The notes under the pieces: model-generated
Told to the model about the DNA's origin: nothing
Database searches by the model: none
What the model saw: the letters and a program-made list of their open reading frames with translations, nothing else
Assembly: GCA_038249055.1 (NCBI GenBank)
Contig: JBBRWS010000003.1
Span: 24,374-88,373, forward strand
Reading direction: 5' to 3'
From: Minisyncoccia bacterium
GTDB taxonomy: Bacteria; Patescibacteriota; Minisyncoccia; Phycocordibacterales; UBA9973
Length of the DNA: 64,000 nucleotides
Shown: in pieces, positions 1 through 64,000 of the stretch
How the letters are laid out: the number at the start of each line of letters is the position of its first letter
Numbering within the stretch: position 1 is the first letter of the stretch
Translations under genes and position numbers: made by a program

Positions 1-606
1 TCACCCTCACGACCAGCCAATTCTTTTGCCTTTATTGTAAGTTTGTCTATAGATACAACTTTTTCTTGACCAGCTTCCTTAAGAAATGCCTTCAATGTCG
101 CATCGTCATAATCCATAGGAATAATTATCTTGGGTTCAAGAGTTACTGCTAATTTATATGCTTCTGTGGGGCTAAGTAATTGATTATTACCAATAGGAAT
201 AAATAATATATCTGGGGACTCTATTTGACCACGAATAACTGAGTTTAATTTTTCGTTAGACACTGCCCCAAGAAAACATAACGAAATATTTTCAATTGAA
301 AGAGAATAAATAGTATTAATATATTTTTTACCAGAAAGTTCAGTTTCTGTCATAATTCCTTTAATAAAAATATCCTTAATTTCATAATCACCAGGTCCAT
401 TAATTTCAAAAGGAACGATATCTCCGTGAGATACCATATCAAAACCATTAAAATCAGGGTGATTTACAGTAGAAAGAGCAATATCGGAGCCAAATTTAGA
501 TATTTTAGAAGAATATTTAGAATCTTTACTTATGGGATTAAAAGCCATAACTAAACTTCCCTGTCCGATTTTGAAAAACTGCTTTCCTAAATATGTGATA
601 ATCATA
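1..606 (-). CDS. MBL-fold metal-dependent hydrolase-like protein (UPF0173-like), 5' partial view (runs off window start)
   Basis: Minus-strand reading frame from ATG near 606 to window edge; translation MIITYLGKQFFKIGQGS...NPISK...HPDF resembles the N-terminal part of short metallo-beta-lactamase-fold hydrolases; not in ORF track because it is truncated by the window edge. Confidence 0.4.
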
Positions 607-662
607 GGTATATTATAACAAAAAAAATAATAAAAATAAAGCTAAAATACTCTATATAAACA

Positions 663-902
663 TTAAATAACCACCACCTTAGATAGGGCTCCAAGCCCTA
701 TCTGAGATTTCAATTTTCTAAAGTTTGATAAACTGTCTATTTTATCTACCCTATTAAATTCTTTCATACTTTCTATAAAACGATAAATATCATTCTTATC
801 TGAAAAAATGTCCCGCTTATCTACACCGCGATTATAGATATGATACATTTCCCCTATTACCAAAGGTTGTCTTCTTATACTCATGTTTTTATAGCACAAC
901 AA
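663..902 (-). pseudogene. IS200/IS605-like (Y1/HuH) transposase N-terminal fragment; C-terminus is read-through into a hairpin
   Basis: 79-aa ORF with RRQPLVIGEMYHIYNRGVDKRDIFSDKNDYYRF-type N-terminus typical of Y1 transposases, but no HuH/Tyr motifs; last ~12 codons are encoded by the GC hairpin at 672-702. Confidence 0.4.
672..702. repeat. GC-rich hairpin GATAGGGCT-tgg-AGCCCTATC at 3' side of transposase fragment
   Basis: 9-bp perfect stem in otherwise AT-rich DNA; shares AGCCCTATCT core with hairpin at 907-947. Confidence 0.5.
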
Positions 903-906
903 ATTG

Positions 907-947
907 AACGCCCCAGATAGGGGCTAAGCCCCGTAGCTGGGGCGTTA
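907..947. repeat. Nested GC-rich hairpin AACGCCCCAG..GGGGCT-ta-AGCCCC..CTGGGGCGTT at 5' side of transposase fragment
   Basis: 10-bp outer stem enclosing a 6-bp inner hairpin; shares AGCCCCTATCT core with 672-702; IS200/IS605-type subterminal hairpin candidate. Confidence 0.45.
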
Positions 948-1092
948 TTTATAATTTAACACTTATCAAAAAAATGAATCTCAAAAACTTGTAAAATCAT
1001 CGTATTTATAGTATAGTAATCGTATTATAAGCTCGGTTTGAAGTTTAACCCTTTTTGTGTTTAGTTTAAAAAACAAAGAGATCTTCAATCTG

Positions 1093-1116
1093 TGCCGCGA
1101 GACGCGGTTTTTTTAG
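1093..1116 (+). promoter_or_regulatory. GC hairpin plus T-run (CCGCGAGACGCGG TTTTTTT) in the leader region upstream of rpsA
   Basis: Seen directly; could be an orphan terminator or leader attenuator. Confidence 0.3.
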
Positions 1117-1146
1117 TTCCAAAATGAATATTTTTGGAAAAATATT

Positions 1147-2274
1147 ATGAAAAAAGAAGATAAAGATGTTATTGATAACATCGCAGAACACGCAAAAATA
1201 GAACTTTCAGGTATTGGTAAAATGCTTGAAAAAATAGAACTACCACCTCAAGTGGATGCACTTGTAGAAGGTCCAGTTATATCAATTCAAAAATCATCTG
1301 TTTATATAGACCTTACACCATTTGGTACAGGTATAATTTACGGAAGAGAATTTATCAATGCTAAAGATATAATCAAAAAAGTAAGTATTGGTGATGTCGT
1401 AAAAGCAAAAGTAGTTTCAACTGATAACGAAGAAGGTTATATTGAATTATCTTTGAAAGAAGCAAAACAAGCTCTTATTTGGAGTGAAGCCGAAAAAGCT
1501 ATCAAATCCAAAATTGCTCTTGAACTTACTGTTAAAGAAGCAAATAAAGGTGGTCTTATCTTAGAATGGCAAGGTATTGCTGGATTTCTTCCTGCAAGTC
1601 AACTTAAGAGTGAACACTATCCACGAGTAGAAGACTCCGATAAAGATAAAATACTTAAAGCATTAAAACTACTCATCGGTAAACGTATTAGTGTTGTTAT
1701 GATTTCTGCATTACCAAAGGAAGGCAAATTAATATTCTCTGAAAAAGACAATAATCCAGAAGAGAGACAAGAAATCGTAGGTAAATACGCTGTTGGAGAT
1801 GAACTTGAATGTACTATTGCTGGAATTGTAGACTTTGGAATCTTTCTAAAAGTTGAAGAAGGACTTGAAGGATTAGTTCATATCTCTGAAATCGATTGGG
1901 GTCTAGTAGAAGATCCACGAACAATGTTTAAGGTAGGAGACAAAGTTAAAGCTAAAATAATTGAAATCAAAGATGGTAAAATATCTCTTTCAATTAAAGC
2001 TCTAAAAGAAAATCCATGGAAAGAATTTGAAAATACTCTTAAAAAAGGAGACATCGTCTCAGGAGTTGTTATAAAATTCAACAAGCATGGTGCTCTAGTT
2101 TCTATTAAACAAGGAGTTGCAGGTCTTGCTCACAACTCAGGATTTGGCTCAGAAGAAAAGATGAAGAAAACTCTTGAGTTAGGTAAAACATATAACTTCC
2201 AAGTTACATTGTTCGAACCAAAGGACCAGAGAATGACTTTAGTTTATTTAGAAGACCAGAAGAAAGCTGAATAA
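1147..2274 (+). CDS. rpsA: 30S ribosomal protein S1 (short form, multiple S1 domains)
   Basis: 375 aa with repeated S1 RNA-binding domain signatures (GxVxG...V.V..D....ISLS). Confidence 0.9.
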   Translation: MKKEDKDVIDNIAEHAKIELSGIGKMLEKIELPPQVDALVEGPVISIQKSSVYIDLTPFGTGIIYGREFINAKDIIKKVSIGDVVKAKVVSTDNEEGYIELSLKEAKQALIWSEAEKAIKSKIALELTVKEANKGGLILEWQGIAGFLPASQLKSEHYPRVEDSDKDKILKALKLLIGKRISVVMISALPKEGKLIFSEKDNNPEERQEIVGKYAVGDELECTIAGIVDFGIFLKVEEGLEGLVHISEIDWGLVEDPRTMFKVGDKVKAKIIEIKDGKISLSIKALKENPWKEFENTLKKGDIVSGVVIKFNKHGALVSIKQGVAGLAHNSGFGSEEKMKKTLELGKTYNFQVTLFEPKDQRMTLVYLEDQKKAE

Positions 2275-2311
2275 TTAGTAACTAGTTTCTAGTGAATAGG
2301 TTCTAATAAAA

Positions 2312-2340
2312 ATGCCTGAGCGTCGCTCAGGCATTTTTAT
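2312..2340. terminator. Bidirectional rho-independent terminator between rpsA and the minus-strand membrane protein gene
   Basis: ATGCCTGAG-cgtcg-CTCAGGCAT followed by TTTTT, A-run upstream. Confidence 0.7.
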
Positions 2341-2361
2341 TATTCACTAAATTAATTTTTA

Positions 2362-2712
2362 TTAACAATCTAGACCCATTCTATTTTCTGTAGTAGGAAC
2401 GCAAGGTGTACCTATATATATTTCTCTTTGGCGCATATTTTTATCCCATATTTGGTTTCCAAATATAACTCCAAAAATACCCCATACTAGACTCATAAAT
2501 ATAATAAAAAGAATTATGGGTAAAAAAATAGCCCAAAATTTAATTTTGAATTTAATAGCAAATATAATCAAAAATAAAATACAAGTTATTAATGTGAGAG
2601 GATAAAAATATTCGAAATAATTTTTATAAAAAAAAGCAATAAATAAAGAAATACCGAAGGAAATAAAGGGTACTAAAACACTAAATAAATATAAAAATAT
2701 TTTTTTATTCAT
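2362..2712 (-). CDS. Hypothetical small membrane protein
   Basis: 116 aa, 3-4 hydrophobic helices. Confidence 0.5.
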   Translation of the reverse strand: MNKKIFLYLFSVLVPFISFGISLFIAFFYKNYFEYFYPLTLITCILFLIIFAIKFKIKFWAIFLPIILFIIFMSLVWGIFGVIFGNQIWDKNMRQREIYIGTPCVPTTENRMGLDC

Positions 2713-2731
2713 AAATTTTAATTCGTAATTA

Positions 2732-3319
2732 TTAATTATATAGAGTCATTGCTTTATCTTTCCCTTCAGCGGAAACCATTACGATTATTTCTGCCACTTT
2801 TTTAGACATATTTTTAATAATCTTTAATTCGTCTTCTTTAAAACTTCCGAGTAAAAATTTAAGTACTGCTTCTTCCCCTTTTGGCTTTCTAAATTTACCT
2901 GTGGGTGTTGAAGGTGAAACTCCAATACGAATACGCACAAACTCACGAGATTTAACACGCTTTATTATAGATTCTAATCCGTTATGACCACCTGAGCTAC
3001 GGTCATATGATATTTTTAAGCTTCCAAGAGGTAAATCTAAATCATCGTAAACTGCTATCAAATTTTTTAATTTCTTTGGACTGTCAATCAAAGGAGCAAC
3101 GGCATTGCCTGAGTTATTCATAAAAGTATTTGGTAATAAAAATTCCACTTTTTCAGAATCTAATTCACCTTTTGCTCTTAATGATTTTAATTTCATATCA
3201 TCTTTCCATTCTGAAAAATCATTTGCTTTAGCAATTTTTTCTAAAATAATTCTGCCAGTATTATGACGTGTATTTTCATATTCTTTTCCTGGATTTCCTA
3301 ATCCAACTATTAACATCAT
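2732..3319 (-). CDS. pth: Peptidyl-tRNA hydrolase
   Basis: MMLIVGLGNPGKEYENTRHNTG N-terminus and overall Pth pattern. Confidence 0.9.
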   Translation of the reverse strand: MMLIVGLGNPGKEYENTRHNTGRIILEKIAKANDFSEWKDDMKLKSLRAKGELDSEKVEFLLPNTFMNNSGNAVAPLIDSPKKLKNLIAVYDDLDLPLGSLKISYDRSSGGHNGLESIIKRVKSREFVRIRIGVSPSTPTGKFRKPKGEEAVLKFLLGSFKEDELKIIKNMSKKVAEIIVMVSAEGKDKAMTLYN

Positions 3320-3448
3320 GACTTTATAATAACATAAACGCGTACGGTCTGAAATAGCTATTTAATTTAAACTAAAAATTTTAAACATTAATACAACATA
3401 TTAATACCTATTCTGTCAATAGAATTTGTGTGATAAAATATATGTCAT

Positions 3449-4069
3449 ATGGAAAATATTAATAGTCAAATTGAAAATAAAAATATTCCCGTTAAATCAA
3501 AATTTAAAAAGGGACTTGAAAATTTTTGGGATCTTGTTAAGTTTGCAGTAATTGCACTTCTTATTGTCGTTCCAATAAGAATGTTTGTAGCTCAACCATT
3601 TTTAGTAAGTGGTGAATCAATGTTCCCTACTTTCCACGATGGAGAATATTTAATAGTTGATGAATTATCTTATTTAATTGGTAGTCCAAATCGAGGAGAT
3701 GTAATAGTTTTTCGATTTCCAGGTGATACAAAAAGATTTTTTATTAAAAGAATAATAGGTATGCCAAACGAAGAAGTTTCAATAACTAACGGGGTGGTAA
3801 CTATTATAAATAAAGCCAATCCAGATGGCTTCGTTTTAACAGAACCCTATATTGATGAAAAATTCAATACAACTTCTTCTTATATAACAGGCAATGATGA
3901 ATACTTTGTAATGGGAGATAACAGAAATAGAAGCTCAGATTCTCGGTCATGGGGTGAACCTCTAGTTACTAAATTAACAAGTAAATTAATAATAGGCCGA
4001 GCATACTTGAGACTTTTACCTTTGAAAGATATCGCGTACTTGCCAGGATATTATAAAGAAACTAAATAA
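3449..4069 (+). CDS. lepB: Signal peptidase I
   Basis: N-terminal TM, SGESMFPTF catalytic Ser box, GDNRNRSSDSR box. Confidence 0.9.
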   Translation: MENINSQIENKNIPVKSKFKKGLENFWDLVKFAVIALLIVVPIRMFVAQPFLVSGESMFPTFHDGEYLIVDELSYLIGSPNRGDVIVFRFPGDTKRFFIKRIIGMPNEEVSITNGVVTIINKANPDGFVLTEPYIDEKFNTTSSYITGNDEYFVMGDNRNRSSDSRSWGEPLVTKLTSKLIIGRAYLRLLPLKDIAYLPGYYKETK

Positions 4070-4078
4070 CACTATTTT

Positions 4079-5371
4079 ATGGAAAATAAAAAAACAAAAA
4101 AAGGGCCTATCTCATCAGTAAAAGGAATGCGAGATATTATTGATAGTCAGTATTATCAATTCCAGGGATTTTTTGAAAAAGCACAAGAGATAGCTGTGTA
4201 CTACGGATTTAAACCAATTGAAACACCAATAGTAGAACAAGAGGATGTCTTTACTTCTTCTATTGGAATAGGTACTGATATTATTGATAAAGAAATGTAT
4301 ACTCTTAAAACAAAAGGTGGTGATCATTTAGCTCTAAGACCAGAACATACTGCGGGAATAATGCGCAGTTATATTGAGAATGGAATGCAGGCTCTTCCAC
4401 AGCCAGTAATGTTTTATAGTTATGGTCCAGTATTTCGTCATGATAATCCTCAAAAAGGTAGATATCGTCAATTTTGGCAATTTGATATGGATGTAATTGG
4501 AAGTGATAAAAGTATACTCGACGCACTTGTTATTAAAACTGCCTGGACAATACTTTTAGAAGCTGGAGCGACTAATCTTTCTGTAGATATAAATTCCATA
4601 GGAGATAAAGAATGTCGAGCAGGATATATTAGAGAATTAGTTTCATATTACAAAAAACATATTAATGAACTTCCCGCAATAGACAGAGAAAGATTAAAAA
4701 CAAATCCTCTTAGAATTCTTGATTCAAAAGAAGAAAAAACAATTGAAATAAATCAAAATGCTCCTGATACTTTATCGCACTTATGCATAAATTGTAAAAA
4801 ACATTTTAAAGAGGTGTTGGAATACCTGGAAGAGACTGGAATACCTTATTCCATAAATAAATGTCTTGTTCGTGGATTATCTTACTACACAAGAACAGTT
4901 ATCGAGATAGTACAGGAAGATAAAGAAACTGGTAAAAAAATGACAATAACTGCTGGTGGACGTTATGATTATTTAGGTAAACAACTTGGCAGCAAAAAAG
5001 ATATTGCGGCTGTAGGTATTTCTATTGGAGTAGACAGAATAGTTGAATCCCCTTGGTTTGCAAAATTATCTCCTCGTATAATTAAAAAACCTAAAATTTA
5101 TTTTATTCAACTTGGCTTTGATGCCAAATTAAAATCTTTAAATGTAATCGAGATTTTAAGAAAAGGTAAAATTGCTATAGCACAATCAATATCTAAAGAT
5201 AATTTAGGAGCTCAATTAGCAATAGCAGAAAAACTAGGAATGGAATATGCTATTATATTTGGACAGAAAGAAGCACTAGAAGATTCTGTAATTTTCCGTG
5301 ATATGAGTAATCGTTCACAAGAAACTGTTAAACTTCCAAAACTACTAGAATATATAAAAAATATTAAATAA
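4079..5371 (+). CDS. hisS: Histidine--tRNA ligase
   Basis: Class II aaRS motifs, GGRYD motif, HisRS-like anticodon-binding C-terminus. Confidence 0.9.
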   Translation: MENKKTKKGPISSVKGMRDIIDSQYYQFQGFFEKAQEIAVYYGFKPIETPIVEQEDVFTSSIGIGTDIIDKEMYTLKTKGGDHLALRPEHTAGIMRSYIENGMQALPQPVMFYSYGPVFRHDNPQKGRYRQFWQFDMDVIGSDKSILDALVIKTAWTILLEAGATNLSVDINSIGDKECRAGYIRELVSYYKKHINELPAIDRERLKTNPLRILDSKEEKTIEINQNAPDTLSHLCINCKKHFKEVLEYLEETGIPYSINKCLVRGLSYYTRTVIEIVQEDKETGKKMTITAGGRYDYLGKQLGSKKDIAAVGISIGVDRIVESPWFAKLSPRIIKKPKIYFIQLGFDAKLKSLNVIEILRKGKIAIAQSISKDNLGAQLAIAEKLGMEYAIIFGQKEALEDSVIFRDMSNRSQETVKLPKLLEYIKNIK

Positions 5372-5404
5372 AGTATTATCAAAAAAACTAATAAAGATAA
5401 AGAA

Positions 5405-5941
5405 ATGCCTCCAATTATTCAAAACGGGGATAAAGTTTTACGAAAAATATCAAAAGAAGTACCTATTTCTAGTATAACTAAACCCAAAATAAAAAAAATA
5501 TTATCTGATATGAATTTAGCGCTCGATTCTCAATTTGATGGCGTTGCTATTGCTGCACCCCAAATCGGGGTATCACTTCGTATATTTCTTGTATCTGGAA
5601 GAATTTTTGATGAAGATTTTATTAGAGGTAAAGGATCAACAGAAGGAGGTTCATATAAAAAGAATCGTATTCCAAGTATGGTATTTATAAATCCTGTACT
5701 AATAAAAATATCTAAAGATAAAAAACTCATGACTGAAGGATGTCTTTCTGTTAGACCTCTTTACGGAAAAGTACGTAGAGCCACACGTGCAGTTATAGAG
5801 GCATACAATGAGCATGGTGTAAAATTTACAAAAGATGCTTCAGGATTACTTGCTCACATATTTCAGCATGAAACAGATCATTTGGATGGAGTTCTTTTTA
5901 TCGATAAAGCTAAAGATTTACAAGAAGTATTTGTTGAATAA
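5405..5941 (+). CDS. def: Peptide deformylase
   Basis: GVAIAAPQIG, EGCLS and QHETDHLDG (HExxH) motifs. Confidence 0.9.
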   Translation: MPPIIQNGDKVLRKISKEVPISSITKPKIKKILSDMNLALDSQFDGVAIAAPQIGVSLRIFLVSGRIFDEDFIRGKGSTEGGSYKKNRIPSMVFINPVLIKISKDKKLMTEGCLSVRPLYGKVRRATRAVIEAYNEHGVKFTKDASGLLAHIFQHETDHLDGVLFIDKAKDLQEVFVE

Positions 5942-6079
5942 CCCCGTAGTAGAAAATGGCATTGCCTATTAAGTATAATTAAATTCCACATTATAAATTT
6001 AAATAAATAAGTCAGTATTAATATTTAAGTAATACAGAAAAGGCAAACACATAATGCCATTTCTCACTACCGGGTAAAT

Positions 6080-6928
6080 ATGAATAAATTAAATTTTGCA
6101 TTTTTTGGTACTCCTGACGTAGCGGTAGAAACTTTAGAAATTCTAAAAAATAACGATTATTTACCGTCAGTTATTATAACTTCACCAGATAAGCCTGCAG
6201 GACGAGGCTTACACCTCACACCAAGCCCTGTTTCAATTTGGGCTGAAAAAAATAATATACTTATCTTAAAACCTGAAAAAATTAAACAGGAGTTTGTTGA
6301 TGAATTTTTAAAATTTAAAGTTGATTTATCTATTGTAGTTGCATATGGAAAAATATTACCTGAAACTCTTATTAATATCCCAAAATTAGGAACAATAAAC
6401 ATACATTATTCTCTGCTTCCTAAATACAGAGGAGCATCTCCTCTAGAGGCTTCACTTTTAGCTGGAGAAACTATTACAGGAGTTAGTATTCAACAAATGG
6501 CATTCAAGCTAGATAGTGGCCCTATCTTAGCGGAAAAAGAGATATTAATTGATATTAAAGACAAAAAAGAAGAACTAAAAAACAAACTTATTAAATTAGG
6601 GGGAGATTTATTATGTGAAATTTTACCAAAAATTATAAGTGGAGATATCGAGCCCAAAGATCAAGACGAATCTAAGGCTACATTTTGTACTAAAATTAAA
6701 AAAGAAGATGGAGAATTAAATTTAAACGATAACCCACAAAATAACTATAACAAATACCGTGCTTTTTATGGATGGCCAGGAGTATTTTTTTTCACAGAAA
6801 AAAATGGGAAAAAAATCAGAGTAAAAATAAAAGATGCAGTATTTGAAAATAATGAATTTATAATAAAGAAAATCACTCCTGAGGGTAAAAAAGAGATAAA
6901 CTACGAAGACTTCTTAAAACAAAAATAG
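6080..6928 (+). CDS. fmt: Methionyl-tRNA formyltransferase
   Basis: FFGTPDVAV N-terminus, SLLPKYRGASP motif. Confidence 0.9.
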   Translation: MNKLNFAFFGTPDVAVETLEILKNNDYLPSVIITSPDKPAGRGLHLTPSPVSIWAEKNNILILKPEKIKQEFVDEFLKFKVDLSIVVAYGKILPETLINIPKLGTINIHYSLLPKYRGASPLEASLLAGETITGVSIQQMAFKLDSGPILAEKEILIDIKDKKEELKNKLIKLGGDLLCEILPKIISGDIEPKDQDESKATFCTKIKKEDGELNLNDNPQNNYNKYRAFYGWPGVFFFTEKNGKKIRVKIKDAVFENNEFIIKKITPEGKKEINYEDFLKQK

Positions 6929-6934
6929 AAAAAT

Positions 6935-7294
6935 CTAGATACTTCCACCTTTTAATATCTTTTTTACACTTGCAGCTCCCCTTTTAAAAAGAGTTTGTTT
7001 TTTATCTTTATTACTTGTTATTTGACGAAATAATTCTTCTTTTGCATCATCTATTGCAGCATATAAATCTTCCTTTTCGGAAACTGTGTAAAATTCCTTA
7101 CCAGAAATTTCTAAGAATAATTCTCCCTTAAAAACATCTCCTTGCTTGTGATGATTGGTTGTTTTTGCAACTTCAACACGACAAATTACTTCTTCATTTT
7201 TTATAAATTTATCAATACCTGATAATCGCTTATTAATATATTCACTAATAGCATCTGTCAATTCCATATTAGTCGCCTTAATATTTATCTTCAT
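6935..7294 (-). CDS. hpf: Ribosome hibernation promoting factor / ribosome-associated inhibitor
   Basis: MKINIKATNMELTDAISEYINKRL... matches HPF/RaiA (sigma-54 modulation protein) fold signature. Confidence 0.8.
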   Translation of the reverse strand: MKINIKATNMELTDAISEYINKRLSGIDKFIKNEEVICRVEVAKTTNHHKQGDVFKGELFLEISGKEFYTVSEKEDLYAAIDDAKEELFRQITSNKDKKQTLFKRGAASVKKILKGGSI

Positions 7295-7327
7295 AATTTT
7301 ATTATTGCTTAATTATTAATACTTACA

Positions 7328-7564
7328 TTATACCAAATTTTCTGGTAAATTAATTGATAGTATTTTACTTGGACTTTGATGCCCACTTATTATGCGAACT
7401 TGTTTTGTTGATATACTAAATAATGATGCTAATATTTGGCATATTCTGTTATTTGCTAAATTTCTCTCTGCAGGTTCCTTAACAGAAATAATATAAGTAT
7501 CTTTATTTTTCTTTTTTATATCTTCCTTTTTGGCCCCAGCAGTAACTTTAACCTTAATATACAT
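7328..7564 (-). CDS. DUF167 (YggU-like) family protein
   Basis: IKVKVTAGAKK...ANNRICQILASLF...VRIISG pattern typical of DUF167. Confidence 0.6.
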   Translation of the reverse strand: MYIKVKVTAGAKKEDIKKKNKDTYIISVKEPAERNLANNRICQILASLFSISTKQVRIISGHQSPSKILSINLPENLV

Positions 7565-7676
7565 TCTGTAGTAAAAATAGCATTACTTACTATTTAAATT
7601 TATCATACTAATTTATTGACCTTTATTTAGTATAAATAATATATATTATTTATACTAAAGTACATAATTTATTAAT

Positions 7677-8051
7677 TTATTTTTTATTATTTAAAATTAT
7701 TTCTTTAATTTCTTTTATTTCTTTTTCTATATTTTCTAAAATACCTCTTTCTTTGTGAATTTCTTCCTCAGTTTTTTCATCAATTCTTTTTTCTTGATTA
7801 ATACCAGAAATAATAATATTATCTCCAATAAAAAATGAAATAAAAAGGCCTGTAGTAAGAGTTAACAAGATGCCAAAAATCAGAGACATCTCTCCTGACA
7901 TATTTAGATTATCGGAAATATGCCAAATGCCTCTCCATATGGAGACGATACCCACACTCCCAATAAATGCGTAAATTATTGGGTAATGAGTTAATTTTGC
8001 CCTTATTTTATCTTCTAATTTATCAAAAAATTTATAAATTATCTTATACAT
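7677..8051 (-). CDS. Hypothetical membrane protein with C-terminal coiled coil
   Basis: 124 aa, two TM helices then EEE/KE-rich tail. Confidence 0.5.
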   Translation of the reverse strand: MYKIIYKFFDKLEDKIRAKLTHYPIIYAFIGSVGIVSIWRGIWHISDNLNMSGEMSLIFGILLTLTTGLFISFFIGDNIIISGINQEKRIDEKTEEEIHKERGILENIEKEIKEIKEIILNNKK

Positions 8052-8062
8052 ATTTATTTAAA

Positions 8063-9556
8063 TTAGGTAATAATAAGTCCTATAATACCAAGAATAGTCA
8101 AATAAATAAGACAAGGAATAATAACTCCTTTTAAGATACTCACTTCAGCGTTTTTTGTTCCTGTAACAGCTTCAGCAGTTAAAATATCTGCAAGTGCTAT
8201 CATATTACCTGCAGCAGCCCCAACAACACCTAGAGACAAAATAACACTTGTATTGAGGGCTAAGTTAGTTGACGCTATATTAAATAAATGACCAAACATA
8301 ATATTTGAAACAGTAACACTTCCTGTCATAAAGGCTCCAAAAGCTCCAATAAAAGGTGTAAAAAAAGGAAGCATTAACGATTCAAAACTATGAGTGATAA
8401 GACTTATAGCTGATAATAACCCGGAGCTATTATTACCTGAATTTATCATTATTTGAACCATAGCTAGCATAGAAAAAACAACAAAAAATGGATAAATTGC
8501 CCCACTAAAAGCTTTTTTTATTGAACTAATAAAAACCTTTTCTTTTTCTCTCCAAATTATAATTACCAATAATCCAGAAATTAAAAAAATAAAACCAGCA
8601 TTATATAAATTAAAAGTATGATTAAATCCTAAAGATATCAATATTCCCATCTTGCCCAAAAAAATTTTTCCTAAAATTAATAACGAAACAAGAATAGCAT
8701 ATGGTAAAAAAGATTTAAAAGCTGACATTGTTGATACTTCTTCTTTTTCTTCAACTAAAGATAATTTCTCTTTAGGAATTAAAAATCCAAGTTTAATTGA
8801 GATAACAACTATTATTAACCCCGCAATAGAACCTAAAATTGACGGAAATTCTTGCCCTAGTGAGACAAATAAAACTGAAGGAACCACAAAAATTAAACCT
8901 GAAAATATTGCAAAAGGTAAAGCATCTAAAAATTCTTTTTTTCTATTTTGTCTACCTTCTGTAATTATCCACAACATAAAAATAGGAACGATAAAGCCAA
9001 CAATATTAAGTAGAGAAGCTATTAAAGGAACTGATGTGACGTTTAATCCAGCAAAACCAATCTTTATTGGTGTTCCTGCTGCTCCAAAAACCCCGGGAAC
9101 ACTATTACCAAGAAGGCCCACAACTAAAGCCTTAATTGGTGGTAATCCTAAACCTATCAAAATAGGAACAGTTATTGCAGCTGGAATTCCAAAACCAGCT
9201 GTTCCCTCAAGAAAACATTCAAAGAACCACGCAATAACAATTATTTGTACTCTGTAGTCTTTAGAAAGGCCACCTAAATAATATGAAATATTTTTAATAA
9301 CTTTAAAATCCTTTAATATTTCAAGAAAGAAGATTGCCCCGAAAATTATAATAAAAATATCAATCGCAACAAAAAATCCTTTTCCATATGATATATACAG
9401 GAAAGAAGGAATTATTTTCCAGTAAAAAACAGCAAGAACTGTATACAAAGAAAGAGTAATAACTGATGACCAGAGTAGAGTTGTCTTTTTAATTAGTAAT
9501 AAATAAAGAAAAACTAAAAATGGAAACGCCGACAATAAAATTGGTATGCTATTCAT
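8063..9556 (-). CDS. Polytopic permease, L-lactate permease (LctP)-like
   Basis: 497 aa, about 12-14 TM helices, G-rich motifs (GFGIPAAITVPILIGLGLPP) reminiscent of LctP family; family assignment tentative. Confidence 0.5.
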   Translation of the reverse strand: MNSIPILLSAFPFLVFLYLLLIKKTTLLWSSVITLSLYTVLAVFYWKIIPSFLYISYGKGFFVAIDIFIIIFGAIFFLEILKDFKVIKNISYYLGGLSKDYRVQIIVIAWFFECFLEGTAGFGIPAAITVPILIGLGLPPIKALVVGLLGNSVPGVFGAAGTPIKIGFAGLNVTSVPLIASLLNIVGFIVPIFMLWIITEGRQNRKKEFLDALPFAIFSGLIFVVPSVLFVSLGQEFPSILGSIAGLIIVVISIKLGFLIPKEKLSLVEEKEEVSTMSAFKSFLPYAILVSLLILGKIFLGKMGILISLGFNHTFNLYNAGFIFLISGLLVIIIWREKEKVFISSIKKAFSGAIYPFFVVFSMLAMVQIMINSGNNSSGLLSAISLITHSFESLMLPFFTPFIGAFGAFMTGSVTVSNIMFGHLFNIASTNLALNTSVILSLGVVGAAAGNMIALADILTAEAVTGTKNAEVSILKGVIIPCLIYLTILGIIGLIIT

Positions 9557-9605
9557 AGTAATATAATATCATAAAAAATATACTTTTAAAACATTAAATA
9601 AATAA

Positions 9606-9650
9606 ATCAAAACCCAATTAATATAAATTAATTGGGTTTTGATTTATTAT
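9606..9650. terminator. Long hairpin terminator between permease and FN3 surface protein genes
   Basis: ATCAAAACCCAATTAAT-ataa-ATTAATTGGGTTTTGAT then T-rich. Confidence 0.6.
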
Positions 9651-9662
9651 TAATTTTATAAA

Positions 9663-12600
9663 TTAATTTTGAGTTTGGCTATTTTTTTTTGTAATTACTC
9701 CAATTAAAATTATAATTGATAAAATTAGCAATAAAACAGAAGCTCCAGCCAAATAAAGACTTATGCCATCCATTAAACCTGGTTTTGCTACATTTATTGA
9801 GGCTTCAGCAATAGGAAGATCCTGAAAGGTTACAGCTTCAGCTGTTTTAGTAAATAAATACCCAGAACTTTTAGCTATAATATTACCGGTATTATTTACT
9901 GTTGCGGTGTAAACTGTATGATTACCATTCTCTAGTTCTTTATCTAATAAATACTCCCATTCACCATTATTATCTGCCTTAATAGTCACAATAATAGGGG
10001 TACTATAAATATACAAAGTAATGAAACTGTTTGGTAATGCTTGCCCTTTAATTATTATTTCTTTTTGTTCAGTTAATTTAACATCTTTTACCTTATAAGT
10101 AGGAACAACTGGAGCTTCAGATACTTCAGGCTGTTCTATTTCTACTTTAACTAACTCTGGGCTTTTAGGATTATAACCTAATAATATTTTTTCGGAGGCA
10201 TTAATACTTCTTCCTTCATAAGAAGATACGGGAGAAGGTTTTATTGGGTCAATATTATAAACATAGGTTGAATCATAGTCAGAAATTCCATCATTGTTTG
10301 TATCTTTATAAAGAAGGTCTCCCCCTTGTTCCTTTAATACTCCTGATTTATCTTCTACCGCAACAGTTAATAAATTGAATGCTTCATTAATATTTTCTGA
10401 GTTAACTTTATCTATTTGAGAAACAACACCTCCACCTCCTGCCATTCCTCTAAGATTTTCTATACCTTTATTGATTTCAATTTTTAAATTACTAATATCT
10501 TCCGGTGTAACAAGAGCTAAATTTAATAAACTCATTTCAACTTTATTTATAAGTTCATCTCTATATAAATAAACCTTTAATATATCAATTGTTAAATTAT
10601 TTTCCTTTATAATTTTAATTACATTTAAAGTACTACCGTTAATTATATTAATTAATTGCTCTTTTGTATTAACTATGGAGTTTCTAAGTTCGTCTACAGC
10701 AAAACTAATATCTTGAATATTTGTAATAATTTCATTTGTTGTCTCTGGTAATATAACTTTGGATATTTCATTTTGAATGAGTTTAATCGGATTTTCAATT
10801 ATTTCCTTTTGCTCTATTAGTGAAACTAAAGGCGTTGTTATGATATTGTCTTTATTTTCTTCAATATTCAATGCTGGAATAGATATTGTTTTTAAATCAG
10901 TAAAACCAGAACAAGTTATTGATGATGTTGTGGTTGTTTGTTTATAGCAGGCTTTAACGCGATAATAATAAGGTACTCCACGAGTAACATTAAAATCAGA
11001 GAACGAAGTAGCGTTTGAATTTGCAGAATAAATAACAACCGTAGATTTTGAATCAGAACTAAGTCTTCGTTCTATTATAAAATTTGTTTCATTATTTGAA
11101 TTATCTTCCCAATTAATTTTAATAGAAGGTGTAGTATTAGTAGATGTATTGTTTAATACTAAATTGGTTGGATCAGATATTTGTATAATATTTGTTACAG
11201 GAAGTGGAATTGTAATTTTTTCTAAATCTGCGTAATTAGAACAAACAGTTTTTATTGTTTCTGTTATTGTTCCTGTTGGTGGCGTGTAGCAAGCTTTAAC
11301 ACGATAATCATAAGACACTCCTGGCTTCGCATCATAATCAGTGAAATAATTTACATCTTTGTTTGTATTACCATAAGCAGTTGCGGAATATGTTGTTTCG
11401 CTATTTAATTTTCGCTCAACTGTAAACTCAGTTTCATTATCAGAAAGATCTTCCCATTTAAGTGATATAGATTTTGAGAGAGAATCTAAAGCTGAATATA
11501 ATTTCAAATTAGCTGGTGATGCAACTGCAACAATATTCGGAATAACAACCGGAATCGAAATTCCTTTTAATTCTGTATATCCTGAATAAATTGAGTAAAT
11601 ATTTCCTGATGTTGTTCCTGATGTTGGAGTATAACTAGCCTTTACCCTATAATCGTACGAAATTCCAGCTCTGGCATCATTATCAGTAAAGTAATTAACA
11701 TCTTTATCTGTACTACCATAAGCAGTAGCCGAATATGTTGTTTCGTTGCTTAATTTTCTTTCTATAATAAATTTAGTTTCATTATTGGAATTATCAATCC
11801 ATTTAAGTGGTATAGATTTTGAGAGAGAATCTAAAGTTGAATATAATTTTAAACCTGTGGGGGCGCTTACTGCTGTAACGTTTGGCGTTGTGGATGGAAT
11901 AGAAGTTCCTCTTAATTCAGTATACGCGGAACAAATTTTAGATGTGGTTCCTACTGTTGTAACCGCAGTTGAAGTATAGCAAGCCTTTACTTTATAATAA
12001 TAGGATGCTCCACGGGTAACCTCTAAATCAGTATATGAGGTTTCATTTGAATTTAAATAATAAGAGTTAATGGCTTTCGCACCGTCTATACTTGATGTTC
12101 TATCAATAACAAATTCAGTTTCATTATTAGAATAATCCTCCCATTTAAGTCCAATTGATGCTACCGTGGCGGTAGAAGTATTTTCTACTACTAAATTTTT
12201 AGGAGCAGATACTGTAATATTATTTAGAGATGGAATTGAAATCATAGATACACTAGTAAAACCGGAACAAAGATTTGATGAATATCCTACGTGACAAGCC
12301 TTCACTCGATAGTAATAAGAAACTCCACGATAAACTTGAAAGTCAGTATAATTATTAATTCCTGCATTTGTATAATAAGAAGTTGCAGTTGATGTTAAAT
12401 CATCACTTATTCTTCGTTCTATAATAAATTGCGTTTCGTTATCAGAATTATCAACCCATTTGAGTTCAATTGATGCCTTGAGGGGTGTTGAAATATTATT
12501 CAATTCTAATCCACTTGGGTCTTTAGGAGTATATAAATTTATATTTTCTGTTGTATTTGTTGTATTTGTTGCATCTGTTGTATTTATTGTATCAGTTGTA

Positions 12601-13133
12601 TTTGAAGTTTTAATAATAGCACCTTCAAATTTAGCATAGTCTGAGCAAACTGTTTCTACTCCTGCTGAAGTTCCAGACGTTGAAGATATTGTTGGTGAAT
12701 TTAATGTTGAAGATATTAAATCTACCTTTTCTGTTAGACACGCTTTTATTTGATAGTCATAAGAAAATCCTGTTCTAACATATTGATCATTAAAAAAATG
12801 AAAATCTTTCCCAATAAAAGCATTTGTTATCGGAACAAAAACTGTGTCTGTACTTAATTTTTTTTCAAGAATAAAATGGGTTTCTGTATCAGAATTATCA
12901 TCCCAGGTTAAATATATTGAAGATGGAGTAGAAGCTGGACTTGTAGATTGTTGTAAGTTTGTTGGAGCAAAAGGTGCAATAGCTGCGTAAGACACACCCC
13001 AAAGAACAATAATTATTGTTAAAAAAAAGATAAAACCTAAAACTAAAATAAACTTATTGTTTCTAGAAAACGTGTTTAATTTTAACCTTTTCATTGTATT
13101 ATTATACACTTTTAAATTAATTTTTAATATCAA
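9663..13133 (-). CDS. Large membrane-anchored surface protein with about 7 tandem fibronectin type III-like modules and C-terminal coiled-coil plus TM anchor
   Basis: 1156 aa; N-terminal signal anchor; repeated ~110-aa units each with LKWxDNSxNETxFxIERK...SYxYRVKAC signature; C-terminal LYLAGASVLLLILSIIILIGVI anchor. Confidence 0.8.
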   Translation of the reverse strand: MILKINLKVYNNTMKRLKLNTFSRNNKFILVLGFIFFLTIIIVLWGVSYAAIAPFAPTNLQQSTSPASTPSSIYLTWDDNSDTETHFILEKKLSTDTVFVPITNAFIGKDFHFFNDQYVRTGFSYDYQIKACLTEKVDLISSTLNSPTISSTSGTSAGVETVCSDYAKFEGAIIKTSNTTDTINTTDATNTTNTTENINLYTPKDPSGLELNNISTPLKASIELKWVDNSDNETQFIIERRISDDLTSTATSYYTNAGINNYTDFQVYRGVSYYYRVKACHVGYSSNLCSGFTSVSMISIPSLNNITVSAPKNLVVENTSTATVASIGLKWEDYSNNETEFVIDRTSSIDGAKAINSYYLNSNETSYTDLEVTRGASYYYKVKACYTSTAVTTVGTTSKICSAYTELRGTSIPSTTPNVTAVSAPTGLKLYSTLDSLSKSIPLKWIDNSNNETKFIIERKLSNETTYSATAYGSTDKDVNYFTDNDARAGISYDYRVKASYTPTSGTTSGNIYSIYSGYTELKGISIPVVIPNIVAVASPANLKLYSALDSLSKSISLKWEDLSDNETEFTVERKLNSETTYSATAYGNTNKDVNYFTDYDAKPGVSYDYRVKACYTPPTGTITETIKTVCSNYADLEKITIPLPVTNIIQISDPTNLVLNNTSTNTTPSIKINWEDNSNNETNFIIERRLSSDSKSTVVIYSANSNATSFSDFNVTRGVPYYYRVKACYKQTTTTSSITCSGFTDLKTISIPALNIEENKDNIITTPLVSLIEQKEIIENPIKLIQNEISKVILPETTNEIITNIQDISFAVDELRNSIVNTKEQLINIINGSTLNVIKIIKENNLTIDILKVYLYRDELINKVEMSLLNLALVTPEDISNLKIEINKGIENLRGMAGGGGVVSQIDKVNSENINEAFNLLTVAVEDKSGVLKEQGGDLLYKDTNNDGISDYDSTYVYNIDPIKPSPVSSYEGRSINASEKILLGYNPKSPELVKVEIEQPEVSEAPVVPTYKVKDVKLTEQKEIIIKGQALPNSFITLYIYSTPIIVTIKADNNGEWEYLLDKELENGNHTVYTATVNNTGNIIAKSSGYLFTKTAEAVTFQDLPIAEASINVAKPGLMDGISLYLAGASVLLLILSIIILIGVITKKNSQTQN

Positions 13134-14519
13134 TTAACTAGCAACCGGGAAAGAAACTATAAAATGTGAACCTATACCTTTTATAGATTCTATTGATATA
13201 CTTCCACCCATTTGCTTCGTCATCTGAGCAGTTATCCAAAGCCCCAAACCTGTCCCCCTTATATTTTCAGTTTCTTTAGTTCTAATTCGATAAAACTTCT
13301 CAAATAATTTTATTCTTTCTTCCTCACTCATACCAATACCAGTATCACTAACTCTTATATAGAGACGATTATTTTCCATATATTGTCTTACAATAATATC
13401 TCCTTTATTAGTATATTTAATAGCATTTCCTACTAAATTTATTACAATTTGTTTCAATCTACTCACATCAACATTTATATTTTGATTTTCTTCTATCTTT
13501 GATTTATCAAAAGATATATTTAAATTTTTCTCTTTTGCGGGTAATAAAAAAGATGTTACTATTTGATCAATTATTTCACTTGGATTTATTTTTTCAATTT
13601 CAAACGACATTCTACCTTGTTCAATTCTAGAAACGTCCAAAATATCAGAAACTAATGAGTCTAACTCTTTTGCTGAGTAATCAATTTTTAATATATAATC
13701 TTTCGTTTGTGAAGATATTTCGGGTGCTTCACGAGCAAATTCTGCATAGCCACGAATTATAGATAGCGGTGTTCGTAATTCATGAGAAGCCATTGAAATA
13801 AAATCGTCTTTTAATTGATCAACTTCTTTTAATTTTTTATATAAATCCATATAATCAATTATTTTAGAGTGACGGAAAAATAAAAATAAAATTAAAATGA
13901 TAATAAAAAATAGTAAAATTCTACTGCTATTAATACTACTTCCAATGGCAATATCAGCCATTGATAACGACTGGGTGGTAATCACTGCTCCCAAAATATT
14001 TCCCTGTTGATCAGTAATCGCACGTGTTGTTTTAAATAATCTTTCTCCATTATCTGAAAGTTCTATTGTAACGGAATGGGATGGATCACTGGCGGCTATT
14101 GTAAATATAAAAGATGCTTGATCGTCGGCTAAATTAATTTCATCCTTATTATTTGAAGCAATAATTCTATAAGAAATAGAAACTTCATTAGTTTCAGAAT
14201 TTGTAATTACTTCCCTTTTTACAACTTTAAAGTTTTTTATAGTTTCGTTTGTATTAACAACATCTTGAATCTTTTTATTTAAATATTCTGGATCATCAAT
14301 TTTATCTGAAGCAAACGAAACAAAGGCATCTTGCAATGACCCAATTCGTACATTAATCAAACGCTCCTGTGCATCATTTGCTATATTTATAAATCTCTCA
14401 GCCATGAAAACAAAAGCACCAGTAATTAATACTGCCACTACAATCGTATATATTAATTGAGGATTATTGGTTACTTTTTTAACTCCCTTAATAAAATTTG
14501 AATATAAAAAACCAAACAT
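13134..14519 (-). CDS. Sensor histidine kinase (membrane, periplasmic sensor domain)
   Basis: MASHELRTPLS H-box, N/G boxes (GTGLGLWI), two TM segments. Confidence 0.85.
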   Translation of the reverse strand: MFGFLYSNFIKGVKKVTNNPQLIYTIVVAVLITGAFVFMAERFINIANDAQERLINVRIGSLQDAFVSFASDKIDDPEYLNKKIQDVVNTNETIKNFKVVKREVITNSETNEVSISYRIIASNNKDEINLADDQASFIFTIAASDPSHSVTIELSDNGERLFKTTRAITDQQGNILGAVITTQSLSMADIAIGSSINSSRILLFFIIILILFLFFRHSKIIDYMDLYKKLKEVDQLKDDFISMASHELRTPLSIIRGYAEFAREAPEISSQTKDYILKIDYSAKELDSLVSDILDVSRIEQGRMSFEIEKINPSEIIDQIVTSFLLPAKEKNLNISFDKSKIEENQNINVDVSRLKQIVINLVGNAIKYTNKGDIIVRQYMENNRLYIRVSDTGIGMSEEERIKLFEKFYRIRTKETENIRGTGLGLWITAQMTKQMGGSISIESIKGIGSHFIVSFPVAS

Positions 14520-14592
14520 GCTTAGATGATACCATTTTATAAATAAATAATCACCATATTATCTACTTAATTTGATATTATATTTTAAAATT

Positions 14593-15135
14593 TTAATGAC
14601 TTTTAAGCCAAGTTATCATTTTTTTAAATGTACCTGGTCCTGCTTCCCCATCAGCTGTTAAACCTTCTGCTTTTTGAAAACTTTTTACACCATTAAATGT
14701 ACTTAATCCGTAATCATTATCGACTTTATTTGAAGTATTGTTATATATATTTAAAAATTTCTGAACAGTACCAACGGCTGGACCTTGTGATTTATTTTTG
14801 AGATAAATATTTCCATCTACTAATTTTTGTAATTCATTTATCAGAGTCTGATTTTTTGAAACTACAGTTTTTGGTTGAATTGGATTTTCAACAACTGGTT
14901 CTGGAGTTACAACTGCTAAAACTTCCTGAACCTTCTCTGTTTCAAATTGACTGATTTCTTTTTTTAATTTTGCTACTTCTTTTACAAGTTCTTCATTTTT
15001 TTGTTCTAACTCTTTTTGTTTTTGATTATCAACATGAGTACTTCCTGATTCTATGGTAGAAAATGCCCAATACCCAGCAAAAGAAAGTGCGGCAATAATG
15101 AAAATCGAAGATAACATAAATTTAAAATTTTCCAT
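14593..15135 (-). CDS. Membrane-anchored coiled-coil protein with C-terminal peptidoglycan-binding (PG_binding_1-like) domain
   Basis: N-terminal TM, KE-rich coiled coil, C-terminal DNDYGLSTFNGVKSFQKAEGLTADGEAGPGT motif. Confidence 0.6.
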   Translation of the reverse strand: MENFKFMLSSIFIIAALSFAGYWAFSTIESGSTHVDNQKQKELEQKNEELVKEVAKLKKEISQFETEKVQEVLAVVTPEPVVENPIQPKTVVSKNQTLINELQKLVDGNIYLKNKSQGPAVGTVQKFLNIYNNTSNKVDNDYGLSTFNGVKSFQKAEGLTADGEAGPGTFKKMITWLKSH

Positions 15136-15198
15136 AATTTAATTATATCAGATAATAATATTCTTGTACTATTTTTAAAAGTTAATAAGTTAATTCTT

Positions 15199-17706
15199 TT
15201 ATGGTGCCTTAATAAAATATTTATAGAAAAAATATTTTGAAATTTCAGCAATTATAAGATAACTAACAACAATACCCGCTATAAGTAATAATAGAGGAAA
15301 AGGAAGTTTCGAAAATCCTAAAATAACCCCCAATGGAGTATAAGGAACTATCCAAGCAAAAATTACTACAGCAATAGTACTAAATGTAACAAAAATACCT
15401 GGAGTACTTCTAAAGAATGGTACACGTCTAGTTCTAATAATAAAGATAACTAATATTTGTGTGGCGATAGATTCAATAAACCATCCAGTTTGAAAATGTT
15501 GTTCATTTAAATTAAATACTTTATAAAGAACAAAGAATGTTAAGAAATCAAAGATGGAGCTAATAAGACCAAATACAATAATGTATTTAGAAAACTCTCT
15601 CATGTTCCACTTTAATGGATTTTTTACAGCTTCTATATCTGTTTTATCAGTTGGTATTGTAGTCTGAGAAACATCGTATAAAAAATTATTAAAAATTATT
15701 TGAGATGAAAGCATTGGGAAGAATGGTAAAAAAATAGATGCTCCCATCATTGAAAACATATTTCCAAAATTTGAGCTAAAACCCATTTTTATATACTTAA
15801 GAGTATTTTGAAATGTAGAACGCCCCTCTATTACCCCATCTTTTAGAACGTGTAAATTTTTATTTAAAAGAATTATATCTGCAGTTTCTTTTGCAACATC
15901 AACCGCATTATTGACCGATATCCCAACATCAGCAATTTTCAAAACTGGTGCATCGTTAATCCCATCTCCCATATATCCTACAGTATGATCATTTAATTGT
16001 AATAATCTTACAATTCGTTCTTTTTGAATAGGAGAAACTCTAGCAAAGATATTTGTTGAATCCAATTTTTGTGAAAGTTCTTCATCTGTTAGAGTATTCA
16101 ACATAGCTCCAGTAAGAGAACCTTTTATCTCTATATTCAAATCTTTACAAATACGTTCAGTAAGAATTTCACTATCCCCTGTAATAATTTTTACTTCAAC
16201 TGAAAGATTTTTTAATTCTTCTAGGGCTGAACTAGCACTTTTTTTAGGTGGATCCAGAAAAGCAGCATAACCTACAAAAGTCATATTTTCTTCCTCTTGG
16301 TTTTTATATTTAATTCTTTCATCTTTTTCTATTTTCTTTACAGCTACAGCAAGAACACGAAAACCATCAGCGCTTAATTTGTCGTATTCATTTTTAGCCT
16401 TTTCTTTAATTTCATTATCAAATATGGATATATTATTTCCATCCTCGAGCATATTAGAAATAGAAAAAATACTCTCTGGAGCTCCTTTGGTAATCATTAA
16501 TCTCTCTCCATTATGTTCAACTATGATTGAATCTCTTTTCCTCTCAAAATCAAAAGGGATTTCATCTATTTTTGTATACGAACTTGAGTCCATCTTTCCA
16601 CGAATTTGTATTGCTTCATCAAGAGGACTTTTGCGGGCAGTATGATATATACTATTTAAATATGAATATAGGAGAGTATTTTTTGAATCAACGTCAAAAA
16701 TATTTATACATTTTATAAGTTCAATTTTATCTTCAGTTAAGGTCCCCGTTTTATCTGTACAAAGTATATCCATACTTCCAAAATTTTGCACAGATGCTAA
16801 ATTTTTCAATATAACCTGCTTTTTTGCCATACGAAGAGATCCATGAGAAAGTGTAACTGTCATAATAACAGGGAGAAGCTCCGGTGTAAGTCCTACTGCT
16901 ATTGCAGCTGCAAATAAAAATGAATTCAATACTCCTCTATCATTAAAAGCATTTACTAAAAAAACAAAAATTACCATCACTAAAGTAAGTCGAACAATAA
17001 AAATACTAAAATTTTTAAGCCCTATTTCAAAACTAGTTTTTTGTTTAACAGCGGAAAGTCTATCTGCAATTTTACCAAATTCTGCCTGTGAACCAGTTTG
17101 AATAACTTGAGCTATAGCAAAACCTGTTACCACCGACGTACCCATAAACACAGCATCCGTATCAGTTAATTTTAGAGAAATACTTGTTAAAGAAATATTA
17201 TCTTCCATTACAAATTTCTCTACAGGAAATGACTCTCCAGTTAGTACTGATTGATTTACGAAAAAATCATCGGCAGATATAATAATACAGTCAGCAGGTA
17301 TAACATCTCCAGCTGAAAGTTCAATTATATCTCCCGGCACTAACCCATGAAAAGGTATTTCTTGTTTTACTCCGTCACGACGGACCGTTGCTGTTGAAGC
17401 TACTTTTTCTACCAATCGTTCAGCAACTTTTTCCGATTTATAACTATTAAAAAAGTCCAAGGAAACTGAAACAAAAATCATAACCAAAAGAATTATTGCA
17501 TTAACAGACTGTCCAAAAAAGAATGCAATAATAGCAGCTCCCATTAAAAGAAATAGAAGAGGATTATTAAACTTCTTAAGAAACATAACTACGGGTTGAA
17601 GTTTTTTTCGATGATAAATAGTATTTTCACCGAATTTTACTAAATATTTTTTTGCCTGAAAAGAAGTCAAACCATTGACTACATCAGTTCTTTTATTTTC
17701 TTGCAT
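15199..17706 (-). CDS. mgtA: Magnesium-translocating P-type ATPase (MgtA-like)
   Basis: DKTGTLT phosphorylation motif, GDGINDAPVLK, PELLPVIMTVTLSHGSLRMAKKQVILKNLASVQNFGSMDILCTDKTGTLT closely parallels MgtA. Confidence 0.8.
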   Translation of the reverse strand: MQENKRTDVVNGLTSFQAKKYLVKFGENTIYHRKKLQPVVMFLKKFNNPLLFLLMGAAIIAFFFGQSVNAIILLVMIFVSVSLDFFNSYKSEKVAERLVEKVASTATVRRDGVKQEIPFHGLVPGDIIELSAGDVIPADCIIISADDFFVNQSVLTGESFPVEKFVMEDNISLTSISLKLTDTDAVFMGTSVVTGFAIAQVIQTGSQAEFGKIADRLSAVKQKTSFEIGLKNFSIFIVRLTLVMVIFVFLVNAFNDRGVLNSFLFAAAIAVGLTPELLPVIMTVTLSHGSLRMAKKQVILKNLASVQNFGSMDILCTDKTGTLTEDKIELIKCINIFDVDSKNTLLYSYLNSIYHTARKSPLDEAIQIRGKMDSSSYTKIDEIPFDFERKRDSIIVEHNGERLMITKGAPESIFSISNMLEDGNNISIFDNEIKEKAKNEYDKLSADGFRVLAVAVKKIEKDERIKYKNQEEENMTFVGYAAFLDPPKKSASSALEELKNLSVEVKIITGDSEILTERICKDLNIEIKGSLTGAMLNTLTDEELSQKLDSTNIFARVSPIQKERIVRLLQLNDHTVGYMGDGINDAPVLKIADVGISVNNAVDVAKETADIILLNKNLHVLKDGVIEGRSTFQNTLKYIKMGFSSNFGNMFSMMGASIFLPFFPMLSSQIIFNNFLYDVSQTTIPTDKTDIEAVKNPLKWNMREFSKYIIVFGLISSIFDFLTFFVLYKVFNLNEQHFQTGWFIESIATQILVIFIIRTRRVPFFRSTPGIFVTFSTIAVVIFAWIVPYTPLGVILGFSKLPFPLLLLIAGIVVSYLIIAEISKYFFYKYFIKAP

Positions 17707-17747
17707 GTCATTTATTATATCATATTAACACTACAGAAAACCAAATA

Positions 17748-17786
17748 AAAAACACTTTGATTCAATATCAAAGTGTTTTTTATTTT
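17748..17786. terminator. Hairpin terminator downstream of helicase gene
   Basis: AACACTTTGAT-tcaat-ATCAAAGTGTT followed by TTTTTT. Confidence 0.6.
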
Positions 17787-17797
17787 TAGATTCAAAT

Positions 17798-19162
17798 TTA
17801 ATTTACGAACGTTAAAGCTACTCCAACTTGATTCGCACGGCCAGTACGGCCTATACGGTGAACATAGTCTTCATAAGTAGCAGGAATTTCATAATTAATA
17901 ACGTGGGTAACATTTGGGATATCCAGTCCTCGAGCAGCAACATCAGTTGCAACAAGTATTTGACTATGATTATCTCTAAATGCTTTCAATGCACTTTGGC
18001 GTCTTGATTGATTTTTATCTCCGTGAATTGATTCAGCTTTATACCCTCTTTGAACTAATGTTTGACAAAGTTTTTCAACTCCATGTTTTGTACGTCCAAA
18101 AATAAGAACTTTAGAAAACTCCTTTTTAGATAAAAGAGAATGCAATGAATCAATTTTATCAGAACCATGAGGTACACGAATAATATCTTGATCTACGTTT
18201 CTGGCTGTATCTCCAGTTTTAGTAGAAATCCTTTCAGGATTAGTTAAAAATTCTACAATTAATTTATCAATTTCTTTTGTTATTGTTGCAGAGAATAATA
18301 ATGTTTGACGATTTGGTGCCATATTAGCCATAATAAATCGCATGTCATTTACAAATCCCATGTCGAGCATTCTATCTGCTTCATCAAGAACTATTGTTCT
18401 GAATTCTGCTAGACGAATAACTCTACGGTCAACTAAATCTTTCAAACGTCCAGGAGTACCAATCACTATATTGTGATCTCTGCGTAATCCATAAATTTGA
18501 TTTGAAATACCCATTCCTCCAACACAACATACAGAGTAAATTCTAAGTGCTCCTCTAAATGCCATCAATTCTTCATTAATTTGTGTTGCTAATTCTCGAG
18601 TTGGTACAATTACCAAAACTTTTTCACGAGGATTATTCATAATTTTATCTAATAGTGGAATCAAAAACGCAGCTGTTTTACCAGTTCCTGTATTTGCTAT
18701 ACCAACAACATCACGTCCATTAAGTACAAATGGAATAGCGACGTCTTGAATAGGAGTCGGATTCACATAACCTTTTTGGGTAATGTTATTTTTTAATGTT
18801 GCATGAATTTTAAAATCAGCAAATTTATTTACTGGTATATATGGAGCTGACTCAACTATTGGGTCTGCTTTACATATAAAACGAGAATGGCTTATATTAC
18901 TATCTCCACCATAACGAGGCTTAGAAGATCTTCCACGGTTACCACCGCCACTTGAGCGACTATAACCACCACTAGAACGACCTCCGCTATTGCTACTATT
19001 TGAACGACTATAACCACCACTTGGGCGACTACTACCACTAGTTCCGCGACCAGTAGAAGAACTGCCACGATAACTGCTTCTTTGTCCACTAGAAGATGGA
19101 CGACTTGAACCACCCGAAGATGGCTGACCGGAGCTTCCGCCACGGCTATTTGGTTTATACAT
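17798..19162 (-). CDS. DEAD-box ATP-dependent RNA helicase with ~100-aa Gly/Ser/Arg-rich (RGG/SGG/YSRS) N-terminal low-complexity extension
   Basis: Q motif GYVNPTPIQ, Walker A TGTGKTAAF, DEAD (VLDEADRMLD), SAT, HRIGRTGRA; N-terminus SRGGSSGQPSSGGSSRPSSSGQRSS... Confidence 0.85.
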   Translation of the reverse strand: MYKPNSRGGSSGQPSSGGSSRPSSSGQRSSYRGSSSTGRGTSGSSRPSGGYSRSNSSNSGGRSSGGYSRSSGGGNRGRSSKPRYGGDSNISHSRFICKADPIVESAPYIPVNKFADFKIHATLKNNITQKGYVNPTPIQDVAIPFVLNGRDVVGIANTGTGKTAAFLIPLLDKIMNNPREKVLVIVPTRELATQINEELMAFRGALRIYSVCCVGGMGISNQIYGLRRDHNIVIGTPGRLKDLVDRRVIRLAEFRTIVLDEADRMLDMGFVNDMRFIMANMAPNRQTLLFSATITKEIDKLIVEFLTNPERISTKTGDTARNVDQDIIRVPHGSDKIDSLHSLLSKKEFSKVLIFGRTKHGVEKLCQTLVQRGYKAESIHGDKNQSRRQSALKAFRDNHSQILVATDVAARGLDIPNVTHVINYEIPATYEDYVHRIGRTGRANQVGVALTFVN

Positions 19163-19448
19163 ATTATTTTCCCCAGTCTATAATTATAAAAGTAAGACGG
19201 ACTAGGACCCTTATCCCTTAAGGTTTCCATAAAGACTTTCCATTTGGGATAAGGCGTTATATACAGGCGCTACATGCGCAAGAAAACCATTGAGACTACA
19301 ACTTACTTGACTAGTATATAACTAATAATTATATTTGTCAACCCCACACTTATACCTATATCATTATATACTGTAACCTCGGTTTGATTTCTAAGTCATT
19401 ACGATTTATAAACATAGAAATATAAATACATATGGTCACGAAATAAAT

Positions 19449-19472
19449 AAAACCCCATCTTTGGGGTTTTAT
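19449..19472. terminator. Bidirectional hairpin terminator
   Basis: AAAACCCCA-tctt-TGGGGTTTT. Confidence 0.6.
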
Positions 19473-19484
19473 TGTTATAAAAAA

Positions 19485-19625
19485 TTATTTAGTTTTTTTA
19501 CTAATAGACTTTTTTTTGTCAGTTTTATTATCAAGCATAACTTTTTTGACAGCAAGTCTTTTTGCTGTCTTTTTTGAATGCTTTGATTTTATATGAGGAT
19601 GAAGTGAAGTAGCTCTTTTTGCCAT
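19485..19625 (-). CDS. Tiny Lys/Arg-rich basic protein (46 aa), function unknown
   Basis: ATG..TAA frame giving MAKRATSLHPHIKSKHSKKTAKRLAVKKVMLDNKTDKKKSISKKTK; sits between two terminators; below ORF-track size cutoff. Confidence 0.3.
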   Translation of the reverse strand: MAKRATSLHPHIKSKHSKKTAKRLAVKKVMLDNKTDKKKSISKKTK

Positions 19626-19715
19626 ATATATGAAATTGATTAATTAATAAGATATTCTGCATTATACATTAAATGAATAAAAAATCCAATTAATTTAGAT
19701 TAAAAAAAATAAAAT

Positions 19716-19760
19716 ACTCCACATGAGCCAAATGGCAAATGTGGAGTATTTTACTAAAAG
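19716..19760 (-). terminator. Terminator of cold-shock protein gene
   Basis: ATACTCCACAT..ATGTGGAGTAT hairpin followed (minus sense) by T-run. Confidence 0.6.
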
Positions 19761-19770
19761 CTACGCGATA

Positions 19771-19968
19771 TTATGCACGTGATACTTTTGTTGCAGCTGG
19801 TCCTTTTTCAGTGTCAACTAGTTCAAAAGTGACTGTGTCACCTGTTTGAAGTTCGTCAAATGTAACACCAACTAGTTCCTTAGAATGAAAGAAAAGGTCT
19901 TTAGCTTCGCCTTCGCGAGAGATAAATCCAAATCCTTTATCTGTAAGAGTCTTGATTGTTCCTGTCAT
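19771..19968 (-). CDS. csp: Cold-shock protein (CspA family)
   Basis: MTGTIKTLTDKGFGFISREGEAKDLFFH... RNP1/RNP2 motifs. Confidence 0.9.
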   Translation of the reverse strand: MTGTIKTLTDKGFGFISREGEAKDLFFHSKELVGVTFDELQTGDTVTFELVDTEKGPAATKVSRA

Positions 19969-20120
19969 ATGATTTTTTTGATTATTTTTGATTGAAACTT
20001 CGACGTGGTTTCTAGTGCCTTAACACAATTACAGTATAACACACTTTTTAAATAAATACATGTATTAACAACAAAGGATAATTTAATATAAAAATACTTA
20101 TATTTTATAATATAAACTAT

Positions 20121-20390
20121 TTATTTTTTAACCTCCATAAATCTCCTCCATTCATCTGCTACATCTGGTGATAATCTATCTAATTCTGTTAATATTATAT
20201 TTCTAATTTCAGACGATAAAATTTTATCTTTCTCTTCTACAAAATCTATTACCTTACTAGAAACTTCATTTACAATTTTATTTATTTCTTCTGGTTCCAA
20301 CTTTGCATCTTGTGCTGCTCTTGTTATTGATCTTATAATTTTTTTAGTATCAAATGGCATTTTTGTACCATTACTTTTTATAACTTGCAT
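20121..20390 (-). CDS. Stand-alone ATP-cone domain protein
   Basis: MQVIKSNGTKMPFDTKKIIRSITRA... matches ATP-cone (NrdR/NrdD N-terminal regulatory domain) pattern; no zinc ribbon. Confidence 0.6.
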   Translation of the reverse strand: MQVIKSNGTKMPFDTKKIIRSITRAAQDAKLEPEEINKIVNEVSSKVIDFVEEKDKILSSEIRNIILTELDRLSPDVADEWRRFMEVKK

Positions 20391-20718
20391 ATATACAAAA
20401 TTATTTAATTAATATTTATATAAGTTATAATCATAACGACTAATAATGATTATGACAATATATTTGAATAATCAAAAAAACCGAAACCAATAATTGGTTA
20501 CGGGTCTCTAGGACCTCTAGTTCTTTACTATTCACATTATATAATAATACTTAATTTACACAACAAGTTATTCACAATAAATAAATTATGAACATAACAT
20601 GATAATTATTTATGTTAAAATTAATATCAACGCCATGAAAAATAATTTAATTATAATTTTAATAATTTTATTTATAATACTAATAGGTATAGTAGTATTA
20701 TAAATAAAAAATAATAAT

Positions 20719-21174
20719 ATGAATGATAAAAATAAATTAGAGATAATAAGTGATTCTTTTAAAAATAATCAATATATACCATTAAAATATAGCTGTAATG
20801 GAGATAACATAAATCCCCCACTTTCTATACTCAACATTCCAAAAGAAACAAAATCAATGGCTCTAATTGTTGATGATCCCGATGCTCCTAGTGGAAATTG
20901 GGTTCACTGGATTCTATGGAATATATCTCCCATAACTTCAAAAATTGAAGAAAATATAATACCCATGAATTCCGTTCAAGGTTTAAATGATTCAAACAAT
21001 AACAAATATGATGGTCCATGTCCTCCGTCCGGAACACATAGATATTTTTTCAAATTATATGCCTTAGATTTTACTCTTAATTTAAATAAAGGTAGCAGAA
21101 AAAGTGATTTAGAAAATGCGATAAAAGGACACATTCTTGCTCAAGCAGAACTGATTGGATTATATTCTAAATAA
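20719..21174 (+). CDS. YbhB/YbcL family PEBP (Raf kinase inhibitor-like) protein
   Basis: DDPDAPSGNWVHW and HRYFFKLYALD motifs. Confidence 0.8.
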   Translation: MNDKNKLEIISDSFKNNQYIPLKYSCNGDNINPPLSILNIPKETKSMALIVDDPDAPSGNWVHWILWNISPITSKIEENIIPMNSVQGLNDSNNNKYDGPCPPSGTHRYFFKLYALDFTLNLNKGSRKSDLENAIKGHILAQAELIGLYSK

Positions 21175-21244
21175 ACTTATTTACCTTATATAAATCAAAT
21201 AAAAAAAATATAAAACTGGATGAAGACTACAACTTACTTTGAGT

Positions 21245-22420
21245 TTAAACTATAGTTTTCCATGGTTTCAGATAAATGAAAACACATAATGCAATAAAAG
21301 CTATAATTGTTGCAAAAATAAAAGTATACATGGGATTGAAAATCCAAAGAAAACCCGCAATGGCTGAAGCCGGAAGATAAATTAAGCCAGTTACAAAATT
21401 ATAAGTTCCTATAGCAGTAGCTCGTCTATCTTTTTCTAAGTCAGCAATAAATGCTTTATTTTGAGCCTCATCTATACTGTAAAAAATTCCAAATAATATA
21501 AATAATACTATTATTTCCCATTTTTCTGATGCAAAAATAAAACCTACAGACATAATTATATAAGTTATGTAACCTAAGGAAATAATATACTTTCTTCCGA
21601 TTATATCTCCCAATTTACCTACAGGTATAGAAATTATTACAAATGAAATATTAAAAAGTGCATACAAAAGAACTACATCCTTAATAGCAAAACCAACATC
21701 ATAAGCTCTAAGTAGCAGAAATCCAAAACTAAAATAAGCTAAAGAGAAAATACCCGCTGGAATTAAATAAATTTTAAAACGTGAATTCAAAGTTCCCCAT
21801 GCTTTGAAAATATTTTCTCTTTCATGCGGAGTACCAGGACGATCTTTCATTGTTGCTAAAATAATAACTGAAAGAACAGCACCCAAAATAGATACAATAA
21901 AAATAATGCGAAAAGTATTCATGCCTTGTCCCAACCAAAGAATTAAAAAATATGCAATAAAGGGTCCAATAATTGCCCCTGCTTTATCCATAGCTTTATG
22001 TACTCCGAATGCATACCCTCTATTTGATTCTTCTGCTACGTCAGATAACCATGCATCACGTGGTGGACCACGAAAACTTTTTCCAAGTCTCTCAATAATT
22101 CTAAAAGAAGCAAGGATAACAACAGAGTTACCAACTAATAACATTATTTTTGCTAAAGTAGAAAAACCATAACCAGTTATTGCTAAACGTTTTCTTTTCC
22201 CTGATTTATCTGATAGCCATCCTGTAAAATAATCTAATGATGATGCTGAAAAATCAGAAATACCTTCTATTAAACCGAGTAGCGAAGCAGAAGCACCGAC
22301 AACAACAGTGAAAAAAATTGAAAAAACTGAGAAAATTGCTTCCGAACTAATATCAGTTAAAAAACTAACAAAACCTAATTTTAAAACGTCAGGGTGTACA
22401 TTTAAAAATTTTTTTTCCAT
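21245..22420 (-). CDS. MFS transporter
   Basis: 391 aa, 12 TM, MFS loop motifs (GxLxDRxGRR-like GWLSDKSGKRKRL). Confidence 0.8.
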   Translation of the reverse strand: MEKKFLNVHPDVLKLGFVSFLTDISSEAIFSVFSIFFTVVVGASASLLGLIEGISDFSASSLDYFTGWLSDKSGKRKRLAITGYGFSTLAKIMLLVGNSVVILASFRIIERLGKSFRGPPRDAWLSDVAEESNRGYAFGVHKAMDKAGAIIGPFIAYFLILWLGQGMNTFRIIFIVSILGAVLSVIILATMKDRPGTPHERENIFKAWGTLNSRFKIYLIPAGIFSLAYFSFGFLLLRAYDVGFAIKDVVLLYALFNISFVIISIPVGKLGDIIGRKYIISLGYITYIIMSVGFIFASEKWEIIVLFILFGIFYSIDEAQNKAFIADLEKDRRATAIGTYNFVTGLIYLPASAIAGFLWIFNPMYTFIFATIIAFIALCVFIYLKPWKTIV

Positions 22421-22455
22421 TTGCTACAATTTAATATAATTATAATGAGTTAACC

Positions 22456-23310
22456 TTACTGTTTTTTTAAGTGACCATAACGTCTTGAATATACATAAGT
22501 CAAAGATGCTCCAAACAGGAAAATTTGAACGGAATAATAAACCCACAAAAGAAGAACCACAAAAGCTCCAGCAGCTCCAAAAAGTGAAGTAGCAGCCAGG
22601 TGTACTATGTAAATACCTATAATAAATTTTCCTAAAATAAACAAAGAAGTAGTTACAAGCGCACCACGAACAAGTTCTCTCCAGGGTAATCTTCTTTTTG
22701 GTAAAAAGCGATATATAAAAGTGACAAGAAAATTTAAAACAAAAAATGAAAATACAAATGAAATAATTTGGAATAAAAAGGTGACCTCAGAAAAAATAGG
22801 TATAAATTCTGAAATTAATGTAAGTATCGCACTGAAAACAATTGAAATTATTAATAAAAAACCAAGAATAGGAATCATTGAAAGAGAAAGAAGATGTGAG
22901 GTTACAAAATATTTCCAACCTTTTGTTTCGTCTCCTGATTGATTTGTATCCCAAAGATCATCTAACGAATTCTTTAGTTCATAGAAAACACCCAATGTTC
23001 CTATAATAAGAGTTCCAATACTAATTGTAATTGCTAAAAAATTAAATTTAGCCTCACTAATTCCAATGAGGATTGATCGAATAAACTCAGCACTTTCAGC
23101 ATTTACTAATGTTCTAATTTGCCCAACAATAGCAGTTTGAATGTAATTATGCCCAAGAAATGGACCAATAATAACTAACATAAGCATTAGCAATGGAACA
23201 ATAGAAAAAATGGTATAAAATGAAAGTGCAGCTCCCATGCGAGTAGCACGATGATTTTGCCAATGAATAAATGATGTTTTAATAACTGAAATTATTGATT
23301 TTACTTGCAT
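22456..23310 (-). CDS. YihY/BrkB family membrane protein
   Basis: N-terminal ...RMGAALSFYTIFSIVPLL... YihY signature, 6 TM. Confidence 0.8.
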   Translation of the reverse strand: MQVKSIISVIKTSFIHWQNHRATRMGAALSFYTIFSIVPLLMLMLVIIGPFLGHNYIQTAIVGQIRTLVNAESAEFIRSILIGISEAKFNFLAITISIGTLIIGTLGVFYELKNSLDDLWDTNQSGDETKGWKYFVTSHLLSLSMIPILGFLLIISIVFSAILTLISEFIPIFSEVTFLFQIISFVFSFFVLNFLVTFIYRFLPKRRLPWRELVRGALVTTSLFILGKFIIGIYIVHLAATSLFGAAGAFVVLLLWVYYSVQIFLFGASLTYVYSRRYGHLKKQ

Positions 23311-23595
23311 ATTAATTGATTTCTATACGATAATTTTTATATAAACAGTTAAACTATACTTACCCTTCTATTTTAACACAAATTAATTATTTTACTCATC
23401 ACAGAATAATCATTTAAAACTATATTCGTACAATAGAAACAGCAAAACCTTTCATAAAGAAATTTTCAAAATACTTTATAAGGATTTTGAAAATAAATAA
23501 AACATTCAACTTTATTTTTATATAAAATTTAATTATTTGACAAAATATATTTTTTGTTTTCTTTTTATAAAAAGTGTATAACTTTATTGCAAGAC

Positions 23596-23758
23596 TTTTT
23601 TGGTGGATATAAAATTAACATGAGGTTCAGAAGCATAGTGGTGGTACCGCAAGGGATAGCCAAATGGCTGTACCGTAAGGGAATGTCGTTAAATAGTAGA
23701 ATATTAGTAGGGCTTCTGGATCTCATAAAAATAACCACGTTTATCGCGGTTATTTTTA
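23596..23758 (+). ncRNA. Candidate small structured RNA (unclassified) in 470-bp intergenic region, ending at a hairpin plus T-run
   Basis: GC-richer segment with duplicated GTACCGYAAGGGA (GNRA-type GCAA/GTAA loops), AGCCAAATGGCT hairpin, terminator-like AACCACGTTTATCGCGGTT + TTTTTATTTT; overlapping 90-aa ORF looks spurious. Confidence 0.25.
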
Positions 23759-23779
23759 TTTTAGTTATTATTTTAAAAA

Positions 23780-24040
23780 TTAAAAAAATACTTCTATCGC
23801 TCCTTCTCCCCCATCTTCAAGTTTAGATTGATTATAATGAATATTTCGAGTATTAAGATAATTCCGAACAAAATTGGGTAATACTGGGCCATTCGTACTG
23901 TTATTACCCTTATCTACTATTATCTGAACATGTCTATACTTATTTCCAATAACTAAAGAATTTAAAATAATTTCAGTTTCATTGGTAGTATATCCATGTA
24001 AATCTATTTCTCTTTCGGCATTTTGTTTATATTTATTCAC
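23780..24040 (-). CDS. Smr domain protein
   Basis: EIDLHGYTTNETE...IIVDKG...GPVL pattern of Smr domain. Confidence 0.65.
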   Translation of the reverse strand: MNKYKQNAEREIDLHGYTTNETEIILNSLVIGNKYRHVQIIVDKGNNSTNGPVLPNFVRNYLNTRNIHYNQSKLEDGGEGAIEVFF

Positions 24041-24046
24041 AATATA

Positions 24047-24613
24047 TTAAACTTCAAAAGATTCAAGCGTCTTCATTAAAGCTGAGACGGGAAGACCTAT
24101 AATCCCATCGTAATCCCCACTCATATTTATAACAAATGTTTCTTTAATAGTTTGAATAGCATAAGCTCCCGCTCTTGTAAGAGGTTCCCCTGTCTCCACA
24201 TACTCGTCTATCTCTTTGTCGGATAAATCTTTAAACTTTATTTTTGCCTCAGCTACTTCTGAAATTATTTTTTTACTCTTTGTATCTATAACTGTATAAC
24301 CTGATAAAACAGTATGTTCATTACCACTAAGAATCCTGAGCATTTCTTTCGCACGCTCTCTAGTGTGTGGCTTACCGAGAACTAATCCATTAAAAGATAT
24401 GAAAGTGTCACCACTTATAATAATGGCATCTTCATAATACTGTGCTACACTTTCTGCCTTCCCTTTTGATAAAAATTTTACAAGCTCATCTGGTGGCATA
24501 GGCAATGTCATATCTTCTTCATAATTACTAGCAACCGCCTCAAAGGAAAGGCCTGTTTTAGCCAATAATTCTTTTCTTCTTGGTGATGTTGATGCAAGTA
24601 TAATTTTTCTCAT
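24047..24613 (-). CDS. maf: Maf-like nucleoside triphosphate pyrophosphatase
   Basis: MRKIILASTSPRRKELL N-terminus, Maf fold pattern. Confidence 0.85.
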   Translation of the reverse strand: MRKIILASTSPRRKELLAKTGLSFEAVASNYEEDMTLPMPPDELVKFLSKGKAESVAQYYEDAIIISGDTFISFNGLVLGKPHTRERAKEMLRILSGNEHTVLSGYTVIDTKSKKIISEVAEAKIKFKDLSDKEIDEYVETGEPLTRAGAYAIQTIKETFVINMSGDYDGIIGLPVSALMKTLESFEV

Positions 24614-24630
24614 TTTTAGATTATATCATA

Positions 24631-24670
24631 AAAAAACAGCACTTCTGGGGGGAAGTGCTGTTAGTATTTT
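24631..24670 (-). terminator. Terminator of the Cys-rich small protein gene
   Basis: AACAGCACTTC-loop-GAAGTGCTGTT with A-run (T-run in minus sense). Confidence 0.6.
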
Positions 24671-24751
24671 ATGATCCTTTCGGTTCATTTTATATGTTTC
24701 ATTTACTAAGAGTGAAACATTTACTCTTTTCTTGAGATTAAAATAATTAAA

Positions 24752-25060
24752 TTATTTTATGAAACTCCTGTTGTGTGCATCTATTGCTTCACGAACAAGT
24801 TCAACCTCTTCATCTGCCCAAGCAGATTTTTTCAACTTATCTGTAAGCTTCTCTTTATCCAATCTATTAAATGAGGATAAACATTGGCCACAAACAACAA
24901 CGCCTTTCATCATGGTACCTTTTTCATATACAACTGGAGATTTCGTATAGATTAACGAATCCTTTTCCCTGTAAAGAAAACTGCATTCACAATTTGTGCA
25001 TCTTCCATACTCAAGAATGCTTCCCAAAATATTACCGAAAAAATTCAAAATTTTTTTCAT
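24752..25060 (-). CDS. Small Cys-rich (CxxC...CxxC) hypothetical protein, possible zinc ribbon
   Basis: ORF 24752-25111; start moved to second Met (MKKILNFF) to avoid overlap with upstream gene; CTNCEC and CGQC pairs. Confidence 0.45.
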   Translation of the reverse strand: MKKILNFFGNILGSILEYGRCTNCECSFLYREKDSLIYTKSPVVYEKGTMMKGVVVCGQCLSSFNRLDKEKLTDKLKKSAWADEEVELVREAIDAHNRSFIK

Positions 25061-25071
25061 CTTCAAATTTA

Positions 25072-26151
25072 TTAATTTTTCAAAATTTCCATAGCCTTTT
25101 CTACACAGCAATTATTATAAATTGCTTTTCTCTCAGGGATAGGAGAAAGAGATGCAATTGAACCCGTAATCAACACAGAAAGTGCTGACAGATTTAAATA
25201 TTCAGCATCTGTAGGTACTTCACCGAGAGTTGCTTTAACTAATTCCAATTTATCAATACAGCACAAAGTGTTCTGTATTTTTGAAAAAGGAATCGGCTCA
25301 CCGCAATACATATCACCTTGTCCAACCCTTAAGTTTTGCAAGAAGTTATCAAGCTCATTTGTACCTGGTACATTTGGAAAGATTGTTTCCCCGCCATTTA
25401 CGTACATAGGTAAAACATATAATTCCTTTTTGGATGCCATTTGCATAAGGCAAGGCAACCTTGAAACGATAGGTTCTGGAACTCCCATCTGAATAGAACG
25501 GTTCTTTTCTGGAAACAAATAAATCATTTTGCTTCCAACCTTAACGTCACTACATAAAGATCTGAGAGTAATTTGATTTTGCATTCTCATTTGTTTAACC
25601 GCACATTCACACCCACTATCCTTCATTTTTTGAATATGTTTCGGTTGAAAAACCGGATACTTATCAAAACCCGAAGTAACAATATTTGCAATTCTAGCGT
25701 ATTCAAACACCTGACTTGCAATAAACGATGGTGTAAAAGAGTTCGGTCGAATTTCAGAGGTTAATTCTTCTGAAATCAAACAATCGAGAGCAGTCGCATG
25801 ATTCATAACAGCCAAAACATTATGACCGCTATTGATCAATTCCAACGCTTTCTGATAATTTTGTGATCCAAAAAGTTTGCACTCTTCAGCTTTTACAAAA
25901 GTACCTATGAGCCATTTTAGAACTGCCTTAGAATCATCACATGGAACATAATGCCCCGTGAAAGTATTAGGTCTCACACTTAATGCATCTAACGATTTCA
26001 ATAGAATTTCTTTTCCTTTTTGGTATCCTTTAATACCGCAATTTGAATATAATTCCACCACTTTTTCTGAAATAAATGACTCCATGTCACTTGGATGATT
26101 ACCCCATGCATTAAACTCAGGAATCAATCCCATTGGTTGAAAATTTTTCAT
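25072..26151 (-). CDS. Soluble glycerol-3-phosphate acyltransferase-like protein (plant plastidial ATS1/GPAT type)
   Basis: FGSQNY...SGHNVLAVMNHATALD (HX4D acyltransferase motif in the context GHNV-L---NH-TEAD of plastidial GPAT) and FPEKNRS (cf. FPEGTRS). Confidence 0.55.
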   Translation of the reverse strand: MKNFQPMGLIPEFNAWGNHPSDMESFISEKVVELYSNCGIKGYQKGKEILLKSLDALSVRPNTFTGHYVPCDDSKAVLKWLIGTFVKAEECKLFGSQNYQKALELINSGHNVLAVMNHATALDCLISEELTSEIRPNSFTPSFIASQVFEYARIANIVTSGFDKYPVFQPKHIQKMKDSGCECAVKQMRMQNQITLRSLCSDVKVGSKMIYLFPEKNRSIQMGVPEPIVSRLPCLMQMASKKELYVLPMYVNGGETIFPNVPGTNELDNFLQNLRVGQGDMYCGEPIPFSKIQNTLCCIDKLELVKATLGEVPTDAEYLNLSALSVLITGSIASLSPIPERKAIYNNCCVEKAMEILKN

Positions 26152-26164
26152 AATTTAGGTTTTA

Positions 26165-26305
26165 GTTTAATTTAAGTTTTGTTTGAATTACCTTACACTC
26201 CATTTAGAAATACAAGGTAATTCAAACAAATATCAATTAATAAAACCATATTTCGAAGAACTACTACCTTTATATAATAGCATATTTATATGTTTTTGTC
26301 AATAT
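26165..26305 (-). promoter_or_regulatory. Conserved promoter + 5' leader hairpin module, copy A (upstream of GPAT-like gene)
   Basis: Minus-sense TTGACA-N17-TATTAT, then 13-bp-stem hairpin TTTGAATTACCTT...AAGGTAATTCAAA about 30 nt before ATG. Confidence 0.5.
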
Positions 26306-26377
26306 AATAAATATTAATATTTTTCTATTGTATACTGATAAATTAAGCTTTTTTACTCATAAATCAACTAAAAAATA

Positions 26378-26414
26378 AAAATAAGGTTAATCACTCTGGA
26401 TTAACCTTATTTTA
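26378..26414 (-). terminator. Terminator of amidase gene
   Basis: AAGGTTAATC-actctg-GATTAACCTT with flanking A/T runs. Confidence 0.6.
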
Positions 26415-26454
26415 AACATTCGGCAGATTTTTATATTACAAAAATCAAAATTAC

Positions 26455-27216
26455 TTATTTTTTCATAAATCTTTCAAGTGATTTTGTAATAACCAACGCG
26501 TAATCTTCCCTCACCTTTGGGTCTCTGATTCGCCATAAATCTTTCTCGTTCTTAAAATTTCCAAGTTCAAGAAGAACACATTCTCTGATTTTATTAGTAT
26601 TACTCAAAACATAAATATTTTTAACCCCTTTAGATTTATCTCCACTTGTAATAATAGAATTTACATGATTACTTAATCGATTTTTAATCTCTAATTCTTT
26701 TTTAAGACATAGAGCGAGAAAATTACTCTTCCTACCGGTAATAATACGAGCACCTGCAAATTCTTTTTTTACTACATCAAAGTGTATTGAAATATATACA
26801 ACTTTATGTTTCGGAAAATTCTTTAGCTTTAAATTTGCAAAAGCAACTCTTTTAGATAAGCCAGAACTACCGGCTTTAACATTTGAACGATCAAAAGAAA
26901 AAACCGCATTTGAAGCACATACAATCGCTTGCTGTGGGTCATTATTTATTGGTTTTAATTGATTGGTTTTTATAGTCTTAAAAACTATTGCACCTTTGCT
27001 TTTTAAAAGATTTTCCAATCTAATAGCTACGTCATAGCAGTAGGCGCTTTCGGTTACACATTGTTTATTTTTACCAAACAAACTACTTGCACCAGGGTCG
27101 CTTCCTCCATGACCAGGATCAATCACAACAACCAAACCATATAATTCTTGGCTAGGTACATTTTTAAAGCTAACTAAAGCAATAAAAATAATAACGAGAA
27201 AAAATATTTTTTTCAT
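26455..27216 (-). CDS. N-acetylmuramoyl-L-alanine amidase (Amidase_3 family), secreted
   Basis: Signal peptide; VVIDPGHGGSDPGA zinc-binding motif. Confidence 0.75.
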   Translation of the reverse strand: MKKIFFLVIIFIALVSFKNVPSQELYGLVVVIDPGHGGSDPGASSLFGKNKQCVTESAYCYDVAIRLENLLKSKGAIVFKTIKTNQLKPINNDPQQAIVCASNAVFSFDRSNVKAGSSGLSKRVAFANLKLKNFPKHKVVYISIHFDVVKKEFAGARIITGRKSNFLALCLKKELEIKNRLSNHVNSIITSGDKSKGVKNIYVLSNTNKIRECVLLELGNFKNEKDLWRIRDPKVREDYALVITKSLERFMKK

Positions 27217-27296
27217 ATTTCTCTTTTTTGTAGGTTTTCAAAATAGCGTTTTTCTTCACATTACAAGATATTTTTCATTCTGTCAATCTTTATAAC

Positions 27297-27340
27297 AAAA
27301 AAAATAAACCGTGATTCCAAACAAATGGAAACACGGTTTA
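27297..27340 (-). terminator. Terminator of FG-GAP paralog 1
   Basis: AAACCGTG...CACGGTTT hairpin, T-run in minus sense; homologous copy at 28890-28934. Confidence 0.6.
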
Positions 27341-27356
27341 CTGATTATATTAAAGG

Positions 27357-28718
27357 CTATTTTTTTATAACCTTAAGAGTTTTTCCTGAGACATTTACAA
27401 AATATATTCCAGGTTTATGAGGCAGACCAATAACTGTTTTACCAGCGTTGCATTGTGTTTTTTGTATGACCCTAGAAGTGGAGTCTATAATAGTTAACAT
27501 TTCACCTTCCTTGGTATTTTCAATGTTTAAAATATCAATACAAGGATTGGGAAAAATTTTTAATTCAGAATTATTAATTTGATTAACCGCGGTATGAATA
27601 TCACCAGTGGTATTAATCAGAACTGATAAACCTGTATAACTATTAACAGAAACAATATCTGGTTTCCCATCATTATTTACGTCCGCGACCACAATTCCAT
27701 CTGGATCATTATTATTAGGTGAATTTGTATTAAATACAGTGACAACCTTATTAATAACTACCTGTACACGACCACTTGATATCATGACAATATCATCATA
27801 GCCGTCAGAATTAAGATCACCAACGGAAAGTGCCCCGGGGTTAACCTGATTATCAATATCAAAAGAGATATCAGAGTTAGCTCCCCATACACCAATTTTT
27901 CCAGTAACTGAATAAACTAATTCCTTTCTATTATCTGAACTAATATTTCCAACTACAATTGAAGATGGATTATTTTTATCCGGAATAATGTTTAGATTGG
28001 TCAACATTTCAATGCTTCTATCTTTTCTAAATTTATAAACAGAAACATAATTAAAACCGCCTTGACCATTCATTTTTATTACCGAATTAAAACTATCAGA
28101 CCCGAGCTTTGCAATCTCAATATCATCATACCCTGATTGTGTCGAGGGATAATAATAAGGTAAGGATAGACAACCGATACTATCACAATAATATGCAACA
28201 ATATTGGGTTGATTCCATAGAGAAACTACAATGTCATTTATTCCGTCATCGTTAATATCGCCAATTTTTACAGCATCTACTGTTTTCCCGGCATAAATAT
28301 TAATAGGATGTCCTAATTTACCAACAGTATTTTGATGATAAATAATAATCTCATCACCAGCACCTAATACAACATCACTAAGTCCATCATTATTAATATC
28401 GCCTGAGCTTATAGTGCTCACATCATATTTTTGATAATAAGGATAAACAGCTGATAGCTGTAGGGTATTGCTTGAATCCTGAAGATAAATAAATAATTTA
28501 AAATTAGTATTTACACTTGGATTACTAGCATAAGAACCGGTCGCAACAGCGACGTCTATCTTACCATCGTTATTAAAATCACCTGCCGTCAGGTGATCAG
28601 CTAATGTTCCATTTATGGGATAATTTTTTACCCCTGAAAATGTAACTTGCCCGCAAGCAATGTTACCGATAGAAAGAATACCAAATACAACAACTAGAGT
28701 AATCAGAATTTGTTTCAT
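27357..28718 (-). CDS. Secreted FG-GAP/VCBS-repeat beta-propeller protein with C-terminal T9SS-type (Por secretion tail-like) sorting domain, paralog 1
   Basis: Signal peptide; repeated DxNxDGxxD(I/V)V motifs (DFNNDGKIDVAV, DINNDGLSDVV, DINDDGINDIV...); C-terminus KIFPNPCIDILNIEN...IIDSTSRVI...GIYFVNVSGKTLKVIKK. Confidence 0.7.
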   Translation of the reverse strand: MKQILITLVVVFGILSIGNIACGQVTFSGVKNYPINGTLADHLTAGDFNNDGKIDVAVATGSYASNPSVNTNFKLFIYLQDSSNTLQLSAVYPYYQKYDVSTISSGDINNDGLSDVVLGAGDEIIIYHQNTVGKLGHPINIYAGKTVDAVKIGDINDDGINDIVVSLWNQPNIVAYYCDSIGCLSLPYYYPSTQSGYDDIEIAKLGSDSFNSVIKMNGQGGFNYVSVYKFRKDRSIEMLTNLNIIPDKNNPSSIVVGNISSDNRKELVYSVTGKIGVWGANSDISFDIDNQVNPGALSVGDLNSDGYDDIVMISSGRVQVVINKVVTVFNTNSPNNNDPDGIVVADVNNDGKPDIVSVNSYTGLSVLINTTGDIHTAVNQINNSELKIFPNPCIDILNIENTKEGEMLTIIDSTSRVIQKTQCNAGKTVIGLPHKPGIYFVNVSGKTLKVIKK

Positions 28719-28734
28719 AATTTTTATTATTAAT

Positions 28735-28880
28735 TTTTAGTTTATATTTATTTGAATTACTTTAAATTTCATATAGAAATACAAAGTAATTCAAATAAAT
28801 TACTGTCTAAAAATTATTTTATCAAAGAGCTAAGACTAACTTATATAGTAGCATAAATATAGAGATTTGTCAATCTATAT
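28735..28880 (-). promoter_or_regulatory. Conserved promoter + 5' leader hairpin module, copy B
   Basis: Minus-sense TTGACA-N17-TACTAT then TTTGAATTACTTT...AAAGTAATTCAAA hairpin ~33 nt before ATG. Confidence 0.5.
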
Positions 28881-28889
28881 TCTAATTTC

Positions 28890-28934
28890 ATAAAAAAATA
28901 AACCGTTATTCCAAGCAAATGGGATAACGGTTTA
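28890..28934 (-). terminator. Terminator of FG-GAP paralog 2
   Basis: AAACCGTTAT...ATAACGGTTT hairpin. Confidence 0.6.
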
Positions 28935-28952
28935 TCAAATAAATTTTCAAAG

Positions 28953-30335
28953 CTAATTCTTTACAACTTTGAATGTTTTACCCGATATATTTACAAAATA
29001 AATTCCAGGATAAAAACCTTCCATACTAACGACTGTTTTATCGTAATCAGTTTTAATCTTCTTTATTACTCTGGAAGTTGAGTCATAAATAGTCAAGATA
29101 TCCTTTCCGTTTGTATTATTAATGTTTACAATATTTTTACAAGGGTTAGGAAATACATTAAGCTCAGTGTCATTAATTTGATTTGTACCTGTAATAATAG
29201 TGGTATTGAGCATAATTGTTAAACCTGTATTACCATTACATGAAACAATGTCTAGTTTCCCATCACTATTTACATCCGTAATAGCTATCCCATCAGGTGA
29301 ATTAATATCTGGTGAATTCGTTGAGAATTTATATATCACCTTATTAACAATCACTTGCACAAAATTATTACTAATCATTACAATTTCATCGATTCCGTCG
29401 GAGTTTAAGTCTCCAGCAGCCAAGGCCCCACTATTATATGGAGTCTGTAAATCAAATGATATTTCAGGAGATGCTCCCCATACATTTATCATTCCATTTA
29501 CTGAATAAATAAGTTCATTCCTTTTGTCGGAAGTAACATTACCCATAACAATAGAGACGGGCATATTATTAACACTATTTGAAATGAGATCTAAATTGGT
29601 TTCAGTATTCAGACTTCTGTCTTTATTAAAATGATAAACAGTAAAAGATAATCTTCCTTTACTGTAGAGTCCTCCTTGACCATACATTTTAATTACAGAA
29701 TTAAAATTATCATCTCCAAGTCGAGCAATCTCAATATCACCATACAATGATGCTCCTGAAAAATACCAAACTGGATAAGCTAATTTGCCCATACTGTCAC
29801 CATAAAAGGCGGCAATGTTTGACTGTCTCCGAAGAGTAATAATGATATCGTTTATTCCATCATCATTTATGTCCCCAATTTTTAGAGCATCAGGTATTGC
29901 ACCACAATAGGTATAAACTGGTGAATTAAATTTACCGTTTACATTTTGGTAAAAAATACCAATTTCTGCTTCTACGGCAATGACAATATCACAGAGACCA
30001 TCATTATTCACGTCACCTGCACCTATTGCCCCCACGCCGTCGGTAGCATGACCATAAGTATAACTATCTGAAAGAATCAAACTGTTGTTCTTATCTTGTA
30101 GGTATACCATTACTTTATAGTTAGTATTGAGACCAGAATCAGTCGTATACGAACTTGTTGCTACAGCAACGTCCTTTTTACCATCATTATTAAAATCACC
30201 TGTTGTAAGGTGATTTGCTAATGTTCCCAAAATTGGGAAATTAGTAAAGGGAGAAAATGTAACTTGCCCGCAAGCGATGTTACTAAACAAAATAAAACCA
30301 AACACAACAAAAAAATTCACTACTAAATTTTTCAT
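28953..30335 (-). CDS. Secreted FG-GAP/VCBS-repeat protein with T9SS-type C-terminal domain, paralog 2
   Basis: Same architecture as 27357-28718, tandem paralog; C-terminus LNVFPNPCKNIVNINN...IYDSTSRVI...GIYFVNISGKTFKVVKN. Confidence 0.7.
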   Translation of the reverse strand: MKNLVVNFFVVFGFILFSNIACGQVTFSPFTNFPILGTLANHLTTGDFNNDGKKDVAVATSSYTTDSGLNTNYKVMVYLQDKNNSLILSDSYTYGHATDGVGAIGAGDVNNDGLCDIVIAVEAEIGIFYQNVNGKFNSPVYTYCGAIPDALKIGDINDDGINDIIITLRRQSNIAAFYGDSMGKLAYPVWYFSGASLYGDIEIARLGDDNFNSVIKMYGQGGLYSKGRLSFTVYHFNKDRSLNTETNLDLISNSVNNMPVSIVMGNVTSDKRNELIYSVNGMINVWGASPEISFDLQTPYNSGALAAGDLNSDGIDEIVMISNNFVQVIVNKVIYKFSTNSPDINSPDGIAITDVNSDGKLDIVSCNGNTGLTIMLNTTIITGTNQINDTELNVFPNPCKNIVNINNTNGKDILTIYDSTSRVIKKIKTDYDKTVVSMEGFYPGIYFVNISGKTFKVVKN

Positions 30336-30349
30336 GATTTCGTTTTTTA

Positions 30350-30490
30350 AATGGTTAGATTATTTGAATTACTTTAAATTCCATATAGAAATACAAAGTA
30401 ATTCAAATAAGTCACGACTTAAAAAAACTTTATCAAAGAACTGATACTGCCTAATAGTCTGACATAAATGCATGGCTTTGTCAATTTACA
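30350..30490 (-). promoter_or_regulatory. Conserved promoter + 5' leader hairpin module, copy C
   Basis: Minus-sense TTGACA then TTTGAATTACTTT...AAAGTAATTCAAA hairpin ~28 nt before ATG. Confidence 0.5.
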
Positions 30491-30606
30491 ATCAGATAAC
30501 TAAAAGGAAACGTGTCTAAGTACATTTCCAATTATATTTTTTATTCAAATAACTAACCACATATAAACAATCGAATAATTGTTTAAATTTTGATATAATC
30601 AACTAT

Positions 30607-31083
30607 ATGAAAAAATTCTATATAATTATCATCGTGGTGGCCTTGGGTTATGGTGGATACTGGTATATCAATCACCAATCAGAAACAAAAGATTTTATAA
30701 ATAATGTTATCGACACAAAAAATAATGTCGTAAACAAAACTAATGCGGAAATTGATTCACTTATAAAAAGTGCCGTGAGCGGAGTTAACACAATCAGCCC
30801 ATTATATTATCTTCAAAATAGAAATTATGGAATATCAGCAACTGAAAACATTTGTTTAAATACTGAATCAAAAGGTAGTATAGGTGGCGTTATTTCTGGT
30901 ATCCAAAAACTCACAAAGGCAGTTACTTGCACAGTTGATCCAGACTTCCCTTCAAAGAGCTTTACTCTTATTGCTCCGTCATTAATAGATAAGGAAATAT
31001 CTTACTGTACAGACCAGTCAGGATTTTCTGTAATTAATACGGTATCAATGAATACATTTAAGGCGGGATTTAAATGTAAATAA
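30607..31083 (+). CDS. Hypothetical secreted/membrane-anchored protein
   Basis: 158 aa, N-terminal hydrophobic segment, 6 Cys. Confidence 0.5.
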   Translation: MKKFYIIIIVVALGYGGYWYINHQSETKDFINNVIDTKNNVVNKTNAEIDSLIKSAVSGVNTISPLYYLQNRNYGISATENICLNTESKGSIGGVISGIQKLTKAVTCTVDPDFPSKSFTLIAPSLIDKEISYCTDQSGFSVINTVSMNTFKAGFKCK

Positions 31084-31215
31084 AAACATCTTTAGATATA
31101 CTAAACATCGATTTTCCGCCAATATTTTTGAGTATTTTAATGATATTTAATTAATAAAAATTAAGAATAGTTTAAACATAAATCAATGAAAATACATTGA
31201 CTTTTAAGCATTTTT

Positions 31216-31902
31216 GTGATATTATATATAGATATGATACAAATGTTAATAATAAATATGCTTTATAATGAGCCTATATTTTCCAAGGTAAATAACGCTA
31301 TTTCTGCGCCATTAATAATACAATCACAAACTACTGTTGACCCGTCCATAGAACCCACAATAGAACCAATAACAATGCCATACGACGTTCCCCTATTTTC
31401 ACAAATCAGTGATATTTCATCTGTTAATTGGAAACAAAAAGGATGTGGGGTAGCAGATATTGCTATGCTTATAGAATTTTATAAACCAAATACCACTACA
31501 GTTCAAAAGGTTCTTGAAGAGGGCCTAGCATCAGGCGCTTATCTAAAAAATGTTGGTTGGAAACATGACGGACTAGCAAAACTTGCAACAAAATACGATT
31601 TAATTGGTAAAACCCATGATTTTTCAAAATCTGACAAAATTACTGCATTAATTCAATTAAAAGATATTATAAAAGAAGGACCAGCTATCGCATCAATACG
31701 TCGTGGATTTAATCCTACAAGCTCATTCGGTCACCTTATCGTTGTAACTGGTTTTGATGATAAATTAGTTTACTACAATGATCCAGGGAAAAAAGAAGGA
31801 ATAAGAAATGTTCCAATCAGTGAATTTATGAATGGATGGAAAAAAAGACTCATTGTTGTGAGACCACCAGCAACAAAAATACAAATAGCAAAAGTTGGTT
31901 AA
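31216..31902 (+). CDS. Peptidase C39-like (papain-fold, Cys/His) domain protein
   Basis: KGCGVADIAMLIEFY (catalytic Cys context) and GHLIVVTGFDD...YYNDPG (His) resemble Peptidase_C39_2/butirosin-like. Confidence 0.5.
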   Translation: MILYIDMIQMLIINMLYNEPIFSKVNNAISAPLIIQSQTTVDPSIEPTIEPITMPYDVPLFSQISDISSVNWKQKGCGVADIAMLIEFYKPNTTTVQKVLEEGLASGAYLKNVGWKHDGLAKLATKYDLIGKTHDFSKSDKITALIQLKDIIKEGPAIASIRRGFNPTSSFGHLIVVTGFDDKLVYYNDPGKKEGIRNVPISEFMNGWKKRLIVVRPPATKIQIAKVG

Positions 31903-33800
31903 TAATATGAAGTTCCAACTAGGCATACCTTTTGCCATGGTTTATAAACACTTCTAAAATTTCTCTCTTTAGTTGTCCCATCTGCATAATTTACGGTATA
32001 TAATACATCTGTAGTTACTCCATCATGAGGAGCTTCAAAACATTTTGTTGTGCCGATTCTATAATCTGCGCTATTTATATATTTTGTTGGCGGGGCTGGT
32101 ATTTTATTATATAAATTTGGTTTTGAAACCGTAGCAGAACGTCCATCATTTTGACCGTATAATTCCATTATTACTTCCTTGTTCTCTACTCTAGCCTGCA
32201 ACAAAAGATAACCTTCTGTATCATTCACAAAACGAAGATCTGGGTGCGGTCCGTAGATAGTAGCATCCAAACCTGGTGGGTTGTAATAGTTAATAACAAA
32301 TCTATGATTTTGCCTTTCTGTAATTGAAAGACCTGCATTGAGAGCTAATCGAAACAAAGTAGTAGAAACCTGGCACAGACCTCCACCGTACTCTTTTGTT
32401 GTTTTATTTTCCTTAATAACCATCTCTTTAACATAACCTTCTTTTTCTGTTACGCGACCAATAGAATTAACAGTGGAAAATTCTTCACCTGGAGCTATTA
32501 AAATACCAGTAATAACAGAAACTCCTGTTTTTATATTATGTTCTCTGTCATTACTGCTTCCTTTAAAACTGGTACGCACTTCACCGACTAAATCACGTAT
32601 TCTATATTTTTCAACTGTTTTTTGAGTAACTTTTGGTTCCACTTCAATAACTTCTAATGGTATTGTTATTGTGCCAATTTTATTATTTAAATCTGGCTGA
32701 GAATCAAAAATTATTTTTTCTATCTGCTCATCTACTTTATTGATATCTACAACATTACCAGAAGCCCCCTTTACTATTTCAACCAATCTACCATCGCTCA
32801 TTTTAAATCGACTGTTTTTAGGAGGACTAACAATATACTTTGAAATTGTACTTGAAAAGTAATTTTCTAATTTATTACGGTCAATCCCAATACCTCCATC
32901 TTCTTTGACAGTTAGCCATGCAACAAGCTTTGATCCACTCATCTTCCAAGTGCGTTGTTTATATTTAAATATTAGATTGGTTTCTTTTGCAAATTTTTCA
33001 GAAAAAGACATAAACGGAATAAGATTGTCTTTTGTTATTTTTGGTAAATCAATATCAGCTTTTATATTTAAAGTATTATTATCAAACTGAGCTAATTTCT
33101 TTTCTATGATATTTATAATTTCTTCATTATTAATCTTTTCTCCTGCAATTTCGTCTGAAATTAAAATTTCGTTATTAACCAAAGAAAATTCAGCCATTAC
33201 ACTTTCCTTTAAAAACCCATATAACTCATTTTCAAATAAAAAATTTATATTATCTTTAAAGACAATCGTTGAAAAATAAAAATCCTTTTTTGTAAACAAC
33301 AATACAAACTGTTCTTTAAAACGAATAAAAACATTACCCTCGTGACCATAACTATAAGCTTTGTTTAAATCATTTTCCCATCCATTTGTATTAAAATACT
33401 CTATTGAATTATCTGATGTTAACCCAGTAGATAGTGCTGGTATATTTACTTCTCTTATTCCTTTTATTCCTTCAAAATTTATATCCAATCCATTATTTTG
33501 TAGATTATCTGCTTTCTGTTTAAAATGCTCAAATGCTTCATCATAAGTTTGACCACCAACTGATACACCAGCAACATGCACACCAGGATAAAATTTATTA
33601 TCATGTTTTATTTCAAAATCAACAACAGCCCATATTCCAAATATAATAGGAATAAATACAAAAAATAAACCCGAAAGAGAAAGCCCAAAAATAATAGGTC
33701 TTGGAATATTATCTTTTTGGTTATTTGTAATATTTCCACGTCTTTTATTTTTAAGATGACGCTTTTTATTCAAATATTTATGTAAGGTATGTTTAAACAC
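31899..33800 (-). CDS. VanW family protein (membrane-anchored)
   Basis: N-terminal TM; GGGLCQVSTTLFRLALNAGLSITERQNHRFVINYYNPPGLDATIY core VanW motif. Confidence 0.8.
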   Translation of the reverse strand: MFKHTLHKYLNKKRHLKNKRRGNITNNQKDNIPRPIIFGLSLSGLFFVFIPIIFGIWAVVDFEIKHDNKFYPGVHVAGVSVGGQTYDEAFEHFKQKADNLQNNGLDINFEGIKGIREVNIPALSTGLTSDNSIEYFNTNGWENDLNKAYSYGHEGNVFIRFKEQFVLLFTKKDFYFSTIVFKDNINFLFENELYGFLKESVMAEFSLVNNEILISDEIAGEKINNEEIINIIEKKLAQFDNNTLNIKADIDLPKITKDNLIPFMSFSEKFAKETNLIFKYKQRTWKMSGSKLVAWLTVKEDGGIGIDRNKLENYFSSTISKYIVSPPKNSRFKMSDGRLVEIVKGASGNVVDINKVDEQIEKIIFDSQPDLNNKIGTITIPLEVIEVEPKVTQKTVEKYRIRDLVGEVRTSFKGSSNDREHNIKTGVSVITGILIAPGEEFSTVNSIGRVTEKEGYVKEMVIKENKTTKEYGGGLCQVSTTLFRLALNAGLSITERQNHRFVINYYNPPGLDATIYGPHPDLRFVNDTEGYLLLQARVENKEVIMELYGQNDGRSATVSKPNLYNKIPAPPTKYINSADYRIGTTKCFEAPHDGVTTDVLYTVNYADGTTKERNFRSVYKPWQKVCLVGTSYY

Positions 33801-33851
33801 ATACTTATTATAAAACTTTATAAATAAATTTACTATTAATTTAATAATTAT

Positions 33852-34967
33852 TTAGTTAAAAGGGATTTTCAAAATAAATCGTGTTCCACCAGTAACATGT
33901 TGGTAGTTAATATCCCCTCCGTGAGCTCTTGCAATTAATCTTGCACTATACAAACCTATACCAGTACCGTTTTTCTTTGAACTGATAAATTTTTTAAATA
34001 ACTTTTTTTGAATTTCTTTAGAAATTTCTCCGGTGTTATAAAAACTCAAACAAAGACCATTATCTTCGTACACATTTACTATGATTTTATCATCATCTTT
34101 AGTTGAAGCATCAACGGCATTATGAAGAAGGTTGTTTATTAATGAATCAAAAAGAACTTCATCTATTAAAATTAATTTCTGCATTAAATCAGCATTCGAG
34201 GGTTTATTTTCTAAATCTTTCAACGAAACATGTATTTTATTACTCTTCTTTATTTCTGAAAAATTTCTTTTTATTTCATTGATTATCTCAACTACCGTTT
34301 TAAGATTTTTACCTAAAATATCCTGCCCTCTTTCAATTTTAGCTAAAGCCAAATAACTTTCCATCATTTTTAACATTTTTTTACCTGTAGTATTTATTAT
34401 GGTTGAAAATTTTATAATTTCTTCTCTTGATAATTCTTCTTCTAAAAGATAACTCGAATAACCAATAATAATAGCAAGGGGGCTACGTAGGTCATGGTTT
34501 AATGTATTTATATAATTTTCAAGTGCATGTTCTATTTCTTTGCGTTTTGTTATATCAGTATGAGTTCCAAACATTATCAATGGTTTTCCATCTTCTGTTC
34601 TGGCTGTGATACAACCACGTTCACAAATCCAAACATAATGACCTTTTTTATGTTTAACTCTAATTTCATGTTTATAATATGGTAATTCACCGCTAAAGTG
34701 CTTATTAATTAATTCTTTAGATTTAATAAAATCATCCGGATGAGTGATATTTTCTAAAACTGTAGCATTAATCAATCCTAATTCATTTAAATTATAACCT
34801 ATAATTTGTGCCCACTTATCACTAAAAACCATTTCACCTGTTTGGATATTCCATTTCCAAGTGCCTACGTCTGTTTTTTCAATTATTTTTCTTATTTGTG
34901 AATGTGTATCGTCAAATTTTTGTGTTAATTCTTTATATTTTATATTATTTAATTTATCCTCTTCCAT
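33852..34967 (-). CDS. Cytoplasmic PAS-domain sensor histidine kinase
   Basis: PAS (…WKWNIQTGEMVFSDKWAQIIGY…), HisKA LNHDLRSPLAII, HATPase GTGIGLYSARLIARAHGG. Confidence 0.85.
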   Translation of the reverse strand: MEEDKLNNIKYKELTQKFDDTHSQIRKIIEKTDVGTWKWNIQTGEMVFSDKWAQIIGYNLNELGLINATVLENITHPDDFIKSKELINKHFSGELPYYKHEIRVKHKKGHYVWICERGCITARTEDGKPLIMFGTHTDITKRKEIEHALENYINTLNHDLRSPLAIIIGYSSYLLEEELSREEIIKFSTIINTTGKKMLKMMESYLALAKIERGQDILGKNLKTVVEIINEIKRNFSEIKKSNKIHVSLKDLENKPSNADLMQKLILIDEVLFDSLINNLLHNAVDASTKDDDKIIVNVYEDNGLCLSFYNTGEISKEIQKKLFKKFISSKKNGTGIGLYSARLIARAHGGDINYQHVTGGTRFILKIPFN

Positions 34968-35112
34968 TTTTTAGTATATTATTTTAATTAATTTATTTAT
35001 TTTGGCTCGGTCTTTAAAAATAACATATTAATTTTTACTAATCAATAAAAAACACCATAAGACCATGCATTTGACTGAAATAAAAATAAATATTATTAAA
35101 AAAATTTTATTC

Positions 35113-35146
35113 TAAAAAACCGTCTATATAATATAGACGGTTTTTT
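35113..35146. terminator. Bidirectional hairpin terminator
   Basis: AAAAAACCGTCTATAT-aa-TATAGACGGTTTTTT. Confidence 0.65.
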
Positions 35147-35160
35147 AGAATAAAATAATA

Positions 35161-35916
35161 CTACTTATTAAATAATTTTACTAACCAACCCAATAAACTA
35201 ATTTTATTTTCATTTTCTCTAAGAAAATCACTAATCTTTTGTTGTTCTTGTTCTAATACTTGAACTTGCATTTGAATAGATGTTTTATTTTCTATATTTA
35301 CTGTTTGATCTAATATTCCTTTTAATTGATTTATATGATTTTCTGTTTTAACCATTTCACTTCGTAATTGACCAACATTTTTATAGTCAGTACCAATAAA
35401 GAATGTCTTGAATCCACTTCTATTTTTAATTTTGTCTATTGCGGAAGCCACATTTTCTTTTGATTCATTTTGTTGCTGTGCTATTACTCTCACTTGTTCT
35501 CCGATACCACCCTGTTCTCTATCTGCTACATCCAAAAGATTTTTAACAAATGTCGATACTGCACTTCTGTGCTCTTCTCCATTTAGCATGTTATTATCAT
35601 CATTATCGTCAGTTTGACTCTCTTCAATTTTATTAATATCATCATTTTCATTAGTATCTTCTTGATCATCATCCATGTTATTTTGATCTTCATTTTCATT
35701 AATATTTACCTCGTTCTCATTAGTTACATTTTGATTTTCGTTTACATTGTTTTGTTCATCTTGTACTTCAGTTTGGTTACCATTTACGTTAACTCGATCG
35801 ACATTAACATCAACTTGATTTTTAATTTCTGCTTCTGCAAACACGACAGACTGCCCAAAAATAACACCTAAAACTAAAGAAACTATGAACAATTGACTTA
35901 TTTTAATTATTTTCAT
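35161..35916 (-). CDS. Secreted acidic Asn/Asp/Glu-rich protein with C-terminal coiled coil
   Basis: Signal peptide, low-complexity NENQNV/DDDQED region. Confidence 0.5.
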   Translation of the reverse strand: MKIIKISQLFIVSLVLGVIFGQSVVFAEAEIKNQVDVNVDRVNVNGNQTEVQDEQNNVNENQNVTNENEVNINENEDQNNMDDDQEDTNENDDINKIEESQTDDNDDNNMLNGEEHRSAVSTFVKNLLDVADREQGGIGEQVRVIAQQQNESKENVASAIDKIKNRSGFKTFFIGTDYKNVGQLRSEMVKTENHINQLKGILDQTVNIENKTSIQMQVQVLEQEQQKISDFLRENENKISLLGWLVKLFNK

Positions 35917-36101
35917 ATTTTATATATTTAAATTAATAATAGATTTTAACCTAATAGAGACTCTAGTTCTTCGCCTTTTTATTATATCACAATGTAAAAT
36001 AATAAATATAACCTTAAAAGCCAATATTAAATATAATGATACAATTAATACCATTAAAATTTTACTTTTTTAAATTAAAATAAGGTGTATACTTTAAATA
36101 T

Positions 36102-37172
36102 ATGAGAATACTAGATGACGTAAAATTAGACTATCAGGATGTATTATTAAGACCCAAAAGAAGCACTTTGGAGTCAAGAAAAGATGTTTTAATAGAAAGG
36201 ACTTTTACTTTTTATCATTCTCCAAAAGAATGGACCGGCGTTCCTATAATGACCGCAAATATGGCAACTTGTGGAACTTTTGAAATGGCACGGATTTTTT
36301 CTGAATACAAGATGATAACAACTTTTCATAAATATTATTCCGTTTTAGATTATGAAAAATTTTTTAAGACTTTTAATAATCCAGATTATATTTGCTATAC
36401 ATCTGGAATACGGGAACAAGATATAAAACAATTAAAATTAATGAAAAATAAAGGATTACTTGAAAAATTTTCTTTTATTTGTTTAGACGTTCCAAATGGA
36501 TACTTGCAAACTTTTTTGGATGCAATTAAAAATGTTCGCAAAATGTGCCCTAGTCATATTATTATTGCCGGAAATGTAGTTACAAATGAAATTACTGAAG
36601 AAATCATATTAGCAGGCGCAGACATTGTAAAAATTGGAATTGGTCCTGGTGCAGCATGTACAACAAGAAAAATGACGGGTGTTGGTTATCCCCAACTCTC
36701 TGCTGTGATAGAATGTGCAGATTCTGCTCATGGAATAGCCAATGAAAAAGGTGTCGGGAGAATAATTGCAGATGGTGGACAACAATATACTTCAGATATA
36801 GCTAAAGCCTTTTGTGGAGGAGCAGATTTTAATATGTGTGGTTCATTATTTTCAGGCTTTGAACAAAGTGCGGGTAAAACAATTATTAAAGATAGTAAAA
36901 AGTTTAAAGAATATTTTGGATCGTCTTCAAATAAAGCAATGGAAGAATTTTATGGAAAAAAAGAAAAACATAGAGCAAGTGAAGGAAGGTACACGCTTAT
37001 TCCCCACAAAGGAGACATTCAAGATTTCATCCAAGACTTACTCGGGTCATTGCGAAGTACGGCAACATACATTGGAGCAAGACAGTTAAAAGAATTTCCA
37101 AAAAGAGCTACATTTATAAAAGTAAACAGACAACTTACTTCATATCTAGAAAAATATGATACCGGGGAGTAA
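36102..37172 (+). CDS. guaC: GMP reductase
   Basis: MRILDDVKLDYQDVLLRPKRSTLESRKDV...GIGPGAACTTRKMTGVGYPQLSAVIECADSAHG, no CBS pair, length 356 aa; nearly colinear with E. coli GuaC. Confidence 0.85.
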   Translation: MRILDDVKLDYQDVLLRPKRSTLESRKDVLIERTFTFYHSPKEWTGVPIMTANMATCGTFEMARIFSEYKMITTFHKYYSVLDYEKFFKTFNNPDYICYTSGIREQDIKQLKLMKNKGLLEKFSFICLDVPNGYLQTFLDAIKNVRKMCPSHIIIAGNVVTNEITEEIILAGADIVKIGIGPGAACTTRKMTGVGYPQLSAVIECADSAHGIANEKGVGRIIADGGQQYTSDIAKAFCGGADFNMCGSLFSGFEQSAGKTIIKDSKKFKEYFGSSSNKAMEEFYGKKEKHRASEGRYTLIPHKGDIQDFIQDLLGSLRSTATYIGARQLKEFPKRATFIKVNRQLTSYLEKYDTGE

Positions 37173-37242
37173 ATTATGCCATTTAAAAACCTTATATAGA
37201 TATTTATCTACATAAGGTTTTTTGATTACAATAATTAGTTAG

Positions 37243-37812
37243 TTAAATTAATTTAATATAAATGCCCCTTAAACCACGATACATAAAATCAGAATCCATC
37301 CCAAAACCAATTAACCATTCAGGACCAACATTGTTTAGTATCCAATATTTAATGTCAAAATCTAATATTTTGTGTGCCTTTTTAACAACAAGAACACAAT
37401 ATTCAATTGATTTTACATTTTTGTTTTTTAAATATTCATTTAAAAACTCAAGTGTAATTCCTTCATCAACAATATCTTCAATAACAATTATGGCTCTATT
37501 CGAAAGATCAATAGTAGGTTCACTGGTAATTTTTACATCACTTAAGGCCTGAGCATCTCCTATATACCTTTTTATTCTTACTGTATCAATACTATGAGAA
37601 AAACCAAGGTCTTGTAATACCATCGATAAAGATGTCCCAAAATACATTCCCCCATTTGTAACAACTAATAAAACAGGGGGTAAAGAGTCACAATAATCGA
37701 TTGAGATTTTTTTTGCAATTTTCTTAATCTTTAATTGAAGTTCGCTAGGGCTTAAAAGAATTGTATAATCAAAGCCCCCAATCTTAATTATATTTTCCTT
37801 CTTAATTTTCAT
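37243..37812 (-). CDS. hpt: Hypoxanthine-guanine phosphoribosyltransferase
   Basis: PRTase motif AIIVIEDIVDEGITLEFL, Hpt-like N-terminal region. Confidence 0.8.
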   Translation of the reverse strand: MKIKKENIIKIGGFDYTILLSPSELQLKIKKIAKKISIDYCDSLPPVLLVVTNGGMYFGTSLSMVLQDLGFSHSIDTVRIKRYIGDAQALSDVKITSEPTIDLSNRAIIVIEDIVDEGITLEFLNEYLKNKNVKSIEYCVLVVKKAHKILDFDIKYWILNNVGPEWLIGFGMDSDFMYRGLRGIYIKLI

Positions 37813-37932
37813 AATTATTTATGGATTTTAGATTATATTTCATTTTAATTAACATTATTACTAATTTTAAATATTGTCAATTTTATTATTTTAAAATTAA
37901 AATACGCTTTTTTTATAGTGAATAATTTATTT

Positions 37933-38883
37933 CTAATTTATTATAAATAACTGATCCTTTAACATCTGTTCTTTTTCTATTTTTAGTAAACTATTTTTTA
38001 CTATTTCATTAATTTCATTTTTTGGTACCTTTACCGCCTCTCGGTTTATTGGTAAATCTTTCCAAGGAGGATTATTATTAAAATCGTATAAACCATAAAT
38101 AATAACAGGAGTACCACTTGCTAACATAGTTTGCCCATCTTCTGCCAAAATCCATTGTTCTCCCCAATTATATAACCACTCCGCATCTTTGGAATACAAG
38201 CGAACACAAGAGTGACTTGCGGGATATCCTGGTAATGCATACTGATGAAGAGCAATTCCCTCTTTATTACTAATATTAAAATTCCACTTTAAAATCCATT
38301 CATCACTAAATGTACTCGTTACTTCTTCTCCTTTCCAATTCATAAAATAAAGACCCGTGGGTGTTGGGGTTTTAAGCTTACCAGAGCTTACTGGACCACT
38401 TCTTATTAATTGTCCTTTTTCGTAAAAACCAAAGGCCTGTGTAGGTTGATAAATAATGACTAATTTTGGAATATTTTCTGCTCCCTCAATTAAATTTGGC
38501 ATAAATTCCCATAAATTTGGGTCATTAAATGATTTAGGAATTACAAGCGTCATACCTTTTAGAAGGTTTCTATCGTCAATTCGATTAATAGCTAGTACTG
38601 TAAATACATTTTCTATACCAACTATTTTTGTAAGCTCTCGTCCAGGATTGGTACTTAAAAGAGTAATAGTTTCAAATTTTTCTTCATTTAAATTCAATGA
38701 AACTATATCAATAGGTAAGATTGAAATTGATTCTTCTTCAACAATAAGCAACGGGCTAGGTTGATTAATAATAGGCACTTTTTTATCAGTTACTTTCCCT
38801 AGAAAAAATAATCCTCCCGTAATAAATACAGCAGCAAGTGCTATTATAATTTTATTCACCTCGGTATTGTAACATACAAACAA
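37933..38883 (-). CDS. L,D-transpeptidase (YkuD) family protein, membrane-anchored
   Basis: GIALHQYALPGYPASHSCVRL catalytic motif. Confidence 0.8.
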   Translation of the reverse strand: MFVCYNTEVNKIIIALAAVFITGGLFFLGKVTDKKVPIINQPSPLLIVEEESISILPIDIVSLNLNEEKFETITLLSTNPGRELTKIVGIENVFTVLAINRIDDRNLLKGMTLVIPKSFNDPNLWEFMPNLIEGAENIPKLVIIYQPTQAFGFYEKGQLIRSGPVSSGKLKTPTPTGLYFMNWKGEEVTSTFSDEWILKWNFNISNKEGIALHQYALPGYPASHSCVRLYSKDAEWLYNWGEQWILAEDGQTMLASGTPVIIYGLYDFNNNPPWKDLPINREAVKVPKNEINEIVKNSLLKIEKEQMLKDQLFIIN

Positions 38884-38958
38884 GACTAATGCTTGAATTT
38901 GATATTGATTATAATTTTATGCATTTAATCATAAAAAAATACTTAAAATGCTATTTTT

Positions 38959-39006
38959 ATTAATCTTTAAACTATTAAATATTTATTTAATAGTTTAAAG
39001 ATTAAT
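38959..39006. repeat. 48-bp perfect AT-rich palindrome in divergent intergenic region
   Basis: ATTAATCTTTAAACTATTAAATA-tt-TATTTAATAGTTTAAAGATTAAT. Confidence 0.6.
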
Positions 39007-39109
39007 TCTGTTGAATAATAATTAAATATGTTATAATTAAAAAGTGATCGACAAACGAGCATAAAGGTTTTAAAACTATTATTAATCTTAAAAAGAAATA
39101 TTAAAATAT

Positions 39110-39466
39110 ATGGATTCATCAAATTCAAACACAACAAAGCCGTTATACCGTGGAACACAAATTGTTTGGTATATTCTAGGTATTATTGAAGTAGTATTAG
39201 CATTTAGATTTGTTCTAAAGCTACTTGCAGCTAACCCTTCAGCAGGTTTTAGTAATCTAATTTATAGTATTAGTTATCCTCTCGCAACTCCATTTTTAAA
39301 TGTCTTTAAATTATCAAAAATCTCAGGAAGTATTTTTGAATGGACTACACTTTTAGCTATGATGGTATATTGGATAATTGCTTTAGGTATTATTAAATTA
39401 TTCTTTATGAGTAAGTCAGTATCTACTCCTGAGGCTGCAATAAAATTAGATAACGCAAATAAATAA
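39110..39466 (+). CDS. YggT-like small membrane protein
   Basis: 118 aa, FRFVLKLLAANPSAGFSNLIYSISYPLATPFLNVF pattern like YggT/Ycf19. Confidence 0.5.
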   Translation: MDSSNSNTTKPLYRGTQIVWYILGIIEVVLAFRFVLKLLAANPSAGFSNLIYSISYPLATPFLNVFKLSKISGSIFEWTTLLAMMVYWIIALGIIKLFFMSKSVSTPEAAIKLDNANK

Positions 39467-39475
39467 TACAAAAAT

Positions 39476-39506
39476 AAAAAACCGTCTAATTTTAGACGGT
39501 TTTTTA
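39476..39506. terminator. Bidirectional terminator
   Basis: AAAAACCGTCTAA-ttt-TAGACGGTTTTTT. Confidence 0.65.
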
Positions 39507-39529
39507 TTTTTGTATATTCTATGTATAAC

Positions 39530-40414
39530 TTATTGTGTTATTTTTTGCTTCTTACTAATCCTTCCTAAAAATATTCCCAACAAGATAGCGGCGACTGCGG
39601 TAGCAAATAATTCTATAGTTTTATAATCTTTATTAGGACTAGCCTCTATTTTATTATTATCTATATTTAATATTTCTTCTTTTTCTAATTGTTTATCTGT
39701 ATTTATATAAACAAACAAACTTCCCTCGTGAGGGAGCAACGGGGAAGATGTTTTATATGAACTAATATAACCTTCATCTAATATTTTTATATCAGAAATT
39801 ACATGAAGAGATTCTAAAATATAACCACCTTCATAACAAAGACCCTTTCTTGAAAAAATTAATATAATTTTATCAGTTACGCCAGGTAAACTGTATCCAT
39901 CAACAATTAAAGGTTGATCAACATTACACCCTGAAAAAGGTATTTCGGCTTTTTTTACATTATCTTGAAAAACCGTTGCCATAAAATCTACTCCACATAA
40001 CCAAGGAGTATCTTCTGTACACTCCTTAACTTTTACAACATTGGTTTCTATCCGTATATTATTTTTTCTTAAATTTATTAACTTAGCAAAATCTAAATTT
40101 TCAACTATCAAATTAATCTTTTGTAAATAATCCTTGAAATAAAAATCACCATCAATGGCTGCTTGCTTTTCAGCATCATCGCAGGAATATAGCGTTGACA
40201 ATTCTCCATTAACCAAAGAAATACTTTTTAATTCTGAGGGACAACCTCTGCCACCTTGATCTGCTGAAAGAAAATAAACCAATTTTGTTATTGGGTTATA
40301 TTTTAAATCATAAACAACATATGGACCACCTGTCGTTGCTTCTACCCTATTAAAAAACAAAGAGAAAACTATTATTAATATGGACACGCCTTGAATCAAG
40401 AAATTTTTTTTCAT
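39530..40414 (-). CDS. Hypothetical secreted protein with C-terminal TM anchor
   Basis: 294 aa, signal peptide, Cys pairs, terminal hydrophobic helix. Confidence 0.5.
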   Translation of the reverse strand: MKKNFLIQGVSILIIVFSLFFNRVEATTGGPYVVYDLKYNPITKLVYFLSADQGGRGCPSELKSISLVNGELSTLYSCDDAEKQAAIDGDFYFKDYLQKINLIVENLDFAKLINLRKNNIRIETNVVKVKECTEDTPWLCGVDFMATVFQDNVKKAEIPFSGCNVDQPLIVDGYSLPGVTDKIILIFSRKGLCYEGGYILESLHVISDIKILDEGYISSYKTSSPLLPHEGSLFVYINTDKQLEKEEILNIDNNKIEASPNKDYKTIELFATAVAAILLGIFLGRISKKQKITQ

Positions 40415-40433
40415 CTTAAAATTATAACATAAA

Positions 40434-40664
40434 TTATTTCTTTTTTATTACAATAGAATATTTAATAAGAAGAATAATTAGAACTAATATAATTGCAATT
40501 ACTGGGGCAATAATAGACCCTATTACTACATAAGTTAAAGGGATTTCAGCCATAACATTTTCCTTTTCACTTTTTACAATAACTTTTCTTTTATTACCCT
40601 CGTGGAATAATTCTTTAATTTTTCTCACTAAATCTTTACCATTTATTTTAAATTCCTCTTGCAT
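40434..40664 (-). CDS. Small hypothetical protein with C-terminal TM
   Basis: 76 aa. Confidence 0.35.
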   Translation of the reverse strand: MQEEFKINGKDLVRKIKELFHEGNKRKVIVKSEKENVMAEIPLTYVVIGSIIAPVIAIILVLIILLIKYSIVIKKK

Positions 40665-40720
40665 AAATTTAATTTTATTGTTAATTATAATTATTTTTTA
40701 TATTTAAAATTTGAAATAAA

Positions 40721-41884
40721 TTATGGCTCAACAAAATTTATTTTTATTAAAACTATTTCTGGCCTATTACCAATTCTAACAGGTGGGCCCCAAGTACCAT
40801 AACCACTGGAAACATAAAATTGAGTATTTTCGATTTTTCTATGTCCATAAGGAAGTTCATAAATCATTTTTACAATGTAATTAAATGGCCAAAGTTGACC
40901 ATTGTGGGTATGTCCAGAAATTTGTAAATCTACTTTTCCACTTTCTGCTAAACTTTGTAAATTAAATGGTTGATGATCTAATAGTATTATAGGTAAATTG
41001 GAATTGGTATTTTCTAAAATCTGATTAAGAGTTTTTCTCTCTATTCCTCCAATACGAGAAATACTGGAATCTTCCCTTCCCACTAAATAGAAACTATTAT
41101 CAACTAAAACAAACTCATCGCGTAAAACTTTTAAACCATGTTCAATTAAATATTTATCCGCTGCTTCTACTCCTCCCATATATTCATGATTACCATTAAC
41201 TGAGTAAAAACCTAAAGGAGGATTAATTTGATTTAAACTATTTCCCATGTCTTCTTTTATTACTGGCCCTATATCTTCGTCTATAACATCCCCTACAAAA
41301 ACTACCAACTCTGGCTTCATAATATTTATAGTATCTGCTAAATATTTAAATCTTGATTTTCCAAGAATTGTTCCTAAGTGAATATCACTTGCGACTATTA
41401 TTGAAAAGTTTTCTTTTTCTGAACCTGACTTTTTATCTATTTGGATATTAATTTCATTCACTTTTGGAAACAAAGTATTTATAAAACCCGCACTAACAAT
41501 AACCAATGATATGGTGATAACTATAACCCCTATTTTAAATTTCTTTTTATCTGTTAAAGGTTCCCAAAAAGGATTTAATTTTAAAAGATAAAACAATAAA
41601 CGAATAAAATCTAATAAAAGTAAAATAATAACTAGATAAATTAATAGACCAAGCCACAAAGAGCCAGTCCAGACAAAAAAAGCTGAAATATTATTTAAAA
41701 ACCAATTTTCAAGAACACGTCCTAAAATAAAAGAAATCGGTAATATCCAGAAAAAATAACTTAGATATTTTCTGACTTTTAAATATGGTAGTAAAAATTG
41801 CCTACCTCTAATAAAAACATATAAATTTACAATAAAATATACAGATAAAAATATTGTAAAAAATGAAATAAATTGTGCAGACAT
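40721..41884 (-). CDS. Membrane-anchored metallophosphoesterase (calcineurin-like)
   Basis: IVASDIHLG, VVFVGDVIDE, GNHE, GHTHNGQLW motifs; N-terminal TM helices. Confidence 0.8.
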   Translation of the reverse strand: MSAQFISFFTIFLSVYFIVNLYVFIRGRQFLLPYLKVRKYLSYFFWILPISFILGRVLENWFLNNISAFFVWTGSLWLGLLIYLVIILLLLDFIRLLFYLLKLNPFWEPLTDKKKFKIGVIVITISLVIVSAGFINTLFPKVNEINIQIDKKSGSEKENFSIIVASDIHLGTILGKSRFKYLADTINIMKPELVVFVGDVIDEDIGPVIKEDMGNSLNQINPPLGFYSVNGNHEYMGGVEAADKYLIEHGLKVLRDEFVLVDNSFYLVGREDSSISRIGGIERKTLNQILENTNSNLPIILLDHQPFNLQSLAESGKVDLQISGHTHNGQLWPFNYIVKMIYELPYGHRKIENTQFYVSSGYGTWGPPVRIGNRPEIVLIKINFVEP

Positions 41885-42008
41885 ATAATATATTTATATA
41901 CTCATAATTTTACCACAATTATAGACTTTTAGTTTATTTGAAATAATAAACATTTAATTCTGTATATAACAATTTAACTTATAATACTATTGGGTTAATA
42001 TCATAGTG

Positions 42009-42620
42009 TTATGGTGAAATAACCTCATCTTTTTTGTAACACTCTGTTTCATCAAATGTCCTACTTTCTTTGAATTGAATAACATGGCAAGTTTCATGAA
42101 TTATTACTTTTGCAGCATATTTATAATCACCAAATGGAGTACTAATATCAATCACACCTGGATTTATTTTATATAAAGAATAACACCCCCCTCCAAATCC
42201 GCCACAAGAAATATTTGGATCTATAGACTCAACATTCTTACAAAAATCATCATATTGTTCACTGAAGTTATTTTTCAAATACCTAATACCCTTTTTCATT
42301 GTTGTATTGCTCATCTCTGTAAATGAAGGCCTTATTGTAATAAAACACCTATTGGGTAAATCAATATAAATAAAAAAATGATAGATAATCCACAGTATAA
42401 CCAACACAGCAATAAAATATTTAAAAAGTTTGATTATAACTTTTTTATCAGTTCTTCCAAAAATCCTTAAATAAAAAGTATTTATAGTTGCGTTTTTACT
42501 TATTGTTACTCTTTCAATTTCTTCTCTAAGAAGACGTTTTTCAGCATCCTCTGAATAATAACATTTAGTACATCTATTCGTTTTTTCTTCTAACTCTGCT
42601 CCACATTTTTTACATTTCAT
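42009..42620 (-). CDS. Zinc-ribbon/TM protein with C-terminal HExxH motif (putative metallopeptidase-like)
   Basis: MKCKKCGAEL...CTKC zinc ribbon, one TM, IIHETCHVIQF. Confidence 0.45.
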   Translation of the reverse strand: MKCKKCGAELEEKTNRCTKCYYSEDAEKRLLREEIERVTISKNATINTFYLRIFGRTDKKVIIKLFKYFIAVLVILWIIYHFFIYIDLPNRCFITIRPSFTEMSNTTMKKGIRYLKNNFSEQYDDFCKNVESIDPNISCGGFGGGCYSLYKINPGVIDISTPFGDYKYAAKVIIHETCHVIQFKESRTFDETECYKKDEVISP

Positions 42621-42704
42621 AATTAAATTTTAAATATAAATCTTTTTACAAAACATTTACAAAATTGATAAATAAATGGAATATACTTTTTTATTTATTA
42701 TAAA

Positions 42705-43208
42705 TTATTGAGGGCAAATAAATTCACAATTGGGACCGGTGCGTCCAACATAGGAACCATCAGGGCATTGCTTTGCATCCATAGTACAGGCAATAGGTTG
42801 TTTTAATCCAGTACATCTCCAATTTATTTCAGCTGTTTTTGTTTCCTCACTAACTACACATGCTGGATTACATCCTTCAGGTCTTCCATTTAAATTAGCA
42901 TCATACCACCATGTTTTAGAATTTATATTATAAGTACCGAAAGATAAAACTTCTCCACCTTTTATACATGATTTTTCAGCAATAGTGCGAGCTTCTATTT
43001 CAGTAAGTGAATTATTTATTTGAGGACAAACAGCAAATTCGCAATTTGGACCTGTCCGGCTAACCACTGAACCGTCAGCACAAATTTTAGATTCTTCGCT
43101 ACATACATAAATACCACCTTTATTAATATCTGTTTTATTTGCCCGTAATACTAAAATTAATGTTATTAATATAAATAAACTTAAAATAATTATGCTTATT
43201 TTTTTCAT
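42705..43208 (-). CDS. Secreted Cys-rich protein with internally duplicated module
   Basis: CADGSVVSRTGPNCEFAVCPQ near N-terminus and CPDGSYVGRTGPNCEFICPQ at C-terminus. Confidence 0.5.
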   Translation of the reverse strand: MKKISIIILSLFILITLILVLRANKTDINKGGIYVCSEESKICADGSVVSRTGPNCEFAVCPQINNSLTEIEARTIAEKSCIKGGEVLSFGTYNINSKTWWYDANLNGRPEGCNPACVVSEETKTAEINWRCTGLKQPIACTMDAKQCPDGSYVGRTGPNCEFICPQ

Positions 43209-43282
43209 AACTTTAATTATAACATTTTTGAGTACAAATTAATTACTATATAAAAATTTTAATAATATGGTATAATAATTTC

Positions 43283-43558
43283 ATGGAAACTTTAACTGTA
43301 TTGTTTGATATATTAATAGCTTTATTATCGTTGTGGGTTGTTTTTAAACTAATAGGTTATGGCGGAACTATTGGTAAATCATTATCCCAAGTCGGTTATG
43401 GAATTGTAATAATCGGATTTTCGCAGATTTTAGAAACAGCTGGTTTATTATTTTTTGATGAAAGTGTATTTGATATGCATGTTATTCATCGCTCTGTTCT
43501 TACAACTGGTTTCTTATTAGTAGCATGGGGTTTTAAAAATTTAATGGAAAAAAAATAA
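43283..43558 (+). CDS. Small membrane protein
   Basis: 91 aa, 3 TM. Confidence 0.4.
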   Translation: METLTVLFDILIALLSLWVVFKLIGYGGTIGKSLSQVGYGIVIIGFSQILETAGLLFFDESVFDMHVIHRSVLTTGFLLVAWGFKNLMEKK

Positions 43559-43574
43559 CATATTATCTCTGGTG

Positions 43575-44102
43575 TTACTTTAAACCAAACAAAAACCATC
43601 GGGGCTTATTTGTATATAAATAATTAGGATTTTCCTTTGTAGCTTTTTCCTTTATAAATCTTGTTATATTTAGCTCAGTTGAACCATAAGAATAAACAGG
43701 AAATCCAACTTGAGGAGATGGATTTTTTTCTTCTGGTCTTACTAAAATTACTTTTGATTTTTGTGTTTTTGAATCTTTGTACCAAATTACGAGAGAATTC
43801 CCATTTATATTTATAAGATTGTATACGTATTCTACATCTTTAAATTCTATAATTTTATTTCCGTTTATTTTTTTAATTATAATATTATCTTCAGTAACTT
43901 CAATATATTTTAATCTATAAAAAGAGTCAGCAGACATAATAAATACATAGATAAAAATTAATAGAAAAAGAACAGTGAATAAACTAAAATTACCAGAAGA
44001 TATTATCCCAATAATAAAAAATAAACTAACCCCAATCAATACTGGGAATATGATGTAATATACGTATGTTTCAAATGGTGAACTTTTATATAAAATGGGC
44101 AT
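43575..44102 (-). CDS. Hypothetical membrane protein (2 TM + soluble domain)
   Basis: 175 aa. Confidence 0.45.
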   Translation of the reverse strand: MPILYKSSPFETYVYYIIFPVLIGVSLFFIIGIISSGNFSLFTVLFLLIFIYVFIMSADSFYRLKYIEVTEDNIIIKKINGNKIIEFKDVEYVYNLININGNSLVIWYKDSKTQKSKVILVRPEEKNPSPQVGFPVYSYGSTELNITRFIKEKATKENPNYLYTNKPRWFLFGLK

Positions 44103-44106
44103 AAAT

Positions 44107-44670
44107 TTATTTATTAGTAAAAATTATATCTTCTCCAACTAAATTATTATCCTTATTATAATCATCAAATAAATGCCAATAGGTAGACGTAAGTCTTTCT
44201 TCTTTCTCTAAACCTAATATTTTTATAGCATTTTCTATTGAATCCTTATCCCCTTCAATTTCTAAATAATCTCCGAATGGTAACCTGTCCAGGGCTAATA
44301 TTGTTTCGGCTAATTCATACTCTGTTCTATATTTTTCCATAATCCATTTTTTAGTAAAACCTAATGTAAATAACATTTTTTCTGCTAATTCAACATCACT
44401 AATTTCAATTTCTAATTCTTGTCTTTCTTTAAACTTTTCATCACTTCCTGATAATTTAGACTTTACTGTCATGGTTTTCTTTTCTCCACTGCGAACACGT
44501 AAAAATATTCCCTTTTTAATTAGTGATTCTTCGGATGTATCCATTCTTATAGCCTTTTGAAAAATATTTTTATGTAATTCCTTTCCTCCGACGGATTTTA
44601 TTTTCTCCTCTAATTCTAATAAGTCATGTATTTTAAATTTTATTTCTGTTTCAATTAAATTATTTGTCAT
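44107..44670 (-). CDS. CYTH domain (triphosphate tunnel metalloenzyme / class IV adenylyl cyclase-like) protein
   Basis: N-terminal ETEIKFKI (ExExK) motif and length typical of CYTH. Confidence 0.6.
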   Translation of the reverse strand: MTNNLIETEIKFKIHDLLELEEKIKSVGGKELHKNIFQKAIRMDTSEESLIKKGIFLRVRSGEKKTMTVKSKLSGSDEKFKERQELEIEISDVELAEKMLFTLGFTKKWIMEKYRTEYELAETILALDRLPFGDYLEIEGDKDSIENAIKILGLEKEERLTSTYWHLFDDYNKDNNLVGEDIIFTNK

Positions 44671-45134
44671 ATAGAAAATTTATATATTACAGAATAATCA
44701 AAAGTTATTTTATTTAAATCAATAGATTGAGTTTCTATTTCAGGACTTACGTCACCAAACCCTCTAATAAAACCATCTGCAACTTTTTTGAACACAACCC
44801 AACCAACGGATTCAGTTCCTTCTGATTGAAATGTGTAATCTGCTAATAAAATTCCATTTTTATATGTCCCTTTCAAAGTACCGGTTGAACTATCCTTTTC
44901 AAAATTCTTAATATCAAGTGTTCCTGTAAAAGATTCACCTTGTTCAGAAAGAATTGTAAGAGTATATACATCGTTTGCTAAATGTCCAATATAAGTACCT
45001 ATAATAGTTTCTTTTAAAACCACAGAAGAATCATCACTTAAAGATCCACTTTTTGGTTTTTGATAATAAATATAAGCACTGGCAATAATCAAAGCTATTA
45101 TTCCTAATATAATTATTTTTAAAAAGTTTTTCAT
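44667..45134 (-). CDS. Hypothetical secreted protein
   Basis: 155 aa, signal peptide; overlaps downstream gene by 4 nt (ATGA). Confidence 0.5.
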   Translation of the reverse strand: MKNFLKIIILGIIALIIASAYIYYQKPKSGSLSDDSSVVLKETIIGTYIGHLANDVYTLTILSEQGESFTGTLDIKNFEKDSSTGTLKGTYKNGILLADYTFQSEGTESVGWVVFKKVADGFIRGFGDVSPEIETQSIDLNKITFDYSVIYKFSI

Positions 45135-45277
45135 GATTTAATTCTATCATAATTTAAAACTTATATTAAGATATAAAATATCCATTGCAAAATATACCTG
45201 CCCGCCCTCTGGCAGAGTTTAAAATAGCTGTTCTACTTCATAGAACGAGATAGAAACATTTTCGAATAAAGTAAAAT

Positions 45278-45310
45278 AAAAAAGACCCACAATAAAGTGG
45301 GTCTTTTTTA
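45278..45310. terminator. Bidirectional terminator
   Basis: AAAAAGACCCAC-aataaa-GTGGGTCTTTTTT. Confidence 0.65.
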
Positions 45311-45325
45311 TTAAATAACTTCAGT

Positions 45326-46036
45326 TTAGTTATTATCATCAATTGCATCAAGGCTATCATCTTTTTCATCCTTATCATCATCTTTTCCATCATTATCATG
45401 ATCTAAAGATTTTGAATCACTTACATCAGGAATATTATCATTATCATCATCTTTATCTTGAGAATCAATAAGACCATCATTATCATGATCTTCAGATTTT
45501 GAATCTTTACTATCCTCTATACCATCATTGTCATCATCAATATCCAAATCATCTGAAATGTCATCGTTATCATGATCTTTAGATTTTGAATCTTTACTAT
45601 CCTCTATATTATCATTATCGTCATCTTTATCTTGATCATCTGAAATACCATCCTTATCACTATCTACTCTAGATACCCATTTACGAGCAATATTTGCATC
45701 AATTACAAAACTACCATCTTGAGTGATATTTCCTGATATTCCTACAAAATCACCACTTTGTATATCAGTGATAACCCGATTTAAACTTATAATATTGGTT
45801 GTAGCAGAAATCTTTACTGTCCAACTTCCACCCCAACTTTTAACAACTATTGAGTCCGTACCTACAGACTCAACAAAGCCACGCATAAGCACATTACCAC
45901 TAGGATTAATATTTAGAATCATAGGACTCTTAATAACCTCGGGAGATACTACATTTGTTTCTGCAAATACCTTAAACCCAAATATACTTAAAAAAACAAA
46001 CACAATCACGATAATAAATTTTTTATTATTTTTCAT
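45326..46036 (-). CDS. Secreted protein with Asp-rich thrombospondin type 3-like calcium-binding repeats
   Basis: Signal peptide; C-terminal half made of DKDDDNDNIED / DIDDDNDGIEDSKD / DHDNDG repeats. Confidence 0.55.
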   Translation of the reverse strand: MKNNKKFIIVIVFVFLSIFGFKVFAETNVVSPEVIKSPMILNINPSGNVLMRGFVESVGTDSIVVKSWGGSWTVKISATTNIISLNRVITDIQSGDFVGISGNITQDGSFVIDANIARKWVSRVDSDKDGISDDQDKDDDNDNIEDSKDSKSKDHDNDDISDDLDIDDDNDGIEDSKDSKSEDHDNDGLIDSQDKDDDNDNIPDVSDSKSLDHDNDGKDDDKDEKDDSLDAIDDNN

Positions 46037-46278
46037 TTTTATATTTTGTTATTAATAATAATTTAGATTTCATGGACTAATATAGATTAGTAATGAAGTC
46101 TAAAAAACAACCTACTTAATTATAGACTTCTTGAGCCTTGAGTTCTTCGTATTTTAATTATAACAAATTAAATAAAGATAGATAGGGATAGATTGGATAT
46201 AACTCTTATAAAAAGATTTCAAAACAACTTACTCCTCGTTTGAAACAAAAATAGAAATCTTTTTAAATAATATAAAAT

Positions 46279-46731
46279 TTACTTAATTTCTTCTTTTAAA
46301 ACTTTAATTGCTTCTTCGAGAATATTAATGTCTTTTATCTTCTCAGATATTGATAATCTAGAGTATTGAGTTTTTTGATCATTGGATGCATATTCATCAT
46401 TTCTATCAAGCCAATTATCATGAATTAAATTTAACACATCATTAATTTTTCCAATCGCAACTTCAGCTGAAAGATGATTTTCTTCCTTCCAATCGTTAGG
46501 TAATTTATCATAAGGAGTATTCGCAATGTCTATGTCAGAAATACCTTCATGTTTTTCAATCCATTCTTTATCTTTAACTTTTTTCATTCTAGGAGTAAAT
46601 GTTTTTGTTTCTGGATCGAATCTTTCTTTGCGCCAGTTTTCATGCATCAATCTTGCTAATGTCTCAACTTCCTGAACTTTCTTTTCTTCTAATTGTTTTG
46701 ATCTATTATTAAAAATTAATTGTTCATACAT
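46279..46731 (-). CDS. Hypothetical protein
   Basis: 150 aa, charged, no TM. Confidence 0.5.
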   Translation of the reverse strand: MYEQLIFNNRSKQLEEKKVQEVETLARLMHENWRKERFDPETKTFTPRMKKVKDKEWIEKHEGISDIDIANTPYDKLPNDWKEENHLSAEVAIGKINDVLNLIHDNWLDRNDEYASNDQKTQYSRLSISEKIKDINILEEAIKVLKEEIK

Positions 46732-46819
46732 TTTATTATTATATCACAAACTATAATTATTAAACTGGCCCAAAAATTAACCTTATTTAAATATAATTTT
46801 GAAATTATAAATAAATCAA

Positions 46820-47191
46820 TTAATAATTAAAACTCATCCAGAAGAAAAAGACGCCGATAGTAAATATAACTACTCCCCAGAGTATCTGCTGACCTTTAAA
46901 CATTTGGGCTTTTTTATTAACACGATTAGGAAACCCAATTTTTTCAATTCCTTTAAATAAGGTAACCCAGCCTAAAATAGTTATTGCAACTCGCCAATCG
47001 GTAACCCAAATATTATGAGCAACAACAGTGACTAATCCTAATAAAAAAGTAATATAACCAGTAGATATAGTAATAGCTCTGTCTTCGGTATATTCTATAA
47101 TCCTACCTAATAATTTTGCACCAATAGACATTGCGCCAAGAATCATAAAAAGACTGCCCCAAAACTTTGCTAAAAAAATTGTTATTTCCAT
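46820..47191 (-). CDS. Small membrane protein
   Basis: 123 aa, 4 TM. Confidence 0.5.
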   Translation of the reverse strand: MEITIFLAKFWGSLFMILGAMSIGAKLLGRIIEYTEDRAITISTGYITFLLGLVTVVAHNIWVTDWRVAITILGWVTLFKGIEKIGFPNRVNKKAQMFKGQQILWGVVIFTIGVFFFWMSFNY

Positions 47192-47290
47192 GACATAAAA
47201 ATTATATCAAATTATTAATATATAAGGTATATCTTTATGCCTCCAAACCTTGGGTGAAGTAAGAAACTTTTTGAAAATATTTAGTCATAA

Positions 47291-48514
47291 TTAATGTAGT
47301 TTAGGAAATGAATTCCCTCTTTTTCTTCCACTACCTTTAAGAGAGGAAGCATGTTTCAGCGAATTTTGTCCAAATTTTTCTCTTATCTTATCTCCCACTT
47401 CTTCTATAATGTTTTTAGTTTCAGATTTATCAAATATGCCAAATAAATCCCTAGGTATATTTTCTCTTCTTAATAAATTTCGCAAAGTAATCCCAGTTGA
47501 ACGAATTTTTTCATCATTTTGTAACAGCTTATATAAAATAGGTTCAATAATATTAAGCATCTCACTTGGATTATTAGTATATAAAGGTAAATGACTCTCA
47601 CCAACACGGTGAATAAAATTAGAATTTTTTACAAAAAATGAAACTGAATTAGTCACCAGATTAAGTTCTCTTGCTCTTTCACATGCTCTTTCTATATTTT
47701 CTGAAAGTTCAGCAAATATTATTTTTGAATTGCAAGATGATGGCTTAAAAGTTGAAGTTGATTGAATTGATTTTTGATCTCTTCTGTCATGATTGGAATC
47801 AATTTCTAATAAAGATTTGCCTGAAAGTTCTTGTTTAAGATTAAATAATGGCAAGGGAAAATATTTTTCTATTGGTTCATCTGGATAGTGAACAAGATCA
47901 TAAGCGGTTTTCATTCCCATATCGTGCAGTCGTGGAACTGTCTGTTTGCCAATACCCCAAATGTCATCTATTTTTGTTTTCTTAAGTGCATTCTCTTCGT
48001 CCATTTCGTTTAAAAGTAAAACCATACCATCGGGTTTATCAAGCTTTGAAGCGGTCTTCGCGAGTGCTTTTGTTCTCCCAAGTCCAAAAGAATATGTTAC
48101 ACCAATTGTATTTTTAATTTCATCTTTGATGTCACTCACAAGTTTTTCTGGACTACCAGCATATTTTATATCTGAAGGTTTAACAATCATAAAACATTCA
48201 TCTATACTATATACTTCAACTTGCTCAAGGTACGATAAAAAAATATTATAAACATCATTGGAAATTTTATTATATAAATCAAAATGATGAGAAAGAATAA
48301 TAACTTTAGGGAATTGTTTTTTAATTTGGAATATTGGCATACCACGAGTAACACCAAGTTTTTTAGCTTCATAACTCATGGCTACAGCTATTCCCCTATC
48401 TTCTCCCACAACAACAGGCATCCCTTTATATTCAGGATGCTTCGATACTTCACACGAAACAAAGAAAGAATCTCCATCTGCATGAAGAAATAAATTGTCG
48501 GAATTATCAGACAT
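47291..48514 (-). CDS. dinB: Y-family DNA polymerase (DNA polymerase IV-like)
   Basis: LHADGDSFFVSCEV, SIDECF catalytic motifs. Confidence 0.8.
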   Translation of the reverse strand: MSDNSDNLFLHADGDSFFVSCEVSKHPEYKGMPVVVGEDRGIAVAMSYEAKKLGVTRGMPIFQIKKQFPKVIILSHHFDLYNKISNDVYNIFLSYLEQVEVYSIDECFMIVKPSDIKYAGSPEKLVSDIKDEIKNTIGVTYSFGLGRTKALAKTASKLDKPDGMVLLLNEMDEENALKKTKIDDIWGIGKQTVPRLHDMGMKTAYDLVHYPDEPIEKYFPLPLFNLKQELSGKSLLEIDSNHDRRDQKSIQSTSTFKPSSCNSKIIFAELSENIERACERARELNLVTNSVSFFVKNSNFIHRVGESHLPLYTNNPSEMLNIIEPILYKLLQNDEKIRSTGITLRNLLRRENIPRDLFGIFDKSETKNIIEEVGDKIREKFGQNSLKHASSLKGSGRKRGNSFPKLH

Positions 48515-48574
48515 TTACATATTGTATCAAAAATATCGGAATTGGGTTCATAGAGATAACCCATTATTATCCTT

Positions 48575-49069
48575 CTATATATTTAATTCTTTTTCGTTTA
48601 TTTTATATAAAACTTTTAGTAGTAAATTTTTAAGAACGGTGATAAATACAGCGATTACACTTGAAATAATAATTATAATAAGTCCAATTGCCACTACCCC
48701 AGGAGCATCATCTTTATCTGCTACATAGAATATATATGGCATACCAATTATATACAATAAACTTATTACTATTGCACAATATCTTATTTTAATTAAAGCT
48801 TTTATGGATAATTCTGAAAAAGCTTTATTTTTTTCAATGTAGTTCAAAACATTTAATATTTGGAATAATGCAATAAAAAAAGGAATCCCTGGTATATATA
48901 AACCCAATAAAAGTGGATCATATCCTCCCATTTCAACTGAACCAATAATACGAGGTAATGCTAAAATATATAAAGATAAAAATGCAAGTCCGATTAAAAA
49001 AACAACCCCTTTTAATATAAAGGTTGACATTGATTTCATAAAAAATTTATATATTTTAGCTTTAATCAT
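48575..49069 (-). CDS. Hypothetical membrane protein
   Basis: 164 aa, 4 TM. Confidence 0.5.
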   Translation of the reverse strand: MIKAKIYKFFMKSMSTFILKGVVFLIGLAFLSLYILALPRIIGSVEMGGYDPLLLGLYIPGIPFFIALFQILNVLNYIEKNKAFSELSIKALIKIRYCAIVISLLYIIGMPYIFYVADKDDAPGVVAIGLIIIIISSVIAVFITVLKNLLLKVLYKINEKELNI

Positions 49070-49514
49070 TGTCTAATTTTACCACAAAATTATTGTAAAA
49101 AGAGTAAAATAGACCTCCCTAGATAGGATTGGTCGCTTTCATCAATTTTAACTGCTCGTCTGTTTGAAACGAAGTGGAAACTTTTTTTAGAAAAATTAAA
49201 TAAAATCTATTATTTAATTTCTTCTTTCCCCCTCCAATTTATTTCAAAAGAAATAGAATATTTATTAGGAATTTTCCACTTAGAAAATCTAAAACAAAGA
49301 AACTGAAATTTATTTTCATTAATCCTCCCAAAGCCAAACCTATTTAAAGTAAGTTCTATGTCTATAACCATTTAACAAGTATAGCAAAGGTTCCAAAGTA
49401 TATAAAGGTGTCAAAAATACTATTATTAAATAATAGTTAAATTATGTGATCTAAAATTGGAGTAATGTTCTAATTATTATTTTTAATAAATAATAAAAGT
49501 ACCATTGTTTAGAA

Positions 49515-49724
49515 CTAGAATTTGTCGTTTAGATATTTACTGGCGATACTCAATGCAAATGAAGGCAGTATTACAAAAACAGTTGCAAATAAGAGCCTAA
49601 TAAATATTTGGCTTATAGTCGAATCTGGTGCGTCTGGTCCAGAACCAGTTATTACAACTAAAATACCAATAATTCCAAAAACAATGGATGAATAAATAAA
49701 AATTCGCGTTGCTATTTTTTGCAT
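49515..49724 (-). CDS. Small membrane protein
   Basis: 69 aa, 2 TM. Confidence 0.35.
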   Translation of the reverse strand: MQKIATRIFIYSSIVFGIIGILVVITGSGPDAPDSTISQIFIRLLFATVFVILPSFALSIASKYLNDKF

Positions 49725-49885
49725 AGTAAGATTATATTACTAATAAAACAAAAAGTCACCTTAATATAGGGTAACTTTTTTGGATTCAAGACTGGGAAGA
49801 TATGGAAACTTTATTAAGAAAAAAATTATAATATAAAACAGGCCAATTTTATCATTGGCCTGTTTTTCAAAAAATACATTTTTGA

Positions 49886-50248
49886 TCACCTTGGAACAGT
49901 GCAACTGTCGTCAAATTTGTTAATACCAGAAGAACCTCCAAATTCATAAGTGTACCAACAGGCAAAAAGCGCCTTCCGGTCTGACCAATAGTTACCTGAA
50001 TACATCTTAGATTGAAAACATTTAATTTTCCAATGTGGGTCAGTTTTTACCTCTGATGGATTTTCAACTAATGTTGTTACTAATTCAAGACTATAAATTT
50101 TGAGACCAAACCAATCTTTGTATGACCAAATTTGTTTAAGTTTTTCAAAACTATCAACTCCATATAAAATTACATTTTCTCTTAGGGGTAAAAATAATTC
50201 TTCCCCATTTAAAAATTTTAATTTAATTACTTCAGTTTCTTGTTTCAT
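49886..50248 (-). CDS. Hypothetical protein
   Basis: 120 aa. Confidence 0.45.
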   Translation of the reverse strand: MKQETEVIKLKFLNGEELFLPLRENVILYGVDSFEKLKQIWSYKDWFGLKIYSLELVTTLVENPSEVKTDPHWKIKCFQSKMYSGNYWSDRKALFACWYTYEFGGSSGINKFDDSCTVPR

Positions 50249-50417
50249 TGTATTTATTTTTAACTGTAAGTACTATTATTACTTTTTTCTTCACATTACT
50301 TCTAATCAGAAATGATGTCAATACAACAAAATAACCCTAATATGATTAAGGTTAAAATTGATGAATTTTAACTTGGAAAGAAGTGAGAACTTTGACAGAG
50401 AAGATAAATGAGTAATA

Positions 50418-51203
50418 TTAATCGATTTTCGTAGATATCTGGATATTATTGGTCTTTATTTTTTCTATTACAGCTCTAAATAAATCTTGAAGTCTACCAT
50501 TATAACGCAAGTTATTTTCATCTGGATTCTCAGGATTTAAATAATAAATAGGGTCAACAATACTAGCCACTTGTTTTTCAATATCCTCATCCATTTTGAC
50601 CTTATCTCTACTTAGAATACCTGTACGAACGAGTAAAGTTCTACCAAGTAAATCCATCAATCTTTCCTTATACCATTGGTGTGAAGTAGAGATGGATTCG
50701 TCTATTTCTGTTCCCTCTCTTAGTCTAGCTGTTGCTTCATGACTAAGTACTTCGTGAGTAATTCTTTCCTCTGTGCTACGTTCCTGTAAACGATCTTCGG
50801 GAATCTTAAAAAATATTATGCCATCTTTTTCTAATGAACCACCCCCTGTACCATAAACAGTGGGCGCTAGAATAAAATTTTTAGAAGGTTTAAATCCATA
50901 AAGTTCTTGTATGGCTCCTGTCATTTTTTTGAATATCTTATTCCAAGTATTATTTAATTCCAGAGCATAAGATTCATAGTTGTTTTGATTTTTTAAATAA
51001 TCCTGCTGAACAGCTTTTTCAACATCTTCTCTTTTGTAATTTTTAGGGTCAATACTTATAGGAAGATTTAAATAATCTGAATATCCTAATTTTTCATATC
51101 TTTCATAATTTTTTAAATACCATAAAATACGATTAATCTCATTATTAATAATATCTTCTTTTTTTGAAATTACTTCAATTTTTATTCCTCTATTTTGTTC
51201 CAT
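50418..51203 (-). CDS. Hypothetical protein
   Basis: 261 aa. Confidence 0.5.
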   Translation of the reverse strand: MEQNRGIKIEVISKKEDIINNEINRILWYLKNYERYEKLGYSDYLNLPISIDPKNYKREDVEKAVQQDYLKNQNNYESYALELNNTWNKIFKKMTGAIQELYGFKPSKNFILAPTVYGTGGGSLEKDGIIFFKIPEDRLQERSTEERITHEVLSHEATARLREGTEIDESISTSHQWYKERLMDLLGRTLLVRTGILSRDKVKMDEDIEKQVASIVDPIYYLNPENPDENNLRYNGRLQDLFRAVIEKIKTNNIQISTKID

Positions 51204-51473
51204 CTTTTTTATAAGCTTATCTTCTCCTTCTATTGGCTATTCAACATATTTACTTGATTCTAAATTAGTTTCTATATTATTTAATTTATTACTCCTAATT
51301 TGCTCAAGAATATCTTCTTCTAAATAATTTTCTTTCATACAATTATTCTACCATAGGTTCAAATTTCTATTAATGTAAACAAATAACTCGTATGAAAATA
51401 TAAGTCAAATTGCCTTTGATCCGAACTTATGGTGTAGTAGAAACTTTTTTAAGAAATATTAAATAAAAAATAA

Positions 51474-51920
51474 TTATTTTTCTAAAATATCTTTTAGTTT
51501 AAATACAAAAGCTTTTTCCCAAAACTTCATTGAATACCAACTTAGAAGAGGCCCCGCTATCAGTCTTAGCCATTTATTGTGAATATCAACTTCATAAACA
51601 TAATTAATCCTCGTTCCCTCTTCTATTTCTTCCATTAAAAATTCTTCATGACCAGATATACCTAATTTTGAATTCTCATTATCAGAAATGTATCCCGTCC
51701 TCGGAATAATCTCTGTTTTCATTTTTACTGGAAACACCATGCCGAAAGACTTTACTTTTGCATCAATTTCTAATTTATTACCATCTTTCTTAGCAATAAC
51801 CAATGACTCTGCAACAGTTGTAAAATTGTTTGGCATATTTTCAAAATCACTAATAATTTTAAAAACTTGATCAATAGGAGCTTTAATAACCCAAGAACCT
51901 TTTAAGTTAATATGTTTCAT
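51474..51920 (-). CDS. SRPBCC (Bet v1/polyketide cyclase-like) superfamily protein
   Basis: 148 aa; SWVIKAPIDQVFKIISDFENMPNNF N-terminus typical of SRPBCC/Polyketide_cyc2. Confidence 0.45.
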   Translation of the reverse strand: MKHINLKGSWVIKAPIDQVFKIISDFENMPNNFTTVAESLVIAKKDGNKLEIDAKVKSFGMVFPVKMKTEIIPRTGYISDNENSKLGISGHEEFLMEEIEEGTRINYVYEVDIHNKWLRLIAGPLLSWYSMKFWEKAFVFKLKDILEK

Positions 51921-52178
51921 TATTTTATTATACCAAAAAAATATAATTCACTTGCTCTGTGAGTATTGTATCTTCCCCTACCTAAGGAGGCGAATGTGCT
52001 CATTCGCATGTTCAGTATCTTTTTTTATTTCGGTTATCATCAAAAAAAACGAAAAGATTTCAATCTCCTCTCGGTCCGACTCTCTAATCGACTACACACA
52101 AGACAACCAAGTAGGTCATTTTACTAAATGAACAATCAGCTCGCTCTGAATTTAATCAACGTAATTTTGACTTACTAA

Positions 52179-52766
52179 TTACCCTTTTGGAAATATCTTT
52201 TCCAAAGAATCTCCTGGTTCTATTTCATATTTTTCTTTTTGCTCAGTTTCTTCTTTTTCACCTATAAACTTGATTATTGCTCCCATTCTCTTTTCCGCAA
52301 TTTCAGAATATTCGTCAAAAATTCTTTTTGCATCTACTGGAAGAAGTTGTTTTTTATTTAAAAAGCCATTATATGTTTCTTTAAATTTCTTGTCATTAAT
52401 ATCTTGGTAATTGTAATGGATATCAACATCTTGCCCATTGATTTCTCCTTTTATAATATTATCCTCCCATCCATAACCATATTCCTCTTTCTTAAAAGCT
52501 AAGTCGGAATTTTTCATTTTTTCAAAATATTTTTGTTCTTCACTTTCTGCCCCCTTTCCTTCAGATGCTTTTCTAGCTTCAAGTTCAAGTTCAGCATCTA
52601 TTTTTATAATATCTTCTTTGGTTATATCTTTATTTTTAAACGAAGAAATTTCCACTGTTCTAAGAAAATCTATAACTTTCTCTTTTAATGAAGGATTTAT
52701 AATACCTTCAACTCTCTTTTCATAGTTTTTTTGTGAATTAATTTGTTCTGGGTTAAATTTTTCCAT
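52179..52766 (-). CDS. Hypothetical acidic protein
   Basis: 195 aa. Confidence 0.5.
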   Translation of the reverse strand: MEKFNPEQINSQKNYEKRVEGIINPSLKEKVIDFLRTVEISSFKNKDITKEDIIKIDAELELEARKASEGKGAESEEQKYFEKMKNSDLAFKKEEYGYGWEDNIIKGEINGQDVDIHYNYQDINDKKFKETYNGFLNKKQLLPVDAKRIFDEYSEIAEKRMGAIIKFIGEKEETEQKEKYEIEPGDSLEKIFPKG

Positions 52767-52974
52767 AAATAATTATAAAATTAATAATAATTAATTATAA
52801 CTATTAAATACCTAACAAACAAGATTATTCTTGATACTCCGGACTTGGGACGAAGTGGAAACATTTATATTAAATAATAAAAATTAGCAATTAATTTTAA
52901 TTCTTAAAAAAGTTAAAAATTGTAATGGTAGTGATAAAGTATTATAATTAAATGGTATTAATAAATTTATATTT

Positions 52975-53466
52975 ATGATAATTAACGATACTAATAACAA
53001 TACGGAGATAGAAAGATTTAAACGATTAGTGGACATTTCTAGTGATTGGGTTTGGGAAACTGATGATAAGGGTGTTTTCACTTATTCAAGTGGGGGTGCT
53101 GAGAGAATTTTAGGATACAGTACTGGTGAACTTGTCGGGAAAAATTATAAAAACTTTTTAAGAAAATCAGAGTTGAATGAAAATCATGACGGTTTTACAA
53201 AAGAATTGCATACCCATATAAAAAAAGATGGCACAGATTGTATAATGGAATCTGTAAAAATAGCTAAATTAAACGAGAATGGTTTGGTCGTTGGGTATAT
53301 GGGAGTTGACCACGATATTACAGAAAAAGTAACTACACTTAAAAAACTTGAAGAACAATTTTCTGAAATAGAAAAAAGAAATAAGTTTTTAATAGATAGA
53401 GAATTAAAGATGATAGAACTCAAAAAAGAGAACGAGGAGCTTAAAAAGAAATTAGAAAACAAATAA
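52975..53466 (+). CDS. PAS domain protein with C-terminal coiled coil
   Basis: DISSDWVWETDDKGVFTYSSGGAERILGYSTGELVGKNY PAS core. Confidence 0.6.
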   Translation: MIINDTNNNTEIERFKRLVDISSDWVWETDDKGVFTYSSGGAERILGYSTGELVGKNYKNFLRKSELNENHDGFTKELHTHIKKDGTDCIMESVKIAKLNENGLVVGYMGVDHDITEKVTTLKKLEEQFSEIEKRNKFLIDRELKMIELKKENEELKKKLENK

Positions 53467-53569
53467 AAAGGCCATTATAAAATATGGTGAAAAATATGCT
53501 CCGTGGGTTGGACGCAGTTCGAACTTGTATAATTGAACAAAAGTTATTTGAAATGAAGGCAATATAACT

Positions 53570-54568
53570 TTAATACATTTTCAGTGAAAAAGGATAAGGA
53601 ATATAATTTTCAATATATTCTTCTAAAAAATCTGCCTTTTCTGGAGAATAAATATAATCCCTAGAATTATTAGATATATTATAATTTATATCCTTAACCA
53701 TCTTTCCATCAACTATAATCCCCGATAGAACATCAATTTTTTTACGGTGCAGAAAAAGACACAAATTTTTAGTTATTGGGAAAAATAGTTCAGTATGTGG
53801 GCCACCTAAACTTTTATAATCATAAGGAAAAGCAACCTTATCTTCTGGGACAAAGTAAACAGCTGGTGCATCGGATGTGATAAAATAATTAGGATCTTCA
53901 CATTGTATAATTTGAATAGTCATATCTGAGAGCACATTACTATACATAGTTAAATTTGTAAAAATATGCTTAATAAACAGATTTCTTGGTAAACTTACTT
54001 CAAAATTTCCATCCTCCATCATTTTTATATATTTTTTTGTTGCGCCGTCTGCTTGCTCTTCAGTCATATCTGGAAATTTCTTCTTAAGGTGATCTTTCAT
54101 TTCAGTAATTCTATTACTATTAGAAGATTCAGCCCAATTTTGAGCCTGAGCACTAGCTTTATATATTTCTTCCATCTCAATTTTACTATGCAAAGTTCTA
54201 CTAAGCATTGAGGCAATAAGGGTAATAATGTATTCTCTGTATTTATCAAATATCAACGTAGCATCAAAAAAATTATTTTCTACAAAAGATACGAAATCTT
54301 TATATTTGGATTCAAACTCTTCGCTGAAGAAATCTTCAAAGATGTTTTTATCTTCAAATTCATCGTCCTGGGGAATATATAAATTATTTTTTACGCCAAT
54401 GATATTTAATCCATCCTCTCCCTGAACTACCAGCACTCTATCAGATTTTTCAATGTTATTCTCGAAAAACTTTTTACCTTTTTTGTAAACAAATAATTGT
54501 TCCTCCTTATTCCAAAATTTTTTAAGATATACTTTGGGGATATAATGGTTACGGCTTTTAATTTCCAT
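53570..54568 (-). CDS. DUF4238 family protein
   Basis: N-terminal NHYIPKVYLKKF matches the HYxPxFYLxxF signature of DUF4238. Confidence 0.55.
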   Translation of the reverse strand: MEIKSRNHYIPKVYLKKFWNKEEQLFVYKKGKKFFENNIEKSDRVLVVQGEDGLNIIGVKNNLYIPQDDEFEDKNIFEDFFSEEFESKYKDFVSFVENNFFDATLIFDKYREYIITLIASMLSRTLHSKIEMEEIYKASAQAQNWAESSNSNRITEMKDHLKKKFPDMTEEQADGATKKYIKMMEDGNFEVSLPRNLFIKHIFTNLTMYSNVLSDMTIQIIQCEDPNYFITSDAPAVYFVPEDKVAFPYDYKSLGGPHTELFFPITKNLCLFLHRKKIDVLSGIIVDGKMVKDINYNISNNSRDYIYSPEKADFLEEYIENYIPYPFSLKMY

Positions 54569-54662
54569 ATTTATATTTTAACATTTTTATACCATACTAC
54601 ATATGACTATAATTTTTTAGGATAATTATATTTTATCATTTGAAAATGTTGCGAGTTTTTAT

Positions 54663-55205
54663 TTATTTTAGATTAAGATATTTATCAAACCTATCTTTTT
54701 CAGTTGGGAATTTAGATGTACCTAACTCATATAATTTTTGTGTAAATCCATACATACCCATTTTATTTAACATAAACATCATAACCATAATTGGTTCACA
54801 GCTTTCTGATAAATCTATAGATTTTTTCATATATTCCATAGCTCTGTTTTCGTCACCTAATAAAAATAAGGTCCTCCCTATTTTATCTAAAACAGCTCCA
54901 TTATTTGGTTCAAGTTGTAATGAAACCCAATAATCACTAAAAGCTTTTTCATAATCATTAATCTCACAATAAGCATCTCCCCTTAATACCCATATATAAA
55001 ATAAAGAATCGTCTAATTTTAAACAATCCGAAAAAGAATCAATAGATTCTTTATACAGTTCTAAGTGTAACAATGAGCTTGCTTTGTAAGATAAGGCTGT
55101 AAAATTATTTACATTCTCTTTTAAAATTTTTGCAGATAAAGATAAGCAATCTCCATACTTTTCATTATTATATAATTCTCTTATTTGTTGTATTTCTTCA
55201 TCCAT
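54663..55205 (-). CDS. Tetratricopeptide repeat protein
   Basis: Four TPR-like 34-aa units (W-LG-Y-A-F-P pattern). Confidence 0.7.
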   Translation of the reverse strand: MDEEIQQIRELYNNEKYGDCLSLSAKILKENVNNFTALSYKASSLLHLELYKESIDSFSDCLKLDDSLFYIWVLRGDAYCEINDYEKAFSDYWVSLQLEPNNGAVLDKIGRTLFLLGDENRAMEYMKKSIDLSESCEPIMVMMFMLNKMGMYGFTQKLYELGTSKFPTEKDRFDKYLNLK

Positions 55206-55269
55206 AATTATTTGTAAGAATAAATATCTACTTGATTACTTCCATTTTTACAAAAACTGTATATAAATA

Positions 55270-56391
55270 TTATTTTTTAAATACATTCTCTCTGTGATAA
55301 GCTAAATATTTTTTGTGATCATCTTCAATTTTTGAAAGTTTCATTTCTTTATTTATTCCCAAAAAACCAAAATTTTCAGCACTTAATTTACTTGAAAATA
55401 TTATTTTACCAGCATCATCAAAAGAAATTAATCCAATATCAAACAATTTATCAATATTTGGAATGAGTAATAAACCATTATATTGATCAATTACCTCTTT
55501 AGTATCGCAATCACTCCACGGTTTTATATGTGATGCAACAAGGACCCTAAGGTCATCGCATCCTGTGACACAACATTTCCACCAATATTCAATCAGATAA
55601 TTTCTAAAAAGACCTTGCCCAATTCTCGCTTTAATTATAGTTTCTCTATCTTTTGATACCAATTCTTTGTAATTTCTAATCTTTTGTTCTATGTCTTTTT
55701 GAGGAATATTTAATTTAGCTAACTTATCTTCAATATCCGAAATTATCCAAACAAAAGAATGTGCATTAAGCAAAGAAACATCTTTTATCCCTTTAGTTAA
55801 TAACAACTCTCTAGTCTGATTTAATAAACTATTATAACTGCAATAATTATTCCAAGAGCATTGATGATTTAACTTAAAATCAATGACACCCAATTTACCA
55901 AAAGCAATATCAAAATTATTTGGACTAGTTGGCATATATTGAGCTTTATCTTTTATAAAAAATAGATATGCTAATAAGGGGTAATTTTTACCAAAATATT
56001 CAATAAAGATATTAAATGATTCCTCATCTGTTTTTACTCCAGTAAAGAAATCAAATAGACATTTTTCATAATCATTTATTTCTTTATCTTTAGCTTTATT
56101 TTCAAATTTTACAGTAAGCCTCCAGTCAACAAGATTGTTTTCGTTATTACTAAGTTTTATAGCAGAAAGAACAGATTGAAATATTTTACCTGTTCCAATA
56201 TCCTCAGTTTTCCAATTCCAAAAACCTAATATATTACGAGCTTTTTCATAAATTTCGTCTTTATAACCCTCGTTTCCCTCTGTAAATCTATTTGATGGAA
56301 AAGAAACAAAAGACGTTTTACTTTCATTCTCAACAAAAACCTTAAATAACTGGAAATATTTTTCAAAACAAAATTCATCAATTTTAAACAT
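55270..56391 (-). CDS. HNH nuclease (HNH_2-type C-terminal domain) fused to ~270-aa unknown N-terminal domain
   Basis: C-terminus RIGQGLFRNYLIEYWWKCCVTGCDDLRVLVASHIKPWSDC...NGLLLIPNIDKLFDIGLISFD. Confidence 0.65.
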   Translation of the reverse strand: MFKIDEFCFEKYFQLFKVFVENESKTSFVSFPSNRFTEGNEGYKDEIYEKARNILGFWNWKTEDIGTGKIFQSVLSAIKLSNNENNLVDWRLTVKFENKAKDKEINDYEKCLFDFFTGVKTDEESFNIFIEYFGKNYPLLAYLFFIKDKAQYMPTSPNNFDIAFGKLGVIDFKLNHQCSWNNYCSYNSLLNQTRELLLTKGIKDVSLLNAHSFVWIISDIEDKLAKLNIPQKDIEQKIRNYKELVSKDRETIIKARIGQGLFRNYLIEYWWKCCVTGCDDLRVLVASHIKPWSDCDTKEVIDQYNGLLLIPNIDKLFDIGLISFDDAGKIIFSSKLSAENFGFLGINKEMKLSKIEDDHKKYLAYHRENVFKK

Positions 56392-56412
56392 ATTTTTTAA
56401 TTAATATCTATT

Positions 56413-56844
56413 TTATAAACCGTGCTCCCTTAAACACCTATTGTATGTATTTTCACTTAATACCTTACTTACTTTTTTTGTTTCGGGGCTTGGATTTCTC
56501 TCTATCGTATTTGCACTTATTTCCTCACATTTATTCAGCTCAATTTTTTGTGTTTCAGAGGTATAATTTTCGGTATCTTTCATATATTGATAAAACTTAA
56601 TACTATAAATAGGATTACTACCTCTAAATGGTGCAGCTGGATATTTTAATTTGCACTGTTCAAATTCATTTGCATTTTGTTCGGCTTGTTCTTTTGTTAC
56701 TCCAACATCAGCTGGAATAATTGTTATCTGCTGTGAACAACTCTTTTTTATATTAGTTGGTCTTAATTGAAACCAATAAAAAGCACCTAAAATAACTATT
56801 AAAACTATAATAATTATTCCTTTGTATTCTTTAATTTTTTCCAT
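56413..56844 (-). CDS. Hypothetical membrane-anchored protein
   Basis: 143 aa, N-terminal TM, Cys-containing extracytoplasmic part. Confidence 0.45.
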   Translation of the reverse strand: MEKIKEYKGIIIIVLIVILGAFYWFQLRPTNIKKSCSQQITIIPADVGVTKEQAEQNANEFEQCKLKYPAAPFRGSNPIYSIKFYQYMKDTENYTSETQKIELNKCEEISANTIERNPSPETKKVSKVLSENTYNRCLREHGL

Positions 56845-56885
56845 ACTAATCTTATTCTACCACTTTTACCCCACAGTGCATATCA

Positions 56886-57467
56886 CTATAGTTTTTTAGG
56901 ACAACAAATATATTTAGTTGCTTGAAACCATTCCTCTGTAGCAATTTTTTTCCATTGCTTTATATAGGGGATATTAGTGTTATTAAGATCTGGGTCATCT
57001 ATGAATTTATCCATAAAATTTTCAGGGATAATTCCACAAAAATAATTATCGGTCATCATTTGAGATATTACTAAACCTAAGCAATTACTGAATAATTTTT
57101 TATCAAATTTAATATCTAGTCGTTCTAAAATATCCCAAGGCATCATAAATCTGTTCGTGCACCCAAACTCAAATATCATACCTTTATTGACCAACTTAAA
57201 TTCCTCAAACTTTTCACTAAAATAATGAAAAACTGTCATTAAAAATGCCGTGTGAATAGCCATAAAATAAATAAAGTGTTTTTTCTTAAGGAGATAATGA
57301 TTATTCTCTTTGAGGAGTTGTAAATCATCAACGTTGCGTGTATTGTTTTCTTTATCATTGCAGTAATTAGGATATACACAAGCCTGCTTAAAAATTTCTA
57401 AATCTTTAGGATATTGAATATGGTAATAATCATAAAGAGAATTAAATTGCTCTGTATCATTTTCCAT
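56886..57467 (-). CDS. Hypothetical protein
   Basis: 193 aa. Confidence 0.45.
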   Translation of the reverse strand: MENDTEQFNSLYDYYHIQYPKDLEIFKQACVYPNYCNDKENNTRNVDDLQLLKENNHYLLKKKHFIYFMAIHTAFLMTVFHYFSEKFEEFKLVNKGMIFEFGCTNRFMMPWDILERLDIKFDKKLFSNCLGLVISQMMTDNYFCGIIPENFMDKFIDDPDLNNTNIPYIKQWKKIATEEWFQATKYICCPKKL

Positions 57468-57472
57468 AGAAT

Positions 57473-58072
57473 TTAATGAAATAGAAACTTTCTATTATTA
57501 AAATAAATCCAATTAGGTAATACCCATATTAGACCAAACAAAATAATAGTAATAATAAACATTGTGACATCTAATTTTGATAATGCAAGTATAATTGTTT
57601 CAAATATTAAAACAAAGAAATTCATTTCCCAAGCCCATAATTTTCTCTTTTTCAATCCCCAAAAAAGGACTCCTGAAATTACTATTTGCAACACAGACAC
57701 AACTATCCAAATTACATTACTGTGTAAATCTATAAGAACGAGTAGATTTAATATACCTAAAATAACGGATAATGGTAATCTAATATAAACATAAAAATTA
57801 AACCAGCCAAGGTTTTTACTGCTTACTCTTTTTGGGTGATTAACTGAATTTATTTTTTTTTCAATTTTACTTACTATTCTTTCTACTGCATAGTCCATTT
57901 GCCAATCCTCGTTTATATAATTAGCTTTTTCTATTTTTTCTCTAATTAAATTTTGAAGTTCCTTTTCAGGAATATTTTTTAAATTTATCCCCTCAAAGGA
58001 AACAATATCATTAAAAATAATATCCTCTATATTTGCATCATTATTTTGTTTATTTTCTATTGAATTATTCAT
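57473..58072 (-). CDS. Hypothetical protein with soluble N-domain and C-terminal 4-TM bundle
   Basis: 199 aa. Confidence 0.45.
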   Translation of the reverse strand: MNNSIENKQNNDANIEDIIFNDIVSFEGINLKNIPEKELQNLIREKIEKANYINEDWQMDYAVERIVSKIEKKINSVNHPKRVSSKNLGWFNFYVYIRLPLSVILGILNLLVLIDLHSNVIWIVVSVLQIVISGVLFWGLKKRKLWAWEMNFFVLIFETIILALSKLDVTMFIITIILFGLIWVLPNWIYFNNRKFLFH

Positions 58073-58091
58073 ATCTAAAAATCAATTAACC

Positions 58092-58475
58092 CTATAAAGG
58101 GAAAATATTAAAAATTATAATCAAAGCCCAGATAAAACCTGTAATAGTTGTTGATATAATTCCTATCATTCGTCCTTTCTCTGCACCTCCTGAGGTCTTT
58201 TTGATTGATTTAATACCCATAAATAATGCAAGAACTAAGAATAATATACTCAAAACAATAGACCCCCAATATATTAAATCATTGAAACTAAAATACCAAT
58301 TACCTCCACCAATTTTAAACATAAACTGATCAAATCTAAAAACAAAAGTATTTGAGTAGTCAATCTTATCAAACAAATTGGTAAAAGGCTCACTAGATAA
58401 ATATGCTAAAACCAAAGCACTAATTGAGTAGAGAGATTCTTTATTCCACTTTTTTATATTTAGATTATTCTCCAT
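58092..58475 (-). CDS. Small membrane protein
   Basis: 127 aa, 3 TM. Confidence 0.45.
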   Translation of the reverse strand: MENNLNIKKWNKESLYSISALVLAYLSSEPFTNLFDKIDYSNTFVFRFDQFMFKIGGGNWYFSFNDLIYWGSIVLSILFLVLALFMGIKSIKKTSGGAEKGRMIGIISTTITGFIWALIIIFNIFPL

Positions 58476-58688
58476 ATAGCTAGTATACTATCTTGTAGTA
58501 AAATTTAATACTATTATTAAGCCATTTGATCTATCTGAGCCAAGTCCATCTCCAGATTCAGCAAGCACTGTTGCTCTGTCATATCCGGATATTTCTCTTG
58601 TAATTTCTTAACTGAGGCCCACAGTATCTTTGGTGGTAGTTTCGCTAATGTCGGATATTGATTTTTATCTAATAATTTTTCTTCCATA

Positions 58689-59123
58689 TTACTTATTGTG
58701 TTTATTTATTGCCCTAATTATTTTGTCTTGTTCCTCTTGATATAATCCATCTTTACCATATATATAAATATTTTTTCCTGTAGATGGACGATGTAGTATA
58801 AACGGACCAATCCATTCATCTTTATTTTTTTCTAATTTATCAAATATCATTTTTGCAGATTCACTTTCAAGTATTTGCCAAATATTATCTCTTTCCTTAA
58901 ATACATCATAAAATTCTTCAGGTTGTTTTTTAACCATTTTCCAAAAAATATTTGATCTTCTCCAAGAAGAGTAATTATATAAAAATAGTAATGTCCATTT
59001 AATAAAAAGATACAAGCCAATGATTGTGAGTATTAAAAATAACCACTTGGATTTAATAACAAAATATATGCTTAATACAAGAAGTGAAATATCTGCTATT
59101 AAAAATAGTAAAATTATAATCAT
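58689..59123 (-). CDS. Membrane protein (2 TM + cytoplasmic domain); start trimmed to internal Met
   Basis: ORF track starts at 59213 but the first 30 codons are translated from the GC-rich structured element; MIIILLFLIADIS start at 59123 is far more plausible. Confidence 0.5.
   Translation of the reverse strand: MIIILLFLIADISLLVLSIYFVIKSKWLFLILTIIGLYLFIKWTLLFLYNYSSWRRSNIFWKMVKKQPEEFYDVFKERDNIWQILESESAKMIFDKLEKNKDEWIGPFILHRPSTGKNIYIYGKDGLYQEEQDKIIRAINKHNK

Positions 59124-64000: not shown

Follow-up and report, generated by a model that had tools for sequence, protein, structure and literature searches.

A conserved structured RNA leader upstream of a DEAD-box helicase gene with a disordered N-terminal tail in Paceibacterota

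Comparative analysis of a 64,000-nucleotide stretch of DNA (the window, meaning the whole stretch analyzed) identified the region 5' of an RNA helicase gene as a real, conserved and structured RNA with three helices (P1, P2 and P3). The product of this locus is a DEAD-box RNA helicase with a canonical core from a bacterium of the Paceibacterota (candidate phyla radiation). Alignment of homologues indicates that in this lineage the accessory, putatively RNA-tethering region of the helicase lies at the N-terminus instead of the C-terminus and that its length evolves rapidly. From the sequence comparisons we infer that the leader is cis-regulatory and represents an RNA family of the candidate phyla radiation that we found neither in Rfam 15 nor in the literature searched. 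The features of the locus are listed in Table 1.

Table 1. Features of the helicase locus in window coordinates, ordered from 5' to 3' on the minus strand.
Feature	Positions	Strand	Basis
Cold-shock-domain protein gene (csp), 65 aa, preceded by a conserved leader of about 75 nt	19771-19968	minus	Pfam CSD, E 8.9e-21
46-aa basic ORF (MAKRATSLHPH.KSKHS.KTAKRL...), just 5' of the helicase promoter	19485-19625	minus	tblastn
Terminator-like hairpin between the small ORF and the helicase promoter, 12-pair stem then T run	19446-19473	minus	sequence
Sigma-70-type promoter: TTGACA 19341-19336, 17-nt spacer, TATACT 19318-19313	19313-19341	minus	consensus match
Structured 5' leader, about 144 nt, inferred start to the base before AUG	19163-19306	minus	homology, covariance model
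Nearly invariant 5' block GUAAGUUGUAgUCUCAaUGGUUUUCUU, 5' strands of candidates PK2 and PK1	19280-19306	minus	conservation
P1 hairpin GCGC-AUGUA-GCGC	19267-19279	minus	compensatory changes
J1/2 linker CUGUAUAUAACG; 19265-19258 is the 5' strand of candidate P4	19255-19266	minus	duplex energies
P2 stem-loop: CCUUAUCCC 19254-19246 with GGGAUAAGG 19217-19209	19209-19254	minus	compensatory changes
P3 stem-loop: CCUAGUC 19206-19200 with GACUGGG 19178-19172	19172-19206	minus	RNAalifold, covariance alignment
A/U-rich spacer, start codon 19162-19160 and codons 2-3; candidate P4 3' strand UAUGUAUA 19163-19156	19154-19171	minus	duplex prediction
DEAD-box RNA helicase gene, 454 aa and stop	17798-19162	minus	ORF, Pfam domains, motifs
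Disordered N-terminal tail, residues 1-88	18899-19162	minus	composition, pLDDT, homologues
Imperfect direct repeat, two 30-nt copies, each coding SGGYSRS	18952-19029	minus	sequence comparison
Family-specific linker motif NISHSRFICKADPIVESAPYIPVNK, residues 89-113, tail to Q-motif region	18824-18898	minus	alignment
Helicase core, residues 114-454	17801-18823	minus	Pfam, homologue alignment
Terminator-like hairpin 3' of the helicase gene, 19-pair stem then T run	17743-17785	minus	sequence

The promoter in front of the helicase gene was the best consensus match of the region (11/12), and its position would place the start of transcription near 19306 and give a leader of about 144 nt. The same arrangement was present at 49 of 50 non-redundant homologous loci, with TTGACA and TAnnnT separated by 17 nt at 48 loci and by 16 nt at one. 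The distance from the end of the -10 hexamer to a conserved GUAAG was 6 nt in 46 loci and 7 nt in 3. Among orthologues with at least 70% identity and sufficient upstream sequence the leader was found in 54 of 56, with constant position and orientation, and a search with nhmmer using the leader gave 64 matches. After MAFFT misaligned P1 and P2 because of indels, a covariance model (R1) was seeded from four clean leader sequences. R1 returned 65 matches in 98 sources, every one immediately 5' of the helicase gene and on its strand. The leader is single copy in the window, where it scored 143 bits with this model. A search of Rfam 15 over positions 19163-19306 returned no family at the gathering score or at E<=10, the cspA thermoregulator included. 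The GC content of the leader is 0.38-0.44 as compared to 0.21-0.29 in the adjoining intergenic DNA. Folding of the window leader alone was not significantly better than that of shuffled sequence (z -1.67), and it is the comparative evidence that sets the leader beyond chance. In an alignment of 48 sequences most columns of the 5' block GUAAGUUGUAgUCUCAaUGGUUUUCUU were invariant or at least 90% conserved.

Evidence for the helices came from compensatory changes. When RNAalifold was run on the plain MAFFT alignment P3 was recovered with compensatory changes at 5 of 7 pairs, while P1 and P2, both misaligned by indels, were not. In the model-based alignment P3 was paired in 96.8% of cells. P1 was paired in 98.6% of cells with all four pairs compensatory; its variants include GCGC/GCGC, GUGG/CCAC, GUGC/GCAC and AGCAC/GUGCU, the helix being longer in some homologues, and it was present in the sequence's own minimum-energy fold in 43 of 50 cases. 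P2 was paired in 90-92% of cells and all ten of its pairs had compensatory changes. In isolation P2 folded in 33 of 50 sequences, as compared to only 18 of 50 when the minimum-energy fold of the whole leader was calculated; in diverged leaders a rival UUAUC/GAUAG hairpin was predicted against it. For P1-P3 together 94.4% of cells were paired as compared to 81.7% in shuffles and 36-56% in slid controls, and compensatory changes were found at 19 of 21 pairs (154 compensatory cells versus 44.8 ± 7.2), with the qualification that these counts come from an alignment fitted to the structure, which favors the structure, P3 alone having also been recovered on the unfitted alignment. The loops are conserved as well. 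That of P2 (..AGUCUUUAUGGAAAC..) holds GGAAACC (19228-19222) and that of P3 (CGUCUUACUUUU..) contains CUUAC (19196-19192). An earlier note on this DNA had described a 9-bp stem, the GCGC-AUGUA-GCGC hairpin and GC enrichment upstream of the gene, and these descriptions held, as did the suggestion of a structured RNA. The leader is longer than that note stated, and the third helix, a candidate pseudoknot, a candidate helix at the start codon and the existence of a conserved family had been missed.

Additional pairings were evaluated using duplex energies. In the candidate pseudoknot PK1, GGUUUUC (19288-19282) of the 5' block would pair with GGAAACC of the P2 loop. Matched PK1 duplexes averaged -6.02 kcal/mol as compared to -5.49 ± 0.14 kcal/mol with permuted partners (0/5000). 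The PK1 strands were paired in 85-92% of cells with few true double changes. A second candidate, PK2, would join GUAAG (19306-19302) at the extreme 5' end to CUUAC of the P3 loop and could pair in 95% of cells; its strands are invariant and thus beyond the reach of covariation. The candidate long-range helix P4 would be formed by UGUAUAUA of J1/2 and UAUGUAUA of the start-codon region, and it is present in the minimum-energy fold of the window leader. Duplexes between J1/2 and the start region averaged -5.16 kcal/mol as compared to -4.56 ± 0.13 kcal/mol with permuted partners (z -4.7, 0/3000) and -1.72 ± 0.22 kcal/mol in a control with shuffled J1/2. Of 36 segment pairs tested all against all, only PK1 (z -3.3, using wider segments) and the J1/2-start pair (z -4.7) stood out, and both duplexes were far better than those with shuffled partners; the permutation tests for PK1 and P4 ignore kinship among the sequences. 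In the best J1/2 duplex, whose median length was 8 bp, 36 of 50 sequences had all three bases of the AUG paired, and the base opposite the G of the AUG was U in 33 and C in 9. P4 is A/U-rich and A/U-rich sequences pair readily. Formation of PK1 and P4 in the leader is supported but not proven by these comparisons, and both are treated here as candidates.

Three other interactions were considered, and the first two were rejected. Pairing of the 5' GUUGUAU with J1/2 was not supported, as U-to-A changes were uncompensated and the duplex test gave no signal (z -0.6). The AGUCU of the P2 loop as a competitor of the P3 3' arm did not track P3 covariation. Masking of a Shine-Dalgarno sequence by P3 seems unlikely, as the purine run was not conserved (leaders L003, L117, L128 and L129) and such sites are rare in this genome.

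The helicase encoded downstream was evaluated with Pfam, NCBIfam and structure searches. Pfam detected DEAD (PF00270, residues 136-300, E 2.4e-46) and Helicase_C (PF00271, residues 335-444, E 1.9e-36), showing that both RecA-like domains are present. Motifs Q (F..GYxxPTPIQ), I (AxTGTGKT), Ia (PTRELA), II (DEAD), III (SAT) and VI (HRIGRTGR) can all be read in the translation and were invariant in 27 aligned homologues. In the Q motif, Q is residue 139 and the conserved Phe comes after about 113 residues. The protein stops 12 residues past motif VI, as do all 27 aligned proteins, and the C-terminal accessory extension of the CshA, RhlE or DeaD type, used for dimerization or basic RNA binding, is absent from all of them. 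The nearest solved structure for the core is CshA (5IVL, E 4.9e-88), with Vasa and DDX3X among the top PDB matches. None of the NCBIfam equivalog cut-offs was reached: CshA scored 409.9 (cut-off 646), DbpA 343.1 (524), RhlE 331.6 (743), CsdA 321.9 (890), SrmB 307.8 (507) and RhlB 297.6 (588), and the alignments began at residues 108-118 and extended to the final residue. CshA, the degradosome helicase of Firmicutes (NF053631), is both the top-scoring named family and the best solved core structure, but its profile matched over only 1-342 of 434 positions, the CshA C-terminal region is absent here and the accessory region is N-terminal. A linker motif with low model confidence (pLDDT 39-59) connects the tail to the Q-motif region; within it I90, S93, K98, A99, P101, P107, Y108 and P110 were invariant in the 27-sequence alignment. 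A diverged form (I/L-D/H-x-S-R/K-F-I/V-N-K) was found in distant Paceibacterota.

The N-terminal extension ahead of this linker is, by prediction, an intrinsically disordered, basic, low-complexity region of the RNA-tethering type. Residues 1-88 contain 32 Ser (36%), 22 Gly and 12 Arg, giving 75% G+S+R and a net charge of +13, and pLDDT was below 50 at residues 1-92 and 94-102. The combination of a DEAD-box core and a Gly/Ser/Arg extension described in the earlier note was confirmed, as the extension is translated, predicted to be disordered and found in all 120 closest homologues. Its account of YSRS and RGG-like repeats was overstated in part: the tail has SR/RS dipeptides and two copies of GGYSRS, but its single RGG (residue 7) does not make a canonical RGG/RG box of clustered di- or tri-RGG. 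Ded1, DDX3X, Vasa and LAF-1 likewise carry a basic low-complexity N-terminal tail ahead of the DEAD-box core, although their tails are RG/RGG-rich whereas this one is Ser-rich, and we found no evidence of a common origin of these tails and the present one.

Homologue comparisons identify the tail as a lineage-wide trait and not an annotation artifact. In addition to the 120 closest homologues it was present in nearly all of those among 80 species-representative Paceibacterota loci whose N-terminus was readable. The length ahead of the linker motif ranged from 13 to about 117 residues among close homologues and was typically about 40-150 residues in distant ones. The tail frame was open from the same start in more than 200 homologues. 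As the frame stays open through tails of differing length and the orthologues share the MYK.N start, the Gly/Ser/Arg region appears to be translated. The next in-frame Met is residue 175, within the core. Accessory extensions are C-terminal in the well-studied bacterial helicases, and the unusual position claimed for the tail holds relative to the helicases of E. coli and Bacillus; within this lineage it is the rule. The claim that tail length is unstable was borne out by in-frame indels of 6, 9, 6 and 3 nt between orthologues that are 95-96% identical, and the indels of near-identical orthologues concentrate in a repeat region of the coding DNA. The two 30-nt repeat copies are 87% identical and include an exact 17-mer at 18957-18973 and again at 19005-19021; the duplication was correctly noted earlier, but the copies lie 48 nt apart start to start and not about 57. 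Tandem Repeats Finder reported no array at this repeat.

The neighborhood suggests that the helicase is expressed separately from the genes upstream. A terminator-like hairpin stands between the small ORF upstream and the promoter of the helicase, and the helicase would therefore form its own transcription unit. The small basic ORF was detected by tblastn in 34 sources (33 fetched loci and the window itself), nearly always a few hundred nt 5' of the helicase and about 1 kb away in a few; searches of Pfam and NCBIfam relaxed to E<=10 assigned it to no family. The csp gene reported nearby is indeed 608 nt upstream of the helicase gene on the same strand, and this linkage is kept in about 30 loci. 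Its conserved leader and the helicase leader are unrelated and have no motif in common. Across the window a Shine-Dalgarno-like site was found at only 4 of 59 ORFs, and at 35 of 59 the start codon had a -10-like hexamer no more than 14 nt away, suggesting that many genes in the window are leaderless. With so few Shine-Dalgarno sites and so many -10-like hexamers near starts, a structured leader of 144 nt would be exceptional in this genome.

By analogy to known helicase leaders, the explanation that we tentatively favor, at somewhat less than even confidence, is that the leader acts as a cis-regulatory gate on translation initiation, mRNA lifetime or both, set by RNA-remodeling activity. The gene's own strong promoter would produce a helicase mRNA carrying the leader, which would fold into P1, P2 and P3 and probably also into PK1, joining the 5' strand to the P2 loop, and P4, joining J1/2 to the start region. 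The conformation of the leader would respond to RNA remodeling, with the helicase itself as the most probable remodeler, and in this way the leader could sense the amount of helicase and provide feedback. Two precedents exist for such a sensor. E. coli deaD (csdA) is autoregulated through an 838-nt 5' UTR via mRNA stability and Rho termination, and this leader-dependent feedback has been proposed to work through the helicase remodeling its own mRNA (PMC7430678). The plant DEAD RNA element of DRH1-type helicase genes senses helicase activity, with specificity from an RGG-containing disordered region (bioRxiv 10.64898/2026.01.23.701338).

The present locus resembles deaD in that a DEAD-box helicase gene has a long untranslated leader of its own and a product with a basic accessory extension, DeaD also having links to cold adaptation. 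It differs in that the 838-nt deaD UTR is without a defined conserved fold, whereas the leader here is short, compact, backed by covariation and apparently occludes the AUG, and no sequence similarity between the two leaders was found. With the plant element it has in common a conserved RNA structure in the helicase's own transcript, a parallel that would be functional only. The plant element is eukaryotic, acts on alternative splicing and is paired with a C-terminal disordered region, while a bacterial 5' UTR could act only on translation or stability. A more specific proposal, a dedicated bacterial sensor in which the tailed helicase remodels its own pseudoknotted 5' UTR and thereby keeps helicase activity constant, is possible but in our judgment doubtful. 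Such a sensor would work by toggling the start codon between occluded and open states or by making the 5' end accessible to decay. Opening of P4 by the helicase would increase the helicase's own translation, a positive feedback that contrasts with the negative, homeostatic kind seen in the precedents, so that any autoregulation could be of either sign.

The earlier note had compared the leader to the thermosensing leaders of cold-shock genes, which our data neither support nor exclude. In E. coli, temperature is sensed by the cspA mRNA, and cold induces deaD. An RNA thermometer or cold sensor here would hide or expose the AUG by temperature alone and co-induce the helicase with csp. This is consistent with the position of csp upstream on the same strand at about 30 loci, with related metagenome-assembled genomes from lakes and groundwater (record titles) and with a predicted A/U-rich helix over the AUG; such a helix in a 5' UTR with a cold-shock gene nearby recalls the cspA thermosensor and the fourU and ROSE thermometers. 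Predicted without pseudoknots, the unpaired probability of the AUG in the window leader was 0.03 at 5 C, 0.21 at 37 C and 0.35 at 45 C. The predicted trend is thus heat-type, with the AUG more occluded in the cold, which is the wrong direction for cold induction. The same predictions had the AUG largely paired in 10 of 12 leaders and paired at every temperature tested in 7 of 12, with melting between 5 and 45 C in only some (for example the window leader and L003). The leader has no likeness to the Rfam cspA thermoregulator or to another family, no motif in common with the csp leader, and it carries a candidate pseudoknot and long, nearly invariant single-stranded blocks that are unexpected in a simple melting element. 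Taken with these points, we regard control by temperature as unlikely.

A role in stability or processing, in which the structured 5' end would block 5'-end-dependent nucleases or cleavage near the AUG would yield a leaderless mRNA, fits a genome that looks largely leaderless and without Shine-Dalgarno sites, the potential of the extreme 5' end to pair with the P3 loop, and the partial dependence of DeaD autoregulation on mRNA stability (PMC7430678). The PK2 strands are invariant, however, this reading points to no particular cleavage site or nuclease, and the strong conservation of helices and loops would go unexplained unless regulated access were added; we consider this role quite unlikely. 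The aptamer-like appearance of the leader, with three helices, conserved junctions and loops, a candidate pseudoknot and P4 as a possible expression platform, also raises the question of a riboswitch that binds a small molecule or ion to control translation of the helicase. The element is tied only to an RNA helicase family and to no metabolic or transport genes, no Rfam riboswitch was matched and the gene context hints at no ligand, making a riboswitch improbable. The idea that the upstream block is a small uORF or promoter-proximal DNA and not RNA, with the start mis-called and the Gly/Ser/Arg region untranslated, draws on an AUG in the P2 loop that opens short ORFs in many leaders and on upstream starts called through the leader in three homologues (P0074, P0081 and P0104), but it is contradicted by the comparative data and very improbable: at least 12 of 50 leaders lack the P2-loop AUG (UAUCGG, UAUUGG, UAUAGA and UAUAAA) and the frames differ by indels, on which basis a leader peptide was rejected, the changes are compensatory in helices and not synonymous, and the open tail frame and the position of the next Met both speak against a mis-called start.

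The literature searched contained nothing on DEAD-box helicases, tails or leaders of Patescibacteria or candidate phyla, and the main text of a 2017 catalogue of 224 RNA motifs contains no helicase-leader motif. With a short, covariation-rich leader, dozens of natural variants and one helicase, a mechanism of feedback or sensing is directly testable at this locus. If the helicase does sense its own activity through the leader, the leader would correspond, in compact and structurally defined form, to the plant DEAD element and the E. coli deaD UTR. It would also add a new RNA family to those of the candidate phyla radiation, in an organism that otherwise seems to make mostly leaderless mRNAs. 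The presence of one long structured leader in an apparently leaderless gene set free of Shine-Dalgarno sites would also bear on how translation starts in reduced bacteria.

The helicase gene looks like a transcription unit of its own, as it has its own promoter and is flanked by terminator-like hairpins, which gives it a 5' leader of about 144 nt (see table). In three homologues whose starts had been called too far upstream, the translated leaders resembled the window leader in another reading frame, pointing to conservation of the nucleotides, and long identical blocks were common to the upstream regions of related loci. An nhmmer search found the leader in 64 sources (63 of the 160 fetched loci and the window). 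Four clean sequences served to build a first covariance model, which gave 65 matches in 98 sources, every one directly upstream of the helicase start and on the same strand, with one copy in the window (19307-19154, minus strand, 143 bits). With a second-round model, more distant orthologues also gave upstream matches, though weaker ones. Where the upstream sequence was long enough, the leader was present in 54 of 56 loci with a helicase identity of at least 70%, 5 of 17 at 65-70%, 3 of 43 at 60-65% and 0 of 33 below 60%. Of 50 non-redundant copies, 49 had TTGACA-N17-TAnnnT at a fixed distance, and the 6-7 nt between the end of the -10 hexamer and a conserved GUAAG place the probable start of the leader RNA at this GUAAG. 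The leader had no match in Rfam 15 at the gathering score or at E ≤ 10, and no published description of it was found in the literature.

Features of the helicase region and of the LOOT RNA locus in the window
Feature	Position	Strand	Remarks
DEAD-box helicase ORF, 454 aa	17798-19162	minus	Pfam DEAD residues 136-300, Helicase_C residues 335-444
Helicase leader	19306-19163	minus	conserved 5' RNA
Promoter TTGACA-17-TATACT	19341-19313	minus	best promoter match in region
Terminator-like hairpin, upstream of helicase	19473-19446	minus	
Terminator-like hairpin, downstream of helicase	17785-17743	minus	
Basic 46-aa ORF	19485-19625	minus	MAKRATSLHPH.KSKHS.KTAKRLAVKKVML..; just upstream of helicase promoter, then terminator
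csp, cold-shock-domain gene	19771-19968	minus	608 nt upstream of helicase, same strand
csp leader, ~75 nt, conserved	within 19969-20075	minus	behind extended -10 (TGTGTTATACT)
Stand-alone ATP-cone protein, 89 aa	20121-20390	minus	upstream of csp; Pfam PF03477, E 5e-15
LOOT RNA (RF03000), full length	59184-59320	minus	62.4 bits, gathering score 46.4

Distant orthologues (60-67% identity) had long leaders of their own in L014 and L017 (at about position 3000 in each locus) and in L012 and L013. These had only a 5' motif (GUAAC..UCUCACUAGUUUU) in common with the helicase-leader family, and a different hairpin adjoined the AUG; from this pattern the helicase leader seems to be old and fast-evolving. 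In three other loci (L010:2861-2976, L093:2396-2521 and L108:2375-2500) an element of 116-126 nt, or 122-132 nt including one copy of the flanking repeat, was inserted precisely between the AUGUAU of the leader and a second AUGUAU that begins the helicase. With its 12-nt terminal inverted repeats (CCCGTTAGAGAT...ATCTCTAAC(A/G)GG) and 6-nt flanking direct repeat ATGTAT it resembles a miniature transposable element, and it turns the original helicase start into a short upstream ORF.

The earlier note had drawn a 9-bp stem and a GCGC hairpin in the leader. Both held up as helices P2 and P1 (GCGC/GCGC in the window), paired and with compensatory changes across the family, alongside a third helix, P3 (CCUAGUC/GACUGGG). 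In a model-based alignment of 56 distinct sequences fitted to the structure, 94.4% of the P1-P3 cells were paired compared to 81.7% in shuffles, 19 of 21 pairs had compensatory changes, and compensatory cells numbered 154 compared to 44.8±7.2 in shuffles. Sliding the 3' partner by 1-3 columns as a control lowered pairing to 36-56%. As this alignment was fitted to the structure, two independent checks matter: RNAalifold recovered P3, 5 of its 7 pairs being compensatory, when given an ordinary MAFFT alignment, and the sequences' own minimum-energy folds contained P1 in 43 of 50 cases and P3 in 31 of 50. P2 formed in isolation in 33 of 50 sequences and in whole-leader folds in just 18, and a competing UUAUC/GAUAG hairpin was predicted in diverged members, suggesting that the leader may have alternative conformations. 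Three unpaired blocks were nearly invariant, namely the 27 nt at the 5' end, the loop of P2 (..AGUCUUUAUGGAAAC..) and that of P3 (CGUCUUACUUUU).

For nine unpaired segments taken two at a time, the best-duplex energy of matched sequences was compared with that of permuted ones. Two of the 36 segment pairs stood out, the other 34 lying between z -2.1 and +2.5, in permutation tests that ignore phylogeny. The first, a candidate pseudoknot (PK1), pairs the 5' GGUUUUC with GGAAAC of the P2 loop (z -3.3). Its U-tract and A-tract lengths co-vary (U5 with A5 in L001, L081, L082 and L089), a GG-to-GA change in L010 is matched by AC-to-AU, and its columns were 85-92% paired with few double changes. The second, candidate helix P4, pairs J1/2, the linker between P1 and P2, with the start-codon region (-5.16 compared to -4.56±0.13 kcal/mol, z -4.7). 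The median length of P4 is 8 bp, in 36 of 50 sequences it takes in the whole start codon, and the window's own minimum-energy fold includes it; when the G of the AUG is paired its partner is always a pyrimidine (U in 33, C in 9). PK1 and P4 were much stronger than with shuffled partners (-1.72 kcal/mol when J1/2 was shuffled, and -2.13 kcal/mol), and we regard both as supported candidates, short of established. A third candidate pairing, between the 5' GUAAG and CUUAC of the P3 loop, was 95% paired and invariant.

Only 4 of the 59 window ORFs reached -5 kcal/mol in anti-Shine-Dalgarno complementarity, and 35 of the 59 had a -10-like hexamer no more than 14 nt before the start codon, compared to 21% of random positions. 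The modal hexamer-to-start spacing was 6-7 nt, the usual distance from a -10 element to the transcription start. Most mRNAs in the window are thus probably leaderless or nearly so, making the 144-nt structured leader an exception. The purine run of the P3 3' arm was not conserved among leaders, and we doubt that the leader acts through concealment of a ribosome-binding site.

The protein carries the complete set of DEAD-box signature motifs, and the nearest homologues carry the label Candidatus Paceibacterota or Patescibacteria (candidate phyla radiation). CshA was the best-scoring NCBIfam family for the core (409.9 bits, cut-off 646), no NCBIfam equivalog cut-off was reached, and the nearest solved structures were CshA 5IVL and Vasa 2DB3. 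All 27 aligned helicases lacked a C-terminal extension, the end lying 12 residues past motif VI. Residues 1-88 form a tail of 36% Ser, 25% Gly and 14% Arg with a net charge of +13; of the RGG and YSRS repeats previously described, GGYSRS occurs twice and RGG just once. AlphaFold2 with a 27-sequence alignment modelled the core confidently and gave pLDDT <50 at residues 1-92 and 94-102. MYK(Q/P/N)N.R or something close to it opens all 120 of the best database matches (identity 69-96%); a low-complexity tail, 13 to about 117 residues long, follows, and the proteins rejoin at the linker motif ..(R/K)(F/Y)GG.S.I.HSRFICKADPI. After the start codon no in-frame Met occurs before residue 175, within the core. 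Mis-calling of the start thus does not explain the Gly/Ser/Arg region, which is translated, as had been supposed. The same layout was found in Taylor-, Yanofsky-, Zambryski-, Adler-, Nomura-, Staskawicz- and Buchananbacteria (80 species-representative genomes), with basic, G/S/R/N/F-rich tails of typically about 40-150 residues and a diverged linker motif (I/L-D/H-x-S-R/K-F-I/V-N-K). The direct repeat reported in the tail-coding DNA is real but modest, an exact 17-mer occurring twice, 48 nt apart, inside 30-nt copies 87% identical, with no tandem array. The suspected instability of tail length is nevertheless evident: across some 130 nt of tail-coding DNA, in-frame indels (6, 9, 6 and 3 nt) distinguish the window and two orthologues 95-96% identical. 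The helicase is a DEAD-box protein with a lineage-wide, N-terminal, disordered basic accessory region hypervariable in length. A 112-aa ORF in another frame (18892-19230, minus strand), overlapping the leader and tail-coding DNA, was rejected as a gene, being explained by stop-poor repetitive tail codons and a non-conserved AUG in the P2 loop.

The cold-shock gene csp was confirmed as a neighbour. Its leader shares the blocks GUGUUAAGRCACAGGAAC and CGUCGAAGUUUCAA among about 25 loci; it had neither a Shine-Dalgarno site nor an Rfam match, and no motif in common with the helicase leader was found. The 46-aa ORF was conserved in the window and 33 fetched loci (among L001-L005 and L081-L130), mostly between csp and the helicase gene. 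Its very basic product matched no Pfam or NCBIfam family and may be a small protein associated with ribosomes or RNA that has so far escaped recognition. The ATP-cone protein showed weak similarity to NrdR and ribonucleotide reductase N-termini. LOOT RNA was the sole Rfam gathering-score match in the whole window and overlaps the GTG start of ORF 58689-59213 by about 30 nt, suggesting that this start was probably mis-called.

The comparisons among loci establish a conserved, promoter-proximal, structured leader linked exclusively to the helicase gene, and folding predicts a helix over the AUG in most members. The start codon had a predicted unpaired probability of no more than 0.35 between 5 and 37 °C in 10 of 12 leaders; in the window the values were 0.03 (5 °C) and 0.21 (37 °C). 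We tentatively favour, as possible rather than probable, a leader that would gate translation start and/or mRNA lifetime, its state being set by RNA remodelling, with the helicase itself, tethered by its basic tail, as the most likely remodeller. Two precedents fit this role: E. coli DeaD represses itself via its own 5' UTR, probably through remodelling (PMC7430678), and in land-plant DRH1-type helicase genes a conserved RNA structure senses helicase activity, with specificity stemming from an RGG-containing disordered region (bioRxiv 10.64898/2026.01.23.701338). Melting P4 alone would raise expression, a positive, non-homeostatic feedback, and any regulation may thus be of either sign. A pure thermometer, in line with the thermosensing suggested in the earlier note, would suit the csp synteny and cold habitats, but we consider it unlikely given the direction in which melting is predicted, the invariant single-stranded blocks and the absence of any resemblance to leaders of the cspA type. 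An element for mRNA stability or processing appears less likely still, and a ligand riboswitch improbable. An upstream peptide or an untranslated tail is effectively excluded by the compensatory helix changes, the open tail frame and the position of the next Met.

Together, the earlier description of this locus stands with minor corrections and its interpretation in part. The leader is a more valuable result than the protein, representing a family of cis-acting RNAs that seems not to have been described, is strongly supported by comparisons among loci and could plausibly regulate the amount of helicase.

Follow-up and report, generated by a model that had tools for sequence, protein, structure and literature searches.

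A two-helix 5' leader recurs before an acyltransferase gene, two FG-GAP protein genes and many other genes in Candidatus Paceibacterota

In the leaders of E. coli adhE, phage lambda N and T7 gene 0.3, cleavage by RNase III unmasks the ribosome-binding region, and in T7 one conserved type of RNase III processing hairpin (R0.3, R1.1 and others) is repeated before several genes. Firmicutes possess 5' stabilisers that act against RNase J, including the aprE leader hairpin, ermC, and the cryIIIA STAB-SD element. Moreover, cis-regulatory RNA motifs, such as lysM-TM7, have been catalogued for CPR bacteria and their relatives (Weinberg et al. 2017, PMC5737381). The leader described here is an undescribed RNA family located before many genes of related genomes: a literature search found no paper describing it, the sole Rfam 15 family above threshold in the window (LOOT) lies elsewhere than the modules, and the module itself retrieves at E≤10 only generic miRNA-precursor hairpins, far below the cut-offs.

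In the window, the whole 64-kb stretch of DNA that was analysed, the pattern TTTGAATTACYTT-N17-21-AARGTAATTCAAA matches three times (26182-26226, 28751-28795, 30363-30407), each 5' of a minus-strand gene and with the TTTGAATTACYTT-N19-AARGTAATTCAAA spacing, against a chance expectation of 0 (no match in 100 dinucleotide shuffles), which bears out the first-pass annotation of one promoter-plus-leader module common to the three genes. In minus sense, the gap from the end of the match to the ATG is 30, 32, and 27 nt for the genes at 25072-26151, 27357-28718, and 28953-30335, close to the 28-33 nt originally given. The element is larger than first described, since the palindrome of its hairpin, P2, reaches further outward (arms of 17-25 nt in an inverted-repeat search of the window) and an outer helix, P1, is added. 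The features are as follows:

26297..26302, minus strand: module A -35 hexamer TTGACA, the region's top sigma-70 match (11/12, TG present)
26274..26282, minus strand: module A extended -10 TGCTATTAT, from the promoter scan
26250..26262, minus strand: module A conserved box AGTTCTTCGAAAT in the predicted initial transcribed region, a conserved column block of alignments A1 and A2
26235..26247, minus strand: module A P1 5' strand GGUUUUAUUAAUU, from MFE fold and duplex test
26178..26230, minus strand: module A hairpin P2, 23-24 pairs (4 G·U), 5-nt loop, 17-nt perfect arms, from folding
26158..26172, minus strand: module A P1 3' strand AAUUAAACUAAAACC, ending 6 nt 5' of the AUG, from MFE fold and duplex test
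28868..28873, minus strand: module B -35 hexamer TTGACA, from the promoter scan
28845..28853, minus strand: module B extended -10 TGCTACTAT, from the promoter scan
28819..28831, minus strand: module B box AGCTCTTTGATAA, from alignments A1 and A2
28807..28816, minus strand: module B P1 5' strand UAAUUUUUAG, from MFE fold and duplex test
28746..28800, minus strand: module B hairpin P2, 24 pairs, 5-nt loop, from inverted repeat I7 (25-nt arms) and folding
28731..28740, minus strand: module B P1 3' strand CUAAAAAUUA, ending 12 nt 5' of the AUG, from MFE fold and duplex test
30479..30484, minus strand: module C -35 hexamer TTGACA, from the sequence
30454..30464, minus strand: module C degenerate -10 region TGTCAGACTAT, one base longer than in copy B, missed by the promoter scan
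30430..30442, minus strand: module C box AGTTCTTTGATAA, from alignments A1 and A2
30417..30428, minus strand: module C P1 5' strand GUUUUUUUAAGU, from MFE fold and duplex test
30360..30410, minus strand: module C hairpin P2, 21-22 pairs (2 G·U), from folding
30342..30355, minus strand: module C P1 3' strand ACCAUUUAAAAAAC, ending 6 nt 5' of the AUG, from MFE fold and duplex test
25072..26151, minus strand: gene A, 359-aa putative PlsC/GPAT-like acyltransferase (weak PF01553 match plus HX4D motif)
27357..28718, minus strand: gene B, secreted protein of 453 aa with FG-GAP repeats and, at its C terminus, a T9SS-type sorting domain
28953..30335, minus strand: gene C, 460-aa FG-GAP/T9SS-CTD paralogue of gene B (56% aa identity)
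26378..26413, minus strand: terminator-like hairpin 3' of the amidase gene and immediately 5' of the module A promoter
30506..30529, minus strand: terminator-like hairpin immediately 5' of the module C promoter

The promoters of copies A and B combine a TTGACA -35 element and a 17-bp spacer with an extended -10 (TGnTATTAT / TGnTACTAT) and are the top sigma-70 matches of a promoter scan across 24.6-30.7 kb; the promoter initially ascribed to all three copies holds for these two, whereas the -10 of copy C is degenerate. The transcription start is placed by promoter consensus. Since the hairpin at 26378..26413 separates the amidase gene from the module A promoter, module A and its gene would form a separate transcription unit, and each module gene of the window has its own predicted promoter and terminator. 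The acyltransferase identity of gene A is weak (16.5 bits to PF01553 against a cut-off of 23, with the HX4D motif NHATALD), and its family is small and lineage-specific (22 proteins); by sequence, the FG-GAP and T9SS-type domain assignments of genes B and C are solid.

The P2 hairpin had been drawn as a 13-bp stem with a 19-nt loop, but most of this supposed loop is paired in copies A-C, with 5-7 extra pairs, several of them G·U, that leave a 5-nt loop and bring the stem to 21-24 pairs. Across modules, P2 comprises 20-27 pairs (mean 23.6), low in G+C and nearly uninterrupted, and differs from the terminators of the same window, which have short GC-rich cores; its pairing probability is ~1.0, and MFE folding of the modules found no alternative fold of the leader. 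The loop core first reported as conserved, CCAT(A/T)TAGAAATAC, is present in copies A and C, while copy B carries TCATATAGAAATAC, and 12 of 24 P2 apices hold a GGAG, SD-like, paired and far upstream of the start codon.

The compensatory pair noted in copy A (ACCTT/AAGGT) is real, as seen in the sequence and by RNAalifold; a single C-G/U-A swap fits RNA or DNA, and it is the G·U asymmetry together with P1 that discriminates between the two. A palindromic DNA operator, on which a dimeric repressor would occupy two TGAATTAC half-sites 3' of the promoter and block transcription, would likewise show symmetric changes in both arms, and indeed the arms are perfect Watson-Crick inverted repeats, invariant in class 1 (see below) and downstream of a strong promoter. 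However, P2 of module A folds at -26.6 kcal/mol in sense vs -18.3 in antisense, sense exceeds antisense in fold stability in 24/24 analysed hairpins (mean difference -5.7 kcal/mol), which contain 68 G·U pairs in sense vs 10 in antisense, and four further hairpins from a structure-only scan bring the sense-favoured modules to 28/28. RNAalifold on 15 sequences gives conserved wobble columns (GU 12/15; UG/UA/CG = 7/4/4; UG 12/15) and shows pairing and covariation within the segment that separates the arms; moreover, the distance between half-sites varies (core of 41, 42, or 43 nt), the half-site sequence is absent altogether from homologous modules, and P1 is meaningless at the DNA level. Because of the strand asymmetry, the variable arm spacing, and the homologous modules with unrelated stems, an operator is very unlikely, and the folding models support an RNA-level structure of the mRNA strand, as the first-pass annotation had allowed.

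P1 consists of 8-13 A-U and G·U base pairs between a U-rich spacer and the A-rich segment before the AUG, from which its 3' strand ends 1-12 nt away, mostly 5-8 nt. It appears in most predicted minimum-free-energy folds and would stack with P2 into a rod. The mean P1 duplex energy is -6.2 kcal/mol within modules vs -4.1 across modules, a match that none of 20,000 permutations reaches (p≈5e-5). Structural alignment A4 has 93% paired cells and variation on both sides of 10/10 P1 pairs, which 0/500 shuffles equal, with the reservation that its P1 register is hand-fitted and that the permutation within and across modules is the only unbiased test of P1. About a quarter of the members (L012, L043, L051, L059) have a weak or absent P1. 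An RNA thermometer of the fourU/ROSE type, in which heat melts P1 and frees the start region, is suggested by the A-U and G·U pairs just 5' of the AUG and by the single modules that precede an Hsp70-like gene and a sigma factor gene. Nevertheless, it is extremely improbable: the predicted P1 probability is nearly constant from 10 to 55 °C (mean 0.75 to 0.67), and most downstream genes are without a link to temperature stress.

The check for copies beyond the window located the module in related Paceibacterota DNA, before acyltransferase orthologues (6/7 close ones, with the equivalent site occupied in L040, L063, L066, L054, and L057), an FG-GAP orthologue (L044), and many other genes. At least a dozen unrelated genes lie downstream of modules, including those for a sigma-70-family protein and an Hsp70/YegD-like protein, and many module genes code for orphan secreted or membrane proteins, so that the specific link once proposed between a lipid acyltransferase and two surface proteins does not hold. 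The L064 orthologue has retained the promoter and an A-rich leader of 27 nt but has neither P1 nor P2; from this orthologue, the P1/P2 unit is counted as a removable add-on.

Modules B and C are part of a tandem gene duplication that has copied the terminators too (repeat families D3-D8), as would be expected of a duplication by-product or of a mobile promoter cassette with no function of its own. The acyltransferase orthologues that carry the module at the same place in five other genomes show that the copy at gene A is not a by-product of the FG-GAP duplication; furthermore, P2 is conserved far above the surrounding DNA and coding sequence, covariation maintains the pairing of both helices, no terminal repeats or target duplications occur at the modules, which number 3 in 64 kb at a fixed start-codon distance, and a search of viral contigs found none. 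Conservation at orthologous sites has largely ruled this reading out, and it is scarcely credible.

In class 1, the P2 sequence is UGAAUUACYUU/AARGUAAUUCA, with arms almost invariant in 17 modules of different genes and genomes while flanks, apex, and P1 drift; between copies B and C, identity is 94% for P2 vs 44-76% for other leader segments and 56% for the proteins. Such conservation could reflect a dedicated trans-acting protein or RNA that reads class-1 P2, perhaps with the box, and possibly while the 5' arm is being made, ahead of hairpin closure, so as to co-regulate the gene set, to which the conserved box at the leader 5' end and the grouping of modules in islands (3 within 5.4 kb of the window, 4 within 14 kb of L057) would also conform. 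Yet hairpin and AUG spacing are kept with sequence-unrelated stems in L011b, L054a, L054b, L057a-d, L059, L063b, and L066b, most of which also keep promoter and box; unrelated P2 sequences coexist in one genome (L011a/b, L015a/b, L063a/b, L066a/b), and in orthologous acyltransferase leaders P2 is wholly swapped. With the conserved part buried inside a stable helix and no candidate factor found, sequence-specific recognition appears unlikely. The window element is one sequence class within a more general leader design of these genomes, and of the shared regulator or RNA structure initially invoked, the RNA structure stands with its compensatory change, leaving that interpretation partly supported.

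With structure, strand, conservation, and position relative to the AUG shown by these analyses, the leader probably controls translation or mRNA processing. We tentatively favour, at a probability of about 0.42, a cis-acting structured 5' leader of a Candidatus Paceibacterota (CPR) lineage in which P1 masks the ribosome-loading region and RNase III processing of P2 opens it; both the masking and the opener are what we infer. Specifically, a near-consensus sigma-70 promoter (TTGACA, 17 bp, TGnTAnnAT) would yield a leader of about 112-120 nt with the conserved 5' box AGTTCTTTGAWAT ahead of the P1/P2 rod. An SD-like sequence is absent before 60/62 genes of this genome, and in 20/62 genes a TGnTAnnnT element has its end 4-11 nt 5' of the ATG, vs 1.7% at internal ATGs; many genes look leaderless. 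In leadered mRNAs, P1 would keep double-stranded the only plausible ribosome-loading sequence. P2, being two full turns of AU-rich duplex, would be acted on by a factor specific for double strands, with RNase III the likeliest; once P2 was cut and the upstream fragment lost, the masked primary transcript would become an mRNA whose A-rich leader is open. At least 90% of CPR genomes keep the genes for RNase III, RNase J, and PNPase (PMC12641178). Several points weigh against RNase III processing: a search of the DNA analysed found no rnc gene; P1 masking would be weak or missing in about a quarter of the members; the halves would still be joined after the cut by roughly 20 AU-rich pairs, so that opening requires one more step; class-1 P2 conservation far exceeds pairing needs, which a non-specific dsRNA nuclease does not explain; and the box and the GGAG-rich apex are without a role.

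Alternatively, P1 and P2 may constitutively stall the 5'-to-3' exonuclease RNase J or endonucleolytic entry just 5' of the AUG, with no switching, and provide long-lived, highly expressed mRNAs for leadered genes unprotected by a 5'-bound ribosome. The very stable rod, its single predicted fold and flat P1 response, the heterogeneous downstream genes with very strong promoters, the generic design with many different stem sequences, and the RNase J kept in CPR genomes (PMC12641178) all agree with such a roadblock, which is nonetheless doubtful: the hairpin begins ~45 nt from the inferred 5' end rather than at it, a perfect ~23-bp duplex should be a target of the RNase III kept in the same genomes, stability alone could come from short stems rich in GC, as in the local terminators, and neither class-1 P2 conservation nor P1 cover directly before the AUG is explained.

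Compared with known systems, the leader shares with the CPR motifs such as lysM-TM7 (PMC5737381) a candidate cis-regulatory 5'-UTR structure before cell-envelope-related genes, but it is a simple rod without a multi-helix junction and matches no Rfam family. As in fourU and ROSE thermometers, A-U and G·U pairing joins the translation-initiation region to a U-rich strand; the module, however, lacks an SD, its P1 is predicted stable from 10-55 °C, and its second helix of 20-27 bp has no thermometer equivalent. The Firmicutes stabilisers resemble it in their stable 5'-UTR structure, in an SD-like GGAG far upstream, and in RNase J, kept in CPR, but they sit at the extreme 5' end, whereas ~45 nt including the box precede the structure here, and STAB-SD is single-stranded while the module GGAG is paired. 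The T7 processing hairpins are likewise repeated hairpins of about two turns and similar sequence, a short distance 5' of several ORFs; in contrast, the T7 sites lie within polycistronic transcripts and an internal loop directs single-strand cleavage, whereas the module copies have their own promoter and terminator and an almost perfect stem, with none found in viral contigs. Lastly, adhE, lambda N, and T7 0.3 differ in masking a Shine-Dalgarno sequence, which is not used in this genome, and in sequence, and here one design, with cleavage proposed, stands before many genes; they are alike in the intramolecular pairing that covers the ribosome-loading region, in a long leader duplex of the size that RNase III cuts and, in the proposed model, in a processing that would switch translation on while the mRNA is not destroyed.

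Three matches to the pattern TTTGAATTACYTT-N17-21-AARGTAATTCAAA lie in the window (26182-26226, 28751-28795, and 30363-30407), against zero expected in shuffled sequence, which upholds the proposal of the first-pass annotation that three genes share a promoter and hairpin module. The three copies (A, B, and C, respectively) lie on the minus strand, each before a minus-strand gene and 27-32 nt upstream of its ATG, close to the 28-33 nt originally given. The downstream genes are as follows.

25072-26151, minus strand: gene A, 359 aa, weak acyltransferase match and an HX4D motif
27357-28718, minus strand: gene B, FG-GAP repeat protein with a T9SS-type C-terminal domain
28953-30335, minus strand: gene C, FG-GAP repeat protein with a T9SS-type C-terminal domain

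The two FG-GAP proteins share 56% identity, and a PDB sequence search with the acyltransferase returns no matches. Upstream of the hairpin, every copy carries TTGACA, a 17-bp spacer, and an extended -10; the -10 attributed to all three is well formed in copies A and B, whose promoters are the top sigma-70 matches of the region, but degenerate in copy C. Terminator-like hairpins are located directly upstream of the module promoters, so that each module gene would constitute its own transcription unit. A covariance-model search of the whole 64-kb window, with filters off, finds only these three copies and no fourth. Downstream of the acyltransferase, a 102-aa Cys-rich protein (CxxC...CxxC; 24752-25060, minus strand) starts 12 nt past the stop codon and has no promoter of its own, and the two genes recur as a pair on the Logan contig L001; given the short gap, the missing promoter, and the recurrence of the pair, the two genes are probably co-transcribed under the module. 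Genes B and C, like the product of 4-1710 on the related contig L057, carry a C-terminal sorting domain of T9SS type A (TIGR04183, scoring 31 bits where the cut-off is 23; also PF18962), and these proteins have a Gln directly after the signal peptide (..ACG|Q, ..KA|Q, ..HS|Q). Both features are usually linked with Bacteroidota, and the CPR (Paceibacterota) lineage is not known to possess an outer membrane or a T9SS, which makes their occurrence here unexpected.

The hairpin exists, yet its first description was incomplete. Specifically, the 19-nt stretch read as a loop is mostly paired, as GUAUUUC forms a helix containing G·U wobbles with GGAGUGU, GAAAUUU, or GGAAUUU and leaves a loop of 5 nt, and the palindrome also reaches further outward, so that the hairpin, here named P2, has 21-24 pairs in the window copies rather than the 13 described. 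Across members of the family P2 averages 23.6 pairs (range 20-27), is low in G+C, and contains no more than one or two mismatches, and the whole leader folds with an energy z-score of -6.8 relative to shuffled sequences. Moreover, P2 sits inside an outer helix that had been missed, P1, formed between a U-rich stretch immediately 5' of P2 and an A-rich stretch near the AUG, as GGUUUUA/UAAAACC in copy A, UAAUUUUUAG/CUAAAAAUUA in copy B, and GUUUUUU/AAAAAAC in copy C. The 3' strand of P1 is the A-rich sequence directly before the AUG and ends 1-12 nt from it. Helix P1 is real: strands from the same module pair at -6.2 kcal/mol, compared with -4.1 kcal/mol when combined with strands from other modules, and none of 20,000 permutations reaches the observed mean. 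In a structural alignment, 93% of the cells are paired, 10 of 10 P1 pairs are changed on both sides, and no shuffle matches this result, but this alignment was N-padded and fitted by hand, and is thereby biased toward the helix (MAFFT alone failed to put P1 in register), so that the conclusion on P1 rests on the permutation test. About one-quarter of the members have a weak P1 or none at all, and the strands joining the helices vary in length, from 1 to 15 nt on one side (J1) and from 0 to 17 nt on the other (J2).

Between promoter and rod lies a conserved 13-nt box, AGTTCTTTGAWAT, with its start 8-15 nt past the -10 and its end 4-7 nt short of P1. The box is similar to an extended -10, and it could act as a second promoter or as a sigma-dependent pause site. 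The loop and apex of P2 read UAUAUGGAG or UAAAUGGAG (26195-26215, 28765-28782, and 30375-30392, minus strand). The 3' side of the apex is purine-rich and Shine-Dalgarno-like, with GGAG in 12 of 24 members versus about 2 per kb in the genome, and this purine-rich GGAG or GAAG after the loop is kept across unrelated P2 sequences, in a genome without Shine-Dalgarno use. Two further pairings of the box were considered and rejected: a third helix with the start-codon region is no more stable within modules than across them (-3.95 versus -4.27 kcal/mol, p=0.74), and as an alternative partner of the P2 3' arm the box offers, by eye, only ~5-7 weak pairs against a 23-bp hairpin.

The module is present in related genomes. 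Scanning metagenome contigs and a representative genome collection with looser versions of the palindrome pattern yields 52 loci, most of those from genomes being chance palindromes; among the 33 genome matches, mostly chance occurrences in unrelated phyla, only L011, L012, L014, L015, and L033 were kept. In 15 of the 52 loci, with L014 and L037 identical in sequence, the full module is present and its parts are arranged as in the window: -35, extended -10, box, hairpin, 25-36 nt, ATG. Further modules lie on contigs reached via acyltransferase homologues, and a structure-only scan adds four hairpin leaders. The module-bearing relatives are placed in CPR lineages by their protein names, and the histidyl-tRNA synthetase of the window clusters at 90% identity with proteins labelled Candidatus Paceibacterota bacterium. 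One relative, the 816-kb contig L054, shares the gene order pth-lepB-hisS-def-fmt-hpf with the window. Acyltransferase orthologues with at least 64% identity carry the module in 6 of 7 genomes (the window, L040, L063, L066, L054, and L057), while the orthologue on the contig L064 retains the TTGACA promoter and a 27-nt A-rich leader without helices. The module is absent from distant orthologues (42-47% identity), one of which is leaderless. An FG-GAP orthologue in the locus L044 also carries the module. Therefore, the acyltransferase copy is not a by-product of the local FG-GAP duplication, a possibility that had been raised as a test of the original proposal.

The proposed specific coupling of a lipid acyltransferase to two surface proteins does not survive this comparison, because the module precedes many unrelated genes. 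Besides the acyltransferase and FG-GAP/T9SS-type proteins, the downstream genes code for a sigma-70-family protein (locus L012) and a Hsp70/YegD-like protein (locus L051), and the majority code for small orphan proteins with a signal peptide or membrane helices. Modules are clustered, with 3 in 5.4 kb of the window and 4 in 14 kb of L057. In L057, the module of the acyltransferase orthologue (3020-3200) begins directly at the 3' end of a tRNA gene (GGTTCGATCCC...CCGGAGCA), and CACTTGATTTTTAATTTAA occurs in both promoters of this contig, a sign that a genome may homogenise its promoter sequences. Between the two module genes of L011, a plus-strand gene (3486-4646) codes for a 386-aa protein with metallophosphoesterase-like motifs (GNHP..., GHFH); its phage-like look indicates that the region may be a mobile island.

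A palindrome upstream of a gene could equally be the operator of a dimeric DNA-binding repressor, and the comparison of modules bears directly on this reading, which is disfavoured. The core that includes both conserved arms is 41, 42, or 43 nt long depending on the member, a variation compatible with a hairpin loop and not with a dimeric protein that requires half-sites at a fixed distance. The structure also prefers one strand: all of the 24 hairpins first analysed, and all four found later, fold more stably as the sense strand than as the antisense, by 5.7 kcal/mol on average in the first 24, which contain 68 G·U pairs in the sense strand versus 10 in the antisense. Three apical columns of P2 are conserved wobble pairs or vary only among UG, UA, and CG. 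Lastly, the half-site sequence is lost in homologous modules that have wholly different stems of equal length, most of which keep the promoter type, the box, the spacing, and the A-rich tail, as in the second L011 copy (AUAUAGGAUUUUCUAAGUUUCUC...GGGAGGUUUAGAAAAUCCUAUAU); such stems occur in the orthologous acyltransferase leaders of L054 and L057 and in the second modules of L011, L015, L063, and L066. These four results favour a hairpin selected as a structure in the mRNA and not in the DNA. The rod is a strand-specific, conserved structure of two helices, with the P1 3' strand just before the AUG and a long P2 of low G+C content. In class-1 modules, those with the near-invariant P2 arms of the window copies, conservation of P2 exceeds the needs of pairing alone: P2 identity in the window is 94% between B and C and 82% between A and either of them, compared with 44-77% in the other leader segments.

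The element matches no family catalogued in Rfam 15, which yields nothing above the gathering threshold at the module across the whole window search, and for module A at E<=10 the top match is the miRNA precursor MIR7696, with 22.8 bits against a cut-off of 83. The only Rfam hit in the window is a LOOT RNA (RF03000; 59184-59320, minus strand; 62.4 bits against a gathering score of 46.4, full model length), flanked by two small minus-strand ORFs, with a type I restriction-like gene (59744-62875) close by. An intrinsic terminator or attenuator was rejected, as P2 is AU-rich and followed by AAAUAAAUAUAAAC, and is absent from a terminator scan that lists the true terminators nearby. The other long hairpins of the window are perfectly symmetric bidirectional intrinsic terminators made of an A-tract, a GC core, and a U-tract, in contrast with the AU-rich, wobble-containing leader hairpins:

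9598-9651: bidirectional terminator
35101-35159: bidirectional terminator
39459-39522: bidirectional terminator
2304-2342: bidirectional terminator
45271-45316: bidirectional terminator

An RNA thermometer (fourU/ROSE) is disfavoured by a predicted P1 pairing probability that hardly changes with temperature (averages of 0.75, 0.74, and 0.67 at 10, 37, and 55 °C), and a riboswitch by the two stacked helices with variable joining strands, the lack of a multi-helix junction, and the mutually unrelated downstream genes. Control by a leader peptide could be suspected from the AUG in the P2 loop, which begins an ORF of 10-13 codons in all three window copies and, in the locus L042, shares the reading frame of the main gene, but this AUG is missing in L012, L045, L051, and the non-class-1 hairpins, and the reading is likewise disfavoured. 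So is a functionless REP- or MITE-like repeat, given only 3 copies in 64 kb, each 10-36 nt before a start codon and in the same place at acyltransferase and FG-GAP orthologues. CsrA-type binding sites have GGA motifs in hairpin loops, one of them overlapping the ribosome-binding site; judged by eye on the apex sequences, about 14 of 24 members have a GGA after the P2 loop, and no second GGA lies near the AUG. Viral contigs contain no match to the class-1 pattern, which indicates that the module is not a phage element. A Bacteroidota-type -33/-7 promoter (TAnnTTTG), considered because of the T9SS domains, does not fit, the promoters being sigma-70-like and the organism a member of Paceibacterota, and no convincing -10 of a second, leaderless-type promoter is found between P2 and the ATG. 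Since no Rfam family matches and the papers searched on CPR leaders, leaderless translation, and structured RNAs contain no description of it, the element represents a new RNA family, although its general type, the structured cis-acting 5' leader, is familiar.

The genomic setting makes such a leader conspicuous. None of the 62 predicted genes of the window (24047-24613, 15199-17706, and 43283-43558 among them) has a convincing Shine-Dalgarno sequence. In 20 of the 62, a full extended -10 (TGnTAnnnT) stops 4-11 nt short of the ATG, most often 6 nt, compared with 1.7% at internal ATGs, from which many mRNAs of this Paceibacterota genome are probably leaderless and transcribed from extended -10 promoters. 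Module genes stand out by a predicted leader of ~112-120 nt, if transcription starts ~7 nt past the -10, near 26267, 28838, and 30447 for copies A, B, and C. A few other genes have a TTGACA promoter and an unstructured leader of 40-45 nt, and two of these carry a box-like sequence:

27258-27286, minus strand: hairpin-less box promoter of the amidase gene 26455-27216
50293-50321, minus strand: hairpin-less box promoter of gene 49886-50248

The two share TTGACA-N17-TAATGTGAAGAAAAA, the 40-45-nt leader, and a box-like GCTATTTTGAAAA or AGTACTTACAG, with no hairpin, so the box may be a promoter-associated element independent of the hairpin. Separately, gene 17798-19162, whose product begins with a Gly/Ser/Arg-rich tail, is preceded by a structured leader of ~150 nt (19160-19350, minus strand; TTGACA promoter at 19313-19341; -43 kcal/mol; no Rfam match) that may be another cis-regulatory RNA.

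On modelling grounds, the leader is not a self-contained switch, as it is predicted to be very stable and insensitive to temperature and no alternative pairing was found. The reading we prefer, with a probability of roughly 0.4, is that an enzyme opens a leader that otherwise keeps the ribosome-loading region masked. P1 would mask the A-rich region before the AUG, P2 would act as a double-stranded substrate of the size used by RNase III, and cleavage of P2 followed by removal of the upstream fragment would leave an open A-rich leader. Two features expected of RNase III-controlled leaders are found: near-continuous double-stranded RNA of at least ~20 bp, provided by the 20-27 pairs of P2, and a paired ribosome-loading region, provided, according to the permutation test, by a P1 that is weak in about one-quarter of the members. 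P2 is kept long and low in G+C even though the terminators of the same genome use short GC-rich cores. At least 90% of CPR genomes are reported to keep RNase III, PNPase, and RNase J (PMC12641178). A tblastn search for rnc finds no match in ~0.9 Mb of fragments, a coverage too small for this absence to be informative.

Two other readings are each unlikely, about half as probable as enzymatic opening. The rod may be a passive roadblock against 5'-to-3' decay; even as a mere stabiliser hairpin it would help to annotate Paceibacterota MAGs, since its presence points to promoters, 5' UTRs, and true start codons. Alternatively, a sequence-specific RNA-binding regulator may recognise the leader, in agreement with the invariant class-1 arms and the conserved box. 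More improbable still is a dedicated licensing system for leadered mRNAs, in which the box, the class-1 arms, and the paired GGAG apex would serve as recognition sites for a specific factor or for the ribosome's own 16S 3' end; in bacteria that otherwise translate leaderless, Shine-Dalgarno-less messages, this factor would set the timing of FG-GAP/T9SS-type proteins, the envelope acyltransferase, and small secreted proteins, for instance on host contact, and such a system, if true, would be a new kind of translation-initiation control.

Almost nothing is known of gene regulation in CPR/Patescibacteria, and none of these Paceibacterota has been cultured. The element adds a well-supported structured RNA, with strand-specific wobbles, two covarying helices, and conservation at orthologues, that marks mostly secreted and envelope proteins as expressed differently from the remaining genome and raises the question of how an internal AUG is used without a Shine-Dalgarno sequence amid many apparently leaderless mRNAs. 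In E. coli adhE and some phage leaders, a masked leader is opened in an RNase III-type manner, and the enzymatic opening proposed here, in which P2 would be cleaved to free the A-rich leader, resembles these systems.

Follow-up and report, generated by a model that had tools for sequence, protein, structure and literature searches.

Introduction

The plastid glycerol-3-phosphate (G3P) acyltransferase (GPAT) ATS1, represented by squash structures 1K30 and 1IUQ and by 8IA1 from Myrmecia incisa, is a soluble enzyme that takes its acyl group from acyl-ACP. A passage of PMC4785142 that refers to Turnbull 2001 and Slabas 2002 assigns a Lys, a His and two Arg residues of plastid GPAT motifs III/IV to the pocket that holds the phosphate of G3P beside the HX4D motif. 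Among bacteria, PlsE (CT807) of Chlamydia trachomatis has been characterized as a soluble, acyl-ACP-dependent, plastid-like GPAT (PMC6167442) and provides the precedent for the ATS1 fold serving as a bacterial GPAT. Chlamydia keeps a full FASII pathway, ACP and PlsC, whereas CPR genomes are reported to be without FASII/fatty-acid synthesis, ACP and ACP-dependent enzymes, and CPR to be enriched in lysolipids (PMC7242380).

Here, we describe an acyltransferase gene in a 64-kb stretch of DNA from a CPR bacterium (the whole stretch is called the window below). Compared by published description, its product and PlsE are alike in being bacterial, soluble and ATS1-related and in belonging to host-dependent organisms with reduced genomes (PMC6167442). 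They differ in that PlsE, as described, is close to plant ATS1, whereas the window protein is related to it only remotely. A reading made from the letters alone (the sequence-only reading) had taken the gene for a plant-plastid-type GPAT. On the evidence of family profiles and a predicted structure, the window protein is a genuine but remote ATS1/PlsE relative with a predicted ATS1 fold and an apparently intact active site.

The Gene and Its Conservation

The acyltransferase CDS (25072..26151, minus strand) runs from an ATG start and encodes 359 aa; the GC content of the window is ~29% throughout. A search of 5.8 billion proteins returned 22 relatives at E ≤ 1e-3, all of them full length and 36–100% identical. 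In an alignment of 21 sequences, which we refer to as the core family, 42 columns are invariant. They include N117-H118-x4-D123 (the HX4D motif, H118/D123), S146-Q-V-F-E-Y151, R153, K171-H172, E215 and R218, as well as an N-terminal motif, I10..F13-N14..G17-N18-H19-P20 (IPEFNAxGNHP). The gene is thus real and strongly constrained. The motifs IPEFNAxGNHP and SQVFEYAR are the core family's own.

No transmembrane segment is predicted. The maximum 19-residue Kyte–Doolittle mean is 1.48 and the GRAVY is −0.10, so that the protein lacks a hydrophobic segment and should therefore be soluble, like ATS1.

Relationship to ATS1 and PlsE

When the single window protein was compared with the PDB by phmmer, nothing was found, and ATS1 was reached by the family profile only. 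The profile of the 21 members, run against all PDB sequences, matched four chains at E ≤ 10, three of them at E ≤ 0.01. The top matches were squash plastid GPAT 1IUQ/1K30 (E = 7.5e-4, profile 27–226 against chain 30–236), followed by the algal chloroplast GPAT 8IA1 and, in fourth place, a tafazzin. The alignment pairs NH(T)sxxD with NHQTEAD (H139/D144 in 1K30 numbering), "QPKH" with "SKKH" (K193/H194) and "E..RDR" with "SGGRDR" (R235/R237). Furthermore, hhalign of the core family against 11 ATS1/PlsE-type proteins gave a probability of 99.1% and E = 1.4e-18 over 262 columns at 18% identity, covering window residues 26–298, including the helical region ahead of the catalytic domain. Of the 286 ORFs in the six frames of the window, an HMM of the ATS1-type proteins selected this one alone (41.6 bits).

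The AlphaFold2 model, built on the family alignment (pLDDT 92.4, pTM 0.91), agrees with the soluble two-domain fold of 1K30/1IUQ. The first three structures returned by Foldseek from the PDB were 1IUQ, 8IA1 and 1K30 (E ~1e-11, TM 0.61, ~353 columns); human GPAT1 and PatA came next, and every one of the nearest folds belongs to a glycerophosphate or lysophospholipid acyltransferase. The model has three N-terminal helices, and the profile alignment extends into squash residues 30–105.

The likeness stops short of the family level. GPAT_N (PF14829), which the sequence-only reading had proposed as a check together with PF01553, had no match to the window protein even at E ≤ 10 in Pfam; it was absent from 21/21 core-family members at E ≤ 1 and present in just one of the 81 wider relatives. 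The PF01553 (Acyltransferase) score of the window protein was 16.5 bits, under the gathering score of 23, and the other members likewise match this model weakly (21/21 in all). The core family has motifs of its own, its identity to plastid ATS1 is ~15–18%, and its profile score is weak. The alignment with the plastid enzymes begins at residue 26, the first ~25 residues being those that hold IPEFNAxGNHP; farther along, the window protein has SQVFEYAR for VAGDRV, FQPKH for YSKKH and PE(R/K)(D/N)R for PSGGRDR, and it resides in CPR bacteria, not in plastids. The core family is a remote sister group of ATS1 and not a strict family member. The relationship proposed by the sequence-only reading is thus borne out by the best profile and fold matches, while the family assignment is not. 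That reading had also named the findings that would speak against it: one of them, a missing GPAT_N domain, is what we observed, but the best hits do not fall to a different LPLAT subfamily.

The residues on which catalysis would depend are retained. H118 and D123 are invariant and in register with NHQTEAD, in agreement with the HX4D motif that had been recognized by eye. K171-H172, also invariant, align with squash K193 and H194 in both the HMM and the hhalign alignments. By the same two methods, squash R235 and R237 are matched by K216 (replaced by R in most members) and by R218, which is invariant; this register, which needs a 2-residue gap, comes from sequence alignment alone, and without the gap R218 would pair with R235. 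Throughout the core family, the pocket positions carry like residues, either invariant or K/R-conservative. Since these positions are kept, the protein is likely to be a functional acyltransferase with a binding site for a phosphorylated glycerol acceptor.

Two of the motif equivalences drawn by eye fared less well. The window FGSQNY (94–99) had been equated with the FGQNY of ATS1. In the HMM alignment, it falls on squash "VGNLSLF", with the squash FGQNY lying ~18 residues upstream, and the homologous segment of bacterial ATS1-like proteins is "FGLEN" by hhalign. FPEKNRS does occupy the equivalent block-III position, as claimed, but the FPEGTRS with which it had been compared is a generic PlsC-type box; ATS1 has APSGGRDR there.

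Distribution and a Larger Sister Family

When 1.84 billion cluster representatives were searched exhaustively by HMM, 111 proteins were recovered at E ≤ 1e-3. They comprise three main motif tiers, other weak matches (with an FPEGTR- or YPEG-type block III) being left ungrouped. The first tier is the core family (NH[TA][ST]xLD / SQVFEYAR / FPVFQPKH / YPE[RK][DN]R), and the second is a larger sister family (NHxSGAD / AGHxVN / RFQIFSxKY / YPEGGRG). The third, at the weak end, carries the canonical ATS1/PlsE motifs (NHQTEAD / VAGDRV / CxYSKKH / APSGGRDR). A profile of eleven third-tier proteins matched 8IA1 at 1.6e-107 and 1K30 at 8e-104, by which we take them to be genuine ATS1-type enzymes. The earlier statement that such enzymes are rare in bacteria therefore has to be qualified, given both Chlamydia PlsE (PMC6167442) and these ATS1-like proteins among the cluster representatives.

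Of 185,579 species-representative genomes, four carry the core family: two belong to Paceibacterota and one each to Komeilibacteria and Saccharibacteria. It was also found at five JGI metagenome loci. A phage origin of the gene was considered and rejected, there being no relatives among viral contigs.

The sister family is likewise confined to CPR, where it occurs in Andersenbacteria, Magasanikbacteria, Taylorbacteria, Saccharimonadales and the "Patescibacteria group". It matches the core family in length and architecture (hhalign probability 100%, E = 1.3e-54, 331 columns), and the two have a C-terminal "IAxLxP...GxY" tail in common. On the other hand, their identity is 20–23%, and the sister family is without the N-terminal IPEFNAxGNHP and without SQVFEY, has K-Y where the core family has K-H, and carries a PlsC-like EGGR block III. 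In the literature searched, we found no description of a CPR GPAT or PlsE, nor of either family. The core family is a small, undescribed acyltransferase subfamily restricted to the ultra-small CPR/Patescibacteria, with a larger, CPR-only sister family.

At two of three sister-family loci, a gene for a CoaE-like P-loop protein lies directly downstream; the window has no such gene. These two neighbors (L016:7099-7716 and L017:6957-7547) are homologous to each other (27% identity, E = 3e-13). At the third locus, the next gene encodes a DedA/VTT-domain membrane protein (L015:7070-7807). The CoaE-like and DedA/VTT neighbors may be functional partners of the sister family, pointing to CoA or lipid-transport links.

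Transcription Unit and Gene Neighborhood

The acyltransferase gene is preceded by a predicted near-consensus, sigma-70-type extended −10 promoter (26274..26302, minus strand; TTGACA-17-TATTAT with an upstream TG, 11/12 matches). A small Cys-rich ORF of 103 aa with a CxxC...CxxC pattern (24752..25063, minus strand) follows the gene, its ATG at 25063 standing 8 nt past the acyltransferase stop, and the two are probably co-transcribed. This ORF had no family match in Pfam and no counterpart beside the orthologues. An intrinsic-terminator-like hairpin with a T-run (24635..24662, minus strand) closes the two-gene unit, and the terminator-like hairpin of the upstream amidase gene (26378..26413, minus strand) marks its 5′ boundary.

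The neighbors in the window encode a peptidoglycan amidase, two paralogous surface proteins with FG-GAP and Por_Secre_tail domains, Maf, Smr, a BrkB/YihY-type membrane protein and an MFS transporter. Across ~12 core-family loci, no conserved partner gene was found. The locus of one Paceibacterota orthologue (P0012, 42% identity) is the only one with a lipid-related neighborhood: two GDSL/SGNH lipase-esterase genes flank the acyltransferase (L004:9252-9884 and L004:11149-11688; also in L006), and a PRK/uridine-kinase-like P-loop kinase gene follows. A 175-aa neighbor at another locus (L007) is unrelated to these GDSL lipases.

The paralogous secreted proteins of the window are encoded in tandem (27357-28718 and 28953-30335, minus strand) and combine FG-GAP repeats with a Por_Secre_tail, a C-terminal sorting domain of the T9SS type; the genome that encodes them appears to be of CPR origin. 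A Por_Secre_tail protein is also encoded just upstream of the acyltransferase at a metagenome locus (L018).

Elsewhere, the window encodes two members of small ligand-binding families, a PEBP/YbhB-family protein (PF01161, E = 3e-42; 20719-21174, plus strand) and an SRPBCC "polyketide cyclase / lipid transport" protein (PF10604; 51474-51920, minus strand), which could be relevant to lipid handling. A possible defense island at 53570-56391 and 59744-63956 (minus strand) encodes a DUF4238 protein, a protein with an HNH_2 endonuclease domain and a type I restriction system, which consists of a 1043-aa HsdR and an ORF that joins a specificity-like region to the C-terminal part, and only that part, of N6_Mtase. 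Several long intergenic palindromes, perfect or nearly so, with 20–31 nt per arm were seen at 35104-35156, 38959-39006, 9601-9648, 39459-39522 and 20666-20709. Some of these resemble bidirectional terminators (AAAAAACCGTCTA...), and others lie upstream of genes in the manner of leader hairpins.

A Shared Promoter and Leader Hairpin

Between the promoter and the acyltransferase gene lies a predicted leader hairpin (26178..26230, minus strand) with a continuous 24-pair stem that includes G-U pairs. Because it ends ~27 nt before the ATG, it would not occlude the start codon. The promoter/leader module that the sequence-only reading had seen in common with the two surface-protein genes was recovered by alignment, by a shared core and by folding. 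A second copy, also comprising promoter and hairpin (28738..28873, hairpin 28746-28800, minus strand), lies upstream of the surface-protein gene at 27357-28718, and a third (30350..30484, minus strand; TTGACA at 30484-30479, hairpin 30350-30420) upstream of its paralogue at 28953-30335. When aligned, the three upstream regions have a mean column identity of 78%, and the 22-nt core of the module has exactly three exact occurrences in the window against 0.04 expected. The 124-nt acyltransferase leader folds at −35.6 kcal/mol (z = −6.5), and each of the three leaders forms a hairpin of 22–24 base pairs, the leaders folding at −31 to −36 kcal/mol (z ~ −6.5). The hairpin matched no family in Rfam.

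The outer stem, TTTGAATTACTTT / AAAGTAATTCAAA, is found as well upstream of an orthologue of 69% identity, which lies on an unrelated contig from a metagenome (L019:1529-1599), the consensus being TTTGAATTAC[CT]TT / AA[GA]GTAATTCAAA. Among the four hairpin copies, two pairs change in a fully compensatory way, and at several others G-U and A-U replace each other. With a covariance model, the sense strand scores 35–40 bits over the antisense strand, and the leader of a 64%-identical orthologue is found too (L001:9911-9986, 31 bits, E ~1e-3). At the L018 locus, the leader also forms a long hairpin, which differs in sequence; the loci of two more distant members (L004 and L007) have none. Taken at the level of sequence and predicted folding, this pattern favors an element of the mRNA leader that works at the RNA level.

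The shared module suggests common control of the acyltransferase and the two secreted FG-GAP surface proteins. However, this genome has many long intergenic hairpins, and a generic mRNA-stabilizing role is therefore as plausible as specific co-regulation. The co-regulated lipid remodeling put forward by the sequence-only reading would be an interpretation of the shared cis-elements only.

Proposed Function

We infer an acceptor, a donor and a physiological role as follows. By homology, His118, polarized by Asp123 of the HX4D motif, would take a proton from the hydroxyl of a phosphate-bearing glycerol acceptor. The phosphate of this acceptor would be held in a basic pocket formed by K171, H172, K216 and R218 (corresponding to squash K193, H194, R235 and R237) together with R153. 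The resulting alkoxide would then attack the donor, an activated fatty acyl group. Most probably, G3P would be acylated at sn-1 to lysophosphatidate, which could bring scavenged fatty acids into membrane lipid assembly; as a close alternative, scavenged lysophospholipids would be re-acylated. On balance, we favor, with some confidence, a soluble glycerolipid acyltransferase that is catalytically competent, has the ATS1/PlsE two-domain fold, belongs to a CPR-restricted subfamily and is likely to acylate G3P at sn-1.

Could the pocket serve an acceptor other than G3P? It suits lysophospholipids equally well and cannot tell them from G3P, which makes a lysophospholipid the main alternative acceptor. 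The protein would in that case be a lysophospholipid acyltransferase or a tafazzin-type carrier-independent transacylase that re-acylates lysolipids of the host cell, G3P not being an acceptor. We regard this as possible, though clearly less probable than G3P acylation. As a family, the tafazzin-type transacylases can be set aside, as the closest fold and profile match is not a tafazzin. Tafazzin, PlsC and GPAT1, all of the LPLAT superfamily, show much lower fold similarity to the window protein; they are membrane-bound or membrane-associated, and the window protein fails their family models. No ACP-like ORF, acyl-ACP synthetase, second LPLAT/plsC or cdsA was found in the 64-kb window, and none of the ~30 ORFs, a part of the total, that were scanned with Pfam belonged to the fab, pls or cds pathways.

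A non-phospholipid acceptor (a glycolipid, a cell-envelope polymer or a small metabolite) would turn the link with the surface proteins into one of envelope modification. It appears very improbable: the phosphate-pocket residues are conserved, the nearest folds all belong to enzymes acting on glycerophosphates or lysophospholipids, and the envelope-gene context is not kept at the other loci.

Also very improbable is that the protein is a PlsC, as JGI and NCBI source names and the weak PF01553 match of all members would have it, given a TIGR00530 (PlsC) score of 11.9 bits against the NCBIfam cutoff of 102.95, a PF01553 score below gathering, and an architecture unlike that of PlsC (compact, at ~230–260 aa, and anchored in the membrane by a pair of N-terminal helices, 5KYM). 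The database labels are uninformative or misleading for both families: core-family members are named either "hypothetical protein" (the NCBI label, under Candidatus Pacebacteria/Paceibacterota) or PlsC, and the sister family is labeled PlsC by PGAP and JGI.

Conclusions

Going beyond the favored sn-1 acylation of G3P, one may ask whether the core and sister families together supply the missing first acyltransferase of CPR/Patescibacteria. The ATS1 fold would then have been re-tooled, through IPEFNAxGNHP and SQVFEYAR, for an ACP-independent acyl source, such as acyl-CoA taken from the host, acyl-phosphate or, by direct transacylation, the phospholipid of the host. The enzyme would be the membrane entry point of lipid-auxotrophic episymbionts and would be switched on with host-contact surface proteins through the shared leader-RNA hairpin. 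We consider this full scenario unlikely. The core family, found in so few species genomes, cannot in any case be the general CPR solution.

A large share of bacterial diversity belongs to CPR/Patescibacteria, which are considered incapable of making fatty acids or phospholipids and for which the acquisition and assembly of membranes is an open question (PMC7242380). The CPR-restricted soluble enzyme with the ATS1/PlsE fold is a concrete, clonable candidate for joining scavenged acyl chains to a glycerophosphate backbone, and it bears on whether CPR run a carrier-independent or host-fed acylation route.

Follow-up and report, generated by a model that had tools for sequence, protein, structure and literature searches.

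[quoted passage not shown] Reviews of the T9SS confine the system and its genes to the FCB group (PMC11285876, PMC11205867), and the CTD is described as a compact Ig-like beta-sandwich of seven strands (PMC11285876). Here we analysed two adjacent genes, A and B, whose products end in such a domain; they lie on a 64-kb stretch of CPR DNA, called the window below. The closest described systems are the Bacteroidota FG-GAP/VCBS proteins with a T9SS type-A sorting domain, e.g. Chryseobacterium indoltheticum WP_279196080.1 (cluster of P0016) and P0004. At ~455-470 aa these match A and B in length, share with them a signal peptide with Gln at +1, an FG-GAP propeller and a PF18962/TIGR04183 CTD, and align with them end to end (26% identity for the WP_279196080.1 cluster and 38% for P0004). 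A and B differ from this Bacteroidota cargo in having a CPR host with no visible T9SS or outer membrane, in carrying Ser for a Gly of the CTD, and in being the lone CTD carriers rather than members of a large set.

Individual parts of the proteins have further counterparts. The solved CTDs of F. johnsoniae NucA on the translocon (8glk_D), P. gingivalis RgpB (7pq4, 5ag8, 5hfs), PorU (6za2) and PorZ (5m11) have the same seven-strand sandwich and last-strand Lys, although A and B have a shorter loop between the last two strands, through a deletion of ~5 residues common to P0004, and Ser in place of the Gly. The KLIKK peptidases of Tannerella forsythia end in K-L-I-K-K (PMC11285876), nearly as A does (LKVIKK), B (FKVVKN) and the ortholog on the syntenic contig L004 (FKIIKK); the likeness is limited to this end motif, as the passenger in A and B is a propeller and not a peptidase and the organism is another. 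Propellers of the integrin-alpha type (integrin alpha, ITFG2 of KICSTOR, BBS1/2/7/9, CRTAC1) likewise combine seven blades with DxNxDGxxD Ca2+ loops, but at 8-14% identity and without the eukaryotic partner domains in A and B this is a fold-level match that is silent on the ligand. A precedent for horizontally gained and repurposed envelope or secretion genes is the Patescibacterial type IV secretion system, proposed to derive from monoderm bacteria (PMC12102498). In that case a whole monoderm-compatible machinery was gained, whereas here only the cargo protein of a diderm-specific system is found. We think it fairly probable that A and B stem from a Bacteroidota-type T9SS cargo gene that was transferred, was duplicated in CPR and kept its CTD for a T9SS-independent surface role.

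Architecture of the two proteins

The initial annotation had described two adjacent proteins of ~455 aa, each with a signal peptide, an FG-GAP/VCBS propeller with DxNxDGxxD motifs and a ~70-aa C-terminus of the Por/T9SS pattern, and all of this was borne out. Both ORFs were confirmed (Table 1), and their products are 56% identical along their whole length. FG-GAP_3 (PF13517) matched with E-values of 1.9e-25 (A) and 6.8e-23 (B), and PF01839 with 1.1e-19 and 9.7e-16. Each protein has five DxNxDGxxD loops, predicted to bind Ca2+. The AF2 model (pLDDT 87.7, pTM 0.79) predicts a seven-bladed propeller, for which Foldseek returned the propellers of BBS proteins, ITFG2 and integrin alpha with E-values down to 4e-13.

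Table 1. Features of the A/B locus (window positions; the slash marks the predicted signal-peptide cleavage site)
Feature	Position	Strand	Details
Intrinsic terminator of A	27298..27351	-	Hairpin 27304-27340, then T-run; inverted repeat I5, direct repeat D9; RNA fold -23.6 kcal/mol, z -7.6
Gene A	27357..28718	-	453 aa; signal peptide 1-23 (..NIACG/Q), predicted seven-bladed FG-GAP propeller ~31-367, linker 375-383, type-A CTD 387-453
CTD of A	27360..27560	-	Residues 387-453; seven-strand beta-sandwich, ends ..LKVIKK
Leader palindrome/hairpin of A	28748..28798	-	51 nt, between promoter and start codon; RNA fold -29.8 kcal/mol, z -8.3
Sigma-70-like promoter of A	28845..28873	-	TTGACA-17-TACTAT, TG-extended; consensus scan
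Intrinsic terminator of B	28892..28945	-	Hairpin 28898-28935, then T-run; inverted repeat I12, direct repeat D9; fold z -6.0
Gene B	28953..30335	-	460 aa; architecture as in A
CTD of B	28956..29156	-	Residues 394-460
Leader palindrome/hairpin of B	30360..30410	-	51 nt; fold z -6.5
Promoter-like site of B	30456..30484	-	TTGACA-17-CAGACT, weaker -10; assigned by homology to A's promoter, from an alignment with the A and L004 upstream regions

The signal peptide, judged by inspection, consists of a hydrophobic helix at the N-terminus (model residues 2-17) and then A-C-G/Q. In A, B and the L004 ortholog, the sequence N-[IV]-A-C-G-Q has a conserved Cys close ahead of the expected cleavage point, and the other homologs read A-x-[AG]/Q, with no Cys at that position. 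This Cys could be that of a lipobox, in which case the N-terminus would tether the protein to the cytoplasmic membrane, with the CTD distal and free. The usual lipobox has [LVI] at -3 (PROSITE PS51257), and the Asn found there in A and B speaks against a lipid anchor, as does the family-wide A-x-[AG]/Q, which fits cleavage by signal peptidase I just before the conserved Gln; we consider lipidation unlikely. The Gln at +1 is nearly invariant across the homolog family, as the Q-rule of Bacteroidetes would have it (PMC5837995).

At the C-terminus, PF18962 (Por_Secre_tail; gathering score 27) matched A with 28.8 and B with 33.4 bits, the model being covered nearly end to end and the match lying at the extreme C-terminus. 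TIGR04183 (cut-off 23) gave 31.3 and 29.0 bits. The matches span residues 388-453 of 453 in A and 394-458 or 394-460 of 460 in B. When residues 380-453 of A were modelled with AF2 (pLDDT 93), seven strands folded into a compact Ig-like beta-sandwich, whose best PDB match was the CTD of NucA from the F. johnsoniae T9SS structure (8glk_D; TM 0.72, 33% identity), followed by the RgpB CTD, PorU and PorZ. Foldseek gave modest E-values (3.8e-3 and weaker), as the domain is small. Both the curated HMM thresholds and the fold identify the C-terminus of A and B as a genuine T9SS type-A CTD.

Residues of the kind recognised by the T9SS are kept in this domain, namely PNP, GxY and the last-strand Lys (..K-V-I-K-K). 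The columns of K449 and K452 of A, which represent 'motif C-t.', hold Lys in 23 and 20 of 28 sequences. That these residues persist could reflect continued recognition by some partner instead of a role in structure alone. In 25/28 sequences strand beta4 starts with the Gly of the beta3-beta4 loop ('motif Lbeta3beta4'); A (Ser415), B and the L004 ortholog are the only three without it, and all have Ser. This Gly is required for T9SS secretion of P. gingivalis RgpB, yet mirolase of T. forsythia also lacks it and is secreted by its own T9SS (PMC11285876); the Gly is therefore not universal.

Host genome and origin of the genes

The gene content of the window is CPR-style, as first noted. HisRS shares 85-93% identity with proteins named Candidatus Pacebacteria, Paceibacterota, Nomurabacteria or Patescibacteria group, and HisRS, IMPDH and other flanking genes are 72-96% identical to Paceibacteria MAG proteins. 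Against the syntenic contig L004, identity is 96% for IMPDH, 87% for Maf and 97% for the DEAD helicase. The host is a member of the Patescibacteria (CPR), class Paceibacteria.

Independent ENA and JGI assemblies (L004, L086) share the gene order PRT-IMPDH-p158-FGGAP-Maf-BrkB-MFS, and on a Logan contig, too, A adjoins the amidase gene. Three independent assemblies thus place the gene at this locus, and on the strength of the syntenic ones we rejected an assembly chimera or mis-binning. There is no integrase or transposase near A or B, and a prophage or mobile-element context was rejected.

No outer-membrane or T9SS Pfam domain was detected in any window ORF of at least 100 aa, in keeping with the earlier remark that T9SS components are missing from the window. 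Beyond these 64 kb, the absence of a T9SS rests on phylum-level literature, in which reports of T9SS genes are limited to FCB phyla (PMC11285876, PMC11205867) and an outer membrane is proposed to be missing from Patescibacteria (PMC12102498). Literature searches turned up no relevant paper on a T9SS, or on its CTD, in CPR/Patescibacteria. Nor was a further CTD-bearing ORF found in the window or in ~210 kb of contigs from close relatives, i.e. in ~275 kb of clade DNA, and on this ground a general CPR sorting tag was rejected.

These data bear on the ordinary reading, that the contig comes from a T9SS-bearing FCB bacterium or is a chimera with one, the CTD being a normal outer-membrane export signal. 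In its favour are the genuine HMM and fold matches to T9SS CTDs, and a scan that covered a 64-kb window of the genome. It is at odds with the Paceibacteria-like flanking genes, the independent assemblies, a GC content of the gene (0.33) equal to that of its neighbours, the lack of outer-membrane and T9SS domains in the window, and a single CTD gene family in ~275 kb of clade DNA as against five CTD proteins within 10 kb of the Bacteroidota contig L003. We regard this reading as already largely refuted and give it next to no weight.

The gene is patchily distributed, being found in one syntenic sister lineage and on one more distant Paceibacteria-like contig. Among 24 loci with an IMPDH 72-96% identical, nine retain at least 5 kb on both sides of it. 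Only one of these nine usable relatives (L086, of the L004 lineage) has an FG-GAP-CTD gene near IMPDH, and the gene is missing there in the other eight. A contig search with a four-sequence alignment (generic FG-GAP peptide patterns) returned, among the matches listed, relatives at 20-32%, Acidobacteriota, Planctomycetota and others.

In a small NJ tree of 31 sequences, with moderate support (74-85%), A and B paired (74%) and were joined by the L004 ortholog (100%) and by L125 (85%) to form a Paceibacteria clade, whose sister was P0004 (82%). P0004 is encoded on L003 among four other TIGR04183 proteins and near an integrase, an IS3 element and a relaxase. Homologs of this integrase at 59-80% identity belong, where named, to Saprospiraceae, Bacteroidia or Bacteroidota without exception. 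Searched against plasmids, the relaxase gave four weak, uninformative matches and the integrase matches at 25% only.

Contig L005, also from CPR, reads UGA as Gly (code 25). Its FG-GAP-CTD gene uses TGA for none of 40 Gly codons, compared with 26% in its neighbours (P ~6e-6), and groups elsewhere in the tree (94%), apart from the Paceibacteria clade. L005 represents a second, independent case of acquisition, and a UGA-free gene amid UGA-rich neighbours is a clean internal marker of recent transfer. Horizontal acquisition from Bacteroidota, one of two alternatives first offered for the CTD, is therefore well supported by the patchy occurrence of the gene, its Bacteroidota sister in the tree, the L003 context with its integrase relatives, and the separate code-25 homolog; we infer the direction of transfer from distribution and context. 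In all, three or more CPR lineages were found to have bona fide type-A CTD proteins encoded in their chromosomes, from two or more acquisitions.

Age of the duplication and selection

The duplication took in a whole transcription unit, with homologous promoter, leader, coding sequence and terminator in both copies, as the initial annotation had proposed. It had ended the stretch at 30335; the elements of A fall inside this limit and the leader and promoter of B (~30360-30484) outside. The terminator hairpins of A and B are 81% identical with a compensatory G-C to U-A change between them, and the terminator is also conserved in the L004 ortholog. The leader palindrome differs at 1 of 51 positions between A and B and has no further copy in the window, where 0 matches are expected by chance; across A, B and the L004 ortholog 49-50 of the 51 nt are identical. 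The -35 hexamer and the region around the -10 are conserved in A, B and L004/L086, though the consensus promoter scan did not pick up the promoter-like site of B. In Rfam, leader and terminator gave only chance-level matches, and nothing was found on L003, L004, L005 and L086. The nearly invariant leader hairpin represents an uncharacterised cis-element.

The paralogs are nearer to each other (57% identity) than to the L004 ortholog (49-51%), as in the NJ tree (74%). The duplication had been called recent, with proteins that had already diverged. The divergence is real (56% identity), but the call of a recent event does not hold: dS between A and B is ~1.3, no less than that of flanking genes between this genome and the syntenic relative (0.46-1.12). 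Promoter, leader and terminator owe their fresh look to selection, and the same elements accompany the ortholog in the L004 lineage.

The dN/dS ratio is ~0.2-0.3 in both CTD and propeller, values that are approximate with dS near saturation, and the CTD (54-57% identity) is at least as conserved as the propeller (49-58%). The CTD is under purifying selection in CPR, so it is likely to be kept for some role independent of a T9SS. At the same time the genes evolve fast: measured against the L004 ortholog, A and B have a dN of 0.39-0.42, and seven flanking genes have values of 0.02-0.21. This rate, higher than in every flanking gene compared, the loss of the T9SS-critical Gly and the absence of the gene near IMPDH in eight of nine usable relatives could mean that the genes are neutral leftovers of the transfer with a CTD on its way to being lost. 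We find such decay very hard to credit, as three intact ORFs (A, B and the L004 ortholog) persist after dS > 1 under the constraint just described, the CTD no less than the propeller; the models are confident (pLDDT 88 and 93); and promoter, leader hairpin and terminator, the last with its compensatory change, are conserved in all three copies.

Proposed role of the CTD in Paceibacteria

Given a window free of T9SS domains, the proposed lack of an outer membrane and a T9SS reported from FCB phyla only, the CTD would not be an outer-membrane export signal. In the explanation that we prefer, A and B would be copies of one T9SS cargo gene, whose product joins a Sec signal peptide and a type-A CTD to an FG-GAP beta-propeller predicted to bind Ca2+. 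This gene would have entered a Paceibacteria lineage by horizontal transfer and inserted between the gene for a 158-aa protein and maf, and the complete unit (promoter, 51-nt leader hairpin, coding sequence, terminator) would have been duplicated later, in this genome. The CPR cell would export the products by Sec and signal peptidase I, and the CTD, uncleaved, would most likely remain part of the mature protein, folded into its Ig-like beta-sandwich. There it may present the propeller, whether as a stalk or as a module for anchoring or binding. The propeller would most likely function on the cell surface as an adhesin or in ligand binding, dependent on Ca2+. The fast evolution of A and B seems to fit a role at the interface with other cells.

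A bolder alternative would have the CTD kept for recognition by the T9SS surface machinery (the PorV shuttle or the attachment complex) of a Bacteroidota host, so that the host-type export tag and propeller of a CPR epibiont dock onto, or are captured by, the host surface. Consistent with this are the purifying selection on the CTD in an organism expected to have no T9SS, the T9SS-typical PNP, GxY and C-terminal K-x-x-K, the sister gene on a Saprospiraceae-like Bacteroidota contig, and the independent acquisition of such genes by at least two CPR lineages. The case is circumstantial throughout, and no host is known for this lineage. PorV in known systems meets CTDs that come from the cell's own translocon, and we know of no description of recognition from outside. 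Moreover, A, B and the L004 ortholog have Ser for the beta3-beta4 Gly needed for RgpB secretion, and CTDs are poorly interchangeable even among Bacteroidota species (PMC11285876). We therefore rate such mimicry as improbable. Its generalisation, that orphan CTDs in CPR are host-interaction modules by which epibionts that repeatedly capture Bacteroidota cargo genes display host-type CTDs along with an adhesive propeller and so engage PorV or the attachment complex of the host, seems to us just as doubtful; if true, the host phylum of a CPR bacterium could be read from its CTD proteins, and would here be Saprospiraceae-like Bacteroidota.

The occurrence of CTD proteins in several CPR lineages, their repeated acquisition and the purifying selection on the domain have three consequences. 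Matches to TIGR04183 or PF18962 alone do not imply a T9SS. The CTD fold may be maintained for a T9SS-independent purpose. Finally, surface-protein genes appear to move from Bacteroidota into CPR, which would provide a testable clue as to which partners Paceibacteria have.

Protein families and predicted fold

The two adjacent paralogs, A and B, lie head to tail and align end to end with 56% identity. Both matched FG-GAP_3 (E 1.9e-25 for A and 6.8e-23 for B) as well as the FG-GAP model, and each carries five DxNxDGxxD loops. At the extreme C-terminus, both proteins scored above the cut-offs of the two models for the C-terminal domain (CTD) of type IX secretion system (T9SS) cargo: Por_Secre_tail PF18962 gave 28.8 bits (A) and 33.4 bits (B) with a gathering score of 27, and TIGR04183 gave 31.3 bits (A) and 29.0 bits (B) with a cut-off of 23. 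Coverage of the models was near-complete in both cases.

We modelled A with AlphaFold2 from an alignment of 31 sequences (pLDDT 87.7, pTM 0.79). The model contains an N-terminal helix (residues 2-17, by inspection the signal peptide), a beta-propeller (approximately 31-367), a linker of low confidence (375-383) and a C-terminal domain with seven strands (387-452). In Foldseek searches the whole model matched seven-bladed FG-GAP propellers, namely those of BBSome subunits, ITFG2, integrin alpha and CRTAC1, at E-values as low as 4e-13. When residues 380-453 were modelled separately (pLDDT 93), the best PDB match to the predicted domain was the CTD of NucA bound to the Flavobacterium johnsoniae translocon (8glk_D; TM 0.72, rmsd 2.9 Å, 33% identity), and further matches were the T9SS CTDs of RgpB (7pq4, 5ag8, 5hfs), PorU (6za2) and PorZ (5m11). 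The T9SS-type C-terminus proposed in the initial annotation was thus recovered both by HMM and by predicted fold, which places A and B in two known families, that of the FG-GAP propeller and that of the type-A T9SS CTD. The domain assignment had been made before, since precomputed Pfam tables already give PF18962 for these proteins; the unusual feature is the host, with known families in an unexpected lineage. We found no paper in the literature on T9SS CTDs in CPR/Patescibacteria.

Host lineage and gene neighbourhood

The best 120 of thousands of relatives of the window's HisRS were 84-93% identical, and those with names were all Candidatus Pacebacteria, Paceibacterota, Nomurabacteria or 'Patescibacteria group'. 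Pfam scans of the window ORFs of at least 100 aa not inside a longer ORF, three excepted, revealed translation and housekeeping genes, two-component kinases, a type I restriction system and the peptidoglycan-related domains Amidase_3, VanW, YkuD and PG_binding. No outer-membrane, LPS or T9SS domain was found in these scanned ORFs of the 64-kb window. Earlier statements that the gene content is CPR-like and that T9SS components are absent from the window agree with these results, alongside which ordinary T9SS cargo in a mis-assigned genome is extremely improbable. Window GC is ~29%, and cumulative GC skew falls without reversal across positions 1-64000; the window thus probably belongs to a single replichore. 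Of the ~60 non-nested ORFs of at least 100 aa, about 50 are minus-strand.

A single ortholog (47-49% identical) was found on an ENA contig (L004) and a JGI contig (L086) of one relative lineage, which share with the window the gene order PRT-IMPDH-p158-FGGAP-Maf-BrkB-MFS. On a Logan contig, A adjoins the amidase gene as it does in the window. This synteny and adjacency ruled out an assembly artefact. In both lineages that carry the FG-GAP gene, the gene p158 (158 aa, N-terminal membrane helix, no Pfam match; 79% identical between them) is oriented divergently to it; on contig L089 p158 adjoins IMPDH, and the contig stops ~400 bp past p158.

A metagenome scan with the window IMPDH yielded 24 close-relative loci (72-96% identity). 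Nine of the 24 had at least 5 kb on both sides of IMPDH, and only one of these nine (L086, of the L004 lineage) carried the FG-GAP gene, which is thus accessory. An HMM built from the family CTDs detected no further CTD in the 64-kb window and, in ~210 kb of close relatives, only the known ortholog. The CTD is therefore not a clade-wide tag and, on these searches, seems to go with a single gene.

Other features of the window include a 1156-aa protein directly upstream of a histidine kinase, which lacks a CTD and whose sole Pfam match is a weak, sub-threshold Big_13 Ig-like domain (24 bits); it may represent a further large surface protein encoded in this CPR genome. A defence-like cluster also holds several small ORFs without Pfam match. 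A LOOT RNA motif (RF03000; 62.4 bits, gathering score 46.4) lies between 174-aa and 113-aa ORFs, immediately downstream of the type I restriction genes.

Coordinates of the features discussed (window positions unless a contig is named)
Feature	Position	Strand	Remark
Gene A	27357-28718	-	ORF, 453 aa
Gene B	28953-30335	-	ORF, 460 aa
Terminator, A	27298-27351	-	hairpin then T-run; RNA fold z -7.6
Terminator, B	28892-28945	-	hairpin then T-run; RNA fold z -6.0
Leader palindrome, A	28748-28798	-	51 nt, between promoter and start codon
Leader palindrome, B	30360-30410	-	51 nt, between promoter and start codon
Leader palindrome, relatives	L004 9812-9854; L086 7151-7193		5' leader of the ortholog
Ser for beta3-beta4 Gly	A residue 415 (27474-27476); B residue 422; L004 ortholog		
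p158	30607-31083	+	
p158, elsewhere	L004 9089-9565; L086 7440-7913; L089 410-874		
1156-aa protein	9663-14519	-	
Defence-like cluster	53570-63956		
DUF4238	53570-54568		defence-like cluster
HNH_2 endonuclease protein	55270-56391		defence-like cluster
LOOT RNA motif	59184-59320	-	
Type I restriction R subunit	59744-62875		defence-like cluster
N6_Mtase-domain protein	62883-63956		defence-like cluster
L003 (GCA_964486185.1, CAZALD010000019.1)	2002-20757		five consecutive TIGR04183 proteins and mobile genes
L005 (GCA_964458335.1, CAYWIJ010000002.1)	1-13228		FG-GAP + CTD gene at 10001-11362

Duplication and selection

The terminators of A and B are 81% identical, and their leader palindromes differ at a single position. 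The palindrome occurs twice in the window, where none would be expected by chance, and as RNA it is predicted to form a hairpin of ~23 bp (-27 to -30 kcal/mol, z -6.5 to -8.3). Gene A has a good sigma-70-type promoter (TTGACA-17-TACTAT) and B a homologous site with a weaker -10. The presence of all three elements at both genes shows that the entire transcription unit was duplicated. The L004/L086 ortholog has the same promoter core and terminator, and the leader palindrome is identical at 49-50 of 51 nt across A, B and this ortholog, near-invariant despite protein identity of 47-57% and dS >1. Between A and B the terminator stem has undergone a compensatory G-C to U-A change, and in L004 it contains a G-U wobble. 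Neither leader nor terminator matched an Rfam family. Because both palindrome arms are kept at the sequence level, the conservation suggests an operator bound by a protein, or an RNA element that a partner recognises by its sequence.

Divergence between A and B (dS ~1.3, dN 0.32) can be set beside dS of 0.46-1.12 for seven flanking genes compared between the window genome and L004. The initial annotation had described a recent duplication including promoter, leader hairpin and terminator; these elements were indeed duplicated, but with such a dS and the same elements at the ortholog, the event is not recent. The elements look young because selection maintains them, not because the copies are young.

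Pairwise comparison of A, B and the L004 ortholog gave 54-57% identity in the CTD and 49-58% in the propeller, with dN/dS of ~0.2-0.3 in each domain (a rough value, dS being near saturation). Both domains are under purifying selection. The coding sequences are intact and the regulatory elements conserved, and a decaying relic is accordingly very unlikely. dN between A/B and the L004 ortholog was 0.39-0.42 vs 0.02-0.21 for the seven flanking genes, all of which the FG-GAP + CTD protein outpaces. Fast evolution is typical of proteins facing other cells.

The CTD motifs PNP, GxY and the Lys of the last strand are retained, and the C-terminal endings (LKVIKK in A, FKVVKN in B, FKIIKK in the L004 ortholog) are similar to KLIKK, with which Tannerella cargo ends (PMC11285876). 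Of 28 aligned CTDs, 25 have a Gly at the start of strand beta4, in the beta3-beta4 loop; the only exceptions, A, B and the L004 ortholog, have Ser there. Porphyromonas gingivalis RgpB requires this Gly for T9SS secretion, which Gly to Arg abolishes (PMC11285876). The Ser of the three CPR proteins is consistent with release from recognition by T9SS, but since Tannerella mirolase likewise lacks the Gly (PMC11285876), it does not settle the matter. Host-directed mimicry of the T9SS tag is a quite unlikely account of the CTD.

Origin and proposed role

Outside the A/B/L004-L086 group, the nearest homologs were P0006 and P0004 (38% each). The P0006 contig encodes a YkuD protein 67% identical to the window's, has the FG-GAP gene at a different locus, and is from another Paceibacteria-like genome. 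P0004, the closest non-CPR homolog, is on a Saprospiraceae-like Bacteroidota contig (L003), where it ends a row of five TIGR04183 proteins that includes a subtilisin. The cluster adjoins an IS3 transposase, a tyrosine integrase, a relaxase and a NikA-like gene, which points to a likely donor-type gene beside a mobilisable element. Named homologs of this integrase (59-80% identical) were all Saprospiraceae, Bacteroidia or Bacteroidota, and remoter CTD-bearing homologs with names were also Bacteroidota, e.g. Chryseobacterium.

In a small, distance-based NJ tree (31 sequences, 451 columns, 200 bootstraps), A and B grouped together (74%) and were joined successively by L004 (100%), the more distant Paceibacteria copy L125 (85%) and P0004 (82%). 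P0004 and the CPR trio also have in common a short last CTD hairpin. Across the family, the +1 residue after the predicted signal-peptide cleavage site is kept as Gln, the 'Q-rule' specific to Bacteroidetes (PMC5837995). With a GC of 0.33, A and B do not differ from their neighbours, so the transfer is old enough for amelioration.

A second CPR case was found on contig L005, where P0009, a homolog with 27% identity, bears a PF18962 CTD. In-frame TGA occurs in 10 of 11 neighbouring genes (1-17 codons each), aligned mostly with Gly in solved M29 aminopeptidases and in one instance lying within the L-P-G-V-G helix-hairpin-helix motif of a glycosylase. L005 therefore reads UGA as Gly, which is genetic code 25, as used by Gracilibacteria and Absconditabacteria. 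In the neighbours 26% of Gly codons are TGA, vs 0/40 in the FG-GAP-CTD gene (P ~6e-6). A TGA-free gene amid TGA-rich neighbours is a clean signature of recent import. In the NJ tree P0009 grouped with P0096 (94%), whose contig contains a second CTD protein, apart from the Paceibacteria clade. The simplest reading is a separate, fairly recent import from a standard-code organism.

These genes are Bacteroidota-type cargo resident in CPR chromosomes. Most likely, export would proceed via Sec and signal peptidase I. The T9SS step would be absent from the CPR host: an outer membrane is proposed to be missing from Patescibacteria (PMC12102498), and reports of T9SS genes are confined to FCB phyla (PMC11285876, PMC11205867). 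The CTD would then be left on the protein to serve as a stalk, anchor or binding module of Ig-like fold, and the propeller with its Ca2+ loops may act as an adhesin. An N-terminal lipid anchor via a conserved Cys is unlikely and would be compatible with this reading. The finding makes the CTD an unsafe proxy for T9SS, and it offers a clue to a partner, possibly their host, with which these CPR bacteria exchange genes.
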